64,000 nucleotides of DNA, from the NCBI GenBank assembly GCA_002269645.1, contig NIVC01000731.1, positions 372,001 through 436,000 of the forward strand, in the 5' to 3' direction. This stretch comes from Macrostomum lignano (Eukaryota). Position numbers and translations under genes: made by a program. The notes under the pieces were generated by a model, which was not told the origin of the DNA, made no database searches, and saw only the letters and a program-made list of their open reading frames with translations. Shown here piece by piece: positions 1-64,000 of the stretch (positions are counted from its first letter, which is position 1; the number at the start of each line of letters is the position of its first letter).

Positions 1-2209
1 AAGACGCGGACGCCTCTCGGCTCCAGGTCGCGCCGGATTGCGTCCGGGGCGTCGGGGGAGTCCAGGAACTGCAGCAGGTCGCGGTAGGCCGCCTCGAACG
101 GTTGCACATCGCAGCCCAGGCGGTCCAGCAGCAGGGCGCCCAGCTCGCGGCCCGTCACGCGGAACCAGTTGGCGCTGGCCCTGGAGACGAGTTTAAATAG
201 CAATTTGGTGAGATAGATAGATAGATTAGGATAGCTGCTACTCTAAGTAGGATTAGTGTACATTTTTTCTTGCTTTATTTTTCCCAAGCTGTGACGTTAG
301 GATGTGTAAAGCGTAGCAGCAAGCCCGCTGAAGGATCCGGAGGGTGGGCGGGTGGCAGCCCACTGGAGGATCGGAGGGTGGGCGGGTGGCAGCCCACTGG
401 AGGATCGGAGGGTGGGCGGGTGGCAGCCCACTGGAGGATCGGAGGGTGGGCGGGTGGCAGCCCACTGGAGGATCGGAGGGTGGGCGGGTGGCAGCCCACT
501 GGAGGATCGGAGGGTGGGCGGTGGCAGCCCACTGGAGGATCGGAGGGTGGGCGGTGGCAGCCCACTGGAGGATCGGAGGGTGGGCGGGTGGCAGCCCACT
601 GAAGGATCCGGAGGATGGGCGGGTGGCTGCCCACAGAGGATCAGAGGGTGGGCGCCCACTGGATGCCAAACGGCAGGAGCAACTAGTCAGTAATAGTCAG
701 TATCAAATGCCTCGGCAGCTAATTAGTGTGCGGCTCACCTGTCGGCCATCAGCTGGTCCATAGCCAGGCGGATGCAGTGCAGCCGGGCCAGGTACTCGGT
801 GTCAGTTGAGCAGCCCAGATTGGCTGTGCGCAGCTTTCTAAACGGCACGGAGCCGTGCTCCAGCTCCAGCAGGGCCGCCCGGTACAGGTGGGCATTGTCG
901 CTTGCCTGGCGCTTCTAGAGGAGTCCGGACGTTTGTGGAGCTTACTTAGAATACATCAGGCATAAAGTATACTTAGAATACATGGGTATACGTCATATTT
1001 TATTGTGCATGGGTATTTCTCAGTATACACGTAGGATATTTCCCAGAATGCTTACGGTATTTCTCAGAATGCTTAGGTATTTTTCAGAATGCTTAGGTAT
1101 TTCTTAGAATGCTTAGGGTATTTCTTAGAATGCTTAGGTATTTTTCAGAATGCTTAGGTATTTCTCAGAATGCTTAGGGTATTTTTCAGAATGCTTAGGT
1201 ATTTCTAAGGAAGCTTAGGGTATTTCTCAGAATGCTTAGGGTATTTCACAGGATGCTTAGGGTATTTCTCAGAATGCTTAGGGTATTTCACAGGATGCTT
1301 AGGGTATTTCACAGAATGCTTATGGTATTTCTAAGGAAGCTTAGGGTATTTCTCAGGATCCATGGGGTATTTCTCAGGATCTATGGCGTATTTCTCAAGA
1401 CCGATGGGGTATTTCTCAGAACTCTGCCAGAACTCTGCCAACCTCAAGATCTATCCGAATGGGAGTGGCCAATGCTCTGCAAGTACACCAAGTACTTCAA
1501 CACCAACCTGATCGTCCAGGTCGCTGATGTCCAGCTGCTCCAGCGCGCTGACAAACGAGTCCGCGTCGCTGTCACCGTCTTCGTCGCTGACGTCGGTGGA
1601 TGGCAGGTAGGCCTCATCGACGTCAAGCGCCCGCTGCTTGGCCCGCTCCCGGATGCTGTAGGCGGTCTCCAGCAGCTGCCGCAGCTCCGTCAGCAGCTCT
1701 GACTCGCTGGCCGCGCCGCCTCGGACGTCGCCCAGGCCGTCGAAGCTCTCCAGCGAGGTCTCCAGGTCGGTGATGACCCGGTGCAGCGCCTCGATGCCCG
1801 AGCGGGCCCCGTCGCCGCCGCCGCTGTCGGTACAGGGGACGGCGTCGTCGATTTCGTCAAGCCGAAGCCGCCGGTGGCTGCCGGCGACGCCGCTGCGGAT
1901 GCTGTCCCGCTTGCTGCGCGACCCGCCGCCGACACGGCTTCGCCGACTGCTGCTGGCTGGAGCGGCGGGCAGCGCGGCGGCCGGAGCTCCGGACATCGAG
2001 GCGACGGCTTGGTGGCAGGCACAGGCGCAGCAGCCGTTGCTGGGCGGATAGTCCAGCGCGAGGCCGCCGACAGCGCCGGCCAGGTCGCACCGGGTTTGCT
2101 GGCGCCGCGCGGCCCGCCAGCGCAGGTAGAGCGCCAGCAGAGCGGCGGAGACACCGGCGCCGGCCAGCGCCAATTGCAGGGCGCGGCGGGACACCACAAG
2201 GGAGGCCAT
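1..2209 (-). CDS. MIGA: Mitoguardin (MIGA/FAM73) homolog, 5' part; exons 2209-1508, 914-739, 180-<1; continues beyond the window start
   Basis: N-terminal hydrophobic anchor (LALAGAGVSAALLALYL); FFAT-like DSFVSALE; exon 2 LYRAALLELEHGSVPFRKLRTANLGCSTDTEYLARLHCIR and exon 3 NWFRVTGRELGALLL..PFEAAYRDLLQFL..EPRGV match MIGA motifs; GT-AG sites with consistent phases (0, 2). Confidence 0.9.
327..660. repeat. G-rich minisatellite, about 34-bp unit (ggaggatcggagggtgggcgggtggcagcccact), MIGA intron 2
   Basis: Direct tandem repeats visible; explains the overlapping low-complexity ORFs at 253-763. Confidence 0.95.
1035..1430. repeat. Minisatellite, 20-21-bp unit (gtatttctcagaatgcttagg), MIGA intron 1
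   Basis: Direct tandem repeats visible. Confidence 0.93.
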
Positions 2210-2584
2210 CGGACTGCTCTGATTGGCTGGCTAAGCTTTGGCTTTAGCTGGGCTGCAAAGTACATTTAGGCATTTTTTAAATATCCGTAGTATGCTACTG
2301 AAAAGTGAGACACGTCAGTAGTGCAGCAGGAGTTTTATCGCAGTTTGTATTCGAATAAAAAGAAAGATAAGACCAGCCTACAAAACTTTTTCAGCTTTTC
2401 AGAAAAATATAAAGATAAAATCCTCATATCACTGATAAAAAACGCACGGCTTTGTTATTATAAATCACAAAGGAGCAGGACGGAAACAGTTCGTTAAAGA
2501 CTACTAAGAATAAGTAGTATAAAACAAGGCTAAAAACAAACACAAGTCTTGTACAGGGAAGAGAATCAATGGTACAATTAAAGA

Positions 2585-3600
2585 CAGCAGGGTGCTGGAG
2601 TCAGGGGGAACCCCAGACTAGCCGGGCAGCAGGGTGCTGGGGTCAGGGGGAATCCCAGACTAGCCGGGCAGCAAGGTGCTGGGGTCAGGGGGAATCCCAG
2701 ACTAGCCGGGCAGCAGGGTGCTGGGGTCAGGGGGAATCCCAGACTAGCCGGGCAGCAGGATGCTGGGGTCAGGGGGAATCCCAGACTAGCCGGGCAGCAA
2801 GGTGCTGGGGTCAGGGGGAATCCCAGACTAGCCGGGCAGCAGGGTGCTGGGGTCAGGGGGAATCCCAGACTAGCCGGGCAGCAAGGTGCTGGGGTCAGGG
2901 GGAATCCCAGACTAGCCGGGCAGCAGGGTGCTGGGGTCAGGGGGAATCCCAGACTAGCCGGGCATCAGGGTGCTGGGGTCAGGGGGAATCCCAGGCTAGC
3001 CGAGCAGCAGGATTCTGGGGGCAGGGGGAATCCCAGACTAGCCGGGAAGCAAGGTGCTGGGGTCAGGGGAATCCCAGACTAGCCGGGCAGCAAGGTGCTG
3101 GGGTCAGGGGAATCCCAGACTAGCCGGGCAGCAGGGTGCTGGGGTCAGGGGGAATCCCAGACTAGCCGGGCAGCAAGGTGCTGGGGTCAGGGGGAATCCC
3201 AGACTAGCCGGGCAGCAGGGTGCTGGGGTCAGGGGGAATCCCAGACTAGCCGGGCAGCAAGGTGCTGGGGTCAGGGGAATCCCAGACTAGCCGGGCAGCA
3301 AGGTGCTGGGGTCAGGGGGAATCCCAGACTAGCCGGGCAGCAAGGTGCTGGGGTCAGGGGGAATCCCAGACTAGCCGGGCAGCAAGGTGCTGGGTCAGGG
3401 GGAATCCCAGACTAGCCGGGCAGCAAGGTGCTGGGTCAGGGGGAATCCCAGACTAGCCGGGCAGCAAGGTGCTGGGGTCAGGGGGAATCCCAGACTAGCC
3501 GGGCAGCAGGGTGCTGGGGTCAGGGGGAATCCCAGACTAGCCGGGCAGCAGGGTGCTGGGGTCAGGGGGAATCCCAGACTAGCCGGGCAGCAGGATGCTG
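2585..3600. repeat. G-rich minisatellite, about 42-bp unit (gggtgctggggtcagggggaatcccagactagccgggcagca), between the RNF32 stop and the MIGA start
   Basis: More than 20 tandem copies visible. Confidence 0.97.
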
Positions 3601-6600
3601 GGATCGATAGGCCGCTTCTGATAGCCGGGGGCGCGGCAGACGGGGCAGAGACGCGCCGGTGCATCGCAGACGAGCTCCTCGAAGGTGGCGATGCAGACGG
3701 CGTGGAAGACGTGCGAGCAGGACAGCAGCACCGCCGGGCGGGCCAGCGCGCTGGCGGCGGCTGCGGCGCCAACGGCGGAGGCGGGCACGGCCAGCGGCAG
3801 CAGGCAGATCGGGCAGTCCGCGTCGCATCGGCGGATGGCCTGGAAGCCGGGGTGGGGACGGCTGTGAAGACACTCAAGGATCACAGATGGGGATTCTCAT
3901 TCACGGGATAACAGATGGGGATTCTGATTTGCAGGGATCACAGATGGGGATTCTGATTGATGGGGATAACAGATGGGGATTCTGATTGATGGGGATAACA
4001 GATGGGGATTCTGATTGATGGGGATAACAGATGGGGATTCTGATTTGCAGGGATTACAGATGGGGATTCTGATTGATGGGGATAACAGATAGGGATTCTG
4101 ATTGATGGGGATAACAGATAGGGATTCTGATTGATGGGGATAACAGATGGGGATTCGGATTGATGGGGATCACAGATGGGGATTCTGATTGATGGGGATT
4201 ACAGATGAAGATTCTGATTGATGGGGATCACAGATGGGGATTCTGATTGATGGGGATCACAGATGGGGATTCTGATTGATGGGGATAACAGATGGGGATT
4301 CTGATTGATGGGGATAACAGATGGGGATTCTGATTGATGGGGATAACAGATGGGGATTCTGATTGATGGGGATAACAGATGGGGATTCTGATTTGCAGGG
4401 ATAACAGATGGGGATTCTGATTTGCAGGGATTACAGATGGGGATTCTGATTTGCAGGGATTACAGATGGGGATTCTGATTTGCAGGGATTACAGATGGGG
4501 ATTCTGATTTGCAGGGATTACAGATGGGGATTCTGATTTGCAGGGATCACAGATGGGGATTCTGATTTGCAGGGATTACAGATGGGGATTCTGATTTGCA
4601 GGGATTACAGATGGGGATTCTGATTTGCAGGGATTACAGATGGGGATTCTGATTTGCAGGGTCACAGATGGGGATTCTGATTTGCAGGGATCACAGATGG
4701 GGATTCTGATTTGCAGGGATTACAGATGGGGATTCTGATTTGCAGGGATTAAGGATGGGGATTCTGATTTGCAGGGATCACAGATGGGGATTCTGATTTG
4801 CAGGGTCACAGATGGGGATTCTGATTTGCAGGGATTACAGATGGGGATTCTGATTTGCAGGGTCACAGATGGGGATTCTGATTTGCAGGGTCACAGATGG
4901 GGATTCTGATTTGCAGGGTCACAGATGGGGATTCTGATTTGCAGGGTCACAGATGGGGATTCTGATTAACAGGGTCACAGATGGGGATTCTGATTAACAG
5001 GGTCACAGATGGGGATTCTGATTAACAGGGTCACAGATGGGGATTCTGATTAACAGGGTCACAGATAGGTGTTCTTACTCTTCAATTGAGATACAGATCT
5101 AATCGAACTACAGATAGGACTCCGCTGGCTAGAAACGCCCCTACCACACCAAAGTGCACACTGAGGCTCAGCCCACCTTTCCCGCGGTGTCTCCCCACTG
5201 CTCCTCGCTGAGGTCCCGCCTGGCGCCCGGCCAGGCCTGGAAGACGCGCCGGCTGGCAGCCACGCAGCGGTCGATGTCGGCCAAGAAGTCGTTGACGCCG
5301 AGGTCGCAGCAGCGGACCATGCGGTCGGACACCTCCGCCAGTCGCTCCTCATAGAAGCGGCGCCGAAGGCGGGGATCCGTGGGCGGCCGCAGCCGGCGCA
5401 GCTGCTTGTAGAGCCGGCGGGCAACGTAGCCGCGCCAGGTGGCCTGGATTCTGGAATTGGTGTGTAGTGGAAGCGTTTTGTAATTTTAAAAGTGCATTTA
5501 AAAGTACATTTAGGTTCAGCTGTACATATAAGTGCTTACACGATTAACTGGAATAGCAACCATATCCACTAATACTAAAATGATTTGTCCCTAGGCATCA
5601 TCTATGTCTCTAAAGATTATATAGCAAAAGTACTTTTGGCTAAAAATTAAAAGTGCATTCTCATACAGCTTAATAACATTGCTAGTGCATTTATATTGCA
5701 AACTGAACCCTAACCTTTTAACTTTAGGGAGGCAGGGGGTTTTACTGCCCATTCCGCCGACTTCCCTGAGCAGGTACACGATCGCGCGGATACGTACGCA
5801 GTCATACGCGCAGGCACACACTCACACAGGAGTGTACAGCGGCCCTAACTTTATTTATCGTTAGGCATGTACACTTCACTGTGCCTTGGGGGTTGGCCCA
5901 CAAGGCCGTTAATTGCACAAGAGCAGAGCAAAGCCGAGATTCCAGTTTAGCCCCCAAATTAATGTGACTGCATTTGGAATCGAGCCTGGGACCACTGGCA
6001 CACCAGAGCGCCGCGCTTGACCACTGGGTGCATTGGGGGCCAGTGGAGAATCCTAAAGTATAAAATAAACCTTTAGTATTTCATGTGATCAGTACTGAAA
6101 ATCGGGTAGATAATAGTACATAGTATACAAAAGTACGGTTTTAAAAATATCAGAAATCCAAGCAAATATTTATTAAACAAGGGCGCGTGAAGCTGGACTC
6201 TAAGGCCGCTCACCTGGTGGCGCACCTCACCAGGTGCTGATATTCTCCATCGTAGATCAGCCGCTTCTCGTAGGCCTCTTTGCGGCACATTGGGCACGAC
6301 TTGCGGCCGGAGAAGCGCTCGAATGCTTCCAGACAGGCCTAGGGGACGAACAGGGTCATATACAATCAATGGATCAATCTACTTATCGATCACACAATCA
6401 ATGGATCAATCTACTTATCAATTACACAATCAATGGATCAATCTACTTATCGATCACACAATCAATGGATCAATCTACTTATCCATCACACAATCAATGG
6501 ATCAATCTACTTATCAATCACACAATCAATGGATCAATCTACTTATCAATCACACAATCAATTGATCAATCTACTTATCAATCACACAATCAATGGATCA

Positions 6601-8363
6601 ATCTACTTATCAATCACACAATCAATGGATCAATCTACTTATCGATCACACAATCAATGGATCAATCTACTTATCAATCACACAATCAATCCTCTTATCA
6701 ATCAATCGATCAATCTACTTATCAATCACTCTATCAATCGATCAATCTACTTATCAATCACTCTATCAATCGATCAATCTACTTATCAATCACTATCAAT
6801 CGATCAATCGCTCAAGCACCAACCTTGTGGAACACGTGGGAGCAGGACAGCAGCACCTGCTCCTGCAGCCCAAAGTCCTCCTTGCAGATGACGCAGGGCT
6901 CCCTGATGGCGTCCTGAACATTCTGACGCCGCTTCAGCGACTGCCAAGCATCTTCAGTCAGGATGTCCGGGCGCTGGTACTCGACTAGGCCCAGCTTCTG
7001 TGCTGCATCACAGAAAAGATCGAGGCTAATTTTTTAAATTAATTTATGGGAAAATCGCACTTTGACAAGGCTCGCTCATTAGTGGTGTCTGCCAAGACAA
7101 TCCGGCAACAGACATTCCGGTAACAGACACTCCGGTAACAGACACTCCGGTAACAGACACTCCGGCAACAGACACTCCGGCAACAGACACTCCGGCAACA
7201 GACACTCCGGCAACAGACACTCCAGCAACAGACACTCCGGCAACAGACACTCCGGCAACAGACACTCCGGCAACAGACACTCCGGCAACAGACATTCCGG
7301 TTCCGGCAACAGACACAAACAGACGGAAAGCTCACCCAAACTGGGCTTCTCCACCCGCCTGGCGTCCAGCACTTTCTCTTTTCTACTCAGCAGCGCTTGC
7401 GTGGCGAATCCCGCACTGGGATCTGGCGGATCGTTGGGCCTCTCCGAACGGGGCTTTCCTGGAAAACAGGGGGGTTGCAGTGTGAGGTTCCACAGGTACT
7501 GGGATCCTAGAACATGCTTGGGCGCAACCTTGGGATTCACTCGGCCGTTTCTATTGGCAACACACACATGTAAGTCGCTATTGGACGGAATAGCAGTCAC
7601 GTGACTGCTCTCAGCCAACAGCGACTTACATGTGTGTGTTGCCAATAGAAACGGCCGGATGATTCCCAAATTTGCGCATGTATGTACTAGAATGATGACT
7701 AGAATGACTGTTTTAGCACAACAGATGACAAGAGGAGAGGGGAGAGAGAAGAGAAGAGACAGGAGAGGATAGGAGGAGAGAGGAGCTTTGAGAGAATAGA
7801 GCTAAGAAGAGACAAACTTAAGCGGGCCGGATAGAGAGGCTTTGCAGGTCCGAGTTAGCCGAACCCTGTTCCAGCATCTGTGAGGTTCCAGAACCAACTG
7901 ACATCAAGAGCCCATAAGCAACACCCTTGGTAGATAATGAAATTCTAATTAAATTATTAAAGTAATTAAAATCTAGATCTTAAACTCTACCAAATGTTGC
8001 CTGCTCCTCAGCTCTTTTAGGTAGCAGCTGGAAGCCTACAAGCTATCCTGTTGTAAATTGAAGTTGAAATCTGCCTATGGATGGATAGACTTGCTGAGCA
8101 AGTGACTGTGTTTCATTTGTTGATGGGCAGTTAGAAAACAGGCTAATCTGTTGCTTAAGCTGCTCACTGAGTCCGGTGTCAACAACTGGCTTCACAGCCT
8201 TCAGCTTGGCTTTGGAACTGGCCTGTGTGCCCCACGGCCTGGCATTGATGTTGGGCAGGCGCAGACCCAGCCCAGAGTCACCCATCCTCTGTAGCAGGTG
8301 CTGCTGGAGGGCTGCAGACACCAGAGCTGATGGCTTCAATGGAGCCGTCTGCCAGCTAGACAT
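3579..8363 (-). CDS. RNF32: RING finger protein 32 (RING-IQ-RING); exons about 8363-8168, 7458-7336, 7002-6824, 6338-6214, 5450-5177, 3839-3579
   Basis: SAALQQHLL..VVDTGL N-terminus; LAQKLGL; RING1 [39 protein letters not shown]; IQ motif RIQATWRGYVARR; RING2 CPICL..[18 protein letters not shown]..CPVCR; all junctions GT-AG and in phase. The start Met is uncertain (8363 or 8387). Confidence 0.95.
3885..5065. repeat. Minisatellite, 29-bp unit (gatggggattctgatttgcagggattaca and variants), RNF32 last intron
   Basis: About 40 tandem copies, with sub-variants arranged in blocks. Confidence 0.97.
5700..6050 (-). mobile_element. tRNA-derived SINE, family A
   Basis: Minus strand has an A-box-like element (cccagtggtcaagcg) and a B-box-like element (ggctcgattcc); the body recurs at 26480-26597, 46545-46890 and 54905-55180. 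Confidence 0.75.
6362..6810. repeat. Minisatellite, 32-bp unit (atcaatggatcaatctacttatcaatcacaca), RNF32 intron
   Basis: Tandem copies visible. Confidence 0.95.
7100..7315. repeat. 15-bp tandem repeat (ccggcaacagacact), RNF32 intron
   Basis: About 14 copies visible. Confidence 0.93.
7542..7657. repeat. Near-perfect palindrome with 38-bp perfect arms, RNF32 intron
   Basis: 7542-7579 is the exact reverse complement of 7620-7657; inner palindrome agcagtcacgtgactgct. Confidence 0.92.
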
Positions 8364-11049
8364 TGTGGCTGAAGTACATAATGACAAAACAAAATTTACA
8401 GTCCAGAACCACCAAGTATCTTTTACAGAGAAGACAGATATAATAGGTTAAGTCTAATCCTCCAATACTAAATCTTAACCTATTGCTTAAGGTGATTGCT
8501 GTATGCAATCCTTGAGCCAAGGGTAAGACATTAATAAGTATTAATATTAAGTATTATTACCTTTCCTAATATAAGCCTTATAATTTCATACAAGGGCTGT
8601 CCCAAAAGTAGTGTTACTTTTCATTATATCTCTCATTCTACTGATCCAAATAATATCATTTTGCATAGATTTATAGCAGCAACTTTTTTCTTTATATTAA
8701 CTTTAACATCATTAAAAACAGACAATGGAAATAGAAATAGAAGTTATAAACTAAAATGTAGTAGGAGCTTGATAATTGTCAACAAGTTAACAAAATCTAT
8801 CTAGTCATTAAGTCTATCTTCAAGTATATAGCCATTATGAACATAGGTATATTTATTTCTTAATAATAACTCTAATTTAATCTTTTTGCAAAAGATTAGG
8901 CCTAATTCTTACTGTTTTTACATTTTAATAGGTTAGGCTACCTTTGTTGCCTTCAATTAAGAAAAAGCTTAATTTATTGAATTATGTCTAAAATATTTTT
9001 TAGGAAAACAAAATTGAAGACATTGATTGGCTATTTAGCAAAAATAGCAAAAAAAATTTTGGTTCTCCTTTGTATTTTAGGCCTAAGGCAAACTTTTGTA
9101 AATATTATTGCAAAAGGTTTTTGGCTATTTAAGTTATATTATATTTTTATTAATAGATAAGAGATATCCCTAAAGAGTCAACATATTAGGCTGTAAAATT
9201 AATAAAAAACTTAATGTTAAAAATTCAAAGTATAAAATTAAAAAAAGTTGTATACTAATTTTTCAAAGTAAAGTTTTTATACTCAGGCAAGCACTAAATG
9301 TAAAAGTAGTAAGATTTATCAAATAGGAAAATACTAGGGGCCTAACCTAAAAAAATAACTCAAAATTTCATTAGAATCCTTACTGGGAATATTGCATAGT
9401 ATTGTAATAAAATGACTAAGTGTAAAAACTTACTCAACTGCCTATAGTCTATAGACCAGTTATAAGATACTATTATAAAAAAAACAATGCTATAAAATAA
9501 AGTCTAGCAGTAGCAGATTAAGAGTGGGGAGCACATATTTGCATAAGGTGATTTTTTTATATGGAATTATATGAAAATACATATTACAGATAAGTACATA
9601 TTGAGGTTAGGGCCTACAATACAATATATACTTACAATACAATATATTATATATATTGCACATGTACCTACTTTTAGTAATCTGCGCCCCCTATTCAAAA
9701 TTTTTCTGGATCCACACCTAAGCTAAAGTCTAAGATTTTTATTTATTAGAACAAATAACTTTACTTTAAATAAATACCTCGAGATTAGGCCTAATTATCT
9801 AATAGCCAGCAAACAATACCTAGTGACCCAGCTATATACCCCTATACTATTAGTATTACTACAAGAAGTATACAAAAATCAAGTTGAAAAACCCGCTTTT
9901 CTGGTTGCATACAATATATAATTAGACCTATTATGTGCCTTACATAAGCGGCTAAGCCTATCTAGCGAAATGGGCCAGGGCGACACTCGCCTCCGCCCTC
10001 CCAAATGCGTCTTCGGAGCGCCCTGATAAGCCGATGCTTATTTAATTATTAATTAAAAAATAATCGTCTTTCAGCCTTTTAAAATGTTTCAAAACGATAT
10101 TAGTGTAAAAGTATAACAAAGAGCTAGCAACACTATCCTGGTTTCTTGGATCAACTAGAAACTACACAGCTACATAGCTCATTTATTACATAGTTTAAGT
10201 ATTTTCGGTCAACAATTAATTTTGTTCATTCATGGGTCTAAACTTGGAAAAATGGGTTGATAACCGTTGATTGAACCGTCGTTTCTAAGATTATTGAAAA
10301 TTGAAATAATCGATTAACCAGAATAATCACGTAAGCCTGCCTGGCTCAAACATTTAATTTTCTGCAATAATTATCACCAAGAAAACGAGGAAAAGTACAT
10401 GGAAAGTGAGTAGTGAGCACGCGATTCTTGAGCGGCATCCTTTGTAGTCAGCAAACATTTCAATTTTGGCCGAAGAAATGAAGAAATAAAAATTGAATAA
10501 GTAAAGCTTATGAACTGAAGGAACTGAAGGAACTGAAAGAACCTCACAAAGCACAAAATCGTGTATCTTTTCTACCGTACATGTGTATTCTCTGTCTTTG
10601 CAGCGGGATTCCAAAGTTTGTGCCCTGTGCATGTGAGGTTAAATTTCAATAAAGTCGAGAAGCCTACCGTGCCTTATAGGGTCCATGAAAGCCGGGTGGT
10701 TTATTGAAATCCAGTCGTGGTTTTCATGCATTCAGTTCTCATTGAAGACAGCATCATTAATTAGGACAGTTCTGCCAGAGATTTGGCGATGCAGAGCAAA
10801 GTGAGCAAAAGCCACAACTACATGTATTGTATGGAAGCCAGAAGTTTATTCATACAATAGACAACCTCGCATCTCACCCTGCCGAATTATCCAGCTAGCT
10901 GAACTGATAAGCATAATGAAATTTATGTCCAGAGTGCATAAGCCCCACTGGTCGTTGGCAACTTTCTATAAAACTCTACCTTAACAAGTGCGCGGTGTCC
11001 TATACATGACTCTGTAATCTGCTCTACTGTGTATAAATTTTCTGTTTTC

Positions 11050-11520
11050 CCTGCTCCTCATTCGAGCGCGTGATAGGAGCTTCAACTGGGGTCCTGGGGT
11101 CAAGCTGTAGGCTGTAAATCAGACTGTAGGGCGAGCGCTCTCGTGGGGTAGTTCGTCCCAAACTGCCGGCAATCCCGCGCGGCTGTTTCCTGTCCTTCCG
11201 CAGAGCCCTGCTTGGACTCAACCGGGGAAAAATCCGCAGTGAGGAATGCTTATTCTGCTGCTACAGCCTTGAGAATGCAAAGCACTTTATTTGTGAATGA
11301 CCCAGGCTCGTCTATCTTGGCCCAAACCGGGACCTTTCCGACGTTTTCAGGCCAAAGTCCCTGAGACACTCCGAGTTTGCGGACACACCACCACCAGCTC
11401 TCTCTGAGCGACACCGCAGCACCAGCTGCCCTTGGTCGCCAGGGGTTAGCGGAATGGGCGTCAACGCCTCCCGCTGTATCCGGATGCCCCGGAGCCCCCG
11501 GCAGCAGTCAAATAAGTCAT
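11050..11520 (+). mobile_element. Degraded 3' fragment of a non-LTR retrotransposon (R1/LOA/I-like ORF2 end plus 3' UTR)
   Basis: Frameshifted translation CRQSRAAV / FRRALLGLNRGKIR / ECLFCCYSLENAKHFICE (zinc-knuckle-like) parallels the fragment at 38.8 kb. Confidence 0.55.
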
Positions 11521-13164
11521 TGTTTTTGTGCTTGAGCCTTTTTATTTGAGGGACTATTCGATAAATGCTTTTTTACTTGAGAGTCTCTTAGTGGCCCAAA
11601 GCTAATAAATCAATAATGTATTGATTGGATTAACGAATTCGCGATCAGCGGAAGCCAGCTAATTGAATTATTCCTTTTGGCGCCAAACTTCTTGCAGCGT
11701 GCCTCATAGTGGGCTGTTCTGCTGCAGTCTGAAATCCCGTTCAGCCTTACAGGACATTTCTATGGCCCTTAATAAAGTCTGACAATCGACTGAGTTGACA
11801 AACTGAATTCCTAGTTCAAATAACATGGAAAATACATTGGAGCATTCGAATTTCGAATTATTTCTTAAGAGTGGTTCAAGGCTGACCTGATCGCATATTA
11901 ATAAATGGGAAATTCATGGAGCTCATGGTGTCAATTCAGGCATCATCCATGAAAGCCATGCATCGGCAGTCATGCAGTTGGGTATTAATGCACACTGGGT
12001 ACCCTACAGTTTATTGTCCATCGTGAACTTTTATCTAGCTTAGCGGCAACAAACTTGTTCAAGAGGGGTCACAAATTCGATGACAACCGGGAATTGTGCA
12101 AGAAATGTGCTCTTGCGAGTAATCAAATGAAGTCACATGGAAACTAACTGTTGTTTGAAAATTGTCATAATCAGTTTGTTAAAATGCTTCCCAGAAGCTG
12201 TCAGTCAGGCAGCTGGCTGAGCCAGATGGAGATTGCCCTATTCTTTAAGCTCAGCTCAGCTCTCTCTTTTTTGAACATCCTGGCAACCCCCGGAATGTAT
12301 CACTTCTCACCACAGCATATTCTGTGCTTCGCACTACCTGGGTAGGCATGCAAGACGCGCCTTCCTTCATTGCGCAGTCATTGCGCAGCAGACGCTATTG
12401 CGCGGTAGATAATGAGTAATCACCACTGTTTTTAGGAGGTATTAAATTGGATATTCGTGCGGTAAGACTGGACTTGCACAAATCAACTGCAAGTATAAAG
12501 ATTGAAATATTCCTTTGTTCGGTTTTATTTTCTGCGTAGTCGTTGCTGAGCGGCGCAGGGAGATGAGGCGCAAAAACGGTACTGCAGCATTCTCCAATCT
12601 GCGAGGCTGCAGAATCAAATGCGACTAACGAGCTACCAAGCCGCGAGATTCTACCAACCAGTCTGATGGTTGTTTGATGAGCAGCGATGAGCAACAAGAC
12701 AATTTTGGAAGCAGCGTGTTAAAACAACAAAACTAAAAAATACAGCACTAGATAAATACAAAAGCATTGAGCCGCACTTCGGATTAGAAAGACGGTATCA
12801 CCCAGTGGACATGTTCCAGAAGCGAGAGCACTGGAACACAGCAAAAATTGAAAATCTATCATGTAGGGCTATGCCGGGACTAAGTCATGCAATACAATAA
12901 AACTAATTCACAAAAGAGGTACAACAGTCAACAATACTGTTAGTGATTGGTGACCCGCAGTTACTTGCAATGGGTGCAAGACATCAATAGTGCTGTACAC
13001 ACTATACTCGTATGTAGCCTTTTCATTTAGAATTTTGGGATGCGCGATTGCAAGCTGATCGACTATTTAGTAATCAACTGCTTCTTGATCGCTGTGACAG
13101 AAATGGGGGAAGTTCACCCGTGCAAAACGATGAAATCGAGTTCGTCTGTCATGCAAGGCCATGG

Positions 13165-16100
13165 CTACACAGAAAATCGGTGATCCCGCCTTTCTAGATC
13201 AGCCTGGCACAGTACAAGCGCATCGGCCAGGACTGACTTGCGCTTGTTGGCATTGGATAGGTTCGCCGAGTAGCCGCACTCGAACATTGAGATCTGGTCG
13301 ATATCTGGAATGTCGTCCCGACGACGGTAACCACCGTGTCGGAAGTTGACGATTTCGTACTCGTCGGGGGCTGGCGTCTGCGCCTCCGTTCGGTGCGGCG
13401 TAGGCTTAGCTCCAGTCTCGGTGAGCTGAACTGTCGACTCAACTTCGTTCTCGTTGGCGCAGAGAGCTGCGCTGGTGTATTTGCTCTTCCTGCCGAGGCA
13501 CCGGCGCAGCGAGTGGATAGGAAGCGACATCAGCAGTACTAGAAGCAGCGCCACTACCAGAGCCAGGCTCAGGGTTATTACCGTTTGGCTGGAGACGCGC
13601 AATTCGAATTCTTCTTCTTTGGTCGCATTGGGTTCTAAATTTGAGTTTATTGTATGACAAAGTGACAGTAAATGACAGTCAGGCAAAAAGTGCTTTGAGT
13701 ATGTGCGGACTAGTTATAGTTACATCTACATGCATGAGATGTAGGTAAAATGCACAAATATCAATCCCTTGCTCACTAAACTCTGAGATGCGATAGACAA
13801 AGGTCTTGACAAACAAGTTGTCTTGGTGAACCCGGCAGACGATGTTGCCACCGGCATGAGAGGCGTTCGGGCCGGGAAGTCTCACCAAGTAGCTGCTGCT
13901 GGACAGCTCGTTCGCCTCGTTGATCACTTGCTGCTGCGCGGGTTGCAACGGGAATGTTTTACTTCGGATCAAACGATTCGGTAATATCAAGCCAGGGACT
14001 ATTATGCTAGAAGTAGACTATTAAACCACTAAGCCTGTGATGTTATTTGTCTGCTTGTGTGATCTACCTGACGTGTGGGATCTGCTCCACAATAACTTAA
14101 CTTCCCATCGCTTAGTACTCAGCAATCCATGCACTACTTACCTCACTTTCTGGCTGCAAAGTCAGCTTCACGGAACTGTTGGCCACCAGCAGCTGGCAGT
14201 TCGAACTTGTGGCTGGATTCCCGGAACTGAACTCGCAGGTGGCTCTCACCTCCCAAAGCGATTTAGTGAACCGGCAACTCTTTTGCGATTTGGAGAGCTC
14301 TAAAATTGCCAGTGAGCATTTCTTGTTCCCTAGACGGGTTTCAGGAACCGAACATGTTTGATTCCGAAAGTCTCGCAATTCACAACGAGTTCTTACCTGG
14401 AACTTTGTGGACAAACACTGCCGTTTTATATCCATCTTGTTCGAGTGTGCAGGTGACATTTGAACCCGGTTTTAATTTACCTTTCGGCACAAAAAAACTG
14501 CTAGTTTGAGTTCCGCTTTTTCGAATCTAAAAGTTTAAAACCGCTTGGTGCTTTGTGAAAGCCGCATAAACACTGTAAACAAAAATGCTCTCAGTATCGT
14601 TGCAGCGTTTCTAACCGTTTGATTTGACATCAGCAGCTGGGCTTCGGTGCTGTTAGAACGAACTGTGCAGCCATGCCTCGATGGTGGCAGGCCTCTGCCG
14701 GTGAAGCATGTCACCTGAAGGCCGCCTTTCACTCGAGAAAAAGTGCAATTCTTTACCGACTGTTTAAAGTCTGGAATGCGCAGGCTGAACCGCTTAGCGT
14801 AGAATCGGCCCTGTCGTAGGACGCAAGTTACGGTGCCGCCTTGGTCTGCCCAGGTGTTGTTAAACGCCATCTCGGTGATGTATGAGGCATCCTGGAACTA
14901 AGGAAGAGGGGAGGGGTGACCATGAAATTCGGTGGAAATTTGAAACGTACATTTCACATTTCTGACGAAGTACATGACGTCTAAGGCACAAACAGCAGTG
15001 AGGTCACCTACAACGCATCGAAAGGAATACTAAATGTGAAAGCAAATTAAATCAAATTTTGAGAATGAAGAACCTTAGCCATGAACGGTGCAACTTCAGT
15101 TTCCTCGACTGTGTCCGTCTTCCAGCATCTGTGCTCAGTTTCAGGGAAACCGCCTTCGGACTGACACCGAATGATGACGCCAAAGTCGCCCTTTAGGACT
15201 CGAGTGCAGTTTTTGGTCGACTCAGATGCAACTGGAAGCAAATGAAATTTTAAATCAAATGTGCTCAATATGAGCTCAGTATACTCAGGTCAGATTTGCT
15301 CAACAGAGACTTACAGATGAACCGTAAGAATCCTGTAGGAAACACTTTCCGATTGAAGGATTCAGTGAAGCTGTTGAAAGCAATGCTCTGCTGCACGCTA
15401 CACTCGATGCTCGCGTTCTGATTGTCTTTACTGACGGGTACAGAGAAGGTCGTGACAAAAGCGTTCAGCTGGAGGAGTAAGCGAGCAGAAAATGTTACTG
15501 TGAAAGTTTCCATAACCAATAGATTTGTAAGTCATTCATCAACTCACCCCCAAATTGGTTACGGACACTACACGAGCCGCCTGACGGAAGCCACTTCCTG
15601 CTCTGACGAGTTCACAGCGGTGCTGCGGTTGAGGATATCCGGAATTCGATGTGCAGGTGAAATTCACCGAAGAGCCCTCGACTGCCAGTCCAGCAGCAGT
15701 GGAGAAGTTGCAGGCTGTGTCTGCGCTAACTGAAATGCACCAAGTAAAATGGACTTTTAATCCTCAGCTTAGCTGCAAATGAAGCAGCAAAATTGAATTT
15801 CCACTCACCCAGAGGCTTCAGGCTGACTTCAATTTGCAGTCTCTCATCTCCGCGGTTGTAGTCGCACCAGAGCTTTGCAGGCTTTGTGGAGTCCTTCAGC
15901 GACTTCAGGGTGTTGATTAAGTCGCGCTCCAGCTCCACGTGCGCCATCGTGTTCAGCGGACGCTGCAGGATTGATTTTTGAGATAAGCTCGCGAATGTGA
16001 TCTCCAGTACTGAAAAGGCTTCAGCATCCTTACCGGCTGATAAGCGATGACGTTCGGGATGCTGGACCGAATCCGTGGCCAGCCCTCAGGCAGGACTTCG

Positions 16101-16200
16101 CACCAGACTTTGTACACCACTCCGGGCCTGATTAGCAGAGTGTCATTGGCTCTCAGCTGCTTGCCCGTGAGGCCGGACCACTCGTCTGAAAGTCCGGAAA
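13165..16200 (-). CDS. Multi-exon Ig-superfamily type I membrane protein with at least four C2-set-like domains, one TM helix and a tail of about 110 aa; 5' end unresolved (possibly to about 17000)
   Basis: Repeating exon pairs encoding EGSSVNFTCTSNSGYPQPQHRC, VIIRCQSEGGFPETEHRC, LQVTCFTGRGLPPSRHGC, VRATCEFSSGNPATSSNC, and F-strand motifs ASIECSV, GTVTCVL, SNVTCTL, GNIVCRV; TM VITLSLALVVALLLVLLMSLPI; last exon 13634-13165. Confidence 0.75.
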
Positions 16201-16282
16201 GCAGCGCTGTTTATGTAGAGCTTATAGATCAAAGCTATGGACAGAGGAACCAAAGGGCAATTTAGAAAGGAGATTAGTTTAT

Positions 16283-16550
16283 CAGGGGCGTCGCCATGGA
16301 TTTTATGGTGGGGGACAAAGCCAAAAATTCAACATGTACATGTACATGACTAAATTCCTACTTTTCCATTATTCTGAGAATCGTGTTGTCAGCACTCATT
16401 TTGGCGCCGCAGGCACTCATTTTGGCGCCGCAGGCATTCCTTTTAGCGCCGTAGGCACTCATTTTGTCGCCAAAGGCGCTATATTTTGGCGCCCTGAAGA
16501 AAATTTATTGATTACCCTCTAGCCCTGTCCCCCCGGTGGCGATGCGCCTG
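16283..16550 (+). mobile_element. Non-autonomous hAT-like MITE
   Basis: Ends caggggcgtcgcca / tggcgatgcgcctg; 8-bp flanks tagtttat / tagttaat (7 of 8 match); second copy at 37227-37963. Confidence 0.75.
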
Positions 16551-17254
16551 TAGTTAATTAAGTTTTGCGAATGCACCAGACATAACTGATGCAGTTGTAT
16601 TCCCGGATAACATCCGGTCTGGAGGAAGTTTGGGCTGACAGCTTGACGTGGATTCGTCATTAATGAGGCGTTTGGAATGCAATTAAGAACGCATCTGCGG
16701 GCGGTGCCAGGCTTGTTAGTGCAGCAGATAAAACAGGAAAAGTGCATTTCGGGTCGGGCGGCTCGCTTTTTTCATCCAGACGCCCGCCCAAACGCAGGAA
16801 AAACCGCACGATACAACGCTGATATGGCCGCACCTGAATCCTTCGCGTAGACGTACAGCAGGGACGCGGAAAACGGCGGCTGCTGCCTGGAGCTCTGCAG
16901 GCGGGTTGGGTTGGTGGGTGGAATTGATGGGTGCTGCTTTCCTGCCACAGCATGCTAACCTGACGCAAGAGGCCGGGAAAAGCCTTCGCATCAGTAGCGC
17001 GCTAGGCACTGATCTACGAGGAGGCGAGTGGTAGGTATTCACAGTGCCTTTGGGATCTGCTTTGCTATCGCTTCGGAAGATTATCGTCCAAATGTCAGGA
17101 GGCGGTGGTCAGGCCAATAAGGAACGCAATTAGTCTAGTAGTGCCAATATTAGTCCTGCTTTCAGCCCTGACTCCAGCTGCAGTACTTATACAGCCTGTA
17201 CTATTCACTCAAATTACCTATACTCATGAACTAGATATATGGACTGTACGCTGC

Positions 17255-17430
17255 CTTAATTATTCACTCTAGTATTCACACTACTATTCACTCTACTATT
17301 CACTCTACTATTCCCTCTACTATTCACTCTACTCTTCACTCTACTATTCACACGACTATTCACTCTACTCTTCACTCTACTATTCACTCTACTATTCAAT
17401 CTACTAGTCACACTACTTTTCACCCTACTG
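17255..17430. repeat. 12-bp tandem repeat (ctactattcact)
   Basis: Tandem copies visible. Confidence 0.85.
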
Positions 17431-18574
17431 TTCAAGCGGAGCTACAAACATTGTACTACGAGTATTTCGCCCATCAGACGTCAGACAGACATCAATAGCA
17501 AAAGTACAGGCGCTAAAGTGCATGTGAAATTTCTATTCCAATCCTTCAACTCACCTCTACGGCAGCCGATGAGTGCCACAAGGCAGCCCAGCAGCACAAA
17601 ATCAATGCAAGCATGCCTTGCTGCTTCGAAAAGAGCAACACGAACTAGACAAAATCTCTCTCTCTCCCGTGAAATAATTCTAAGCCCTGCAAGCTACAGT
17701 AGAGAGCTGAGCTTAAAACTCGTCAGAGAAGATCCTCTCGGGCGGAGATGTACGCCGTGGCAGAACAGGGCTGCAGGCTGATTGGCGCACTTCAGCCGAG
17801 ATAAAATTAGAGGCCGGGCGCCCCCAGAGACGGAGAGAAAGGAGAGAAAGGGCGCGGCAGACGTGCAAAAGCCAGATTGCAGCCCCCAAGTACGAAAACG
17901 GCTTGGGCTTGGGACCTCGGCCTGGTTGAGTCACTATGCAGAGCCCGCGCAGACAGAGGGCCAGAGAGCGACCCCAAATTTAGACTTTGCCGTCTCAGCC
18001 ACTCCGCCCTGGGAGAGCTGCCTGCAATTTGGCATTTTTTCATGTTAATTCTAAAAGAATTTCTTTCAAAAGAAGGCTGTAGCAATGCCAGTGCAGCGCG
18101 TGCAGGGTAGAGCGCAGATGTAGCGAACGACAAAGAGACGGCGAGACCAGAGAGTCAGGAAAGAAGCCGAGGGCACATCTTTTTTCCGCCAAAGCAGAGA
18201 GCCGAAAGCAGCCTTTTTATTTGCAAATGCAGTGCGAATTCAAGTCAGATGTACTCATTTTGAAGCCTCGTTTGGCGACACAAGACAGCGCAGCTCTGTG
18301 GACCCCGTCAGAATCACTCGGTGTTGCGTTGCCATCTTTTATGACACAAAATATTGGACTGTCTGCTTATCTAAGCCAGCCAGCCCGTCTTTGGAAATAA
18401 CATGTGAATATGAGGTATTCAGCGTAGGTCAGAAGTAAGTGGATACGAGAAAGAATATGCGACCTGCAAGGTTTTCTGCTCGACCAATCTGCAGCCTTCA
18501 AACCAAAATTATCCGAACCAACGATTCTCCAACCCACAACTGTCTCAACCCACAACAATACAACTGAGTCCCCA

Positions 18575-19410
18575 GCTGTCAACAAAACTGAGTAGCTGTC
18601 AACAAAGCTGAGTAGCTGTCAATAAAGCTGAATAGCTGTCAATAAAGCTGAGTAGCTGTCAATAAAGCTGAATAGCTGTCAATAAAGCTGAATAGCTGTC
18701 AATAAAGCTGAGTAGCTGTCAACAAAGCTGAGTAGCTGTCAATAAAGCTGAATAGCTGTCAATAAAGCTGAATAGCTGTCAATAAAGCTGAGTAGCTGTC
18801 AACAAAACTGAGTAGCTGTCAATAAAGCTGAGTAGCTGTCAACAAAGCTGAATAGCTGTCAATAAAGCAGAGCAGCTGTCAATAAAGCTGAGTAGCTGTC
18901 AATAAAGCTGAGTAGCTGTCAACAAAGCAGAGTAGCTGTCAATAAAGCTGAGTAGCTGTCAATAAAGCTGAGTAGCTGTCAACAAAGCAGAGTAGCTGTC
19001 AATAAAGCTGAGTAGCTGTCAGCAAAGCTGAGTAGCTGTCAATAAAGCAGAGCAGCTGTCAACAAAGTTGAGTAGCTGTCAACAAAGCTGAGCAGCTGTC
19101 AATAAAGCTGAATAGCTGTCAATAAAGCTGAGTAGCTGTCAATAAAGCAGAGCAGCTGTCAATAAAGCTGAATAGCTGTCAACAAAGCAGAATAGCTGTC
19201 AATAAAGCTGAGTAGCTGTCAACAAAGCTGAGTAGCTGTCAATAAAGCTGAGTAGCTGTCAACAAAGCAGAGTAGCTGTCAATAAAGCTGAGTTGCTGTC
19301 AATAAAGCTAAGTAGCTGTCAATAAAGCTGAGTAGCTGTCAATAAAGCTGAGTAGCTGTCAATAAAGCTGAGTAGCTGTCAATAAAGCTGAGCAGCTGTC
19401 AATAAAGCTT
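18575..19410. repeat. Minisatellite, 20-bp unit (agctgtcaataaagctgagt)
   Basis: About 40 tandem copies. Confidence 0.97.
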
Positions 19411-20012
19411 GTATTCCACGATTTCATTTCCACAAAATTAATCGAAATAAAAAGGCAGTCAAAAGAGGCTCAAAATCGCAGACGCAAAAATCTCTGGACT
19501 AAAAAAGCAGCACGTTAACTGCGCCATCGAGTGGCAGCATTCAACGCACTGTGGATTGCTTCTTTTCTGTGTATTCAGTCAGTTAAGATTTAGCAAAGCA
19601 GTTGCTGGTCGCCATCGCATCGCACCAGCTGATTGAACTCTTTCAAACTCTTCAGACAAAACCGACAGTTAGTTGCAAAATTGTGTTGGAAAAACGTATA
19701 CTACTCTTTATACTACTTAAAACAGTGCAGGCAGAATCACAATGACAATCGAATGGCAAACTGTATACATGATTTCGCTGCAGACATTTATCGCAGACGG
19801 AAATTAACAAAGGTGGTTTAGCAGCAGAGAAGCAGCAAAGTACATGCTGAAACAGAACCGGAATGCCGGGGCTACTCGTTCCGTTCATCAGCTTCCAATG
19901 CTTATGAATACAATGTAGAGCATGGCGAAGCGCTAGAAAGCAGAGCGACCGATTGCATAGAAGGTTTTTCTAAAGATTATACATGCAAATAAAGTAAGAG
20001 TAATCAGAATCA

Positions 20013-23000
20013 TCAGGTCAGGATGTCGGACAGAGACTGGAACTTTGGTCCCCAGGCGTCCAGCGTCGGTCTCAAGTCGATGGAGCTGTCCGTGTCGGCC
20101 GACACCAGACTCACCTGGTCCAGGTCGGCCGCGTCGTCGTCCCGCGTGTCCTCGTAGCCGTAGTTCAGCGTCTCGTCGCCAGCGGCTGCATCCGGGGGCT
20201 CCTGGTTGACGCTGTCTGGCGCCACAGGCTGGGTGGGCGGCGCGCCGATTGGGCGCAGCGGGTCGGCTGGACCGCCGGCTGCGGCTTTTTGGGGGTGTTG
20301 GTTGGTTGGTTGGTCTGTTTGTCATTTTGCTTCCAGTGAGTGCGGCTTCCCAGTGCTGAAGCTATTAGCTGAAGAATGGACCATTCATCTGGCAATAAAA
20401 CTTATTGGAGACTTACAAGGCGCCGATGAATGAACCGGTTGAAAGTTCGGCAGGCCTCCGTTGCTGTCCTTCTGAGCGGGTGGAAATTGCAGACTCAGCG
20501 GTCCTTTGTAGTCCTCGGGAGCTGAAGAAAAGTGAGTCTGATCAGTGACTCTTGGCGCTTAGAGTGAAACAGCAATGGTTGGTGGGTCAGAAGATTTACT
20601 CACGGACGCCGTCATTTCCGGTGTCATCTCCCATGTCCTGGTTTATCTGCTCGATGTCGCTCTTAGGAGCCTCGGACCCCCTTTGCTTTCGTGACCGCTT
20701 TACAAATGCAAGGAGAATCAACAGGACGATGATGAAGAAAACCACGATGGCAATGATGAGCCACACCCACCACTGCACCGCGGCAGTGGAAGGTGCTGGT
20801 GTGTTTTCGCCGCCAACTCGGCACATGCGGCTGGTGACCCCCGGCGGGCAGATGCACTCGAATCCCAGGTTGACGCCCGTCGCCCGGCACGACCCGCCGC
20901 TCGGGCAGCTGATGTTGAACTTGCTGCACGGGTTCACGGCAACGCAGCTCTTGCCCGCGTCTCTCTCCTGTCCTGCTGGACACTCGCAGGTCGTCTTGCC
21001 CCAGAGTCTCCGACAGACTTCCGTTGACGGACAGTCGCAGGGAGGCGTCAGGTCCACACCGTCGGGACCGACTCTGGCATCGCTGGCCAGCACTGGCGTG
21101 ATGAAGCCCCCTGTCGCCACATCGATGGACCGATCTGCAGCATCCGTAGTTGTAGACATGTACGTGCCGGAGACGCGGATGTTCCGCAGCCAGCCTGAGC
21201 GAATTCAGTGGAGAGGTGCTAATTGGTTCAATCAAGGTAGGAAACTGACACACTGGCACAGGCACTGACTTACTGTTGGCGATCTGGGCCGTCAAGTCCA
21301 AGTTCGAGAGGTCGGCCACGGTTCGGCCCAGGTCGTGCAGCCTGTCGACCCCGTCAACTCTCAGCTTGAGCACGGCTTGCCTGGTGGCGGCAAACACGGA
21401 GTGCCACTCGCCATCGTCGACTCTGATCGGCGGAAACGCTAAGCAGCTGGACGAGTTGATGCAGAGCTGCAGCAAGCCGTCCGAAATCTGGAGTCAGGGG
21501 AGGAAAATATTTGTATAAATTGAAGTTATGAGCTTCTTGGCTTCAGTTTAAAAAATTCAGCTCACATCCAAGCTCTGACTCAGAACGGTTGAACGTGCCG
21601 AATTCTTGATAACAGCATGCAGGACGCCAGTCGATGCACTGACTCGAGTTCGCAGCTCCAACTCGATGGATGCGGAATTTTTATCGCTTAGCGGTAGCGG
21701 ATTCGACAGGTTCTGGAACCAGCTGCTCGCATTGCTTGATGCGGTGCTGATTATCAGCGGATCTGCAGTCGAAACGTTCTCAAAATTCAAGCTTTCTAAG
21801 AAAACCTTTCATTTAATGTAGGAAATGTCTCACCTTTGGTGCACGCATTCCAGGGTTCGTTTCTCTTGCATAATTCGCTGCCAATAATTGTCTCTACCAT
21901 TTTTCTCTTCGACCCAAGGCATTCGCAGTTGCAGTCCATCGGAGCTGAGGGATCGTTCTTGATGACTCCGTAGCACACCGACTGCGCTCCGCAGACGTAC
22001 GGGCGGCTGGACCGCGCACCAGCCGTACCTGAGCAGGTTTGATTCTGTAGCCCACAGAAAGCTCCTATCGTGGCGCCTCCACCTTGTGTGACTTCCCTGC
22101 CAGCCGCCATGTCTATCAGGTAGCCGTTCACCCGAACTGACTGCACGCAGCCAGAGAGCGCTCTTCCAATATCAAGCCATAAATTAGGAAAGTCGCTAAC
22201 TGGACTGCCTGCACTGATGCTTTGAGAAGAGCATTCAAGAGGTTGCACACTGGCTGAAGTTGGCAGCTTTTTAGGGCAGACCACCATCCTGCTCTGAAAA
22301 CGGTTGGGATACTTTCCAGCTTCTGACAAATATATCTCAGTATGTATTGTCCAATCAGAACGTCTCTTACCAGTCCAGATTTCACTGATACATGGACAGC
22401 GAACCAGCTGCCGCTGTTTTGCTGAGGTAGGTCAACGCTAATAGAATCTCCTCCCAGTAAACTTCCAGCCACTCTGAGCTCTGTCTTCCTGTAGACAAAC
22501 GTTGCGCTGAGCAATGAGTTATTGGGGTCGGCCGAGCTCTTCAAGACTACGGCGTCCTGGTTTTCTTGCTGGATAGTTCCGGAAAGTTCAAATGAGATTT
22601 CCAGAGACTGAACCGAGTGCGGCAGGCCGCCAATCCAGTGGCGAGTGAAGGTCAGACCGGATAACCCGTGGCTGTAGCTTCTGACCGGGTACTCGCATCG
22701 CGGACCCCACGGGATGTTCGGGACTGACGGGCAGATGCACCTGCAGAGGGTGAAATTTTTTTGATCTGTTGATGAAATTGGTGCTTTTAAATGATGTCAG
22801 GCTTAGCTTTACCGTAGCTCAGCTCAGGCAGAAATTATTTTTCTCAGTCGAGCCGATCGCACACAACTTGCCTGGATCCGACACCAGTGAAGTTGGCATC
22901 GCAGACTCCGCCGTTCAGGCAGGTGGCCGGCCCGCACGGCTCTGCGCTCATCTGCTCCGCTGTCTGAGCCGTCCAGCTCAGCCCGAATCCCACGAAGTTC

Positions 23001-23818
23001 GAGTCGCTGTTGAGCTGCACCACAGCCGGATGCACCGACGGAAGCGAGCTGCTCGAAAAGCGCAGGCGACTGCGGCACAGCTGAGCGGAGTCAGCGGGAC
23101 ACCGGTCCGGCATCACCTGGACTCCGCTACTCGCTTCAGTTTCGTTCTTCACCAGCTCGTACGCCTCCCAGAGGGCCAAGTAGGAGCTGGTGCCGGCCTT
23201 CGGTATGAGCAGGGACACCTCTGAGGTGTCGGCGGCCGGCTGCAGCTGAGAGACGAGGCGGGCCGACAGCCGACTCTTGAGTCTGGCCACCAGACTGTTG
23301 ATGTCGTTCGTTCGACCTGCGGGAATTGAGCGGGCAGTTCTTGTGCGTAGGGAAATCAACAGGTCATGCCAAGCCCCGGCAATACTCACCTGAAATGAAT
23401 ATTGCATTGTCGAGCACGCTCAGGGGCAGCCGGGAGACTGTGACACTGAGCTGGTGAATGGCGGTGCCGATGGTCACCTGGACTAGGTGTGTGCCACCTG
23501 GCAGGTCGGCCTTGAACACAATCCTGTTTGGCACGGAGCTCCTGTCAACATCGAACTTGTCTGGCACCAGCCCGCTGCTCACGCTGTCGATAAGGTCCGA
23601 GCCGCTGATTGTCATGTAGGCGAAGCTGTACTTTGTGAAGTCCGCATCTGAGAAATGATTTAAACAGTTTGATCAGCAATCCATAGCCATGGCGTCTCAC
23701 CCATGTCCCGCAAGTGCAACTCACCGTCCGGCAGCCGGACTTCAACGCTGGCCGAGTCGCAGAGGCCGCCAGTGGCCAAAGCCAGCAGAATGAGGGCTGC
23801 AGAGCTGCACCGAAGCAT
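20013..23818 (-). CDS. DN-cadherin/type III classical cadherin-like protein lacking EC repeats, paralog 1, about 1011 aa: signal - one degenerate EC-like repeat - NCD - EGF - LamG - EGF - LamG - EGF - TM - cadherin cytoplasmic domain. Exons 23818-23725, 23647-23390, 23316-22872, 22740-22371, 22293-21834, 21762-21566, 21487-21274, 21194-20604, 20521-20417, 20314-20013
   Basis: Signal MLRCSSAALILLALATGGLC; EGF CGPATCLNGGVC..CICP..WGPRC; LamG VDDGEWHSV and LSGCVQSVRVNG; TM WWVWLIIAIVVFFIIVLLILLAFV; catenin-binding ETLNYGYE..LDAWGPKFQSLSDIL; exon phases sum to an open frame. Confidence 0.88.
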
Positions 23819-24585
23819 GACCGACCAGCACTGGCTCGGGCTGAAACTGAGGCGAGTCTCTGGCGCTGCGCTCGTGGCTGCTTTGTGTTTGTTTTGGTGC
23901 GCGGCCTCCACCAGTGCGGACTGGCTGGGGTCAGTGGGGGAGTCGGAGGTGGCGGCAGGCACTTTAATCAGCAGGGGGAGAGAAGGGGGCGCATGGAGGC
24001 CGGGCCCAGTCCTAATGCCGAGCTCTGTTGCTGATAAGCGCCGGCCTATGGCGGGTGAGTCAGGCCTTCCCGGGCCCCGCCCCGCCAGATCGAGCAGCCC
24101 GGCAGGCGCAGGACAGGTGCGCATAAAAAGGAATCATTTTTTTCCTACTTTATTTCGCCTACTCGCTGCATAATTGCGGCCCAGCCACCCCCGCCGCCGC
24201 ATTGCAGGCCCAGCGAGTTGTGGGCCGCAGCTTGGGGGGGGGAGTCAGAAATATTCGAATTGCACACGCAGCTCGAGAGCATTTCTTGGAGCTGCAGGGC
24301 GAGACAGAGCAGTCACTGATAAAGTCACCGGGCAGAGCTGAGCCAAGGAGATAAGGCTGCACAGGGCGCGGCTTCGCACTGCCGCAGTTGCTCACACTGC
24401 ACCGCTGCCGCATCTATCTGGCAGGGTCCCGGTGTCTCTTGGATGATCATATTTGACGCCTATTAATATCTATTATAGCTTTGAGGTTTGAGTATGACCA
24501 CACTGCTGTCACAGTACACTGGTAATTCTTCAGTTCGAAACAGATTTTAAACAAGAACTTTGTGGTGGATTCAAGTCAACTAACC

Positions 24586-25497
24586 TGAGGAGAAGAGAGG
24601 AGAAGAGAGGAGAGGAGAGGAGAGGAGAGGAGAGGAGAGGAGAGGAGAGGAGAGAAGAGGAGAGGAGAGGAGAGGAGAGAAGAGGAGAGGAGAGGAGAGT
24701 AGAGAAGAAGAGAGGAGAGGAGAGGAGAGGAGAGGAGAGGAGAGGAGAGGAGAGTAGAGAAGAAGAGGGAGAGGAGAGGAGAGGAGAGTAGAGGAGAGGA
24801 GAGGAGAGGAGAGAAGAGGAGAGGAGAGGAGAGTAGAGGAGAGGAGAGGAGAGGAGAGGAGAGAAGAGGAGAGGAGAGGAGAGGAGAGGAGAGTAGAGGA
24901 GAGGAGAGGAGAGGAGAGGAGAGGAGAGTAGAGGAGAGGAGAGGAGAGGAGAGGAGAGGAGAGGAGAGGAGAGGAGTGGAGAGGAGAGAAGAAGAGAGGA
25001 GAGAAGAGGAGAGGAGAGGACAGTAGAGGAGAGGAGAGGAGAGAAGAGGAGAGGAGAGGAGAGAAGAGGAGAGGAGAGGAGAGAAGAGGAGAGGAGAGGA
25101 GAGTAGAGGAGAGGAGAGGAGAGGAGAGGAGTGGAGAGAAGAAGAGAGGAGAGAAGAGGAGAGGAGAGGAGAGGAGAGGAGAGGAGAAAAGAGGAGAGGA
25201 GAGAGAGGAGAGGAGAGGAGAGGAGAGGAGAGGAGAGGAGAGGAGAGGAGAGGAGAGGAGAGGAGAGGAGAGGAGAGGAGAGGAGAGGAGAGGAGAGGAG
25301 AGGAGAGGAGAGGAGAGGAGAGGAGAGGAGAGGAGAGGAGAGGAGAGGAGAGGAGAGGAGAGGAGAGGAGAGGAGAGGAGAGGAGAGGAGAGGAGAGGAG
25401 AGGAGAGGAGAGGAGAGGAGAGGAGAGGAGAGGAGAGGAGAGGAGAGGAGAGGAGAGGAGAGGAGAGGAGAGGAGAGGAGAGGAGAGGAGGGAGAAG
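24586..25497. repeat. (GAGAG)n polypurine microsatellite, about 900 bp
   Basis: Visible; produces the SSPLL and ERRGE pseudo-ORFs. Confidence 0.98.
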
Positions 25498-25582
25498 ATA
25501 GCTAAGAAGAGACACTAACAATAAGCGGGCCGAATTGGTATTGTGAAGTTTCAAAGGACACGTAGAGAGGCTTTGCGGTCCG

Positions 25583-25830
25583 TATGTGGCCGCCCTGGGT
25601 TAGAGCGTCGGACTCGCGGCTTGAAGGTCAGGGGTTCGATTCCTGATCCCACTGGAACAATTTGTGTCCTTGAGCAAGACACTTGACTCTGCATTGCTTC
25701 AGTTCATCCAGCTGTAAATTGGGTGCCATCATTAGCTGAGGTAATTGAGGGTGTGTGGTGACCCCAGTCCTTGGACTAAACAGCCGTACGCAGCCTTCAG
25801 ATGTATTCAATTATTATTATTATTATTACT
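25583..25830 (+). mobile_element. tRNA-derived CORE-like SINE, family B
   Basis: Head gttagagcgtcggactc..ggttcgattcc; central tgtgtccttgagcaagacactt..cagctgtaaattggg resembles the CORE domain; (tat)n tail; copies at 29135 and 33995. Confidence 0.75.
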
Positions 25831-26479
25831 TGTATTATAATTTGATCAACCAAAATTTGCCAGTTATTTCACTGAAGCCCTCAGCACACCTGTGCAGCGA
25901 TTCGCGTGACTGCGGCCGGCATAAATAAACTGCAGAATTGCAAATCTCGATCCGCATTGCTTTGCATAAAGCCGGGCCCGCCGAGCTTCCAACTGAGGGC
26001 AGTGGCGGTGGCAAATGCCCGCCTGTAACAAAACACCCCGCCATGCTAATTAACCTGCGCTGTGCTGGCGTATCAGCCTCTCCGCTGTGGGAACCAGAAA
26101 CTATGTAATTGAAGACTCTCAATCTTGCATTTTCGAGGTGCGAATGTAGCCATCAGGCTTCAAGAGCTGCTCCAATCAAGATTAATGACTCTAGAAATGG
26201 TGAAGTCTAGTGCAAAACTGCTGGCCCACCAGCCAACCAACTGGACTGCAACGAATTACAAGTATTTCTGCTGTTACAATAACTCGTAAAATTCGTAATT
26301 GTTAGTAAAATCTAGTAAAATTTCTACATGCACTGGATTTCTGGTCAACTGCGCATTGAAACAGGCAGCTGGAAGAAGCTGGAATTTGGGCGACTTCATT
26401 ATTTTTACTTCTTTACTTTCATTGCTTTCTACTATGAGTAGTGCAGTGAGAATTGTTCTGCCGTATGGATAGCTTTATT

Positions 26480-26597
26480 AGGGACAGGGGCTGGGTGCAC
26501 TCTGGCGCACATTGTTACACAACCGGCGAGAGGCATTACTGCCCATTCCGCCGACTCCCCTGAGCAGGCACACAAGCGAGCGGATACGTACGCAGTC
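26480..26597 (-). mobile_element. SINE family A, 3' fragment
   Basis: Shares gcccattccgccgactcccctgagcagg with the other copies. Confidence 0.7.
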
Positions 26598-26599
26598 AA

Positions 26600-27080
<481 letters not shown>

Positions 27081-27731
27081 AGGCCTCCCAAAAGCCACTT
27101 CAATGTGATTGACAGAAATGAAAAATTTAAATGAGGTGTTGGAAACTAGAAGGGTGATCGATATGTGAGCTCAATAAGTGACCGATGGGAGATCGGTTGA
27201 TTCGAAGCCAGCAGAAGCCAGAAATCTAAGAAATGCTTTAACAAACTGGCAATTTTTGCACCCGGCAGCTCTGCACACTCGCCCGAGCGCCCCACCCAGA
27301 TCGATCCGCTGCCAGCCCGAACGAGTGAACAGCCTGCAGATTATTTTCAGCCACTCCCCGGCCCTTCAGTGCCAGCTGGGTTTGCGCCGCCTCGCCTTCC
27401 CAGAGACGCAAAGAATCGCGGCAAAGGTTGCGCCAGCCGTCCACTCAGCCAATTGCACTACGTCGTAGCAGCCAGACCAAATCTGGGGGGGGGGGGTTCT
27501 TCCCTCATCCCTCTCGGGTCCGCAGGCCCTTGATCCCTGTGTAAGCACGAACTTTTAGTAGGCGCTTTTGTTCGCGGCCCCTAGCGGGGTTTTAGCAGGC
27601 GGGCAGAGCGGCTAAAAGGGGATTTCTGCACGAATTTGAGAGTGCAGACACCTGGAAGCTCTCCGAGACCGCCGATCTTCGTCTGACTCACTGGGCAGCC
27701 ACTCTACCAGTGTTTAAAGTTCTCGTGTGTC

Positions 27732-29799
27732 ATGCCGCTGGCGGCTCTCTGGAGTTGCCGTGGCTCCAAAAAGCGGCAGCGAAAAGAGCAGCAGCAGCAA
27801 CATGGAGGCAAGGATCCCACTGCCACCTCCCGCGAGGCTGAGGTACCCGAGGATGTCGACTTGACCGAAGCTCTGGCCGACGAAGAGATCGCCGAGTGCG
27901 TGCAGACTTTCAACACATTCGACTACGACAACGACGGACGCATAAGCATGAAGGAGCTTGGCAACATCCTGCGCTGCCTTGGATACGGCTGCTCTCGGGC
28001 AGAGCTCAAGGTGAACTATCTTGGTATATAGTTGACAATATTCCTAGAGCCGCTAGGAATACTATGGTAGTCTCTAGGTGAGACAAGTCTAAACTCTACA
28101 GAGCCTTACCTGCCGAGCGTTCCTCCAGACCACAGAATTGTCCAGACAGAATCCTCCAGACCACAGAATTGTCCAGACAGAATCCTCCAGACCACAGAAT
28201 TGTCCAGACAGAATCCTCCAGACCACAGAAATGTCCAGACAGAATCCTCCAGATCACAGAATTATCTAGACAGAATCCTCCAGACCACAGAAATGTCCAG
28301 ACAGAATCCTCCAGACCACAGAATTGTCCAGACAGAATCCTCCAGACCACAGAAATGTCCGGACAGAATCCTCCAGACCACAGAATTGTCCAGACAGAAT
28401 CCTCCAGACCACAGAATTGTCCAGACAGAATCCTCCAGACCACAGAATAGTCCAGACAGAATCCTCCAGACCACAGAATTATCCAGACAGAATCCTCCAG
28501 ACCACAGAAATGTCCAGACAGAATCCTCCAGACCACAGAATCCTTCAGACCACAGAATCCTCCAGACCACAGGTCTCCCTGCTGACATTTATTACCATAC
28601 AATAGTAAAATTGTGTAGCCAATGCTAACGTGTGGATATGCCCCCACCTGTCCAATTTATGCTACATATCTGGTCAACTCTAACTTATGTACAGCCAAGT
28701 CTTTGTATAGACAAGCGTTCGGCAAACTCTTTTACGTCAAGGGCCAGATAGAGAACGTAGCGCACGACTGCGGGGAGGCGAGAGACGAGGGAAGAGAGAA
28801 GAGAGATTGGAGAAAGGGAGGCAATGAAATAAAGGAGACGACAGAAGAAGGAGAGATGAAATAGGAGAAGGAAGACGAGAGAAGAGAGAAAGGAGCTGAG
28901 AAGAGAGACAAATCTTAAGCAGGCCGGATTGCTATTGTAAAGCTTAAAAGAACACGAGGGTCGGATAGAGAGGCTTTGTGGACCGATCCCTGGCATAGAA
29001 GAAACCATCCCTTCTCGGCTGGAAAGGCTTGGCATGGCAGAGTGCTGAAGTTCCAGTGACAGTCTGCGGCCAGCCCTGGTGACCAGGCCAGCTGGAACGG
29101 AGTTTTTGCTGTATTCTCATTGTCTGAGTTGCAGGAGATTGTAGCCGAGTGGTTAGAGCGTCGGACTCATGACTTGAAGGTCGGGGGTTCGATTCCGGAT
29201 TCCACTGGAACAATTTATGTCCTTGATTAGCTAGGGTATTTGAGGCTGTGTGTGGCGACCCCCCTGACCATGGACTGAACAGCCGTACGCAGCCTTCAGA
29301 TGCGCCGCGCAATAGCTGCGGCTGAGCTGTCGGTTGCACATCTGGCCCAATTCGAGCAGGTGTAATCAGTTATTATTATATTACTGGGTTGCAGAATTCA
29401 CTGCAGAGGTCTCTGGATGTCTTTAAGTGGTAAGAATTCCCGCAAAACTCGAAACTTGGGCCTCAGAGTGCAGCCCTGCTCCCGCAGGAGATGTTCGCCG
29501 GCATTGACAAGAACGGAAACGGCTTCATTGACCTGCAGGAGTTCCTCGGCCTCGTGGGCCTCGGGCAGCTTCGCCACCGGCAGCAGACGGACCGCCAGCT
29601 GGCGAAGGCCTTCCGAGTCTTCGACGCCGACCGAGACGGCTTCATTGGCCCGGCGGAGCTGCGGGCTGCCCTGCGCCGCCTGTTGAAGCCCGCTGAGGTC
29701 ACCGACCGACTGGTGGACGACATGATTCGCGGCGCTGACCGTGACGGCGACGGACGCGTCTCCTTTGCCGAGTTCGTCGGCATCGTCAGCCCGCGGTAG
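27732..29799 (+). CDS. Calmodulin-like four-EF-hand protein with an N-terminal extension; exons 27732-28010 and 29488-29799
   Basis: EF loops DYDNDGRISMKE, DKNGNGFIDLQE, DADRDGFIGPAE, DRDGDGRVSFAE; phase-0 GT-AG junction. Confidence 0.9.
28120..28572. repeat. Minisatellite, 31-bp unit (ccagacagaatcctccagaccacagaattgt), intron of the EF-hand gene
   Basis: Tandem copies visible. Confidence 0.95.
29135..29385 (+). mobile_element. CORE-like SINE family B, internally deleted copy
   Basis: gtagccgagtggttagagcg..ggttcgattcc head; same 3' end (cagatgcgccgcgcaatagctg..) as the 34.0-kb copy. Confidence 0.75.
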
Positions 29800-30604
29800 C
29801 CGGAGCCATTGTGGATCGAGGCCAGCTGAGAGCTGGGGAATGCGGCCCAGTTTCTTGCCTTCCATCTGAAGAGCCCAATGACTCCACAAGCTGATATTGG
29901 TTGCACTCGTAGTTAAAATTTAGCGCTGTTTTTGCTGTACAGTACAGAATTCTTGGATCGCGTGCGTGCGGATGTCATTGCCCCAGGCTGCTGCGAGAAA
30001 TTTGCTTAAAAACAAACACTTTTTGTTGTCTCGATGAACTGCTGAGTTTTTTGCTAAGTTTACTCACTTCTCGCTTGTTGGGACGCAGAAGAAGAAATCT
30101 ATGCACTGTATCAGTGGGTAAATTCGCCCACTATGCATCAGCCCTAACCCAAGACAGATACTCAAGCCTGCTTAGTTTCTCACCGATTGGACATGGAGAC
30201 ATTTTGGGCTCTGTGAAGTCCTCTACTGACTCTACTCAGATGTAGATATGACCTCAGTGTAAAATGCTGGTACTACTTAGGATGCTCCGTCAATCTTCGT
30301 CCCCCGCGAGCTCGCAGACAACTCGGTGTACAATTGGCATATGTCTCGGGGCAGAGAAGTACAACTCAGGCTCAGGCGCAAACAATGAGAGCTTCAAGGC
30401 GTCCATATTTCTTGCACTCAGAGCTTCTCAACAGCAGCGAAGGAAGAGGAGGCGAGGTTCGCTACCGAAACTTGAAAAACTTTGCCTAGATAATTTCTAT
30501 CTGGGGGACGAAAATGAAACAGTCGGACAGTTGAAGCTGTGTTAGCTAAAAACTGCTCAAAACGCTGAATTTCTCAAATCGCTCCAAAACTCCAATCATC
30601 AAAA

Positions 30605-32092
30605 ATGCGAGCAAGTCAAGCAGTCACCGTCGCTCACATCGCGGTGCTGCTGACGATGCGCTGCTGCCTGAAGGTCATGGAGTACCAGTTCATCACACTG
30701 GCCGCAGCAAGCTCCAATGCCAGCACCGCCACCGAGGGAGTGGCGGACTCGGCCTCAGCGCTGTCCTGGATGTACACCTGCCGCTTTTTGCTAGGCGCTC
30801 TGGGCGGCCTGCTGGCCTGCTGGATCGGCCACGTGCGCACCCTGCAGCTGGGCGGCTGCGTCCTGCTGGCATCGGCTGGCGCCATGGCCGGCGCCGTGTA
30901 CACAGACCAGTGGAGCCCGGACTCTGGCGCCGCGCTGACCGCCTGCGCCCTCATGCTGGTCTACAACGGCCTGGTGATCCCCAACGTGATGTACGCAGTG
31001 CTGAGCAAGCGGACGAGGCCGCAGCGCCGCACGGTGCTCTGCGCGCTCGTCTACATGTCCTCCGCGGCCGGCCTGTTTGTGGGCATCCAGGTGCAGCACC
31101 TGCTGACCAACCCGAGCGTTGGCAAGCACTGCAGCCTCGTCTGGTTGGCCTTCGCCCTCGCCTTTGCCGCGCTCGCTATCCTGGCGCTGCCGCGGCTCGA
31201 CGCAGCAGCCGCGATGGCACCGAGCTCCGGGCAGCTCGACACGGCTCCGCCGCCGCCGTTTTCGAAGCTGCTGTGCGACTGCGGGCACGTCCTGCTGCCG
31301 ACTTGGAGCCGTCTGAAGCGCAGCTGCATCGTCTTCGGGACGCTGATCCCCTTCCTGGTGGGTCTGTGCGATGACCGGTCCTCGGCCTTCAACGCGCAGC
31401 GGGCGCTGCAGCCGCTCATCGCCAACTCCAGCGGAGGTAACTCCGGAAATGACCGATTGAGCGATTCGCTGGATAGCGCGCTGCTGGCAGTCAGCCTGGT
31501 GGCCGTCAACGGAGGTCTGGTGGTCGCCGCCTGCTGCCTGCGCGGTCGCAGACGTCTCCCAGTGCAGCCGCGGCTCCTGGCGGGCATCGTCATGGAGGCG
31601 GCCCTGGAGCTGGCGCTGGCGGCAGTCAGTGGCGTTGGGCTGGCCGACCCTGTGGCCGTGTCCGCGGTGTACACCGCTTCTACAGTGGTGGACGCGACCG
31701 CCGCCGCGCTGACGATGGTGGCCGCCTACGAGCTGATGGACAGCTTTGAGCGGGACGCCGCAATGCCACTGATTTTCGGCATCATGCTGACTGTGTGGGG
31801 TCTCGCGAACCTGGCCAGCCGCTGTATTGTCACGATCTGCCGCCGCTTGCCGCCCGACAACCCGATCCTGCAGCCGAGCGCCGGCAAGCCGCCTCTGCTG
31901 TTCGTCTACCACTCGCTGCTGCTGGCGCTGCTGCTGCTGAGCCTCGCCTTCTGGCGGCTGTTCGCCCTGCGGCTTGCCCGCTCGCTGCAGGTTATATATG
32001 AGGACGAGGGGCCGGAAGCTGCCGCCGGCCCCGTCAACGATGGCGACGGGGAGAACCGGCCGCTGCTGAACCCGCCATCAACTGATGGGTGA
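30605..32092 (+). CDS. Intronless MFS-fold transporter, 495 aa, probably a divergent POT/PTR2 (SLC15-like) member
   Basis: Long GC-rich ORF with many hydrophobic segments; LLGALGGLLACWIGHVRTLQLGG, GLVIPNV and LVYMSSAAGLFVG resemble POT motifs. Confidence 0.72.
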   Translation: MRASQAVTVAHIAVLLTMRCCLKVMEYQFITLAAASSNASTATEGVADSASALSWMYTCRFLLGALGGLLACWIGHVRTLQLGGCVLLASAGAMAGAVYTDQWSPDSGAALTACALMLVYNGLVIPNVMYAVLSKRTRPQRRTVLCALVYMSSAAGLFVGIQVQHLLTNPSVGKHCSLVWLAFALAFAALAILALPRLDAAAAMAPSSGQLDTAPPPPFSKLLCDCGHVLLPTWSRLKRSCIVFGTLIPFLVGLCDDRSSAFNAQRALQPLIANSSGGNSGNDRLSDSLDSALLAVSLVAVNGGLVVAACCLRGRRRLPVQPRLLAGIVMEAALELALAAVSGVGLADPVAVSAVYTASTVVDATAAALTMVAAYELMDSFERDAAMPLIFGIMLTVWGLANLASRCIVTICRRLPPDNPILQPSAGKPPLLFVYHSLLLALLLLSLAFWRLFALRLARSLQVIYEDEGPEAAAGPVNDGDGENRPLLNPPSTDG

Positions 32093-32548
32093 CGGCGATG
32101 GGCTCATAACCCTCTATACGTGTAATAATTGACCATTCGTAGGCTTTCTCAAGACCTACTTAGGACTTTACGAACTTTAAGAGATATCTTGCTCACATCG
32201 AAATCGCGCGCACAGAATTTGCGCAACCTATTTTAACAATTGTTGAACTCTCTTCACCGGTTACCCCAGTAGCCACATGGAATCAGTCTGCAAAACTGAG
32301 GTCCAGATCGCTCAAAGTCTCAGGTCATGCATTATGCTGGGCCGCTACAGTTGATTGATATAATGAATAAGTAAACATATTTTTCGATAAAAAGCTCCAC
32401 ACAGCAATACTTTCGTTTTCATTTAACTTCTGTGAAGATTACCCTAGCCATTCTAACATAGCGAACCGTAAACACCTTCTGACAATGGTTTATTTAGTCA
32501 TGAACAACTCCGAAATATGAACTAAATGTAGTCATCAACATGCAGCAC

Positions 32549-35500
32549 TCAGATGCATTTCGCTGCATATCTCCGCGGCGTTGAGCGCTGAGCTCCTGAC
32601 GATCGTCGAGACTGCGTTCGACGCCGCAACAGAAACACAAGAGCCACCACGATGAGGATGAGCACCATGACTCCGATGCTTACAATCAGCCAGACCCACC
32701 AGTTGACTCCGGCAGAGGTGAAAACTGTTCTGGCTTCACTGCTACTCCTGCACATGGTGACCCCCGGCGGGCAGATGCACTCGAATCCCAGGTTGACGCC
32801 CGTCGCCCGGCACGACCCGCCGCTCGGGCAGCTGATGTTGAACTTGCTGCACGGGTTCACGGCAACGCAGCTCTTGCCCGCGTCTCTCTCCTGTCCTGCT
32901 GGACACTCGCAGGTCGTCTTGCCCCAGAGTCTACGGCAGACTTCCGTTGACGGACAGTCGCAGGGAGGCGTCAGGTCCACACCGTCGGGACCGACTCTGG
33001 CATCGCTGGCCAGCACTGGCGTGATGAAGCCCCCTGTCGCCTCATTGATAGACCGATCTGCAGCATCCGTAGTTGTAGACATGTACGTGCCGGAGACGCG
33101 GATGTTCCGCAGCCAGCCTGAGCGAATTCAGTGGAGAGGTGCTAATTGGTTCAATCAAGGTAGGAAACTGACACACTAGCACAGGCACTGACTTACTGTT
33201 GGCGATCTGGGCCGTCAAGTCCAAGTTCGAGAGGTCGGCCACGGTTCGGCCCAGGTCGTGCAGCCTGTCGACCCCGTCAACTCTCAGCTTGAGCACGGCT
33301 TGCCTGGTGGCGGCAAACACGGAGTGCCACTCGCCATCGTCGACTCTGATCGGCGGAAACGCGAAGCAGCTGGACGAGTCGATGCAGAGCTGCAGCAAGC
33401 CGTCCGAAATCTGGAGTCAGGGGAGGAAAATATTTGTATAAATTGAAGTTATGAGCTTCTTGGCTTCAGTTTAAAAAATTCAGCTCACATCCAAGCTCTG
33501 ACTCAGAACGGTTGAACGTGCCGAATTCTTGATAACAGCATGCAGGACGCCAGTCGATGCACTGACTCGAGTTCGCAGTTCCAACTCAATCGATACGGAG
33601 TTTTTATCGCTTAACTGTAGCGAATTGTTCGGGTTCTCGAACCAAGTGCTTGGATTGCTTGATGCGGTGCTGATTATCAGTGGATCTGCAATTTCAATCA
33701 GTTCACTGAAGTTCAAGTGGGGGTTGTAGCCAGTGGGGGTTGTAGCCAGTGGGGGTTGTAGCCAGTGGGGGTTGTAGCCAGTGGGGGTTGTGGCCAGTGG
33801 GGGTTGTAGCCAGTGGGGGTTGTGGCCAGTGGGGGTTGTAGCCAGTGGGGGTTGTAGCCAGTGGGGGTTGTGGCCAGTGGGGGTTGTGGCCAGTGGGGGT
33901 TGTAGCCAGTGGGGGTTGTAGCCAGTGGGGGTTGTGGCCAGTGGGGGTTGTAGCCAGTGGGGGTTGTAGCCAGTGGGGGTTGTGGCCAGTGGGGGGTTGT
34001 AGCCTAGTAGTTAGAGCGTCAGACTCACGACTTGAAGGTCGGGGGTTCGATCCCCGATCCCACTGGAACAATTTGTGTCCTTGAGCAAGACGCTTAACTC
34101 TGCATTGCTTCAGTTCACCCAGCTGTAAAATGGGTGCCAGCAATAGCTGGGGTAATTGAAGGCGTGTGGTGACCCCCCGTCCTTGGACTGAACAGCCGTA
34201 CGCAGCCTTCAGATGCGCCGCGCAATAGCTGCTACTGAGCTGTCGGTTGCACATCTGGCCCAATTGGGGCAGGTGTAACCAATTATATTATTATTATTGT
34301 TTACTGAAGTTCAGCTTTGGGTTATCAAGCTATGTGTGAATTCCAAACTCGTCTTACCTTGTGTGCACTCGTTGGACTGCCGATCTTTCCTGCACTTGGC
34401 ACTGGAGCCGACCGTCTCAAGCTTCTTTCGCTTCGATCCCAGGCACTGGCAGTTGCAGTCCATCGGAGCTCCTTTGCTTTTAGTCACGATCCCATAGCAG
34501 ACCGACTGCGCTCCGCACACGAATGTGCCGGAGCCGCCGCAGCTGCCGCTTTGAAACTTGCAGTCGTCTTCCACTTTGGAGTCCCCGGTTGTCACGGCCC
34601 TGCTGGCCTTCGCGTCCACCAAATAGCCGTTCACGGTGACTGATTGCACGCAGCCAGTGAGCGCCTGGCCGATCTCAAGCCAGAGGTTGGTAAAGTCCGA
34701 GACCGAACCACCAGAATTGACGCTCTTGGTCTGGCACTCGAGCGGAATTGGATTGCTTGAGACGCCTGCGAGCTTCTTTGGGCACAGAACTGCTCGAGTC
34801 TGCAATTGGTTGCCAAGTTGGTTCAGCTCTGGTTGATAAGCAAGCGCATGCGAGATTTATCCCAGAAACTCTCACCAGATTTGGAGTCATGAGAATGTGA
34901 AAAGTGAACCAGTTCCCTTGGTTAAGGCCTGCAGATGATACATCAAAGCTTTTTCCAAGAAGCAGACTTCCGGCCACTCTGAGTGTTGTAGTCCGGAAGA
35001 TCAGCGATGCACTGAGCATTGAACTGCCTGGATTGTTGGGACTCTTCAGCGCCAGCGTCTCGTGGCCTGCTTTTTCGATTGATCCGGACAGCTCAAATGA
35101 GATTTCCAGAGACAGAGCCGAGTGCGGCAGGCCGCCAATCCAGTGGCGAGTGAAGGCCAGACCGGATGACCCGTGGCTGTAGCTTCTGACCGGGTACTCG
35201 CATCGAGGACCCCACGGGGTGTTCGGCGCTAACGGACAGATGCACCTGCAGATTGGCAGAACTTTTTTAATCAGGCTTTACTAACAGATGCAACTAGCAA
35301 TCTAGTGCTTCTAATGGGGTTCTATTAGCAAGAAACGAAAAATATTTATGAGAACCTCTTAAAACGAAAGCATTTCTCTTAAAAGCATTCCTATTTCAGT
35401 TTAATAAATCACTTTGTTCGAGTAAATTTGTTCAAAAAATTGAATAATTTTTTTGAATAAACTAAATGTATGTTCTGACCTTTCAGTCTTGATACGCTCG

Positions 35501-38218
35501 TCTCTGCATTTTTCCCAGTAAGCCTTGACATCTCAGCAATTCCCCCAGTAAGCCTTGACATCTCAGCAATTCCCCCAGTAAGCCTTGACATCTCAGCAAT
35601 TCCCCCAGTAAGCCTTGACATCTCAGCAATTCCCCCAGTAAGCCTTGACATCTCAGCAATTCCCCAGTAAGCCTTGACATCTCAGCAATTCCCCCAGTAA
35701 GCCTTGACATCTCAGCAATTCCCCCAGTAAGCCTTGACATCTCAGCAATTCCCCCAGTAAGCCTTGACATCTCAGCAATTCCCCCAGTAAGCCTTGACAT
35801 CTCAGCAATCCCCCAGCAAGCCTTGACATCTCAGCAATTCCCCCAGTAAGCCTTGACATCTCAGCAATCCCCCAGCAAGCCTTGACATCTCAGCAATCCC
35901 CCAGCAAGCCTTGACAAAGATACTGTCCTAAAATGAAAACGGAATTTTGTAACCTTCGAACTGTCAGGCACGCTTGTTTAAATTGTCAGGACAAGGCTGA
36001 CAAGGACAAGGACAAGGTTGTCAAGGCTGTGGTTTAAGCCTACATATCAGAGACAGCAATGAGAAGGGATATACGCTATCAACTTGGAAAGCTTATCGGC
36101 ACCTGCGTCAATATTCCGGCATAATGTTTTCGAGACTTCTCTTTCAAAAGCTGAAAAATAACATTCGTGCAGAAAATCTAAGAAAGCGGGCAGAACAGTC
36201 TTTAGCCACGCCTGTGCTTGAGAGCCACCTGAATTCACCTGAACCCGAAGCCAGTGAAGTTGGCATCGCAGACTCCGCCGTTCAGGCAGGTGGCCGGTCC
36301 GCACGGCTCTGCGCTCATCTGCTCGGCTGTCTGAGCCGTCCAGCTCAGCCCGAATCCCACGAAGTTCGAGTCGCTGTTGAGCTGCACCACAGCCGGATGC
36401 ACCGATGGAAGCGAGCTGCTCGAAAAGCGCAGGCGACTGCGGCACAGCTGAGCGGACTCAGCGGAACACCGGTCCGGCATCACCTGGACTCCGCTACTCG
36501 CTTCAGTTTCGGTCTTCACCAGCTCGTACGCCTCCCAGAGGGCCAAGTAGGAGCTGGTGCCGGCCTTCGGTATGAGCAGGGACACCTCTGAGGTGTCGGC
36601 GGCCGGCTGCAGCTGAGAGACGAGGCGGGCCGACAGCCGACTCTTGAGTCTGGCCACCAGACTGTTGATGGGGTCTCGAGAACCTGTTTAATAATAGGCA
36701 AGCAGTGCGGGTGTTGATAACTGAGTTTGAAAATGAGCATTAGCTATTTATACTGGCAGCTCCATACCAGCAATGAAGATGGCGCTGTCAATGACGCTCA
36801 GTGGCAGGCTGGAGACTCGCAAATTCAACTGGTGAGATACAGTTCCAGCTTTCACCTGCACCACGTGTACGCCATTCTTTAGGTCGGGAGGCCTGAGCAC
36901 GAGTCTGTTGGGTGTGGAGCTCTTGTCAACGGTGAACTTGGTCGCAACGTCGCCTGCGCCGATCACTCTGTCCATCCTGTCTACGCCCGATATTCTCAGG
37001 TAGGCGGCGCCGTACTTTCTGAAGTTGGCATCTGCGCGTTGACGGAGAGGGAGCGCAACGTTTTGATTTGTTTTAGCTGGTCGCACGGTTGCACAAAAAG
37101 TAATTAAGGGTGGGATGTGGGCACCCTGGATCAATGCTTCCGGTAAAATCGTCCCACAACCAGCGGCGGGGCGATTCTTCCCATTGCACTGACTCCTGGG
37201 CACGCGCTGTACTGTCCCAAGTGGATCAGGCGAGGGGAGAGGGGGGACATGCCAATGCTTTGTCCCCCCACCCGACCTCCTGACCCGTTGTGATAATCAA
37301 CACTTTTTCTTCAGGGTGCAAAATATAGCGCCAAAAATAATGCCTGCGGAGCTAAAGGGAATGCCTGCGGCGCAAAAATGAGTACCTGCGGCGCCTAAAT
37401 GAGTGCCTGCGGCGCAAAAATGAGTACCTGCGGCGCCTAAATGAGTGCCTGCGGCGCAAAAATGAGTACCTGCGGCGCCTAAATGAGTGCCTGCGGCGCA
37501 AAAATGAGTACCTGCGGCGCCTAAATGAGTGCCTGCGGCGCAAAAATGAGTACCTGCGGCGCCTAAATGAGTGCCTGCGGCGCCTTAATGAGTGCCTGCG
37601 GCGCAAAAATGAGTGCCTGCGGCGCAAAAATGAGTACCTGCGGCGCCTTAATGAGTGCCTGCGGCGCAAAAATGAGTGCCTGCGGCGCCTAAATGAGTGC
37701 CTGCGGAGCTAAAAGGAGTGCCTGCGGTGCCTAAATGAGTGCCTGCGGCGCCAAATGACTTCTTGCGGCGCCAAATGACTTCTTGCGGCGCCAAAACAAG
37801 TGCCTGCGGCGCTAAAAGGAATGTCTGTGGCGCCAAAATGAGCGCTGACCACACCGATTCTCAAAAGACGAGTAATGGACATGTAGGAATTTGGTCATGC
37901 ATATGTACATGTTGAATTCTTGGCTTCGTCCCCCCCACCATAAAATCCATGGCGACGCCCCTGATGTGGATACTGCACGCAGGCGCGCTCTCAAAGACAC
38001 GCTTCCACAGGGTGTACAGCAGACCTCACTTCTTAATCGTCAGGCGTGTGCACTCTCTGCGTGTGCACTCTCTGGATTGGCCCTCAAAGATGTGTACGTT
38101 CAACAGGAGGCTGGCACTCACCATCTGGTAGCAAGACTTCAACTTCAGCTTTGTCGCAGTAGGCACTGGCGAGCACCGCCAGCAGGATGGCTGCAACTGC
38201 AGGTCCGTACCGGAGCAT
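32549..38218 (-). CDS. EC-less DN-cadherin-like paralog 2, about 865 aa, with only a short basic cytoplasmic tail. Exons 38218-38122, 37031-36768, 36683-36239, 35245-34876, 34799-34358, 33685-33489, 33410-33197, 33117-32549
   Basis: Signal MLRYGPAVAAILLAVLASAYC; exon-for-exon colinear with paralog 1 (several identical exon lengths: 445, 370, 197, 214); TM WWVWLIVSIGVMVLILIVVALVFLL, then RRRTQSRRSSGAQRSTPRRYAAKCI-stop. Confidence 0.87.
33716..34302 (+). mobile_element. CORE-like SINE family B preceded by a 16-bp minisatellite, bounded by an 11-bp target-site duplication
   Basis: actgaagttca at 33705-33715 and 34303-34313; SINE from about 33990; (tat)n tail. Confidence 0.85.
35510..35915. repeat. 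Minisatellite, 30-bp unit (cagtaagccttgacatctcagcaattcccc), intron of cadherin-like paralog 2
   Basis: Tandem copies visible. Confidence 0.95.
37227..37963 (-). mobile_element. hAT-like MITE (same family as 16283-16550) with an expanded internal repeat of about 23 bp
   Basis: End tggcgacgcccctg; flanks aagtggat / atgtggat; internal (aaatgagtgcctgcggcgc..)n at about 37340-37830. Confidence 0.78.
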
Positions 38219-38739
38219 GGCTGAGTCAGACTGGGCTTCGACCTCGGATGCTCTGCTCTCAGCTTGAATCAGCAGAGCAGCTCTCGGTCGGCTGGGCAGT
38301 TCATTTTAAGGTTGCGACTCGCGCGGCCCGGCAGTGACAGGCGCGCAATTTTGCGCATAATTTGCTAGCAACGCCTGCGGCCCGGCTGAAGCTGGCAAAC
38401 CCTCGGTAACCCGGTTAAGCTGTCTCTATTAATATTCAATTTGTTTGCAATTACGCAGCACATTAAGAAACGTAATTTTATCAGATATTTTCTCAAATTA
38501 GCATTTCCACAATGCCTTACGCTTGTAACCGCACCTGCTCAGACCCCACAGGTAAATCATTGCGAAGTTCTTCTACGAGCGTATGTGCGTATTTTTAACA
38601 GAAAGGGATCGAAGTTTTATCCCCATTGCGTTGAAAAGTCGCATTAATTTTGTCTGTAGGACCGAGAGTTACGCGCGATTTCACGTCTGCTGTTGCTGGC
38701 GACGAGCTACGAGAGTAACTGCAACTACCTGTCTGTACC

Positions 38740-39250
38740 AATTTGGTGAAGCTAATTGGTCACACAATTCACATGGGCCCTGAGCCCCTGGTCCCTGCCC
38801 CTTCTACGTTCATCGATCGTCAGATCGATGACTGGGCTGATTCCCTTCACAGGGACAGATGGGCGGGCACCCAGGACTGCCGGCGATTCCGGTCCGCGGT
38901 TCCGAGCCCTTCCCGCAGGTTCAGAAACATCCTTCTCACTCAAAATCAGAAGGATATCCGCGCCCTTGTCATGACACTTACCGGTCACGGCTACCTCACC
39001 AGGCTCTGCTTCCTCCGAGAGTGAACTTTACCCTTTTTGAGAATTCCCTTTCTTCACCAAAGACCGGTACGATACCTCGTACGATACCCGTCTTTTGACG
39101 AGGTCTGCCAGCCCAGCCCGAAAGCATCCCACGGCTCATCCAGTTCCTCCGGGAGACAAGACAAGCCATGCACTTTCTTCCCCACGGAAGATCACGCTGC
39201 AGGACGGACCGGCGGACCAACCCTGACCGGCTCCACGCCTCTCCCTGCCT
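38740..39250 (+). mobile_element. Degraded 3' part of an R1/LOA/I-like non-LTR retrotransposon ORF2
   Basis: Translation HMGPEPLVP..IDDWADSLHRDRW..DCRRFR..LLTQNQKDIRALVMTLTGHGYL and downstream RLIQFLRET resemble the post-RNase H region of such elements. Confidence 0.7.
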
Positions 39251-39254
39251 GCGG

Positions 39255-39560
39255 TCTGAAGGGCTGGCCGCATCCTGGGGAATTCCCATTTCCCATCCAG
39301 CGGGTTTAAAGGGCTGGCCACATCCTGGGAAATTCCTACCCAGTGGGTCTGAAGGGCTGGCCGCATCCTGGGGAATTCCCATTTCCCACCCAGCGGTTCT
39401 GAAGGGCTGGCCGCATCCTGGGGAATTCCCACCCAGCGGTTCTGAAGGGCTGGCCGCATCCTGGGGAATTCCCACCAGCGGATCTGAATGGCTGGCCGCA
39501 TCCTGGGGAATTCCCACCCAGCGGGTCTGAAGGGCTGGCCGCATCCTGGGGAATTCCCAT
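39255..39560. repeat. Minisatellite, about 41-bp unit (ctgaagggctggccgcatcctggggaattccc..)
   Basis: Tandem copies visible. Confidence 0.9.
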
Positions 39561-40564
39561 CCCTCTTGCAAGACACGATGTGAATTCGAGCATGTGTACT
39601 GGTTGTTGTCGGTTTGAGGGGCTGAGCAGGAACTGAAAGAGGCTTCATTTTTCAGTTTAAATGGCTCACTTGAGTCTAAACCTATGTCGGCTATCTGGAT
39701 AAGGGTCTGCTTCACACGTCACTATTGATAGTAGTATCAACAGCAGTTTAAACGTTTTGGTTTCCCTTTTTCGTACCTAGTGATTTTCGTTGCATACTAC
39801 TGTGACATGATCATGAGTAAAGTGCAAGTTGATTTTTTCTACACGTATTTATGTGTTAAAACGCCGAGATGAACCTGACATTCGACCCGGCCAGTTCCAG
39901 TTCTCCTATGCTTGCTAGCTGAGAAAGTCAACACAGACCGCTCTGTTTGTCCTCGACAAACTGTGGTGCAGACAGCCCTCCGCTTGTCTAATCTTCATGC
40001 TGAGCTGTCTATGACAGAAAAGCTCTCAAAACAAAAAAGACTGCTAGCAACCCGCAGTTAACTCAATCACTGAAGTGCGGGACTGTATTTTCCTGATGGC
40101 TCTTGGGGCTCGCATCTGTGAGGCGCAGGCGGGAGTCTTCCGAAATCACACGGCGTCATGCAAATAACATGCGAAAATTAATTAAAAAGCAATTTAGGAA
40201 ACTGGACCAAAAGTTTACTGGGCATGGAGAAACGAGAGCATCGATTCGATTGACAAAGTATACGACGTAAATCCGAGGCTGTTTCTCCTGGGGTACTGCA
40301 CAGACAACGATTAGATATCGAAAATTCGAAAGAGGCGCAGACACACTGGGCTCGAGGCCGATGTCGAGCTGAGTGAAGTTAAGCAAAGCGAGTTCCATGG
40401 GGATTCGATCAGGTTCTCAGGGAGAATTTGCGCAAATTCGAGCCAGTCAATCAATATTCGCTGATTAAGAAAATTGACATTTAAGCCGCAGTCTTTCCAC
40501 TACAAAGCAAATTAATTACAGAGTGCGCATCGGCCTGAGGAAAGGGGGAGTCGCGTCGGCAGCT

Positions 40565-40921
40565 TCAGGTGCGCACCTGCACGGTGACACCGCTGAGGGT
40601 GTTCCACAGCTGCAGCACTTTGCCCCTGGAGGCGCTGGCGCTCTTCGCCTGCCTGCGATCGTACAGCGACGGCAGCGGCGGAGCCACGAAGTAGGTCGTC
40701 GGCCGGCTGCTAGTGTAGCTGAAGGGCGGCCGGTGCTGGCTGGGGTACGGCAGCAGCAGGTTCGGCGCCGTGCGGGCGCGCCGCAGCTGGGCCTCCTCGC
40801 GCTGCCGGTCCTGCTGCTCCAGTCGCTGCCGGCGCATCCGCATCTCCTCGCGCATGTAGAAGCCGTAGATCTGGTTGGAGGTGTGCGGCTTCTCGCTCAG
40901 CCAGTTGTTGTAGTAGTCCAT
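40565..40921 (-). CDS. Small uncharacterised protein (118 aa if unspliced)
   Basis: ATG-initiated ORF with the same strong GC3 bias as the true exons nearby; family not recognised; possible donor at CAG|GTGCGC near the end. Confidence 0.6.
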   Translation of the reverse strand: MDYYNNWLSEKPHTSNQIYGFYMREEMRMRRQRLEQQDRQREEAQLRRARTAPNLLLPYPSQHRPPFSYTSSRPTTYFVAPPLPSLYDRRQAKSASASRGKVLQLWNTLSGVTVQVRT

Positions 40922-43694
40922 CCTGGTGCTGCTCTCTGTCTGCTGTCTCCGTGTTGCTTATCCGGTTATCTGCCTCAGGTTGGCTCTCTGCCTCGGCTTG
41001 CGCCTGCTTAAAATACCTGCCCCCCCCCCTTGCCTTCCACCTTGCGTTACCCTTGGATACCGCGTTGTGGGTTGGGGGGCTGGGGTGGAAAACTGTGTGC
41101 GTGCGCGTCTGTCTCTCTCTCCCTCGGCATTGAGGCGGAGTCAGAGGCTTGAAAGTGGAGGTTGGGGCGGCTGCTGGCGCAAGCAGAGCGCGTGCATTCG
41201 GGTGGCGGAGAGCCCAGCGCCAGCGCCTGAGAAAGCCTGCTGGGCTTTGTGGGCGAGAGATGGGGCTGCAGGTCGGGCAATGGCAGACTCAGGATCGCGG
41301 TGGGGACGAGTTGGGATCGGAAGCGAGCTGGGATCGCGTTGCTATGGGTGAGGGACTGAGGACTGGGTGATTTCTTACTCTTGAAACGGTGTAAATTCTC
41401 TCTAATCACTGCATATAGTGGAGATTGTCAAAACTGAAACCCAAGCAGAAGCTTTCATGCGAAGTAAATAATGAATCAGTTGTCAAGAATTACTGTGAAT
41501 TGAAGATCCATATGTACAGTAAGATTTTATGAAAAACATTTTTATCGCTCTTTTGTTAAACGAGCGCAACTCGGGCTGCTTAAGCACTCATAAAGCTGTG
41601 TCAGGCGGCTCTCTCACTCGCACTTCTAATCTCGCACAGAAGCGCAGGCCAAAGTTTACCCGATGACAGATAGTGGGGGCTGAGGCCACTTCGCAGCGCG
41701 CCATATGAATTAGAAGTGGATGGAATTATGCTCGAATGCAGGGAGGCCCCTTCTAGTTTCTGGCCTTCATACACAAGCTTTGGTCCAAATATAGGCGAGT
41801 TTTTTTTTTAAAAACACAGGACTCCAGCTATGTGAAAATTTGATAAGAGAACTCAATATGACTCTCCTGGGCCAAGGTGCTCGTAAAATAAATTTATGAA
41901 TACCAAAGCACTGCAGTTTCACTGTTTCAGCAATTAATTGCCTAAGGCACTTTCTCCATTCCTGTCTGACAGCTTCATAATATGTTTATAGTAATCTCAT
42001 AAAGACTGAATTAAGCTGCAGGCACGATTCCCAAATACTATAAAAATATAAAGAGTAGAATTTGGGAAGCCATCTGGTTCTATCTATATAATCTACAAGT
42101 TAACATGTGGATAAACTTGCAGTAAGGATCTAGAGTTAAAAGACCAGAAGTCATAAAGAGACATAAAGAGAAAACGTGCACCTTGGGCTGTTCAAATAAT
42201 GCAGCGCAAATTAGTACGCCAGGATCCATATACATATGATATAGTGTCGATGAAAAGTGCTTGCAATTGTCCAAGCTAACTAGTACTCATTGAATGATTC
42301 AATTTGACTTTAAATTCAACTAAAGATTCTAGTTTTCATTGAGGCGGTCAATTCTAAGTTGCTTGAATGCATCTAAAAAATTTCTGGCGCTACTGAATCC
42401 ACCTCATACGCAACTCACCGTGGATGTTTACTCAGACAAGCAAAGCAATAGGCATAGAGATATTTAAAATTTATAAATATACAAGTAATCAGAAAACACA
42501 AAGGTACATTTTTGTCATACTTAACTTTTAACTTGTTTTACTGAGGGTTATATGAACTAGTATTGTTTGGGCAAAAATCAAATACCGCCTTTTACCAGAA
42601 TTTCAGTCGACGACACTGATTGATTGATCACCTGACTGACTTCCAAATTTGCTTCATGCAGCAAATCAAAGACGAAAAATAAATGATATGCTCTTTCTGA
42701 AAGATGTTTTACTTTCCATTCAAGATTCCCTCAAGGGACTGACCATTGAAAGAAGATGAATTGTTGTTAGACACTTGAAATTTACATTTACTTCATTCGT
42801 TCTTTTAAATATGGTCACTGGAACAATAACAACTGCTAAAATTATTTAGAGTAATTTTTGTGATACTGACCCTGTCAATCTGTCATATAGTGATAGTACC
42901 CCTGCCTGCCACATATTGTACAGGCTCGTCCTTACCTGCTTATTTTACTTAGAATTAAGCTTAGTAGTAGGATAGTAGTAGGCCTAGTTAGTAGTTAACA
43001 ATCACAGGCAGGCACAAAAGATGAATAGTGAATTCAAAAGTTTTTTTCTAGTATTAGTGCGAATAAGTGCTTTGAATTGTTTGTAATACAAATTTGCAAT
43101 TTAAGTTTATCTGCTTAGCAAATAATTATAGCTAGTTACGATAAAAGAATGTATGAATAGACTGAATAGTATGAGCGAAGCGAACGAACGAGATCGAACG
43201 ATCGAGCTACTTTGCACAGCGAAAAATCATTGAGTTTTCTATTCAAACTTTTTACCCTAACCATAAAATGAGGACATTTTTTATTACTAAAAGCTTAAAT
43301 TTTGTCTTGAGCTACTTTTACAGACTTCTGAAATTTGAAATCTAAAAATTACAATTTGCTTTGTTGTAACTGGATTGCGTAACCAGACTTCAAATCGGAA
43401 AATAATTTTATAGAGGTTATGCTTATGTATGCTTATGTCATATTCTATTGCATTATTAAATGCATAAATGTAGCATCATTTGGTGGAGCAAAGAATAACT
43501 TAATTAGAAATAATTAGAGAACAAGATTCCCTTTTTAGGTCTAGAAAGAAATAATATTATTGTACTTTGCGCTTTTTTGTGCTCTGGCAGTCCCAAAAAT
43601 ACGTCCCAATCCCAATTTTAGCCTGCTTACGCCTTACTATAGGTTTCTCATAGGTTTATAATAGCGCATTTGACGTATGGTTACTCTTGGCCTA

Positions 43695-43770
43695 GTGGTT
43701 ATATCTCTTGACCTAGTGGTTAGGGCGCCTACTTTGCTTTTGGTAGGTCTCTGGTTCGAGTCCATTTTAA
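43695..43770 (+). pseudogene. Degenerate tRNA-like sequence or SINE head
   Basis: A-box-like tgacctagtgg (partly duplicated) and B-box ggttcgagtcc; no convincing full cloverleaf. Confidence 0.35.
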
Positions 43771-44435
43771 GGAATAATTTTTTCTTGAAAATTTTCTCGA
43801 CATTTTATATTTAAAATTTGCTAGTGTGTCTAAAAAGTGCAGTCCCATTTTTATACTTTCCAAAGTCTTGTATCGACCAATGATTAACATTGTTATTAAT
43901 TTTTTATTACAATACAATAATCAATAACAATATAAATTTTATTAAATGTATTGTATTGTATTAGAAATACAAAGTACTTTTTATTACGGTTTATGCTTTA
44001 TTTCATAATTAGCCAAGCGGAATACAATTATTCACCATTTTTTGCTCATGCCTTTAGTCCTTCCTCAGCAATCGGTATTTTTGTACACAGTACACTGAAT
44101 TTGCCATATTCATTATGCTCTACCTAGTACGGAGTAGCGCACGGGGCAATAAAAAATCGCAAGTCCACGGCCACTACGGCTAGCCGGACGTGGGTCCACG
44201 GTGGATCCACCGGCTAAGCCGAGAATTTTTGACTAGTGGCTAGCCGTGGCTGCGAGCTGGTCTGGCCGTGCGCTCGGGGCTTAGACCCCTGTTTAGAGCC
44301 TTTGCAATCTGGCACCCTGTGTTGACTCCTTTACTCCGCCGCCACCCTTGCGAGCCCGTGTAGGCTTGTAGAATCTTGCCGCCTTTACTTGTTTACTTGC
44401 CTTCTCTCTCTCCGCCTCGCTTCGCCACGGCCTTA

Positions 44436-45099
44436 GGCGGTTGACGGTCATTTCGTCTGCCGCCAGTTCGTCTGCCACCCTTTCGTCTGCAAGAATACGA
44501 TACAGTCGTTTCGTCTGCCAACGAATAGTAAAGTTTTAATAAGTGTAAATATGTCAGTTGTTGTCATTAATTTGAGATTTGAGATATTTAAGATAACAGT
44601 GATTAAGATATCAGGATCATTTCTTAGGAGTAATGACTTAAACGAGTAATTTCTGAATATTTTTGTTTATATTTATTAAACTACGCAATTGAACGAATTC
44701 AATGCATTTTCGTCATGATATGGCAGACGCCATACTATCTCTTAACCGTTTCAAAGCTTCAAAGCTCAAAAGCAATTAGTCGAGTTGGAATTATTTTACT
44801 TATTATAAGTAAGTTACACGCGCACAAATTATAAATCTTATTCACAGCTCACTACGTAGATTCAATTAAAGCTTATATACGAATAATTGTATTTCTTGGA
44901 AACATTGCGATAAGCAAAATAAAAAATACAAAGACTACATCTAATTCTAAATCTGAAAATTACTAGTAAATTATAAGTATTAAAAATAAACTATAAATTA
45001 ATTTCAGCCATTTATAAAACTTATTTTGCTACTTATTTTAAAAAGTCGTTTCGTCTGCCGGCAGACGAAAAGGCGGCAGACGAAATGACCGCGCACCCC
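44436..45099. mobile_element. MITE with TIRs and a TTA target duplication (PIF/Harbinger-like)
   Basis: Left ggcggttgacggtcatttcgtctgccgcc, right ggcggcagacgaaatgaccgcgcacccc; TTA at 44433-44435 and 45100-45102; subterminal ttcgtctgc repeats. Confidence 0.75.
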
Positions 45100-46170
45100 T
45101 TAGGCCACGCCTCTGCCACTCTCAGCCACGCCACTTCCACTACCTATGTATCAAACTCGTTGTTGTGTAGCCGCCAGTGCATTGTTACGAATCCAACTTG
45201 CATTTCTGTTGACAATAAACCAAATCTGCAGCCATTGATTGCATTAACTTTAACTTTAACTGATATTACTGCCAAGTGCTACCGCTACAAATTTGCCTCT
45301 GCCGCATTCATTTGCCTTCGCTTATTCTCGGGGCCGCCACGCTAGTATTCGTCACAATAGGCATCATTTCTCTTTGGTGTCCTGCGAAATTCTAACTCCT
45401 TTATTGAACTTTCACATTCGGGAATTCTGTAGCTGAAAGTTCTATTAGCGAGTCTGCAAAAGCGTCTTTCGACTCACTTCTTCCTTGTACGCGTCATTTA
45501 AACTCTTCCTTAAACTCTGACGCATTTCCTATATTCTGCTGAATCTCTCGATCGTTCCATAAAATCTTCGCACTCTAAATAGTCTGGCAAATTAAGTCGC
45601 ATGCAGATGTTGGATCAAAATTGGCTAGCAATTATGTTTTCCTATGGTTTAACTCAATTTTTTACAGAGTCGCACCTCTGATCAAAGGTTGTTTACCATA
45701 TCATAATATCCTGGCTTAGCGTGTATTTTGAATTCTAACATGTCTTGTCGGTCTTAATTCAAGACAATTCCTAAGTTCTTCAGCTAAGAGTGTTAATGCG
45801 TCATTAATACCTGACATTGTAAGTTATTACTTCACGTAATAATTAAATTGCCTCTCACTGTATCTTGATCCCAAGCCAAGAGCCAATAGTCAACAGCTAC
45901 AACTCAAGTTGTTTCCGTATTTCACACAGATTATTCATCCAAAAGCAAAAATTATGCTGATTGGACTCATTATACTCTGTAATTAATAAATGGCGAAACT
46001 TTTCAAATTGTGCTCAGTAAGTATTTGTAAAAGGTTACAATTAATAGAATATCGGCTTTTTGACATGTTAATCTGCAACGGGGACAGCGGCACTGATAGC
46101 AAAGTTTCTAATTAACCTGGAAGGCAACGGGGACCGCGTCATTGATAAGAATTGAGCATCTTGTTTTTCA

Positions 46171-49100
46171 TTAGGCTGGCACCAGCTGGACTGTCTCTCC
46201 GTCGTTCTCGCCGTCGCTGTCCCGGCACCGGCGATGCGTTTGCCGCCAGACGAACAGCGCGCACACCGGCAGGATGCACATGGCGCACACTGTTGCCATG
46301 GCAACCGCTGCCGGACGTAGGACAGACGTCGATGCGGCTACGTCGGCGCGGAAGAAAGCGCAGTCCTGGGGGCCGTCAATGGCGACGTAGGGCCGCGGCC
46401 CCAACACCCTGGACGACGAGTTCGCCTCCGGACAAGACGACGAAGCAAAGCCGATGCGACGACCGGCTCGGTCGAATTCGACCAGGAATCCCGAGAGGAA
46501 GGTGGCACCTGGGCGGAGCAGTTAAGCGAAACTGATGATTAGAGGTAGATTAAAGGCAGGGGGCCGTGTGCGCACTTTAGGCGACATTGTCACACAACCG
46601 GCGAGAGGCATTGCTGCCCATTCCACCGGCTCCCCTGAGCAGGCACACAAGCGCAACGATGCTTCGGTACGCAGGCACACACTCACACAGGAGTGTACAG
46701 CGGCCCTAACTTTATTTTTCGTTAGGCATTTACACTTCATTGTGGCTTAAGGGTTGACCCTCAAGGACGTTAATTGCCCGAGCAGAGTCAAGCCGAGATT
46801 TCGATTTAGCCCTAGATTAATGTGACTGCACTTAAAATCGAGTCTGGACCGCTGGAACATCAGAGCTAGACCATTAGGTTACGCTCCCCCCCCTGATGAT
46901 GAGAGGTCATGATAATGCCAATATACCCACTCCTGAAGTATTTCAACTGTGAGCTTTGACACTCACTTTGCCTGCACTCAGACACGCAGCCCACCTCTAG
47001 CAGAAATTCAGAACCACATTCCCCGCTTCACCCTGACCTCTGGCCTTTCTATGCATCATCAGACTAAAGAAATCAAATTTCGAGTCAGAGCTTGCTAGAT
47101 CAGGATTGTTGTTTCATGACAGTTGAGCTGTTTAAATTTCCAGCTTCCCTACCGAGAATAGCTCCATCGCTTGTGCTCTGAATTCCGAAGCGGAAACAGG
47201 ACCCATTTCCGGCTGGAGAGCCACCGAGCACGACCGGTCGCAGGTACTGGGTGGGGCTCAGCTCGAGGTCCACCGTCTGGTTATCCGGCGTCACCAGGCT
47301 GAAGGTGACGGATGGAAAAGCGTCGAGAAGCCTCTTGGTGGCTTCCAGTGAACCGTCGCTCGAGCACAGGAGGCCCAGGCCGTTAAAGAAGCGGTTGCCG
47401 AGCTCCGGCTGCTGCGCCCCCACCTGCTGAGCTACGCGAGCGTGCACCCGGGCCGGCAGGCGAATGTCGCCGACGCCAGAGTGCAGGATGGCCTTGTCCA
47501 TGTTGTACTCCTTGCAGTCCATGCCGAGCGAGGACTGGCCGACCTTGATGTCGGCTATGACCACTTCATAGTACCTGAACGGCGGAGATTATTGATGGAT
47601 TGTTGATATGAAAAAGGAAAACTTTCTCCAGACTGCTTATTCCGCTGAGCATTCACACGCACAAGGATACGTACGCAGATACAAGCTCAGGATGGTCAGC
47701 GGCCTTGAATTTCTAATCTTCAAAGATGTACAGTTGAATCACACAATTGCAGAAGCCTCAAGTTATTTTGCCACAATCGAGTCTCACCAGTCCCAGCGCA
47801 CGGAGGCGTACAGCATGTCGGTGCGGTTCGCCCGCCCGATCCTGATGAAGCTCCCTAAACCCGCGTCGCCTCCGCACAGCTGCAGGCAGAACGGCACGGG
47901 AGGCGATCCCGTCGACATGGCGTCGCCCAGCTGCCTCGCCAGCGTGTCGGCGAAGTTTCCGCCGCCAGCCGCTGTCCGCGCATTCGACAGCCGTTCGAAG
48001 GCCAGGCCGACAGAGGCCTGCCAGGCCCCGGCGGCGGCCTGGAAGTAGCCGGAGCTGCGCTCGGCGACGCTGAAGGCGGCGCGGACTGGTCCGGGCACAG
48101 GGCCTGGCAGGGACACGACGTCCGTGGCCAGGTGGCCCTCCCAGAAGCCGGTGGTGTAGGGGGTGCGAACCAGCTGGTGCTGCCAGACTAGCGAACTGGA
48201 CGACTTGGCGTCGAACCACCGGTCAAGGCCGGGCGTCTTGGCGCCAGCCGTTACGAAGTCGCTGCTGCCTGTGTCCAACTTTGCTGTGATCTGCGAGATC
48301 AGGTTAGATGAATTTATTTCAATTTAATAGCCTACTGTCCAGTAGACAGTATAGAATGTGGCGCAAAAGGCTTGTTCGGAGGACAAAAAAGTCTTCGTGC
48401 TGTTTTCTTGATTCAAGGGGCAGCTCGAAATTCAGAAAACGGGCCAGATGAATCAGCATTTGAAACCAACTGGAGTTCACGGGAACTGAAGATTTGAAAC
48501 TAACTGGAGTTCACAGGAACTGAAGAGTTAAAAAAAGAACTGGAGTTCACGGGAACTGAAGATTTGAAACTAACTATAGTTCACGGGAACTGAAGAGTTA
48601 AAAAAAGAACTGGAGTTCACGGGAACTGAAGATTTGAAACCAACTATAGTTCACGGGAACTGAAGATTTAAAACCAACTATAGTTCACGGGAACTGAAGA
48701 TTTTAACCAATTTGGAGTTCACGGGAACTGAAGATTTTAACCAACTGGAGTTCACGGGAACTGAAGATTTTAACCAACTGGAGTTCACGGGAACTGAAGA
48801 GTTGAAACCAACTATAGTTCACGGGAACTGAAGATTTTAACCAACTGGAGTTCACGGGAACTGAAGAGTTGAAACCAACTATAGTTCACGGGAACTGAAG
48901 ATTTTAACCAATTTGGAGTTCACGGGAACTGAAGATTTAAAGCCAACTATAGTTCACGGGAACTGAAGATTTGAAACCAACTATAGTTCACGGGAACTGA
49001 AGATTTGAAACCAACTATAGTTCACGGGAACTGAAAATTTGAAACCAACTATAGTTCACGGGAACTGAAGATTTGAAACCAACTATAGTTCACGGGAACT

Positions 49101-49848
49101 GAAAATTTGAAACCAACTATAGTTCACGGGAACTGAAGATTTAAAACCAACTATAGTTCACGGGAACTGAAAATTTGAAACCAACTATAGTTCACGGGAA
49201 CTGAAGATTTGAAACCAACTATAGTTCACGGGAACTGAAAATTTGAAACCAACTATAGTTCACGGGAACTGAAGATTTAAAACCAACTATAGTTCACGGG
49301 AACTGAAAATTGAAACCAACTATAGTTCACGGGAACTGAAGATTTGAAACCAACTATAGTTCACGGGAACTGAAGATTTTAAACCAACTGGTATTCACGG
49401 GAACTATAAAAATTTAACCAACTGGAGTTCACGGGAACTAAATGGAAATTTTAACCGACTGGAGTTCACGGGAACTGAATGGAAATTTTAACCGACTGGA
49501 GTTCACGGGAACTGAATGGAAATTTTAACCGACTGGAGTTCACGGTGACTTAAGTTTAACCGCACTGTGAGCTCCGGCACCTCTGCCCACCCAGCTCACA
49601 TTCTGCCTGGGTGTACCAACGCCAAGCCGCAGGCAGTAGGCAGCCTCAGGTCGACCGTGAATGGCGCTGCCATTCACCAGCTGGAAGACACCCCTCTGTC
49701 CGAACAGCTGGACGCTGTCCACTGGCAGTCCGGATTTGGCGGGCGCCACGAAGTTCAGGCGAGTCAGCGGCAGCTGCAGGGCCGCCGTGGCGGGGAGGCA
49801 GGCCAGAGCCGCGCAGACTGGCGGCAGCAGAGTGAGAAGAATTCCCAT
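46171..49848 (-). CDS. BACE: BACE (memapsin)-like membrane-anchored aspartic protease, about 500 aa, with the second catalytic Asp replaced by His; exons 49848-49600, 48290-47788, 47574-47153, 46508-46171
   Basis: Signal MGILLTLLPPVCAALAC; DTGSSD; flap TPYTTGFWEG; WYYEVVIADIKVGQSSLGMDCKEYNMDKAIL(H)SG closely follows BACE WYYEV..MDCKEYNYDKSIVDSG; GFLVEFDRAGRRIGFA; C-terminal TM. Confidence 0.92.
46545..46890 (-). mobile_element. SINE family A, in the last intron of the BACE-like gene
   Basis: Full-length similarity to 5700-6050. Confidence 0.78.
48470..49540. repeat. Minisatellite, 33-34-bp unit (gttcacgggaactgaagatttgaaaccaactata), BACE-like intron 1
   Basis: About 30 tandem copies. Confidence 0.97.
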
Positions 49849-50924
49849 AGTGTTGAGCACGGCTACAGCAGTTGCAGCTAAGCGGAAACAAAAACTTTTT
49901 ATTTATTTTATGCCTTTTTATGACCATGCAGAGAGCAGCGAACTGGACGAACATCTGACGCGGAGCAGCTGTTGCAGTTTGGAGCAGCCGGTTGGAAACG
50001 ATGGTTTTTTCTGATTTCCCGAGAAATGAGAAATGCGCTCAAGTACCCGACACAGGTTAAGAAACTGATTTCTGCTTGAAAGTTTAAATTCTCCTATCGT
50101 TCTGTTTAAAATATTGATATTTTTCTCACTACTCTACTAACCGACCGTGAGTAGTATGAAAGAGATGCAAAATGAATTTTCAATTTTGCAATCTTTTTAC
50201 ATTTTATGACGATAGTAATGCGGCCAAAATATGGAAATGCAGAGTCTGTTCAGCTTCCTCATCAGCTTCATCATCATGGGTGTGGGGTATTACGTAATCC
50301 GACTCCGCCTTCAGAACTGACAGGCGTCATTTGCACCAGCCACAATGCATTCGAGCTGCTACAAGGGCGAGTGAAACTCGGGCAGCATCGCTTTGGCCTG
50401 CAGCGGCCACGCCATCATTCGGTCTGGGATTCCTTGGACAGATTAGAAAAATACTGCGCAGGGGAACAGGGAGGCTGGGGATGAAGCCGCGTGCCTGCGG
50501 ACTGCGCAAAATCGTCAGTTCTCTCTCGACCCGCAGGAGCCGTGCCGGCATCAAAGCCGAAGTGTCCGCCTTCGGTCAGGAGGCCTGCCCGCCCCGGCCG
50601 GCCGTTGACTGTCGCCTGTCCGCTCACCTTGGAATTAAAAAAGATTAAGTCTGCGCCCTTTAATGAAATTCTGGCCGAATAGAAAGACAAAGTAAACCGC
50701 TTTCTGATGATGGCTAAGAGAAAGTTCAGGAAATCTCCAGTTTTTTTATCGCAAAATCTAAATGCAAGTCTTTAAAAATAGCTTTGATGGGTTATGGAAA
50801 TCAGGCTTCATCAATAAATAATCAGGCTAGCTCACTGCACTAGAAGTTGTCAGCTTTGTAGCCTGTGAATTTAATTGCGTATAATTGCTGCTGTCTGCTC
50901 TGGCCTCTGCTTTCCAACTGTAAC

Positions 50925-51470
50925 ACCTTGTCTAACAGCCAGTCACCACACTGTAGCACCCTGTCTAACAGCCAGTCACCACACTGTAACACCCTGTCTA
51001 ACAGCCAATCACCACACTGTAACACCCTGTCTAACAGCCAGTCACCACACTGTAACACCCTGTCTAGCAGCCAATCCCCACACTGTAACTGTAACACCCT
51101 TCCATCAGCCAGTCACCACACTGTAACGACTAACACCTTGTCTAACAGTATTTCATCACTGTAACACCCTATCTAACAGCAATTCCTCACACTGTAACAC
51201 CCTATCTAACAGTAATTCCTCACACTGTAACACCCTGTCTAACAGCCAGTCACCACACTGTAACTGTAACACCCTGTCTAACAGCCAGTCACCACACTGT
51301 AATTGTAACACCCTGTCTAACAGCCAGTCACCACACTGTAACACATTGTCGAACCGTATTTCATCACTGTAACACCTTGTCTAACAGCAATTCCTCACAC
51401 TGTAACACCCTATCTAGCAGCAATTCCTCACACTGTAACACCCTGTCTAACAGCCAGTCACCACACAGCA
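50925..51470. repeat. Minisatellite, about 33-bp unit (cactgtaacaccctgtctaacagccagtcacca)
   Basis: Tandem copies visible. Confidence 0.93.
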
Positions 51471-51884
51471 CCTTAACTCTCTAACAACCCGTCTAGCCAG
51501 GCAGTGTGACGCCAGCCTTCATTGATTGACAGGTCCAGATAAGCCAGGATCCAAATGCCCGGCCACTTCACCCAGACACTCGGGGCCTTCTGTGCGACCG
51601 GCAGACAGGAATCTGTGCACTTATCCGGTGACATTCAAAACCCTTCTTTGCAAAAAGACTCCGACAAAACTCAACCCGAAAGGGGAAACTCGATTATCCA
51701 AAATTGGACTGGCTGAGTTTGCTGACTTATTCGGTGTCCCATTTGAGCATAGAGTCGCTGCCTAATTGGCCCAGTGGGTCACGGCTCAGGCAGACCGGCT
51801 CCAGATCCTCAAATGTTTATGAATAAAATTCCCACAGCCTAGGCTGAGGACTTTCAAAGCCTTAAGCCTGTCTACCAGAACAGC

Positions 51885-52135
51885 CCACCTGTTCACTAGG
51901 CTGTCTCACAAGACAAACTACCTGTCCACTAGGCTGTCTCACAAGACAGGCGACCTGTTCACTACAGCCCACCTGTTCACTAGAGCCCACCTGTCCGCTA
52001 CAGCGCACCTATCCACTACAGCCCACCTGATCACTACAGCCCACCTGTCCACTGCAGCCCACCTATCCACTACAGCCCACCTATCCACTACAGCCCACCT
52101 ATCCACTACAGCCCACCTGTCCACTACAGCCTACC
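51885..52135. repeat. 18-bp tandem repeat (gcccacctgtccactaca)
   Basis: Tandem copies visible. Confidence 0.88.
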
Positions 52136-52560
52136 TGTCTATTAGCCGGTCTTTAAAGCCAGCCTAACCATCTCTGACCTGCATTCGAGCACAGCAAGTA
52201 TAAAAAAATTTCATTAAAAAGCCAACAAACCCATCAGATTGGCTTTGAGCTATAAAAAGATCTCTAGCGGCAGAGCGAGTTGGGCAGAAGAAGAGAGCAG
52301 CCGAAGCAAGAAGCCGAAGATGCAACCTGAAAGGCCAGCCCTGAAGACACCGGGAAGCCGGGGTCAGGTGCCCCCTCCCCTGCCGCCACCGCTGCAGAGC
52401 CCTCAAGCTCCGCCCTCCCCTCTCCCCCTCTCTGTTCCTCTTCTTTCTTATTCCCCAAAGCGATTAAGCTTGATAAGCTCGCTCTTTTCCCAGCAGCCCA
52501 GCCTCCGTCGCATCAGACTTCATCCCGGCTGAGTTACCCGCCAGCCTTCTTAATGGGGCA

Positions 52561-52598
<38 letters not shown>

Positions 52599-53170
52599 GC
52601 GGCCGCCGCAGCCCAGACTCTCGCTAGCTTCATCAGTCCAATCTCGAATCTCCGGCCTGGATCAGAGAAACGGCGGGGCTTGAGGGGCGGCGGGCGTCCG
52701 GAGCTCGAGTCCTCGGAGGCGGATCAGGAAGTCGGGTTGGTTGAAGGCCGCTTCAATCGCCCCCCCTCCGCACTCCACAGGAAAATGCGAAGTAGCAGAG
52801 AAGAAGAAATGGCTTGGGAAAGAAATTGCGAAGCCCCATGGAGAGCTGAAATTCCTTTTAATAAGAAAAGCGAATTTTCACTCCCAGATGATCTGCACGA
52901 ATCGGGTCGGTCTGCAGTCTCCGGGCCCCGATGAGTCACTCGATTCCGGTCGGCTGCGGGCTGCGGATTTTGCACCGGGCCAGCGCTGGGCCGGGGGCGG
53001 CTTGAGAAGCCAATTCGGCTGCTGGAAACCCGACACCGGGGGGGGGGGCATTTCTGGCTGAGAGATGAGAGTCTGGCTGGGTATCGCCACCTGCGGGTTC
53101 CCAGCGGATTGCCAGCACGGCAAATATGCTGGCCTTCTGGATCTGTTGGAATTCGTTTCTCTGCTGCAAA

Positions 53171-53511
<341 letters not shown>

Positions 53512-54904
53512 CATCTGCTTATTTAGCAGAGCAGGCAGTGCAAACTTTGGGCAGACAGCACACAGCTGTCAGCAGCAGCTCACCAAACTCTGTTTAGAAT
53601 GTCTTCAGAAATGTTTTTCGCCCTTACTGTGACGGAATTCGGTTGCCAGGCAGCAGAGACGGAGCGAAGGTGCAAGGGGGGGGGGGGCTGCTCGCCCTGC
53701 CGCCCCAGCAGACAGACAGGGGCTTGAAAATATTTGCCTGCGCATAACCGAATTCCAACTTCTGACATCCGCGCAGAGGGGGTCCGTGCCCCCCCCCCCC
53801 GCCAGAGCCGATGGGGGTGTATCGATGCAAGCCCCAGATATGCAAGCCGATCCTAAAACCCCGGGATCGATTTTCAAACTGCGGATTAAGCCATGATCTC
53901 GCTCGGGATGCTTCAAGCTCGGTAGGTAAAGTAAAGTTGCTTCATTCGTAAAACTTCAGAACCAGCAGGTTGGGGTGGTCAGGGGGAAGGGGCTCGCTAT
54001 AGCAAGGCTCGTGGCCAGCGCATATTAACATAAAGTTTGCAAACCCGACTGCATAGAGTCAAGTGTTTTTTGCGCTAATTAATTCTGGACTAGTGCGGCC
54101 CAGGTAGCGATATAGAATGGCGCGAAGCCGCACGAGCTTCAATCCGCAACTTTATGACCGCCGATAAGCCAGACAAGTGCGGCTTGTAAAGCTCAGCAAC
54201 AGGTGTTCCTCGGGCTTAAACACGCTCAGTTATGGCTGTTATGGACATTGCATTATAAACGCGCTGACTACAGGCTTTAAGCTCTGTGTACAGTTTTTCA
54301 ATAAAGTCCAAGTTCGATATATTTTTGTACGCCTGGCGTCGCTCTTCGGCTCGCTCCGTCCCCGCCTCCGTTCTACGGGTGGGCCAGCTAAATTAATCTG
54401 AGGCTAATCCGATCAGGGAGAGACAGGGGGTGAAGGAGGAGCTGAAGAGGCTGAGACGCCGCGGCAGCGTCGGAGGCGAGCGGCATTCGGAATTGAAAGA
54501 GATTGAGAAATAAGTGGAATGAGAGAGAGAAGGGAGATGACGGCGCGAGGGAGACGGACAGGGGGGATGGGGAGCGGGAGAAATGGGGGGGGGCTGCGTG
54601 AGCCGGTGGGGGCCGCTAAGTCTGAGTAAAAGTTCACTCTCTAGCAGGTGACTCAGCCAAGGGCAAAGATTGAGACTGAATTGTGGGCCAACGGAAATGA
54701 GCTTTGATGACTGCGGGCACGAAAGGCTGGCGCTGACCCGATGATCTGAAACTTTGTAAACAAAGCTTTGAAGGCCGACATTTTCCGAACTCATGATTCT
54801 CAACGAGAATTATTTCAGCAAATCGGCTTCCTCATTTCAATCTTATTAACAAAATATTTCTGTAGGCATTAAGATTTGTCTCGATTGCCTTGTCGAGAAT
54901 GGGC

Positions 54905-55180
54905 AGCTGGCCTGTGTGCACCCTGGCGCACTTTAGGCGACATTGTCGCACAACGGCGAGAGGCATTGCTGCCCATTCCGCCGACTCCCCTGAGCAGGCA
55001 CACAAGCGCGTGGATACGAACGCAGTCATACGCTCAGGCATGTACACTTCACTGTGCCTGGGGGTTGGCCCTCAAGACCTCGTTTATTGCACGAGCAGAG
55101 CCAAGCCGAGATTCCAATTGAGCTCCAAATTAATGTGACTGCACTCGGAATCGAGCCTGGGCCGCTGGTACACGAGAGCT
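54905..55180 (-). mobile_element. SINE family A
   Basis: Matches the copies at 5.7 and 46.6 kb, including the B-box-like ggctcgattcc. Confidence 0.75.
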
Positions 55181-55669
55181 AATCCTCACTGAGACCTGAA
55201 GGATAAACTGAGAATCTGCACCAGCAATTCGGGAGCTTCAGCAGTCTCCAAGTTTGAAGAATTCTCCAGCAGTCATTAATCAGGCCATAATTTCACAGCA
55301 CAGGGCGCCGCTAACGACAAGCTGTTAACGCAGTCTGACCGGGTCGCAATTACAGTTTCAACAACAGGCAGCGCAGCTTAACCGGTTCAAGCATTTTATT
55401 GCCGCACCCTTTCAAACCTCAGCCTGCTGCCGCAAGCGTGAAGAAGTTCCCGCGCTGAACTTTTCCAGCCGCAGGCCCAGCTGCCCCGAGATGCAGAACC
55501 GGGGGGGGGGGGCGGGGAAACAGATAGGGCCGGGCAGAGGGGGACAGCAGATGTCAGTCTCCCACTAACTGGCGCATTCATGTGTGTTTTTACAGTATAT
55601 ATTCTCCCTACCTGTCCAAGGAGACCCAGAACAGGCCTTGGAGTGGCAACTCTACTTCAAGGCAGCAAG

Positions 55670-55910
55670 GCGGGTTTGTGAGCATTGGGTTTGTGAGCAT
55701 TGGGTTTGTGAGCATTGGGTTTGTGAGCATTGGGTTTGTGAGCATTGGGTTTGTGAGCATTGGGTTTGTGAGCATTGGGTTTGTGAGCATTGGGTTTGTG
55801 AGCATTGGGTTTGTGAGCATTGGGTTTGCAAGCATTGGGTTTGTGAGCATTGGGTATGTGAGCATTGGGTTTGTGAGCATTGGGTTTGTGAGCATTGGGT
55901 TTGTGAGCAT
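55670..55910. repeat. 15-bp tandem repeat (tgggtttgtgagcat)
   Basis: About 16 copies. Confidence 0.95.
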
Positions 55911-58254
55911 TAGCGCAAAGTGTCATTCTGCCAAACAAGCAGGCCTGCCAAATGTCACAATAAAATCAGAAGTCGGTCAATGAAGGATCGAAAACTTCTG
56001 CAGCCCGGCCTGCAGTTGGCTGGGACTGGAGGAGTCGCTACCCCCAAGGCCCTGGCGCAAGGCCTCCTTGCTCCGGGCAAGTCCCGCAGCACAGGAGGAC
56101 CGCTCGAAAAGCCAGCGCGAACACAAATTATCCCCATTCTTGGGGAAGAATTCAAAGGGCAGCGATACGCGACCCCCAGACAGTTCAACCCCTGCCGCAT
56201 CGAGTCCGCCAGCACTTCACCAGAAAGTTCGGAATTCCCCCCAAGGTCACCGCGCCTACCAATTTGCACCGGTTGGGGAGAGGCTGGCAAATTAATCATT
56301 GCCAATCATTCCGGGGGCACGCAGTGACTCAGTGCCCAGCACCGGGGAGATCAGATGCCGGACACGCAGTCTCATGTACCCCGGCTAATCAGCCCGGCTC
56401 AGCAGGTGGCCGCGCTGTCCCAGACGATCGGGGGAAAGTGCGATAGAAAATAAATCTGCTGCTTGCTGTGCAGTCGCGCGTGAAGCTGGACACCCGCCCT
56501 ACGCTCCTCTCCATCACTTCTTCCCACGGAGGAACGGAGGCGGGCTCCAGAGGTGATGAATGGAGGGCCGCAGCTCAGCCCCCCCCCCGCCCCGGTCCCA
56601 ATTATTCCAGCACCAGCCCACGAGCCCAGTGTAATCTGAAAGCACTCAACATTTGCCAGACTGCTGCCAGCCTCCTCAGCACCTCCCCGCCACCCCGGCC
56701 TTCGCCATCCCGAAAACACGCTGCCGGAGCCGCCACTAATCAAGCAGCCTCGACTTCCACCGCAGACTGGGGCCCGCTAGAAAACTCCCACCACCCCCCA
56801 GTCTCTTCCTAGCAACCGGGCCACGTCTCTCTAAAGGGAAGGAGACGGCACTGACTGGACCGCTGACTCATCGCCCAGCCTCCATTCCCCATCGCCTTTC
56901 TGCACTTTTAAGTTCCGATACTCGACGAGCGAAAGCGGGCACAACGTGATTTATAAAAATCCAAATGAGTCTGCAGCTGGCGACGAGAGCACCGGCCCTC
57001 GGGGGGATTCTAGAAAATAAATAATAATGATAAGTATTGCCGGGAAGAAATTACTCAGCCGAGTCAAGTGTCAGCCGCCACCTCATCCAGCAGTCGGGTT
57101 GAGCAGAGAGTGAGCACTCACTCAGACAGTGGGGGTTGGCGATTCTGCATTCCCAGAGAAATTGGGGGGGGGTTGTGGTCATGATAATAAATCACACACA
57201 CAGCGGAGACAAGTTTGGCAATTTCTTTTACCATAATAAAACTGCAGCACTGCAGCATGGCCGGCTCTTCATCGCATATATTTATTAACCTATTTGCTTA
57301 ATAATATTAAACTGATTGCAAACAAACTTTCAAATACTTTATTATGGATATTAAAAATGAATAAAATAAATTTCAGTCAGCTGATGAAGCGCACACAGAA
57401 GTAAAACAGATTCTTCAATGCAATACTTGTAGACCAGTGTTAGTATGTATTATTATATATAGAAATTTCTGACTGGGCAATGATCAACCAGATTGTGAGG
57501 TAACAAAAATATCATCAAAATCCGTTGCTATGGCAACACGCTTCAACAATTGAAATTAGCGTTCTGTCTCGGAATAAACAAATAAATAAATAAATAGAAG
57601 TAATCTAATAATCTAGAGAACAACACAGACTGACAGCTCGACTTGGCTTGAGCAAATTTGGATAATTGCTAATCTAAATATTTTCTTCTAGCAGCAGCAA
57701 GCGGGAAAGAAAACACAAACAGAGAAAAAACTCTAATAAATAATTTCTACTAGCGAGATCAAAACAATAAAAAATGAAAATGATAAATGATAAAATCATC
57801 ATTGCAGTATAAATTCTATTCTGACACAGCGCTGCCGCACTGCAATGAGTTAATAAATAAATGAACAGGGCTGTGAGGACAGCACACAGGTGACAGATGC
57901 GCTGACCAGGCCAATAGTTGATTGCAAATTAATCTGGATTGCTAGCAGTAATCGGATTAGTTACAAATAGTAATCAGCAATATTCAACAACAGCAAATAT
58001 AATAGCATCAGCAAGTAATTAAGAAATATTAACTAAAAATAAAATTTTGCACTGATTCTCGCTTAAATGTAAATTTTGATTGACTGATTGACAGACTGCT
58101 ACAGCGTTGAGTGATGCAAGGCCACAAAACATCTGGTGGCATCAGCTGATTGGTTTCGGGTGAATAATGAACCTGGAAAGAACTTAGGACAAACTTCTTT
58201 AGTGCAAGAATACTGTCAAGCTTGGGGGAAGCTTGAAGGTCAAAGTAGTTTTAG

Positions 58255-58905
58255 CTATAAGCTGACCTCAGTTGACCCCGAAGCCAAGGGTTTATGTTAA
58301 GATTCTCACTAACCTGACCTCAGTTGACCCCGGAGCCAAGGGCTAATGTTAAGATTCTCGCTAAGCTGACCTCAGTTGACCCCAGAGCTAAGGGCTAATA
58401 TTAAGATTCTCGCTAAGCTGACCTCAGTTGACCCCGGAGCCAAGGGTTTATGTTAAGATTCTCACTAACCTGACCTCAGTTGACCCCGGAGCCAAGGGCT
58501 AATGTTAAGATTCTCGCTAAGCTGACCTCAGTTGACCCCAGAGCTAAGGGCTAATATTAAGATTCTCGCTAAGCTGACCTCAGTTGACCCCAGAGCTAAG
58601 GGCTAATGTTAAGATTCTCGCTAAGCTGACCTCAGTTGACCCCGAAGCCAAGGGCTAATGTTAAGATTCTCACTAAGCTGACCTCAGTTGACCCCGGAGC
58701 CAAGGGCTAATATTAAGATTCTCGCTAAGCTGACCTCAGTTGACCCCGGAGCCAAGGGCTAATGTTAAGATTCTCGCTAAGCTGACCTCAGTTGACCCCA
58801 GAGCTAAGGGCTAAAATTAAGATTCTCGCTAAGCTGACCTCAGTTGACCCCAGAGCTAAGGGCTAATATTAAGATTCTCGCTAAGCTGACCTCAGTTGAC
58901 CCCGG
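58255..58905. repeat. Minisatellite, 52-bp unit (gctaagctgacctcagttgacccc..aagattctc), just downstream of the abLIM-like stop
   Basis: About 12 tandem copies. Confidence 0.95.
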
Positions 58906-58942
58906 AGATGAAGCGAGACCCGAACCTTCAAGAAAAGGAGTG

Positions 58943-60846
58943 TCAAAACAAATCAGCTTTGCGCTTGAGGTCGCTCCTGCGCCACTCGGGGAGGCGCTGG
59001 AAATGGCGCCGTTCCATTCCAAAGACGTGCACGAACTCCTCGTCGGAGAGGTGCGCCTCCAGCCGCGTCGGATCGGCGCCGCGCGGCGGCTGCTTGGCGC
59101 CGGAATGGCGGCGCAGCGCCTCGTAGTCGAACTGGCGCGGCGGAGGCGGCGCCGGGCGGTGAAGCCGCAGTGGCCCGCCGGTGGCGTGCAGGCCGAGGAT
59201 GTTGGGGTAGGACAGCAGGTCCTCGTCGTCGGAGGCCGCGAGCAGCTTGGCGTAGCGGCTCTCCCTGCGGGCGGCGGCGGCCGCGGCGTCGGCTGGGCTC
59301 GGGTCCTGCGCCTGCTGGCGGCGGTCGGGCGGCGGCAGGCTGGCCGCCTTGGAGCGGACGGCCGCAGGCGAGTAGCCGCGATTGCCGACGCTGACGAATC
59401 CCTGCGGCGAAGGCACGGGCGGCCGCCTGGATGCCGTCAACTGCGGCTGCGGGCGCGGCGTCTGCTGAAACTGCTGCTGCATCCGCTGCAGCCGGCTGGC
59501 CCTGGACGGTGGCGGCGGCGGCGGGCTGACCGGATCGTCCGGGCCGAGCAGCAGGGCGGAGCCGAGGCCGCCGAGCTCCAGCCGGCCGGATTCGAACTCG
59601 CGCCGGGATCGGCTGCCGTCGCGGAAGCCGCGCCTGGACGAGGCGGCAGGCTGCTGTTGGGCGGCGGCTGCCTCATCGGCGCTGGCGGCGGCCCCCTCAG
59701 CCTCTCGTCGGCGCTGGCGCTGCCGCTCGGCCAGCAGGAGGGCGGGCAGCGGCGGGCAGGGCCAGTCGTCCCGCTCGATTGGCGCCGGCTTGGCCAGGTC
59801 GGGCCGGGAGCCGGCCGGGTAGTGGCTGAGCAGCAGCGGGTCCTCGTTCGGGTCCAACGACGGCGCCGGGCTGGGCGTCCGCGGCGTCCGGGCCGACCGC
59901 CGCCGGCCACGCTGGCTGGGCGGCGCGGCCCGATGGAGCCGGGGTGGGTGCCGGCGCCGCGCGATGACGAAGCGAGGCTGTGCGCCCGCGACCGGGGCCG
60001 GCTGCCGTCCCGGTGCATCGGCAGGTGGAAATGCTGAGGCTGCGGACTCGGCGACCTGGTTGAAGAGGCCACGGCGGCGCAGGGGCTGGCGGGCCGGTGG
60101 TAGCGGTCGTTGGGGTGCAGCTTGCGCTCGGCCTCCTGCTCCAGGGTAAGGTAGGACCTGGCCAGCTGGGAGCCCCAGCGCGACCGCCGGCTGCTGGACG
60201 CCTCGGACGGGCAGGAAAAGCTGCCGGGGCTGTGGTGGCCGCCGCCCCTGATGCTGCTGCCATCGGCCAGGTAGTGGTAGTGGTGATAGTGCTGCGGCGG
60301 GTAGTGCTGGTGCTGAGGCAGGCTGCGCAGGCCGTGCCCGGTGCTCTCGGTGGTGTACCCGGTGTCTGTGTTGGCGTCGAAGGCGCCGTTGCCAGTGACG
60401 GCGGCGGCGGCGGCGGTGGGCGGGGCGGTGCCCACCCGCAGTCCGCCGGCCGGGTCGGTGTCGGAGGCGGCCTCGTCCTTGAGGCGCTCCCGGTGGGAGC
60501 AGGCCTTGCACAGGTAGAGCTCATTGGACCAGAGGGTGACGCGGTCGCCGGGGGTGAAGGGGGTTCGGCAGGTCTGGCAGCGGAAGCAGCTGGGGTGGAA
60601 GGTGCTGCCAAGCGCGGTGATCACCTCGCCGACAACGTAGCCGGCGCAGACGCGGCACTTGACGCCGAACAGCCGCTGATAGTCGTCCGGGCAGTAGAAC
60701 TTGGCGTCCCGGACGAAGAAGCCGCCGCGTTCGAGGCCGGCTGAGCACTCGGCACACTTGAAGCAGTCGCGGTGCATGTACTGCTCCTGGACTCGGAGCA
60801 CCTCGCCTTTGCAGCGCTTCTGGCAGGCCAGGCAGTACACCTTCAT
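58943..60846 (-). CDS. ABLIM: abLIM/UNC-115-like actin-binding LIM protein (2 LIM domains plus villin headpiece), split across two reading frames near 59870-60020
   Basis: LIM1 [32 protein letters not shown] and LIM2; PQHFHLP; [18 protein letters not shown]; KAASLP; headpiece [33 protein letters not shown]. Confidence 0.88.
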
Positions 60847-60920
60847 GGCGCTGGCGGGGGCTCAAGTATGGACTGGCTGGTGCTGGCGTGGCTGGCAGGT
60901 GCTGCAGTCGGATGGACACA

Positions 60921-60945
60921 GCTGCGGAGACAAATATAAGTGTAA
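60921..60945 (-). promoter_or_regulatory. Splice acceptor upstream of the abLIM-like ATG (5' UTR intron or trans-splice site)
   Basis: Minus strand tatttgtctccgcag| about 75 nt before the ATG, at the boundary between AT-rich and GC-rich DNA. Confidence 0.5.
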
Positions 60946-63900
60946 TAATCTTAAAAAATAAAACTTGTCAATGACCATAGTTGTTGATAATAAGTCAAAC
61001 TAAATCCTTTATACCATATATATAATGTTCTATTTTTAGGCCTATTTGAAGTGACTGCATGACTTTTTTATGAAAAGAAAGAACATTTGACCAGCCAAAA
61101 CTTACAATTCTAGGCCTTTATACCAGATGCTCATGGGTGTATTGGTGTTGGAATTTTGCCAAACTGGCTATTGCCAAACAAAATAGAAACCAAATATGCA
61201 AATCATTTTAATTTTTAATGAATTTTTATACTTTAAGTACTCAAATTGGCTTTCTATAGGTGATGAATCCAACTATCTAAATTTTTCTATATGATAGAAT
61301 TGATAATTTGAATAAAAAACAAATCTAAGACCTTATAAAGGTGTCAAGGCAGTTATGATTAAAAATCATAAAATACAATTTAAACTTTTATTACAAAAAA
61401 CTAGTTCTAAAACAAAATTCTATTATACAAATGTATATTCTTTAAGTAAATATAGTAGATGTACTTCTTATTATACAGATTTATAAACTATTATTTAGGA
61501 ATAAATTAGGACTTAGGGTTTTTCCATTGAGATTTATAAAACTAGGCAAACCCTAAAATTCCTATGGTATATAATAATACTAAATAATGATAAATGCAAT
61601 ACATACCATACCTTATTATATACCACACATAGCAAGGTATACACTATATTAAAAAAATTCCAGTGCATATAACCAAAAAAGTATATGCAAAGTGGCATAT
61701 ATGTTGTACAAATGCCTAATAAAAATTGTTAGCATAGTGGTGTATAACAAAAGCTGATCAAAAATATTAAGGGTTACAAGAGGTCACCTAAAATGTATAA
61801 TCTATATTAATATGATCTGCATGAAATATGCATTTAATTAAATACTTTTTTGCAAGACTTAGGCCTAATTTATGTATTCATATCAATTAGATAATTGTTT
61901 CTTAGTAAATTAAATGAATAATTGAAATAAAAACTATTTACTATAAATTTTAGTCAATATTTTTTGATAATTTTCAAAATGAGCTCAAATAAAACACAAA
62001 GTTTTAAAATTTAAAAGGGCCTATAAAAGCAACAAAAATTGATCTATTATTTCAAATTTTGATTTAATCTGAATTTTACTAGATTTTTAGTGCTATTATA
62101 TATTGGTACTCTACTATGTATACACTTATATGTCAATAAATGAATGTAAGACTTGGTATACAAATTTGTACTTTAGCCTTGTACCTAGTTCATACCTAAA
62201 AATATGTTAAATATATTCCCACACAAATGTTATACCTTCAATATGGGTTGTATATAAGAATTATCTATGAAATAGCATATGGCTTTAACTTAGGTATAAT
62301 CTAAAATAGCATGGTTAATGTCTAGTTACAAAACCCAAGGGAGGGGCAATAGGCAATTGCTCTCTTAGATAAAGACTAGAAAAAAATCAATGGGTCAAGT
62401 GAATTTTAGCCAAAATATAAAGCCACCTTCTATACCCTCCCTCCTTAGGTCTTTAGGCCTACCTTCTAAAATCTGCTGCCTCCCATTGGAAAATTTCTTG
62501 TTGTGGTACTGTTAGGGCCTAATGTCTATTAAAAAACAAAAAAAACAAAAAAATATCCATCTTAAACTATAGTAAAAGTTTATACAATTTCTAATTAATA
62601 AATTTTTGGCAAAAAGATGCTTTGGTGAAAATGAATTTTTAGTTAAAATAGATGTACATTTCAGCAAAACAAAGTGGCTAGTTTGGCAAAAGGATTGATG
62701 ACTTATATTATATAATTGCAAATATATATAGTTTTAAAATATATATAGTTTTAAAATAACTAAGTTTTAAAATAGTTTTAAAATAGTATATATAGTTTTA
62801 AAATAAATAATGTTATTTATTTATTAACATTAATTTGCAGTTTGATAATTTTAAAACTCATGACTTAGATGGTAGCTAGGCCTATGTTATGCACATGCAA
62901 TCTATCAATATGCAATGATTGATTAGGGATGCTCTAATGATGACAGTGTGGTTTTTAAGATATTAGTTATACTTTTCAAATTGTAGGCCTATTTTGAAAT
63001 TGAAACAGAATGGAATGGCACCTAATAAAACAATTAAATAAAATTGTCACAGAAAAAAACATGAAAATAAAATTAGTCTTTATAAAGTTAATCATTTTTT
63101 TCACTTTTTTCTAAAACAAAAAAACTCTTCACTAAAGCTTGGAACAAATCTTTTGCTAAAATGGTTAGCTTTTAGATGAAATGGTCATTTCGAAAGTATT
63201 TATTGCCATTATTAACTTTTGACACAAATTCTTTTGCCAAAGTGGGTTGAAACCAATAATATTAATACTAAAAAATAGCCCTTTTGACAATTATAAGATT
63301 ATCAAAGATAATATTATTAAAAAGCTAGGGTCTAATAAATAATAAGGGTCAGGTCAAAAGATAATTCATAAAAAAATAGGAAAATTCATCAAGCAATGTT
63401 AAACGCCTGGGCCATCTGGCCATGTTTTTTTACTTCCAAAGAGTCCAGTTACAGCCAGAATAGCTTCAAGATAAAGACAATGCCTAAACTAAATAATTAG
63501 CAAAATTAGTTCAATGATAGGCCTACCAATTTTAAAGTATCGACTTAGAGAAACGTTCACATGTCCTTAGTTATTAAATAGCATAGGACAAATTACAAAT
63601 ACAAATCTTGCATTTGGATTTGGTTCAGCTGTTCAGTCAGTGCGACTGTGCAAAATAGCGGTACAGGCCACGGCACTGGTCAGATTCAGAGAGACAAGAG
63701 AGTCAGATGCTGATTTAAATCTTAATCAATTAGTATAAAACAGAAATCGAGATGATTAGGCCCAGTATGCGGTATGCGGTACACTTTCTCTGATGTTTAA
63801 ATCGAGTCCGATCATTACTACTTTGTTATCGTACCGTGGATGATCAATCTAGAGCTCGATCATCCCTATAGATAGAAAGCGTTTGTTAAATTTAAAAAAG

Positions 63901-64000
63901 AAATTGGCTTCAAAGCCAAACTATAACATAATAATAAAGAGTTTCCTGGCTGAAATCTAAAAAAAGCTTTTGAATGATTCTTCAGTAATTTTAGTAAAAA

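Follow-up and report, generated by a model that had tools for sequence, protein, structure and literature searches.

Results

Organization of the two genes

Two genes, here called A and B, lie in tandem on the minus strand of the window, the 64,000-nucleotide stretch of Macrostomum lignano DNA that was analysed, at the positions where an earlier note on this DNA had located them. According to the splice model, gene A (20013..23818) comprises 10 exons that encode 999 residues between the ATG at 23818 and the stop codon at 20013-20015, and is 96% identical to the annotated M. lignano protein BOX15_Mlig000582g1. The splice model and hhalign comparison with type III cadherins define a module order of signal peptide, putative clipped EC remnant, NC/PCPS-like region, EGF (CE1), LamG1, Cys-rich CE2, LamG2, two EGF-like modules (CE3), transmembrane segment (TM) and classical-cadherin cytoplasmic tail. 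Exon 1 (23725..23818, 94 nt) carries the ATG and the signal peptide MLRCSSAALILLALATGGLC. In both genes exon 1 ends in phase 1 at the donor GAC G/GTGAGT, and the splice models join it in phase 1 to an exon of about 86 residues, as the earlier note had proposed. The gene A exon 1 junction is common to P0001, P0002 and P0044, and the same exon 1/exon 2 junction is found in the annotated Macrostomum proteins P0001 and P0003. The residue at this junction had been read as Gly, but the spliced codon G+AT encodes Asp (..VEVRLPD-D-ADF..). A 5' leader (23819..24133) is collinear with exon 1 of gene A and open in the same frame, with an in-frame ATG upstream at 24124, and the annotated 'partial' gene A proteins begin within it. 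Conservation of this leader was rejected as evidence of coding, since homeologs show the same degree of conservation in the adjoining non-coding DNA.

Exon 2 of gene A (23390..23647; 258 nt, 86 residues, phase 1/1) encodes a predicted all-beta domain and follows an intron of only 77 nt. Exon 3 (22872..23316) provides the NC/PCPS-like region and the first half of CE1, and ends in a GC-AG donor (GCAAGT), while the remaining introns of both genes are canonical. The end of CE1, LamG1 and the Cys-rich CE2 are encoded by exons 4 and 5 (22371-22740 and 21834-22293), and LamG2, the two EGF-like modules, the TM and the start of the tail by exons 6 to 8 (21566-21762, 21274-21487 and 20604-21194). The latter exons give Pfam matches to LamG (5e-7) and EGF and neural-cadherin tblastn matches at 6e-9, and the TM, WWVWLIIAIVVFFIIVLLILLAF, is a hydrophobic segment read directly from the sequence. 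Exons 9 and 10 (20417-20521 and 20013-20278) encode a degenerate juxtamembrane region and a predicted catenin-binding region, in the order ..ETLNYGYED..DLDQVSLVSADTDSS..LDAWGPKFQSLSDILT followed by the stop codon.

Gene B (32549..38218) is modelled with 8 exons and 865 residues, with the ATG at 38218 and the stop codon at 32549-32551, and is 97-100% identical per exon to the annotated Mlig019320g1 (P0003). Exon 1 of gene B (38122..38218, 97 nt) carries the ATG and the signal peptide MLRYGPAVAAILLAVLASAYC, with an in-frame stop 87 nt upstream. It is separated by a 1,090-nt intron, filled by a 21/42-nt satellite, from exon 2 (36768..37031; 264 nt, 88 residues, phase 1/1), which holds the putative EC-remnant domain. 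The ectodomain and TM are organized as in gene A, but the protein stops 24 residues beyond the TM and the catenin-binding region is absent; no tail-like sequence for gene B is present elsewhere in the window. The suggestion that these proteins are wired to catenins thus suits gene A, in which the tail is present, and not gene B, in which the 24-residue stub is followed, about 55 nt past the stop codon, by an AATAAA polyadenylation signal (32489..32494).

Gene integrity, exchange between paralogues and neighbouring genes

Two tracts of gene conversion connect the paralogues. The first, at 32755..33690 of gene B, is 97.2% identical by blastn to 20832-21767 of gene A over 936 nt, two introns included, and is also reflected in the per-exon dS. 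The second covers the NC/CE1 exon (gene B 36238-36670 versus gene A 22871-23303) at 97.7% identity. The most diverged part is LamG1/CE2, encoded by exons 4 and 5 of gene A, with 54-61% amino acid identity between A and B, and exon 2 is 56% identical. Database searches rank M. lignano proteins first, with identities of 96% and 73%. The homeologous copies align exon for exon with zero indels. The dN/dS is 0.29-0.39 for the homeologs, and for the diverged exons of A against those of B it is 0.19-0.49; with an overall dN/dS of 0.2-0.5, purifying selection acts on every copy. A pseudogene reading is ruled out by these values together with the intact ORFs.

Unrelated genes on the plus strand occupy the interval between A and B (27732..32092). 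The space upstream of gene A is taken by a gene for an EF-hand protein (about 27732-29799) and by an intronless ORF for a 495-residue hydrophobic protein (30605-32092), in an order that is identical in the homeologous locus L002. The upstream regions as a whole hold the EF-hand gene, the hydrophobic ORF, an aspartyl protease and a LIM protein.

Absence of EC repeats

The strict motifs DxNDxxP, DxNDN and DxDxGxN have zero occurrences in the six frames of the 64 kb window, and the looser [LIVF]DRE and DADxxxN have one match each, both on the plus strand and outside the two genes. The earlier statement that DRE, DxNDN and DxD are missing from both genes holds for the strict motifs, but a literal DxD (D-A-D) sits at the exon junction. 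When the window was searched by tblastn with seven full-length type III cadherins, each with at least 13 ECs, and one 974-residue fish protein named neural-cadherin, significant matches were confined to those exons of A and B that encode the membrane-proximal part, and no EC-region match in the window was better than E about 0.6. Similarly, neither EC sequence nor a Ca-binding motif was found at the homeologous loci L002 and L003 with 10 kb flanks. PF00028 has no Pfam match in either gene, and the N-terminal 250 residues are negative even at E<=10. Motif scan, tblastn and Pfam are therefore all negative for EC-like exons upstream of the genes in the window, in agreement with the earlier reading. 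The Pfam outcome likewise follows what had been anticipated, with LamG and EGF found, PF00028 absent and a cadherin C-terminal match below threshold. In place of the tandem Ca-binding EC repeats that characterize type III cadherins, the ectodomain appears to hold one clipped, motif-less remnant.

Relationship to type III cadherins

The proteins are collinear with the final ~1000 residues of type III ('neural') cadherins. A profile of A, B and the independent transcript P0005 aligns to the segment of type III cadherins from the last EC to the C-terminus with a local E of 7e-40 over 555 columns, from CE1 to CE3, and with a global E of 1.5e-58 over 874 columns (hhalign). The EGF-LamG-EGF-LamG-EGF order and single TM of the type III lineage are recognized by hhalign, by Pfam and in the sequence itself. 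The long named phmmer matches are all neural-cadherins, from Strigamia, Ptychodera, Ylistrum, Anneissia, Fragariocoptes, Babylonia and Owenia, and their alignments extend through the TM and tail. This collinearity, with neural-cadherins as the sole long named matches, bears out the view that each gene encodes the membrane-proximal part of a type III cadherin as a stand-alone protein. An identity as neurexin, crumbs or Fat, which had been named as the outcome that would overturn that view, is rejected on the basis of the type III domain order and the neural-cadherin matches. Neurexin appears as a non-significant LamG match in the PDB (E=0.014), and the PDB sequence search returned nothing significant.

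The gene A tail is aligned by phmmer to the C-termini of neural-cadherins. The catenin-binding domain of the type III lineage carries ..SLSSL..WGPRF..LADMY, and the alignment shows conservation of the Y.YE motif, of a stretch rich in acidic residues and Ser and of L..WGPKF..L.D in gene A; its terminal core LDAWGPKFQSLSDIL is preserved, while the p120 core (YDEEGGGE) is degenerate. The Pfam match of the tail to CADH_Y-type_LIR (E=6.6e-4) scores 20.1 bits, below the 24-bit cut-off, and a word-based homologue search with the C-terminal 320 residues of gene A returned one M. lignano fragment and nothing else.

The N-terminal domain

In hhalign, exon 2 is weakly similar to the last, degenerate EC of type III cadherins: 82 columns that span strands B-G align at P=0.0033, against 0.075 and 0.4 in the cross-controls, and the alignment places PDDADF onto the DPDDWD motif of those proteins. 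In a control, PF00028 matched even the genuine last EC of type III cadherins only below threshold, with E from 2e-4 to 4e-3 in four out of five cases. An AF2 model of the N-terminal 266 residues, made from an 11-sequence alignment, has a mean pLDDT of 53 and gives the exon 2 part an all-beta fold of low confidence. The top six Foldseek matches of this model are CDH23 EC25-MAD28 and PCDH15 EC-MAD12, with E=0.01-0.05 and none below 0.001. Judged from these weak similarities, exon 2 is probably a vestigial last EC repeat without strand A and Ca sites. The description of the proteins as 'headless' thus stands for the EC array, which is absent, but not fully for exon 2, where the weak hhalign alignment makes a clipped EC remnant probable.

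The N-terminal block that includes the EGF gives an hhalign E of 3.4e-13, beginning directly behind the signal peptide. The NC region alone aligns to type III cadherins at P=0.014, and its cysteines are invariant in the collinear alignment. Its start (SGSIR..EEFI) has become shorter, and A and B have AGTSSYL in place of the conserved AHGSPYY motif. Pfam Ig_Shg is absent from both genes even at E<=10, with the control P0004 matching at 2.4e-21. The assignment of an NCD, made in the earlier note, is compatible with the collinear alignment and the invariant cysteines, but profile support is weak (P=0.014) and Ig_Shg gives no match.

Related proteins and transcripts

P0005 (locus L001) is an independent transcript (SRR30276812) with 30% identity. 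It has an in-frame stop before the ATG, its signal peptide leads straight into the homologous ..PDDPDF.. domain, and a stop codon precedes any TM. Together with the tailless gene B, this stop shows that the family is not uniformly catenin-coupled. Trematode relatives of 735-784 residues, annotated as 'Neural-cadherin' or 'unnamed protein product', were recovered from Fasciola, Schistosoma, Trichobilharzia and Calicophoron. Like genes A and B they are EC-less, with the order SP-EGF-LamG-EGF-LamG-EGF-TM-tail, no PF00028 and a tail motif ..LEYGYEGYD... In contrast to gene A, they possess no EC remnant and no NC region, and their tail is devoid of the terminal WGPxF..L.D core. They are gene predictions whose 5' ends were checked by sequence, and their identity to gene A is about 25-30%; no EC-like sequence was found in the trematode loci. 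In a neighbour-joining tree the trematode proteins, A, B and P0005 form one group with a bootstrap of 100%, although this simple tree has no outgroup and the flatworm clade may reflect long-branch attraction.

To judge by these sequences, the EC-less genes may form a flatworm-wide family that includes the trematode proteins, which are newly recognized here as EC-less relatives. No account of the genes came up in literature searches on classical or type III cadherins in Macrostomum or in flatworms. Their present labels are 'hypothetical protein', 'EGF-like domain-containing protein' and, misleadingly, 'Neural-cadherin'.

Discussion

Genes A and B are probably an intact tandem pair under selection that derives from a type III (DN-cadherin-like) cadherin by loss of the whole EC array, and their roles can be proposed from their modules and from related proteins. 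A new signal-peptide first exon is spliced into what was probably the last, already degenerate EC repeat, such that the mature protein would start with ~80 residues of EC remnant and continue through the NC/PCPS-like region to the TM. The cytoplasmic domain of gene A still appears to be that of a classical cadherin, in which the C-terminal core for beta-catenin binding is conserved and the p120 site has degenerated, and gene B has lost everything past its 24-residue stub. By analogy with the amphioxus Bb-cadherins, gene A may act as a Ca-independent cell-cell adhesion receptor that operates through its LamG and EGF modules and couples via beta-/alpha-catenin to actin. Gene B, in which NC/CE1 and LamG2/CE3 are converted and LamG1/CE2 is diverged, would be uncoupled from catenin and act as partner or competitor of A, or as a variant that differs from A in specificity. 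The same analogy makes Ca-independent adhesion the most likely role; gene A would link it to catenins, and the tailless gene B would modulate it. Both genes may belong to a wider flatworm family in which the trematode members dispense with the EC remnant and NC region.

An accessory function appears unlikely, in which the proteins would not be self-adhesive but would mimic the membrane-bound C-terminal fragment that results from PCPS/NC cleavage of type III/IV cadherins, and would act on a full-length cadherin, or on the N-terminal subunit of one, by pairing, capping or competition. DE-cadherin is indeed cleaved in the PCPS and its halves are held together non-covalently through that domain (PMC3216324), and A and B begin just upstream of the PCPS-like region, whose exon is kept nearly identical by gene conversion (97.7% for NC/CE1). 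The tailless gene B and the secreted P0005-type form, as decoys, also look as modulators should. However, no full-length partner was identified among the sequences examined, the start of NC is shortened and its AHGSPYY motif altered to AGTSSYL in both genes, the trematode relatives have no NC region at all, and amphioxus EC-less cadherins do self-adhere (PMC3216324). Quite improbable is a re-purposing of the proteins as receptors that, like neurexin, dystroglycan ligands or crumbs, bind heterophilic ligands or the matrix, with the tail as a relic that recruits no catenin. LamG and EGF modules are classic ligand-binding units, and the nearest matches among solved structures, non-significant as they are, are the LamG domains of neurexin and Gas6. 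A relic tail would be consistent with the degenerate JMD, with the sub-threshold Pfam match and with trematode tails that stop shortly past Y.YE without WGPxF. Yet both the sequence and the C-terminal position of the predicted catenin-binding core are conserved in gene A, this core is under purifying selection along with the remaining gene, and the domain order is exactly that of a type III cadherin and not that of neurexin.

It is highly improbable that the genes are artefactual or incomplete, with EC exons farther upstream or on another scaffold and with signal exons that are spurious or minor alternatives. Such a reading could appeal to the end of the window 25.8 kb upstream of gene B and to the 'partial' flag of the annotated gene A proteins, which arises because the 5' leader is open in frame. 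Against it, both signal exons have strong donors and the correct phase, intron 1 of gene A spans only 77 nt, other genes occupy the upstream regions, and a stop codon precedes the ATG in gene B as well as in the P0005 transcript. Two annotation sets show this architecture too, and the Mlig_3_7 assembly has it at three loci. The earlier argument against an assembly artefact is upheld by this recurrence.

Descent from a type III cadherin with loss of the EC array, the preferred reading, opens a bolder and still doubtful possibility, namely that flatworms from Macrostomorpha to trematodes replaced their junctional EC-bearing cadherin by one monophyletic family of EC-less, Ca-independent LamG/EGF proteins. 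The losses would then have been stepwise, first of the EC array, then, among trematodes, of the NC region together with the EC remnant, and in certain paralogues of the tail. Ca-binding EC repeats define the classical cadherins and, to our knowledge, the amphioxus Bb-cadherins are the single odd case of a catenin-linked junctional receptor without them. If replacement did occur, flatworms would be a second, independent lineage with cadherin-catenin junctions devoid of cadherin repeats, and the LamG/EGF membrane-proximal module could repeatedly become a functional ectodomain. It would also name the membrane partner of the adhesion-dedicated flatworm beta-catenin, for which planarian work took mammalian E-cadherin as the binding partner, and would bear on the cohesion of flatworm epithelia and of the tissues of parasitic flukes. 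M. lignano, in which RNAi and transgenesis are established, would then offer a tractable system for testing the function of the LamG/EGF module. That function is still unclear in type III/IV cadherins (PMC3216324).

Comparison with known cadherins

The architecture had been treated as unprecedented, but the amphioxus Bb1- and Bb2-cadherins (Oda et al. 2002, 2004, per PMC3216324) are already EC-less and carry LmG/EGF modules as in type III cadherins; the EC-less design of a classical cadherin has so far been described only there. Bb1- and Bb2-cadherins bind catenin, adhere homophilically without Ca and locate at adherens junctions (PMC3216324). Gene A combines the two features by which the Bb type is defined (PMC3216324), a cadherin tail and an EC-less LamG/EGF ectodomain, and gene B displays the ectodomain half only. 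Compared through the description of the Bb-cadherins, both systems are paralogue pairs. Adhesion, catenin binding and junctional location are experimental findings for the Bb-cadherins and, together with Ca-independence, are predicted by analogy for the flatworm genes. Unlike the Bb-cadherins, the flatworm proteins keep a putative EC remnant and a PCPS-like region, and paralogue B is without a catenin tail. The Bb-cadherins belong to Cephalochordata and the flatworm genes to Spiralia. No amphioxus-like protein of ~1000 residues matching the N-terminal two thirds was found in a scan of 1.84 billion proteins, and full-length type III cadherins were retrieved from molluscs, an annelid, a hemichordate, an echinoderm and arthropods. 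Because full-length type III cadherins persist in those phyla, the EC loss in flatworms is most simply independent of that in amphioxus.

Type III cadherins (DN-cadherin/'neural-cadherin', 2,400-3,000 residues) are collinear with the flatworm proteins through the last EC, NC/PCPS, CE1-LG1-CE2-LG2-CE3, TM and tail, at about 20-28% sequence identity. In comparison with them, the flatworm genes have none of the 13-17 Ca-binding ECs, a shorter NC start and a p120-binding core that has degenerated. Type IV (DE-cadherin) and type I/II cadherins arose by lineage-specific shortening of the ancestral type III ectodomain (PMC5473995, PMC3216324). They retain 5-9 functional ECs and have shed modules next to the membrane, whereas the flatworm genes lost the opposite part.

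Gene structure and absence of EC repeats

Two paralogous genes lie on the minus strand of this repeat-rich eukaryotic window, and their exon-by-exon reconstruction agrees with the coordinates and exon description of the earlier note, apart from the junction codon, which is Asp and not Gly. The splice model of gene A gives 999 residues from 10 exons: exon 1 (23818-23725), coding for the signal peptide and ending in phase 1, exon 2 (23647-23390), with 86 residues and both ends in phase 1, and exons 3 to 10 at 23316-22872, 22740-22371, 22293-21834, 21762-21566, 21487-21274, 21194-20604, 20521-20417 and 20278-20013. Similarly, gene B gives 865 residues from 8 exons, comprising the signal-peptide exon 1 (38218-38122, ending in phase 1), the 88-residue exon 2 (37031-36768, phase 1 at both ends) and exons 3 to 8 at 36683-36239, 35245-34876, 34799-34358, 33685-33489, 33410-33197 and 33117-32549. 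Both signal peptides are typical. Introns are GT-AG throughout with the sole exception of gene A intron 3, a GC-AG intron with the donor CAG/GCAAGT (22866-22871, minus strand) at a site that reads GT in gene B. Older WormBase-type models of gene A omit half of the first EGF at this intron (..SAEPCICPS..), a skip probably caused by the GC donor. Intron 1 measures 77 nt in gene A and 1,090 nt, including a 21/42-nt satellite, in gene B. The gene A 5' leader (23819-24133, minus strand) is open over 105 codons in frame with the coding sequence and holds an upstream in-frame ATG at 24124, and this accounts for the 'partial' flag on the NCBI models; a start at this ATG would render the signal peptide internal, and the leader is no more conserved between homeologs than the flanking DNA.

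EC repeats are absent from both genes, as the earlier note had claimed, and Pfam, Ca-binding motif and tblastn searches all agree on this point. In gene A, Pfam recognized LamG, EGF and a below-threshold cadherin C-terminal match, with no match to PF00028. No frame of the 64 kb contains a strict Ca-binding motif (DxNDxxP, DxNDN or DxDxGxN), while the looser [LIVF]DRE and DADxxxN match once each, on the plus strand outside both genes. When seven full-length type III cadherins and a 974-aa fish protein named neural-cadherin were used as tblastn queries, matches in the window were confined to the membrane-proximal exons of the two genes (best 6e-9), none from the EC regions being better than E of about 0.6. 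EC regions were equally negative against the homeologous loci L002 and L003 with 10 kb flanks. The space upstream of gene A is filled by gene B and by two plus-strand genes, a multi-exon gene for a calmodulin-like EF-hand protein (27732-29799) and an intronless, GC-rich, very hydrophobic 495-aa ORF (30605-32092) without a Pfam match. In place of the latter, the only ORF called at the homeologous locus is one of 177 aa in the opposite orientation. The minus strand also carries, upstream of gene B, a eukaryotic aspartyl-protease gene (about 46100-50000, with a DTGSS motif and a Pfam Asp match at 2.4e-5) and a gene for a LIM-domain protein with a long Pro/Ala/Arg-rich region (59440-60861; Pfam LIM 1.5e-21).

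Long micro- and minisatellite arrays are found at 24587-25495, 26600-27082, 28121-28572, 33716-34004, 35514-35916, 37328-37842, 39253-39561 and about 52900-53500. Three of them enlarge introns 1, 3 and 5 of gene B. The arrays include a 900-nt (GAGGA)n stretch in which GC/AT skew is strong, (AGAC)n/(AGAT)n arrays and repeats with units of 16, 30/31 and 21/42/43 nt; the (AGAC)n type recurs near 53 kb.

Descent from type III cadherins

Profile comparisons show collinear descent of both genes from type III cadherins, bearing out the origin that had been proposed from sequence alone. One profile was built from gene A, gene B and P0005 (a related protein described below) and another from seven type III cadherins, each of these trimmed to begin 115 residues ahead of the NC anchor and kept through its C-terminus. 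Aligned locally, the two profiles matched over 555 columns (E=7e-40, probability 100%); aligned globally, they matched over 874 columns (E=1.5e-58), beginning in the region where the signal peptide is cleaved and reaching the final residue. This evidence is much stronger than that of a phmmer scan of P0001, the annotated homeolog of gene A, against 1.84 billion representative proteins, in which the N-terminal two thirds were shared by only two clusters, those of gene B and P0005. The long phmmer matches (2,415-2,969 aa) cover only P0001 residues about 670-1094 (gene A about 575-999), come from a centipede, a mite, a hemichordate, a crinoid, two molluscs and an annelid, and are all named neural-cadherin or are unnamed type III proteins. 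Neurexin, crumbs and Fat were considered as alternative identities, and both profile alignments and phmmer point to type III cadherins instead.

The N-terminal block, from the mature N-terminus to CE1, aligns to the type III profile at E=3.4e-13, opening with ..SVEVRLPDDADF.. on ..RVYATDEDDWDW.. of the last type III EC. Exon 2 alone matches this EC over 82 collinear columns (P=0.0033), against 0.075 and 0.4 in cross-controls spanning about 20 columns, and the NC part alone gives P=0.014. The multiple alignment shows no variation at the two NC cysteines or at those of the EGF, and the start of the NC region is shortened relative to type III cadherins. The NC/PCPS of the retrieved type III cadherins has a near-invariant AHGSPYY (alignment A1 columns about 200-215, gene A residues about 135-145), where both genes instead read AGTSSYL and P0005 reads KTGKVIP. 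The genuine last type III EC is itself a sub-threshold match to PF00028, and the Macrostomum exon 2 domain gives no match at all. An AF2 model with a mean pLDDT of only 53 is all-beta over residues 1-84, followed by beta-alpha-beta-beta-alpha-beta, and its top six Foldseek matches are CDH23 and PCDH15 EC-MAD fragments (E=0.01-0.05). Exon 2 is thus a probable, though not proven, clipped EC remnant without Ca sites, leading into a PCPS/MAD-like region.

The cytoplasmic tail is present in gene A and absent from gene B. That of gene A can be aligned with neural-cadherin tails, retaining ..ETLNYGYE.., an acidic/Ser stretch and the terminal ..LDAWGPKFQSLSDIL, with a degenerate p120 core (YDEEGGGE). 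Gene B departs from gene A just past CE3, keeps a TM helix and stops 24 residues after it, with an AATAAA downstream (32494-32489, minus strand); the rest of the window holds no counterpart of gene A exons 9-10. The suggestion that both proteins are wired to catenins is therefore possible for gene A and fails for gene B.

Homeologous copies, selection and gene conversion

The best protein match of gene A is M. lignano BOX15_Mlig000582g1 (96% identity), and Mlig019320g1 is 97-100% identical to gene B exon by exon and 73% to gene A. UniProt copies bear the name 'EGF-like domain-containing protein'. Every annotated version has the identical exon 1/exon 2 junction and none has EC repeats. Across the longest aligned blocks, locus L002 of the same assembly (GCA_002269645.1) shares 93-98% identity with the window; it repeats the order of gene B, small opposite-strand ORF, EF-hand gene and gene A, while L003 carries one more copy of gene A. 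Homeologous copies within this polyploid genome thus repeat the arrangement, and the EC-less pair is a real feature. Compared with these copies, each exon is full length with zero indels and dN/dS is 0.34 and 0.39 for gene A and 0.29 for gene B, demonstrating purifying selection on two functional genes.

Exon 3 and exons 6-8 of the two genes lie mostly inside 97%-identical tracts (20832-21767 versus 32755-33690, including two introns, and 22871-23303 versus 36238-36670), and identity extending across introns indicates gene conversion. Exons 1, 2, 4 and 5 show 54-61% protein identity, dN/dS of 0.19-0.49 and dS of 0.7-2.0. The mosaic suggests that conversion continues between the two genes while leaving out the EC remnant and the LamG1/CE2 block.

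A separate transcript-like contig and relatives in other flatworms

Relatives exist in other flatworms, and a transcript-like contig gives independent support. P0005 is a complete 797-aa ORF (30% identity) on a transcript-like 2.7-kb contig (L001, 1-2698; Logan SRR30276812). An in-frame stop precedes its ATG, the signal peptide leads directly into ..PDDPDF.., and the stop follows the last EGF with no TM, so that this is a secreted form. A search seeded with the trematode protein P0016 returned EC-less proteins of 735-784 aa from Fasciola, Trichobilharzia and Schistosoma and a 522-aa N-terminal fragment from Heterobilharzia, none matching PF00028. Three of the four returned models have a signal peptide, the 735-aa Trichobilharzia model beginning at a conserved MGSPP motif. 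The full-length proteins read EGF-LamG-EGF-LamG-EGF-TM followed by a short tail with ..LEYGYEGYD.., lack the NC and are in some cases annotated 'Neural-cadherin'. In Schistosoma haematobium and Fasciola hepatica the genes extend over 40-52 kb, and neither their interior nor the 10 kb upstream contains EC-like sequence. A neighbour-joining tree of the CE1-CE3 region (557 columns, 200 bootstraps) unites gene A, gene B, P0005 and the trematode proteins in one clade with 100% bootstrap and recovers the taxonomic groups of full-length cadherins; long-branch attraction may nevertheless underlie the flatworm clade.

Functional interpretation and known systems

The gene A product is most likely a LamG/EGF adhesion receptor that is independent of Ca and linked to catenins. 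The gene B product would be a partner or competitor without this link, its specificity perhaps set by the diverged LamG1/CE2. Against these roles stands one main rival, an accessory function beside a putative full-length cadherin, and the pair would gain interest if flatworms prove wholly without EC-bearing classical cadherins. In planarian beta-catenin studies the binding partner was mammalian E-cadherin.

The literature search found no published description of a headless classical cadherin in flatworms. The design itself has already been described in amphioxus, where Bb1- and Bb2-cadherins lack ECs, conserve classical tails and have LmG/EGF modules in common with type III cadherins (PMC3216324). 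These proteins mediate Ca-independent homophilic adhesion and localize with beta-catenin at adherens junctions, and DE-cadherin cleavage falls in the PCPS domain (PMC3216324). Full-length type III cadherins occur among the sequences retrieved from other spiralians and from ambulacrarians; thus, the simplest reading is that flatworms and amphioxus lost the EC repeats independently.

What the first reader, a model, noticed from the sequence alone, without database searches (positions are those of the whole stretch)
32549..32760. Paralog 2 has lost the whole catenin-binding tail: candidate decoy or dominant-negative partner
Seen: paralog 1 has two further exons ending in ETLNYGYE..LDAWGPKFQSLSDIL. 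Paralog 2 instead reads about 25 basic residues past the TM to a TGA at 32549-32551. Only about 450 bp separate it from the convergent transporter gene, and that gap has no NYGYE/WGPKF-like exon. The sequences diverge abruptly just before the TM, right after a near-identical tract. Established: tail-less cadherins cannot couple to beta-catenin and actin. Inference: a paired signalling/decoy receptor arrangement with similar ectodomains and opposite intracellular capacity.
Basis: partly seen in the sequence, partly recalled or inferred. Interest (0 to 1): 0.7.

Follow-up and report, generated by a model that had tools for sequence, protein, structure and literature searches.

The report
Tail-less paralog of a flatworm cadherin relative
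In the flatworm Macrostomum lignano, one of two neighbouring cadherin-derived membrane-protein genes really does end 25 residues after its membrane anchor and lacks the catenin-binding tail. It is conserved and is expressed in the female sperm-receiving organ, but nothing shows that it acts as a decoy for its tailed neighbour.

Summary
The window is Macrostomum lignano DNA. Two minus-strand paralogs have clean GT/GC-AG gene models. P1 (23818-20013, 10 exons, 1001 aa) carries a classical-cadherin-type catenin-binding tail. P2 (38218-32549, 8 exons, 865 aa) stops at TGA 32551-32549, after a 25-residue transmembrane segment and a 25-residue basic tail.

No second tail exon exists in the 64 kb. 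The 456-bp gap to the convergent gene is AT-rich and full of stop codons. An AATAAA lies 57 nt after the stop. A 96-98% identical sister locus has the same stop and signal.

The abrupt divergence at 32755 is the 3' edge of a 936-bp gene-conversion tract. Unconverted exons are old (dS about 0.8-1.3, 57% amino-acid identity).

P2 is under purifying selection (dN/dS 0.29, p=2e-4). Published data place the sister-locus copy in the tail region and the female antrum, while P1 is expressed body-wide.

Both proteins derive from type III classical cadherins, but neither has cadherin repeats, as in amphioxus Bb-cadherins.

The decoy or dominant-negative reading is untested and fits poorly with organ-restricted expression. 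A catenin-independent surface protein of the antrum is the better reading.

The parts
32549..38218 (-). P2 gene, 8 coding exons: 38218-38122, 37031-36768, 36683-36239, 35245-34876, 34799-34358, 33685-33489, 33410-33197, 33117-32549. It encodes 865 aa: signal peptide, N-terminal beta-rich domain, EGF/LamG/EGF/LamG/EGF region, transmembrane segment, 25-residue tail.
   Evidence: all junctions are GT-AG and the frame is intact. Pfam finds LamG and EGF only; 98% identical to PAA54150.1 (BOX15_Mlig019320g1, 865 aa).
32627..32701 (-). P2 transmembrane segment WWVWLIVSIGVMVLILIVVALVFLL.
   Evidence: It is homologous to the P1 transmembrane segment (WWVWLI shared), but at the old divergence level.
32552..32626 (-). 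P2 cytoplasmic tail RRRTQSRRSSGAQRSTPRRYAAKCI: 25 aa, 9 basic, 0 acidic.
   Evidence: It does not match the cadherin-tail profile. The sister locus has one change, C864R.
32549..32551 (-). P2 stop codon TGA.
   Evidence: The same stop occurs in locus L001 and in UniProt A0A1I8F1L8, also 865 aa.
32489..32494 (-). AATAAA polyadenylation-type signal, starting 57 nt after the first base of the stop codon.
   Evidence: It is conserved at the same distance in L001.
32093..32548 (.). 456-bp non-coding gap between the P2 stop and the stop of the convergent ORF.
   Evidence: GC 0.40, 8-13 stops per frame, 97.1% identical to L001 without gaps; no tail-like exon.
32755..33690 (-). Gene-conversion tract B. 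It is 936 bp with no gaps and 97.2% identical to P1 21767-20832. It spans exon 6, intron 6, exon 7, intron 7 and the first 363 bp of exon 8. Its 3' edge is the 'abrupt divergence'.
   Evidence: dS is 0.064 here against 1.1-1.3 on either side.
36238..36670 (-). Gene-conversion tract A: 433 bp within exon 3, 97.7% identical to P1 23303-22871.
20013..23818 (-). P1 gene, 10 coding exons: 23818-23725, 23647-23390, 23316-22872 (GC donor), 22740-22371, 22293-21834, 21762-21566, 21487-21274, 21194-20604, 20521-20417, 20284-20013. It encodes 1001 aa.
   Evidence: From the start methionine on, it is identical to PAA77667.1 (BOX15_Mlig000582g4).
20013..20521 (-). P1 tail exons 9 and 10. They encode the catenin-binding-type tail (NYGYE at 20165-20151, WGPKF at 20054-20040). 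P2 has no counterpart.
   Evidence: (PF01049, 23.7 bits).
30605..32092 (+). Convergent 495-aa ORF encoding a polytopic membrane protein (about 10-12 hydrophobic segments).
   Evidence: no Pfam family; hydropathy; intact and 97% identical in L001.
36833..38320 (-). Region covered by the published in situ probe RNA815_35951. The forward primer lies at 38320-38297 in the 5'UTR and the reverse primer at 36856-36833 in exon 2.
   Evidence: both primers match exactly and once only in the window, and also match L001 exactly; the pattern is 'antrum' (PMC7336406, supplementary tables).

Best explanation
P2 is a real, long-lived, tail-less paralog of P1.

Shown:
- Both genes descend from the membrane-proximal LamG/EGF-transmembrane-tail part of a type III classical cadherin, and neither has cadherin repeats.
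- P1 keeps a classical catenin-binding-type tail.
- P2's reading frame ends 25 basic residues after the membrane. A poly(A)-type signal follows 57 nt later, and there is no tail exon downstream.
- The duplication is old. Two later gene-conversion events re-homogenised exon 3 and the exon 6-8 region. The second tract stops 18 codons before the transmembrane segment, which produces the abrupt divergence.
- P2 has stayed under purifying selection.
- Published data class the P2 gene model (annotated on the 98% identical sister locus) as tail-region specific with an antrum in situ pattern, while P1 is expressed along the whole body.

Inferred:
- P2 cannot recruit beta-catenin/alpha-catenin through the canonical motif. 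It therefore works as a catenin-independent surface protein of the antrum epithelium.
- It most likely mediates adhesion or recognition through its LamG/EGF ectodomain, anchored only by the membrane span and a positive-inside stop-transfer tail. This is comparable to the short-tailed LI-/Ksp-cadherins or T-cadherin.
- Any interaction with P1, through the two shared ectodomain segments, is possible but secondary and unproven.
For: - Gene models and stop codon.
- No tail exon in 64 kb.
- Non-coding character of the 456-bp gap.
- AATAAA 57 nt after the stop, conserved in L001.
- Same 865-aa product in the colinear sister locus NIVC01002960.1 and in UniProt A0A1I8F1L8.
- The Mlig_3_7 annotation is built from RNA-seq-guided transcripts with poly(A)-site data: PMC5730564.
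- Purifying selection on P2: 20 synonymous against 18 non-synonymous changes, dN/dS 0.29, p=2e-4. In the unconverted part alone dN/dS is 0.28, p=0.016. P1 gives 0.33.
- Old duplication with intact frame and splice sites: unconverted dS 0.8-1.3 and introns that cannot be aligned.
- Expression: Mlig019320.g1 is classed 'Tail' with in situ pattern 'antrum', and Mlig000582.g7/g11 are 'Non-Specific' with 410-1300 reads (PMC7336406). The probe primers map uniquely to P2's 5'UTR and exon 2.
- Descent from type III cadherins: a phmmer search of 1.8 billion representative proteins aligns the LamG-EGF-transmembrane-tail region to the C-termini of 2,500-3,000-aa 'neural-cadherin' proteins, E 1e-11 to 1e-4.
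Against: - No protein-level or functional data exist for either paralog.
- The 3' end of the P2 mRNA was not seen directly here. It is inferred from the ORF, the AATAAA and a transcript-derived annotation of the sister copy.
- The window's own P2 copy has no annotated protein in the collection. Expression could therefore come mainly from the sister locus. The in situ primers match both copies.
- The in situ entry carries no literature reference, so it is probably a personal communication in PMC7336406.
- Selection on the 25-residue tail itself cannot be judged: one synonymous and one non-synonymous change.
- Part of the constraint signal lies in tracts that exchange sequence with P1.
- Catenin-independent adhesion is an analogy, not a test.
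Confidence: 0.6

Rival explanations
1. Decoy or dominant-negative partner. P2 binds the same partners as P1, or P1 itself, through the shared ectodomain segments. Because it cannot couple to catenins, it locally weakens or titrates P1-based junctions.
For: - P2 lacks the tail while P1 has it.
- Gene conversion keeps about 1.37 kb of ectodomain sequence nearly identical in both genes.
- P1 is expressed body-wide, so it is probably also present in the antrum.
- From general knowledge: tail-deleted E-cadherin acts as a dominant negative in Xenopus embryos.
Against: - Outside the two tracts the ectodomains are only 57% identical, including the N-terminal domain and the first LamG.
- Expression is organ-restricted, not matched to P1.
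- Gene conversion between tandem paralogs needs no selective explanation.
- No binding data exist.
Confidence: 0.2
2. The tail is not really missing. P2 transcripts splice from a cryptic donor in exon 8 to unrecognised downstream exons, or to P1's exons 9-10 about 12 kb downstream on the same strand, as in clustered protocadherins (variable exon plus shared constant exons).
For: - P1 lies downstream on the same strand, and its exon 9 acceptor is phase 1.
- A phase-1 GT exists just after the transmembrane segment (CGGC|GTCGAA). One ab initio model (UniProt A0A1I8H4E9, 2795 aa) splices out at about that point.
Against: - That GT matches the donor consensus only at GT.
- The ab initio model continues into the antisense strand of the neighbouring membrane-protein and EF-hand genes, so it is an artefact (one search compared).
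- The transcript-derived model ends at the TGA.
- An AATAAA lies 57 nt downstream.
- Two plus-strand genes lie between P2 and P1.
- No other tail-like exon is present.
Confidence: 0.05
3. P2 is a decaying or functionless copy that lost its 3' end by deletion or rearrangement and persists by chance, with conversion from P1 masking the decay.
For: - The tail exons are gone without trace.
- The window's own copy has no annotated protein.
- Conversion tracts import selected sequence from P1.
Against: - dS to P1 is about 1 in unconverted exons, yet all 8 exons, their splice sites and the EGF cysteines are intact in two loci.
- dN/dS is 0.28 in unconverted codons, p=0.016.
- There is specific, spliced expression in one organ.
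Confidence: 0.05
4. P2 acts mainly as a released ectodomain. The short-tailed membrane form is a precursor that is shed into the antrum lumen, where the LamG/EGF ectodomain acts on sperm or ejaculate.
For: - The only distant full-length relative found (P0004, 797 aa, from a transcript-like contig) has a signal peptide and the whole ectodomain but stops after the last EGF, with no transmembrane segment.
- Tail-region transcripts of this species are enriched in secreted reproductive proteins (PMC7336406).
- From general knowledge: type III cadherins are cleaved in the region preceding the LamG/EGF complex.
Against: - P2 keeps a strongly hydrophobic 25-residue transmembrane segment and a positive-inside tail in both loci.
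- No cleavage site was identified.
- P0004 is a single contig of unknown species.
Confidence: 0.1

Closest known systems
Amphioxus Bb1- and Bb2-cadherin (classic cadherin-related molecules without cadherin repeats; Oda et al. 2002, 2004, as reviewed in PMC3216324)
   Same: The ectodomain is built only from the LamG/EGF modules shared with type III cadherins. There are no cadherin repeats, a single transmembrane segment, and they occur as a pair of paralogs. P1 also keeps a classical cadherin cytoplasmic domain (PMC3216324).
   Different: Both amphioxus proteins keep the catenin-binding tail, whereas P2 has lost it. The animals belong to different phyla (flatworm against cephalochordate), so the loss of repeats is probably independent. 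Orthology was not tested. Adhesive activity and junctional localisation are shown for the amphioxus proteins and are unknown here.
Type III (non-chordate) classical cadherins, e.g. DN-cadherin / 'neural-cadherin' of Ptychodera, Strigamia, Ylistrum
   Same: There is detectable homology from the second LamG through EGF, the transmembrane segment and (for P1) the tail to their very C-terminus.
   Different: Those proteins carry 10-17 cadherin repeats and an Ig_Shg domain. P1 and P2 begin with a signal peptide and have none. P2 also lacks the tail.
Naturally catenin-independent cadherins: LI-cadherin (CDH17) and Ksp-cadherin (CDH16) with roughly 20-residue tails, and GPI-anchored T-cadherin (CDH13). 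This comparison rests on my own knowledge and was not tested here.
   Same: They are members of an adhesion family that have dispensed with the catenin-binding tail yet are conserved, tissue-restricted and functional. P2 works like these in the preferred reading.
   Different: Their ectodomains are made of cadherin repeats. They are vertebrate genes unrelated by descent to P2's truncation. P2's adhesive activity is untested.
Clustered protocadherin / UGT1-type loci (variable exons spliced to shared constant tail exons)
   Same: Tandem same-strand units each encode an ectodomain, a transmembrane segment and a short cytoplasmic stub, with tail exons present only at the downstream end.
   Different: P2's unit is multi-exonic and ends in an in-frame stop followed by AATAAA. 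It has no consensus donor, and two opposite-strand genes intervene. The defining splice arrangement is not met.

Membership tests
Classical cadherin (type III / non-chordate type) | Tandem extracellular cadherin (EC) repeats, Pfam PF00028 | tested here: not met
   No PF00028 match in P1 or P2 at E<=0.1, nor in their N-terminal segments at E<=10. tblastn with a 17-repeat cadherin finds no EC-like exon anywhere in the 64-kb window. Both genes start with a signal peptide. The AlphaFold model was too poor (pLDDT 38) to look for a cryptic repeat.
Classical cadherin (type III / non-chordate type) | Membrane-proximal LamG/EGF complex homologous to that of type III cadherins | tested here: met
   Pfam finds LamG and EGF in both. 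phmmer aligns query 665-1094 to the C-terminal 300-430 residues of 2,400-3,000-aa cadherins, which do carry PF00028, LamG and PF01049. blastp of P1 631-806 against P0007 2586-2760 gives E=3e-15.
Classical cadherin (type III / non-chordate type) | Conserved cytoplasmic catenin-binding domain (PF01049; D..YE core, Ser cluster, WG..F..LA C-terminal cap) | tested here: inconclusive
   P1 is borderline. PF01049 scores 23.7 bits against a cut-off of 24. In alignment A1 the columns D106, E114, L124, D139, L144, W147, G148, F151 and L154 are invariant with canonical tails. The A1 profile hits the E-cadherin chain of 1I7W, but that profile is dominated by canonical tails. P2 has no match at all, so the feature is not met for P2.
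Classical cadherin (type III / non-chordate type) | Physical binding of beta-catenin and localisation at adherens junctions | not testable with these tools
   This needs pull-down or co-IP and immunolocalisation.
EC-less classic cadherin-related molecules (amphioxus Bb1C/Bb2C type) | LamG/EGF-only ectodomain plus a classical cadherin cytoplasmic domain | tested here: met
   Met for P1, with the tail at the borderline level described above. P2 meets only the ectodomain half.
EC-less classic cadherin-related molecules (amphioxus Bb1C/Bb2C type) | Common descent with the amphioxus genes (orthology) | not tested
   No amphioxus sequence was retrieved. The nearest identified relatives are EC-bearing cadherins of several phyla, which favours independent loss of the repeats.
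Decoy / dominant-negative receptor paired with a signalling paralog | Lacks the intracellular coupling domain that the partner has | tested here: met
Decoy / dominant-negative receptor paired with a signalling paralog | Same binding specificity as the partner | not testable with these tools
   Only sequence is available. Identity is 94-95% in two tracts and 57% elsewhere.
Decoy / dominant-negative receptor paired with a signalling paralog | Co-expression with the partner in the same cells | tested here: inconclusive
   From the literature only. P2 is classed 'Tail' with an 'antrum' pattern and P1 is 'Non-Specific'. Overlap in the antrum is possible but has not been shown.
Protocadherin-cluster-type variable/constant exon locus | The variable unit ends in a splice donor joined to shared downstream tail exons | tested here: not met
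   There is an in-frame TGA, only a non-consensus phase-1 GT, an AATAAA 57 nt downstream, and intervening opposite-strand genes. RNA-level confirmation was not possible.

The most novel reading that the evidence does not exclude
P2 is a female-tract-specific, catenin-uncoupled version of the animal's general junctional cadherin-like receptor. Selection, not mere proximity, maintains gene conversion of the membrane-proximal LamG/EGF and exon-3 segments. This lets P2 co-assemble with P1 and locally loosen or remodel the antrum epithelium, for example to let sperm anchor in it or eggs pass. That would be a naturally evolved, organ-specific dominant-negative adhesion receptor involved in post-mating interactions.
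Probability: 0.1. Interest if true: 0.7.

Novelty: new variant of a known kind. Interest (0 to 1): 0.4.

Why it matters
Classical cadherins without any cadherin repeat have so far been described only in amphioxus (PMC3216324). A flatworm pair with the same reduced architecture would be a second, probably independent, case. It would show that the LamG/EGF module plus a catenin tail can stand alone.

The tail-less paralog adds a natural experiment. It has the same kind of ectodomain but no catenin coupling. It is conserved and is restricted to the organ where received sperm attach. Macrostomum lignano has RNAi, in situ hybridisation and transgenesis, so two questions are directly testable: what a catenin-free member of this family does, and whether the shared converted segments matter.

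Practically, the two genes are currently named only 'hypothetical protein' or 'EGF-like domain-containing protein'. One public model (A0A1I8H4E9) is a chimera.

Tried and rejected
1. Stop codon on a relic splice donor. By eye, P2's ...ATCTGAGTG lines up with P1's exon-8 donor ...GTCC|GTGAGT, and an alternative frame restores a 'DM' motif. However, the post-transmembrane nucleotide alignment scores no better than shuffled sequence (593 of 1000 shuffles reach the observed score for the whole segment, and 384 of 2000 for the last part). The idea is dropped, and how the tail was lost remains unknown.

2. AlphaFold2 on a 4-sequence alignment (A2) gave mean pLDDT 38 and pTM 0.27. No fold search was run, so a cryptic cadherin-like fold in the N-terminal 100 residues is neither shown nor excluded.

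3. phmmer of the P1 tail alone against PDB found only a chance hit. Only a profile that included canonical tails reached 1I7W.

4. Searches for further relatives were unproductive. The word-indexed search returned only M. lignano proteins, and with P0004 as query only P0004 itself. The tail loss therefore could not be dated with outgroups.

5. An exact-product look-up of the last-exon ORF in public assemblies found nothing.

6. Literature searches for the gene identifiers in main texts, for the run SRR30276812, and for Macrostomum plus cadherin gave nothing specific. Two supplements did not contain the identifiers.

7. Assembly artefact as the cause of the truncation or of the near-identical tracts is rejected. 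Two contigs and an independent UniProt model agree on the 865-aa product, and the tracts carry paralog-specific fixed differences.
Full report
**Source and gene models.** The window is genomic DNA of the flatworm Macrostomum lignano. A search with the P2 protein returned only M. lignano proteins. My P1 model equals PAA77667.1 (BOX15_Mlig000582g4), which lies on a 459,047-bp contig of assembly GCA_002269645.1. Both paralogs are on the minus strand. All junctions have canonical splice sites, with one GC donor in P1.
- P1 is 23818-20013, 10 exons, 1001 aa.
- P2 is 38218-32549, 8 exons, 865 aa. Its exon structure matches P1 exons 1-8, with the same phases.
- Two plus-strand genes lie between them: an EF-hand gene (about 27687-29796) and a 495-aa polytopic membrane-protein ORF (30605-32092).

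**Observation check.**
- P2's last exon encodes the final EGF-like region, a 25-residue transmembrane segment (32701-32627), then RRRTQSRRSSGAQRSTPRRYAAKCI and TGA at 32551-32549.
- P1 continues through exon 8 into exons 9 and 10, ending ...ETLNYGYE...LDAWGPKFQSLSDILT.
- The space to the convergent ORF is 456 bp. It has 40% GC against 61% in the exon, 8-13 stops per frame, and no open stretch above 37 codons.
- Three searches find no second tail anywhere in the 64 kb: a motif scan, tblastn of the P1 tail at E<=100, and an HMM of cadherin tails against every open stretch of 15 aa or more. In the HMM search P1 exons 8-10 score 5.7e-26, 4.8e-6 and 9.5e-4, and the next hit has E=15.

**Is the truncation real?**
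- A colinear locus on another contig (L001, NIVC01002960.1) is 96-98% identical across genes, introns and intergenic DNA. It carries the same 865-codon frame, the same stop, and the same AATAAA starting 57 nt after the stop.
- A further 865-aa model exists in UniProt, A0A1I8F1L8.
- The GenBank annotation of this assembly was derived from RNA-seq-guided transcripts cut with trans-splicing and poly(A)-site data (PMC5730564). The 865-aa model of the sister copy is therefore transcript-based.
- One public model that does read past the stop (A0A1I8H4E9, 2795 aa) continues into the antisense strand of the two neighbouring genes and is an artefact (one search compared).
- A protocadherin-like splice from P2 exon 8 to P1's tail exons is not supported. 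The only phase-compatible GT is non-consensus, the stop is in frame, and a poly(A)-type signal follows.
- Caveats: the mRNA 3' end was not seen directly, and the window's own P2 copy has no annotated protein in the collection.

**Why the abrupt divergence.** Genomic comparison of P2 with P1 shows two tracts of near-identity.
- Tract A is 36670-36238 against 23303-22871, at 97.7% identity.
- Tract B is 33690-32755 against 21767-20832, 936 bp without a gap, at 97.2% identity.
- Tract B runs straight through two introns.
- Elsewhere only exons align, at 67-80% identity, and introns do not align at all.

By segment:

| Segment | dS | Amino-acid identity |
|---|---|---|
| Unconverted exons 1-2 | 0.82 | 57% |
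| Unconverted exons 4-5 | 1.10 | 57% |
| Transmembrane segment + tail | 1.28 | 36% |
| Tract A | 0.071 | 94% |
| Tract B | 0.064 | 95% |

The pair is thus an old duplication overlaid by recent gene conversion, and 32755 is the 3' edge of tract B. Site patterns among five copies show 14 fixed P1/P2 differences in exon 3 and none beyond the first 111 bp of tract B. A few sites group copies by locus instead. Exchange therefore continued until about the time the two loci diverged.

**Is P2 alive?**
- Window copy against L001 copy: 20 synonymous and 18 non-synonymous differences, dN/dS 0.29, excess of synonymous changes p=2e-4. Unconverted codons alone give 0.28, p=0.016. P1 gives 0.33.
- The 69 codons of transmembrane segment, tail and stop hold only two differences and say nothing on their own.
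- Brand et al. 2020 (PMC7336406) class Mlig019320.g1 as tail-region specific and assign it the in situ pattern 'antrum', the female sperm-receiving organ, through probe RNA815_35951. The P1 genes Mlig000582.g7/g11 are 'Non-Specific', with 410-1300 reads in all body fragments.
- Both probe primers match exactly and once only in the window, in P2's 5'UTR (38320-38297) and exon 2 (36856-36833). This region is only about 67% identical to P1.
- The gene is therefore expressed, spliced and organ-restricted, although the data cannot separate the two 98% identical copies.

**What the proteins are.**
- Pfam sees only LamG and EGF in both proteins.
- An exhaustive phmmer search of 1.8 billion representative proteins finds one relative at 30% identity (P0004). 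After that it finds 2,400-3,000-aa 'neural-cadherin' proteins of a centipede, an acorn worm, a scallop and a crinoid. These align from the second LamG through EGF, the transmembrane segment and the tail to their last residues. They carry 10-17 cadherin repeats, Ig_Shg, LamG and the cadherin tail domain.
- P1's tail scores 23.7 bits on PF01049 against a cut-off of 24, and aligns with canonical tails at the D..YE core, the Ser-rich stretch and the WGPKF..L cap.
- Neither paralog has a cadherin repeat, and no repeat-like exon exists in the window.
- P0004 comes from an intron-less contig, probably a transcript. It also begins with a signal peptide directly followed by this ectodomain.
- P1 and P2 are therefore classical-cadherin derivatives reduced to the LamG/EGF complex. 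That architecture is described for amphioxus Bb1-/Bb2-cadherin (PMC3216324).

**Mechanism.**
- Shown: P2 is a type I membrane protein with this ectodomain and a 25-residue basic tail that has no similarity to the catenin-binding domain or, in the profile search, to the juxtamembrane region.
- Inferred: P2 cannot join the cadherin-catenin-actin link and acts as a catenin-independent surface protein of the antrum. It most likely mediates adhesion or recognition through LamG/EGF, as the amphioxus proteins do. Functionally it would be comparable to short-tailed or GPI-anchored cadherins (comparison from my own knowledge).
- The decoy/dominant-negative idea remains possible, because P1 is probably present in the same organ and two ectodomain segments are shared. 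It has no direct support, and it fits organ-specific expression and 57% identity elsewhere less well.
- A shed-ectodomain role is suggested only by P0004, which ends after the last EGF without a membrane anchor.
- 'Signalling' by P1 is an assumption. In planarians the adhesive and Wnt-signalling beta-catenins are separate genes (PMC5643146).

**Novelty and score.** Tail-less cadherins and repeat-less classical cadherins are each known. A conserved, organ-specific, tail-less member of a repeat-less pair in a flatworm, with conversion-maintained mosaic identity, is a new variant and not a new kind. No paper in the searchable library links these genes to cadherins. I score interest at 0.4: worthwhile for cadherin evolution and for Macrostomum reproductive biology, but the headline claim (decoy) is unproven.

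**What failed.**
- The structure prediction was unusable.
- The 'stop on a relic donor' idea was not better than chance.
- Outgroups to date the tail loss were not found.
- Direct RNA evidence for the 3' end could not be retrieved.

Noticed in passing
window 20013-23818 and 32549-38218: Both paralogs are classical-cadherin derivatives with no cadherin repeat at all: signal peptide, then a roughly 250-aa unassigned N-terminal region, then EGF/LamG/EGF/LamG/EGF. This architecture is otherwise described for amphioxus Bb-cadherins. Public names are only 'hypothetical protein' and 'EGF-like domain-containing protein'.
   Followed up: yes
window 36238-36670 and 32755-33690 (partners 22871-23303 and 20832-21767): Two gene-conversion tracts link the paralogs. 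The second includes two introns. Some sites group copies by locus instead of by paralog, which suggests exchange after the two loci diverged.
   Followed up: yes
L004 about 8760 (NIVC01002960.1; counterpart of window about 20200, P1 exon 10): The sister locus's P1 copy (PAA54147.1, 1045 aa) has a 1-bp deletion in a C5 run that frameshifts the tail just before the NYGYE core. The otherwise identical L002 copy has C5. This is probably a long-read homopolymer error, but if real it would be a second, very recent tail loss.
   Followed up: partly
L002 9717-15501 (NIVC01001867.1): A third P1 copy (PAA63156.1) is 99.8% identical to the L001/L004 copy. It sits in flanks unrelated to the window and has an extra 930 bp or so in intron 9. 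No P2, EF-hand or membrane-protein gene lies next to it.
   Followed up: partly
L003 (Logan SRR30276812 contig, 2698 bp): This is the only distant full-length relative (P0004, 797 aa, 30% identity, species unknown). It covers the whole ectodomain and stops after the last EGF with no transmembrane segment in any frame, so it is apparently a secreted family member.
   Followed up: partly
window 30605-32092 (+): A 495-aa ORF with about 10-12 hydrophobic segments has no Pfam family at E<=0.1. It is intact and 97% identical in L001, where only its last 177 aa are annotated. 'Transporter' is a guess from topology only.
   Followed up: partly
UniProt A0A1I8H4E9 (P0051), covering window about 27700-41000: This 2795-aa 'RING-type domain-containing protein' model fuses an upstream gene, P2 up to just after its transmembrane segment, and antisense readings of the membrane-protein and EF-hand genes. 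It is a chimeric ab initio prediction.
   Followed up: partly
window 36833-38320: The published probe length for RNA815_35951 is 446 nt, but the primers span 398 nt on my spliced model. An in-frame alternative acceptor 45 nt upstream of exon 2 (about 37076) would give 443 nt. A minor isoform or a table inaccuracy is possible.
   Followed up: no
window 33716-34004, 35514-35916, 37328-37842 (P2 introns); 24587-25495, 26600-27082, 28121-28572, 39253-39561: There are dense minisatellite and microsatellite arrays with periods of 4, 5, 16, 21/42, 30, 31 and 43 bp. Three of them lie inside P2 introns and are absent from P1, which explains much of P2's larger gene size.
   Followed up: partly
window 59440-60861 (-), 47103-48323 (-), 3582-7033 (-), 13168-16200 (-): Other genes in the window are a LIM-domain protein (2 LIM domains), a pepsin-type aspartyl protease, exons with RING-H2 and IQ motifs, and a membrane protein with repeated beta-rich exons and no Pfam match.
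   Followed up: partly
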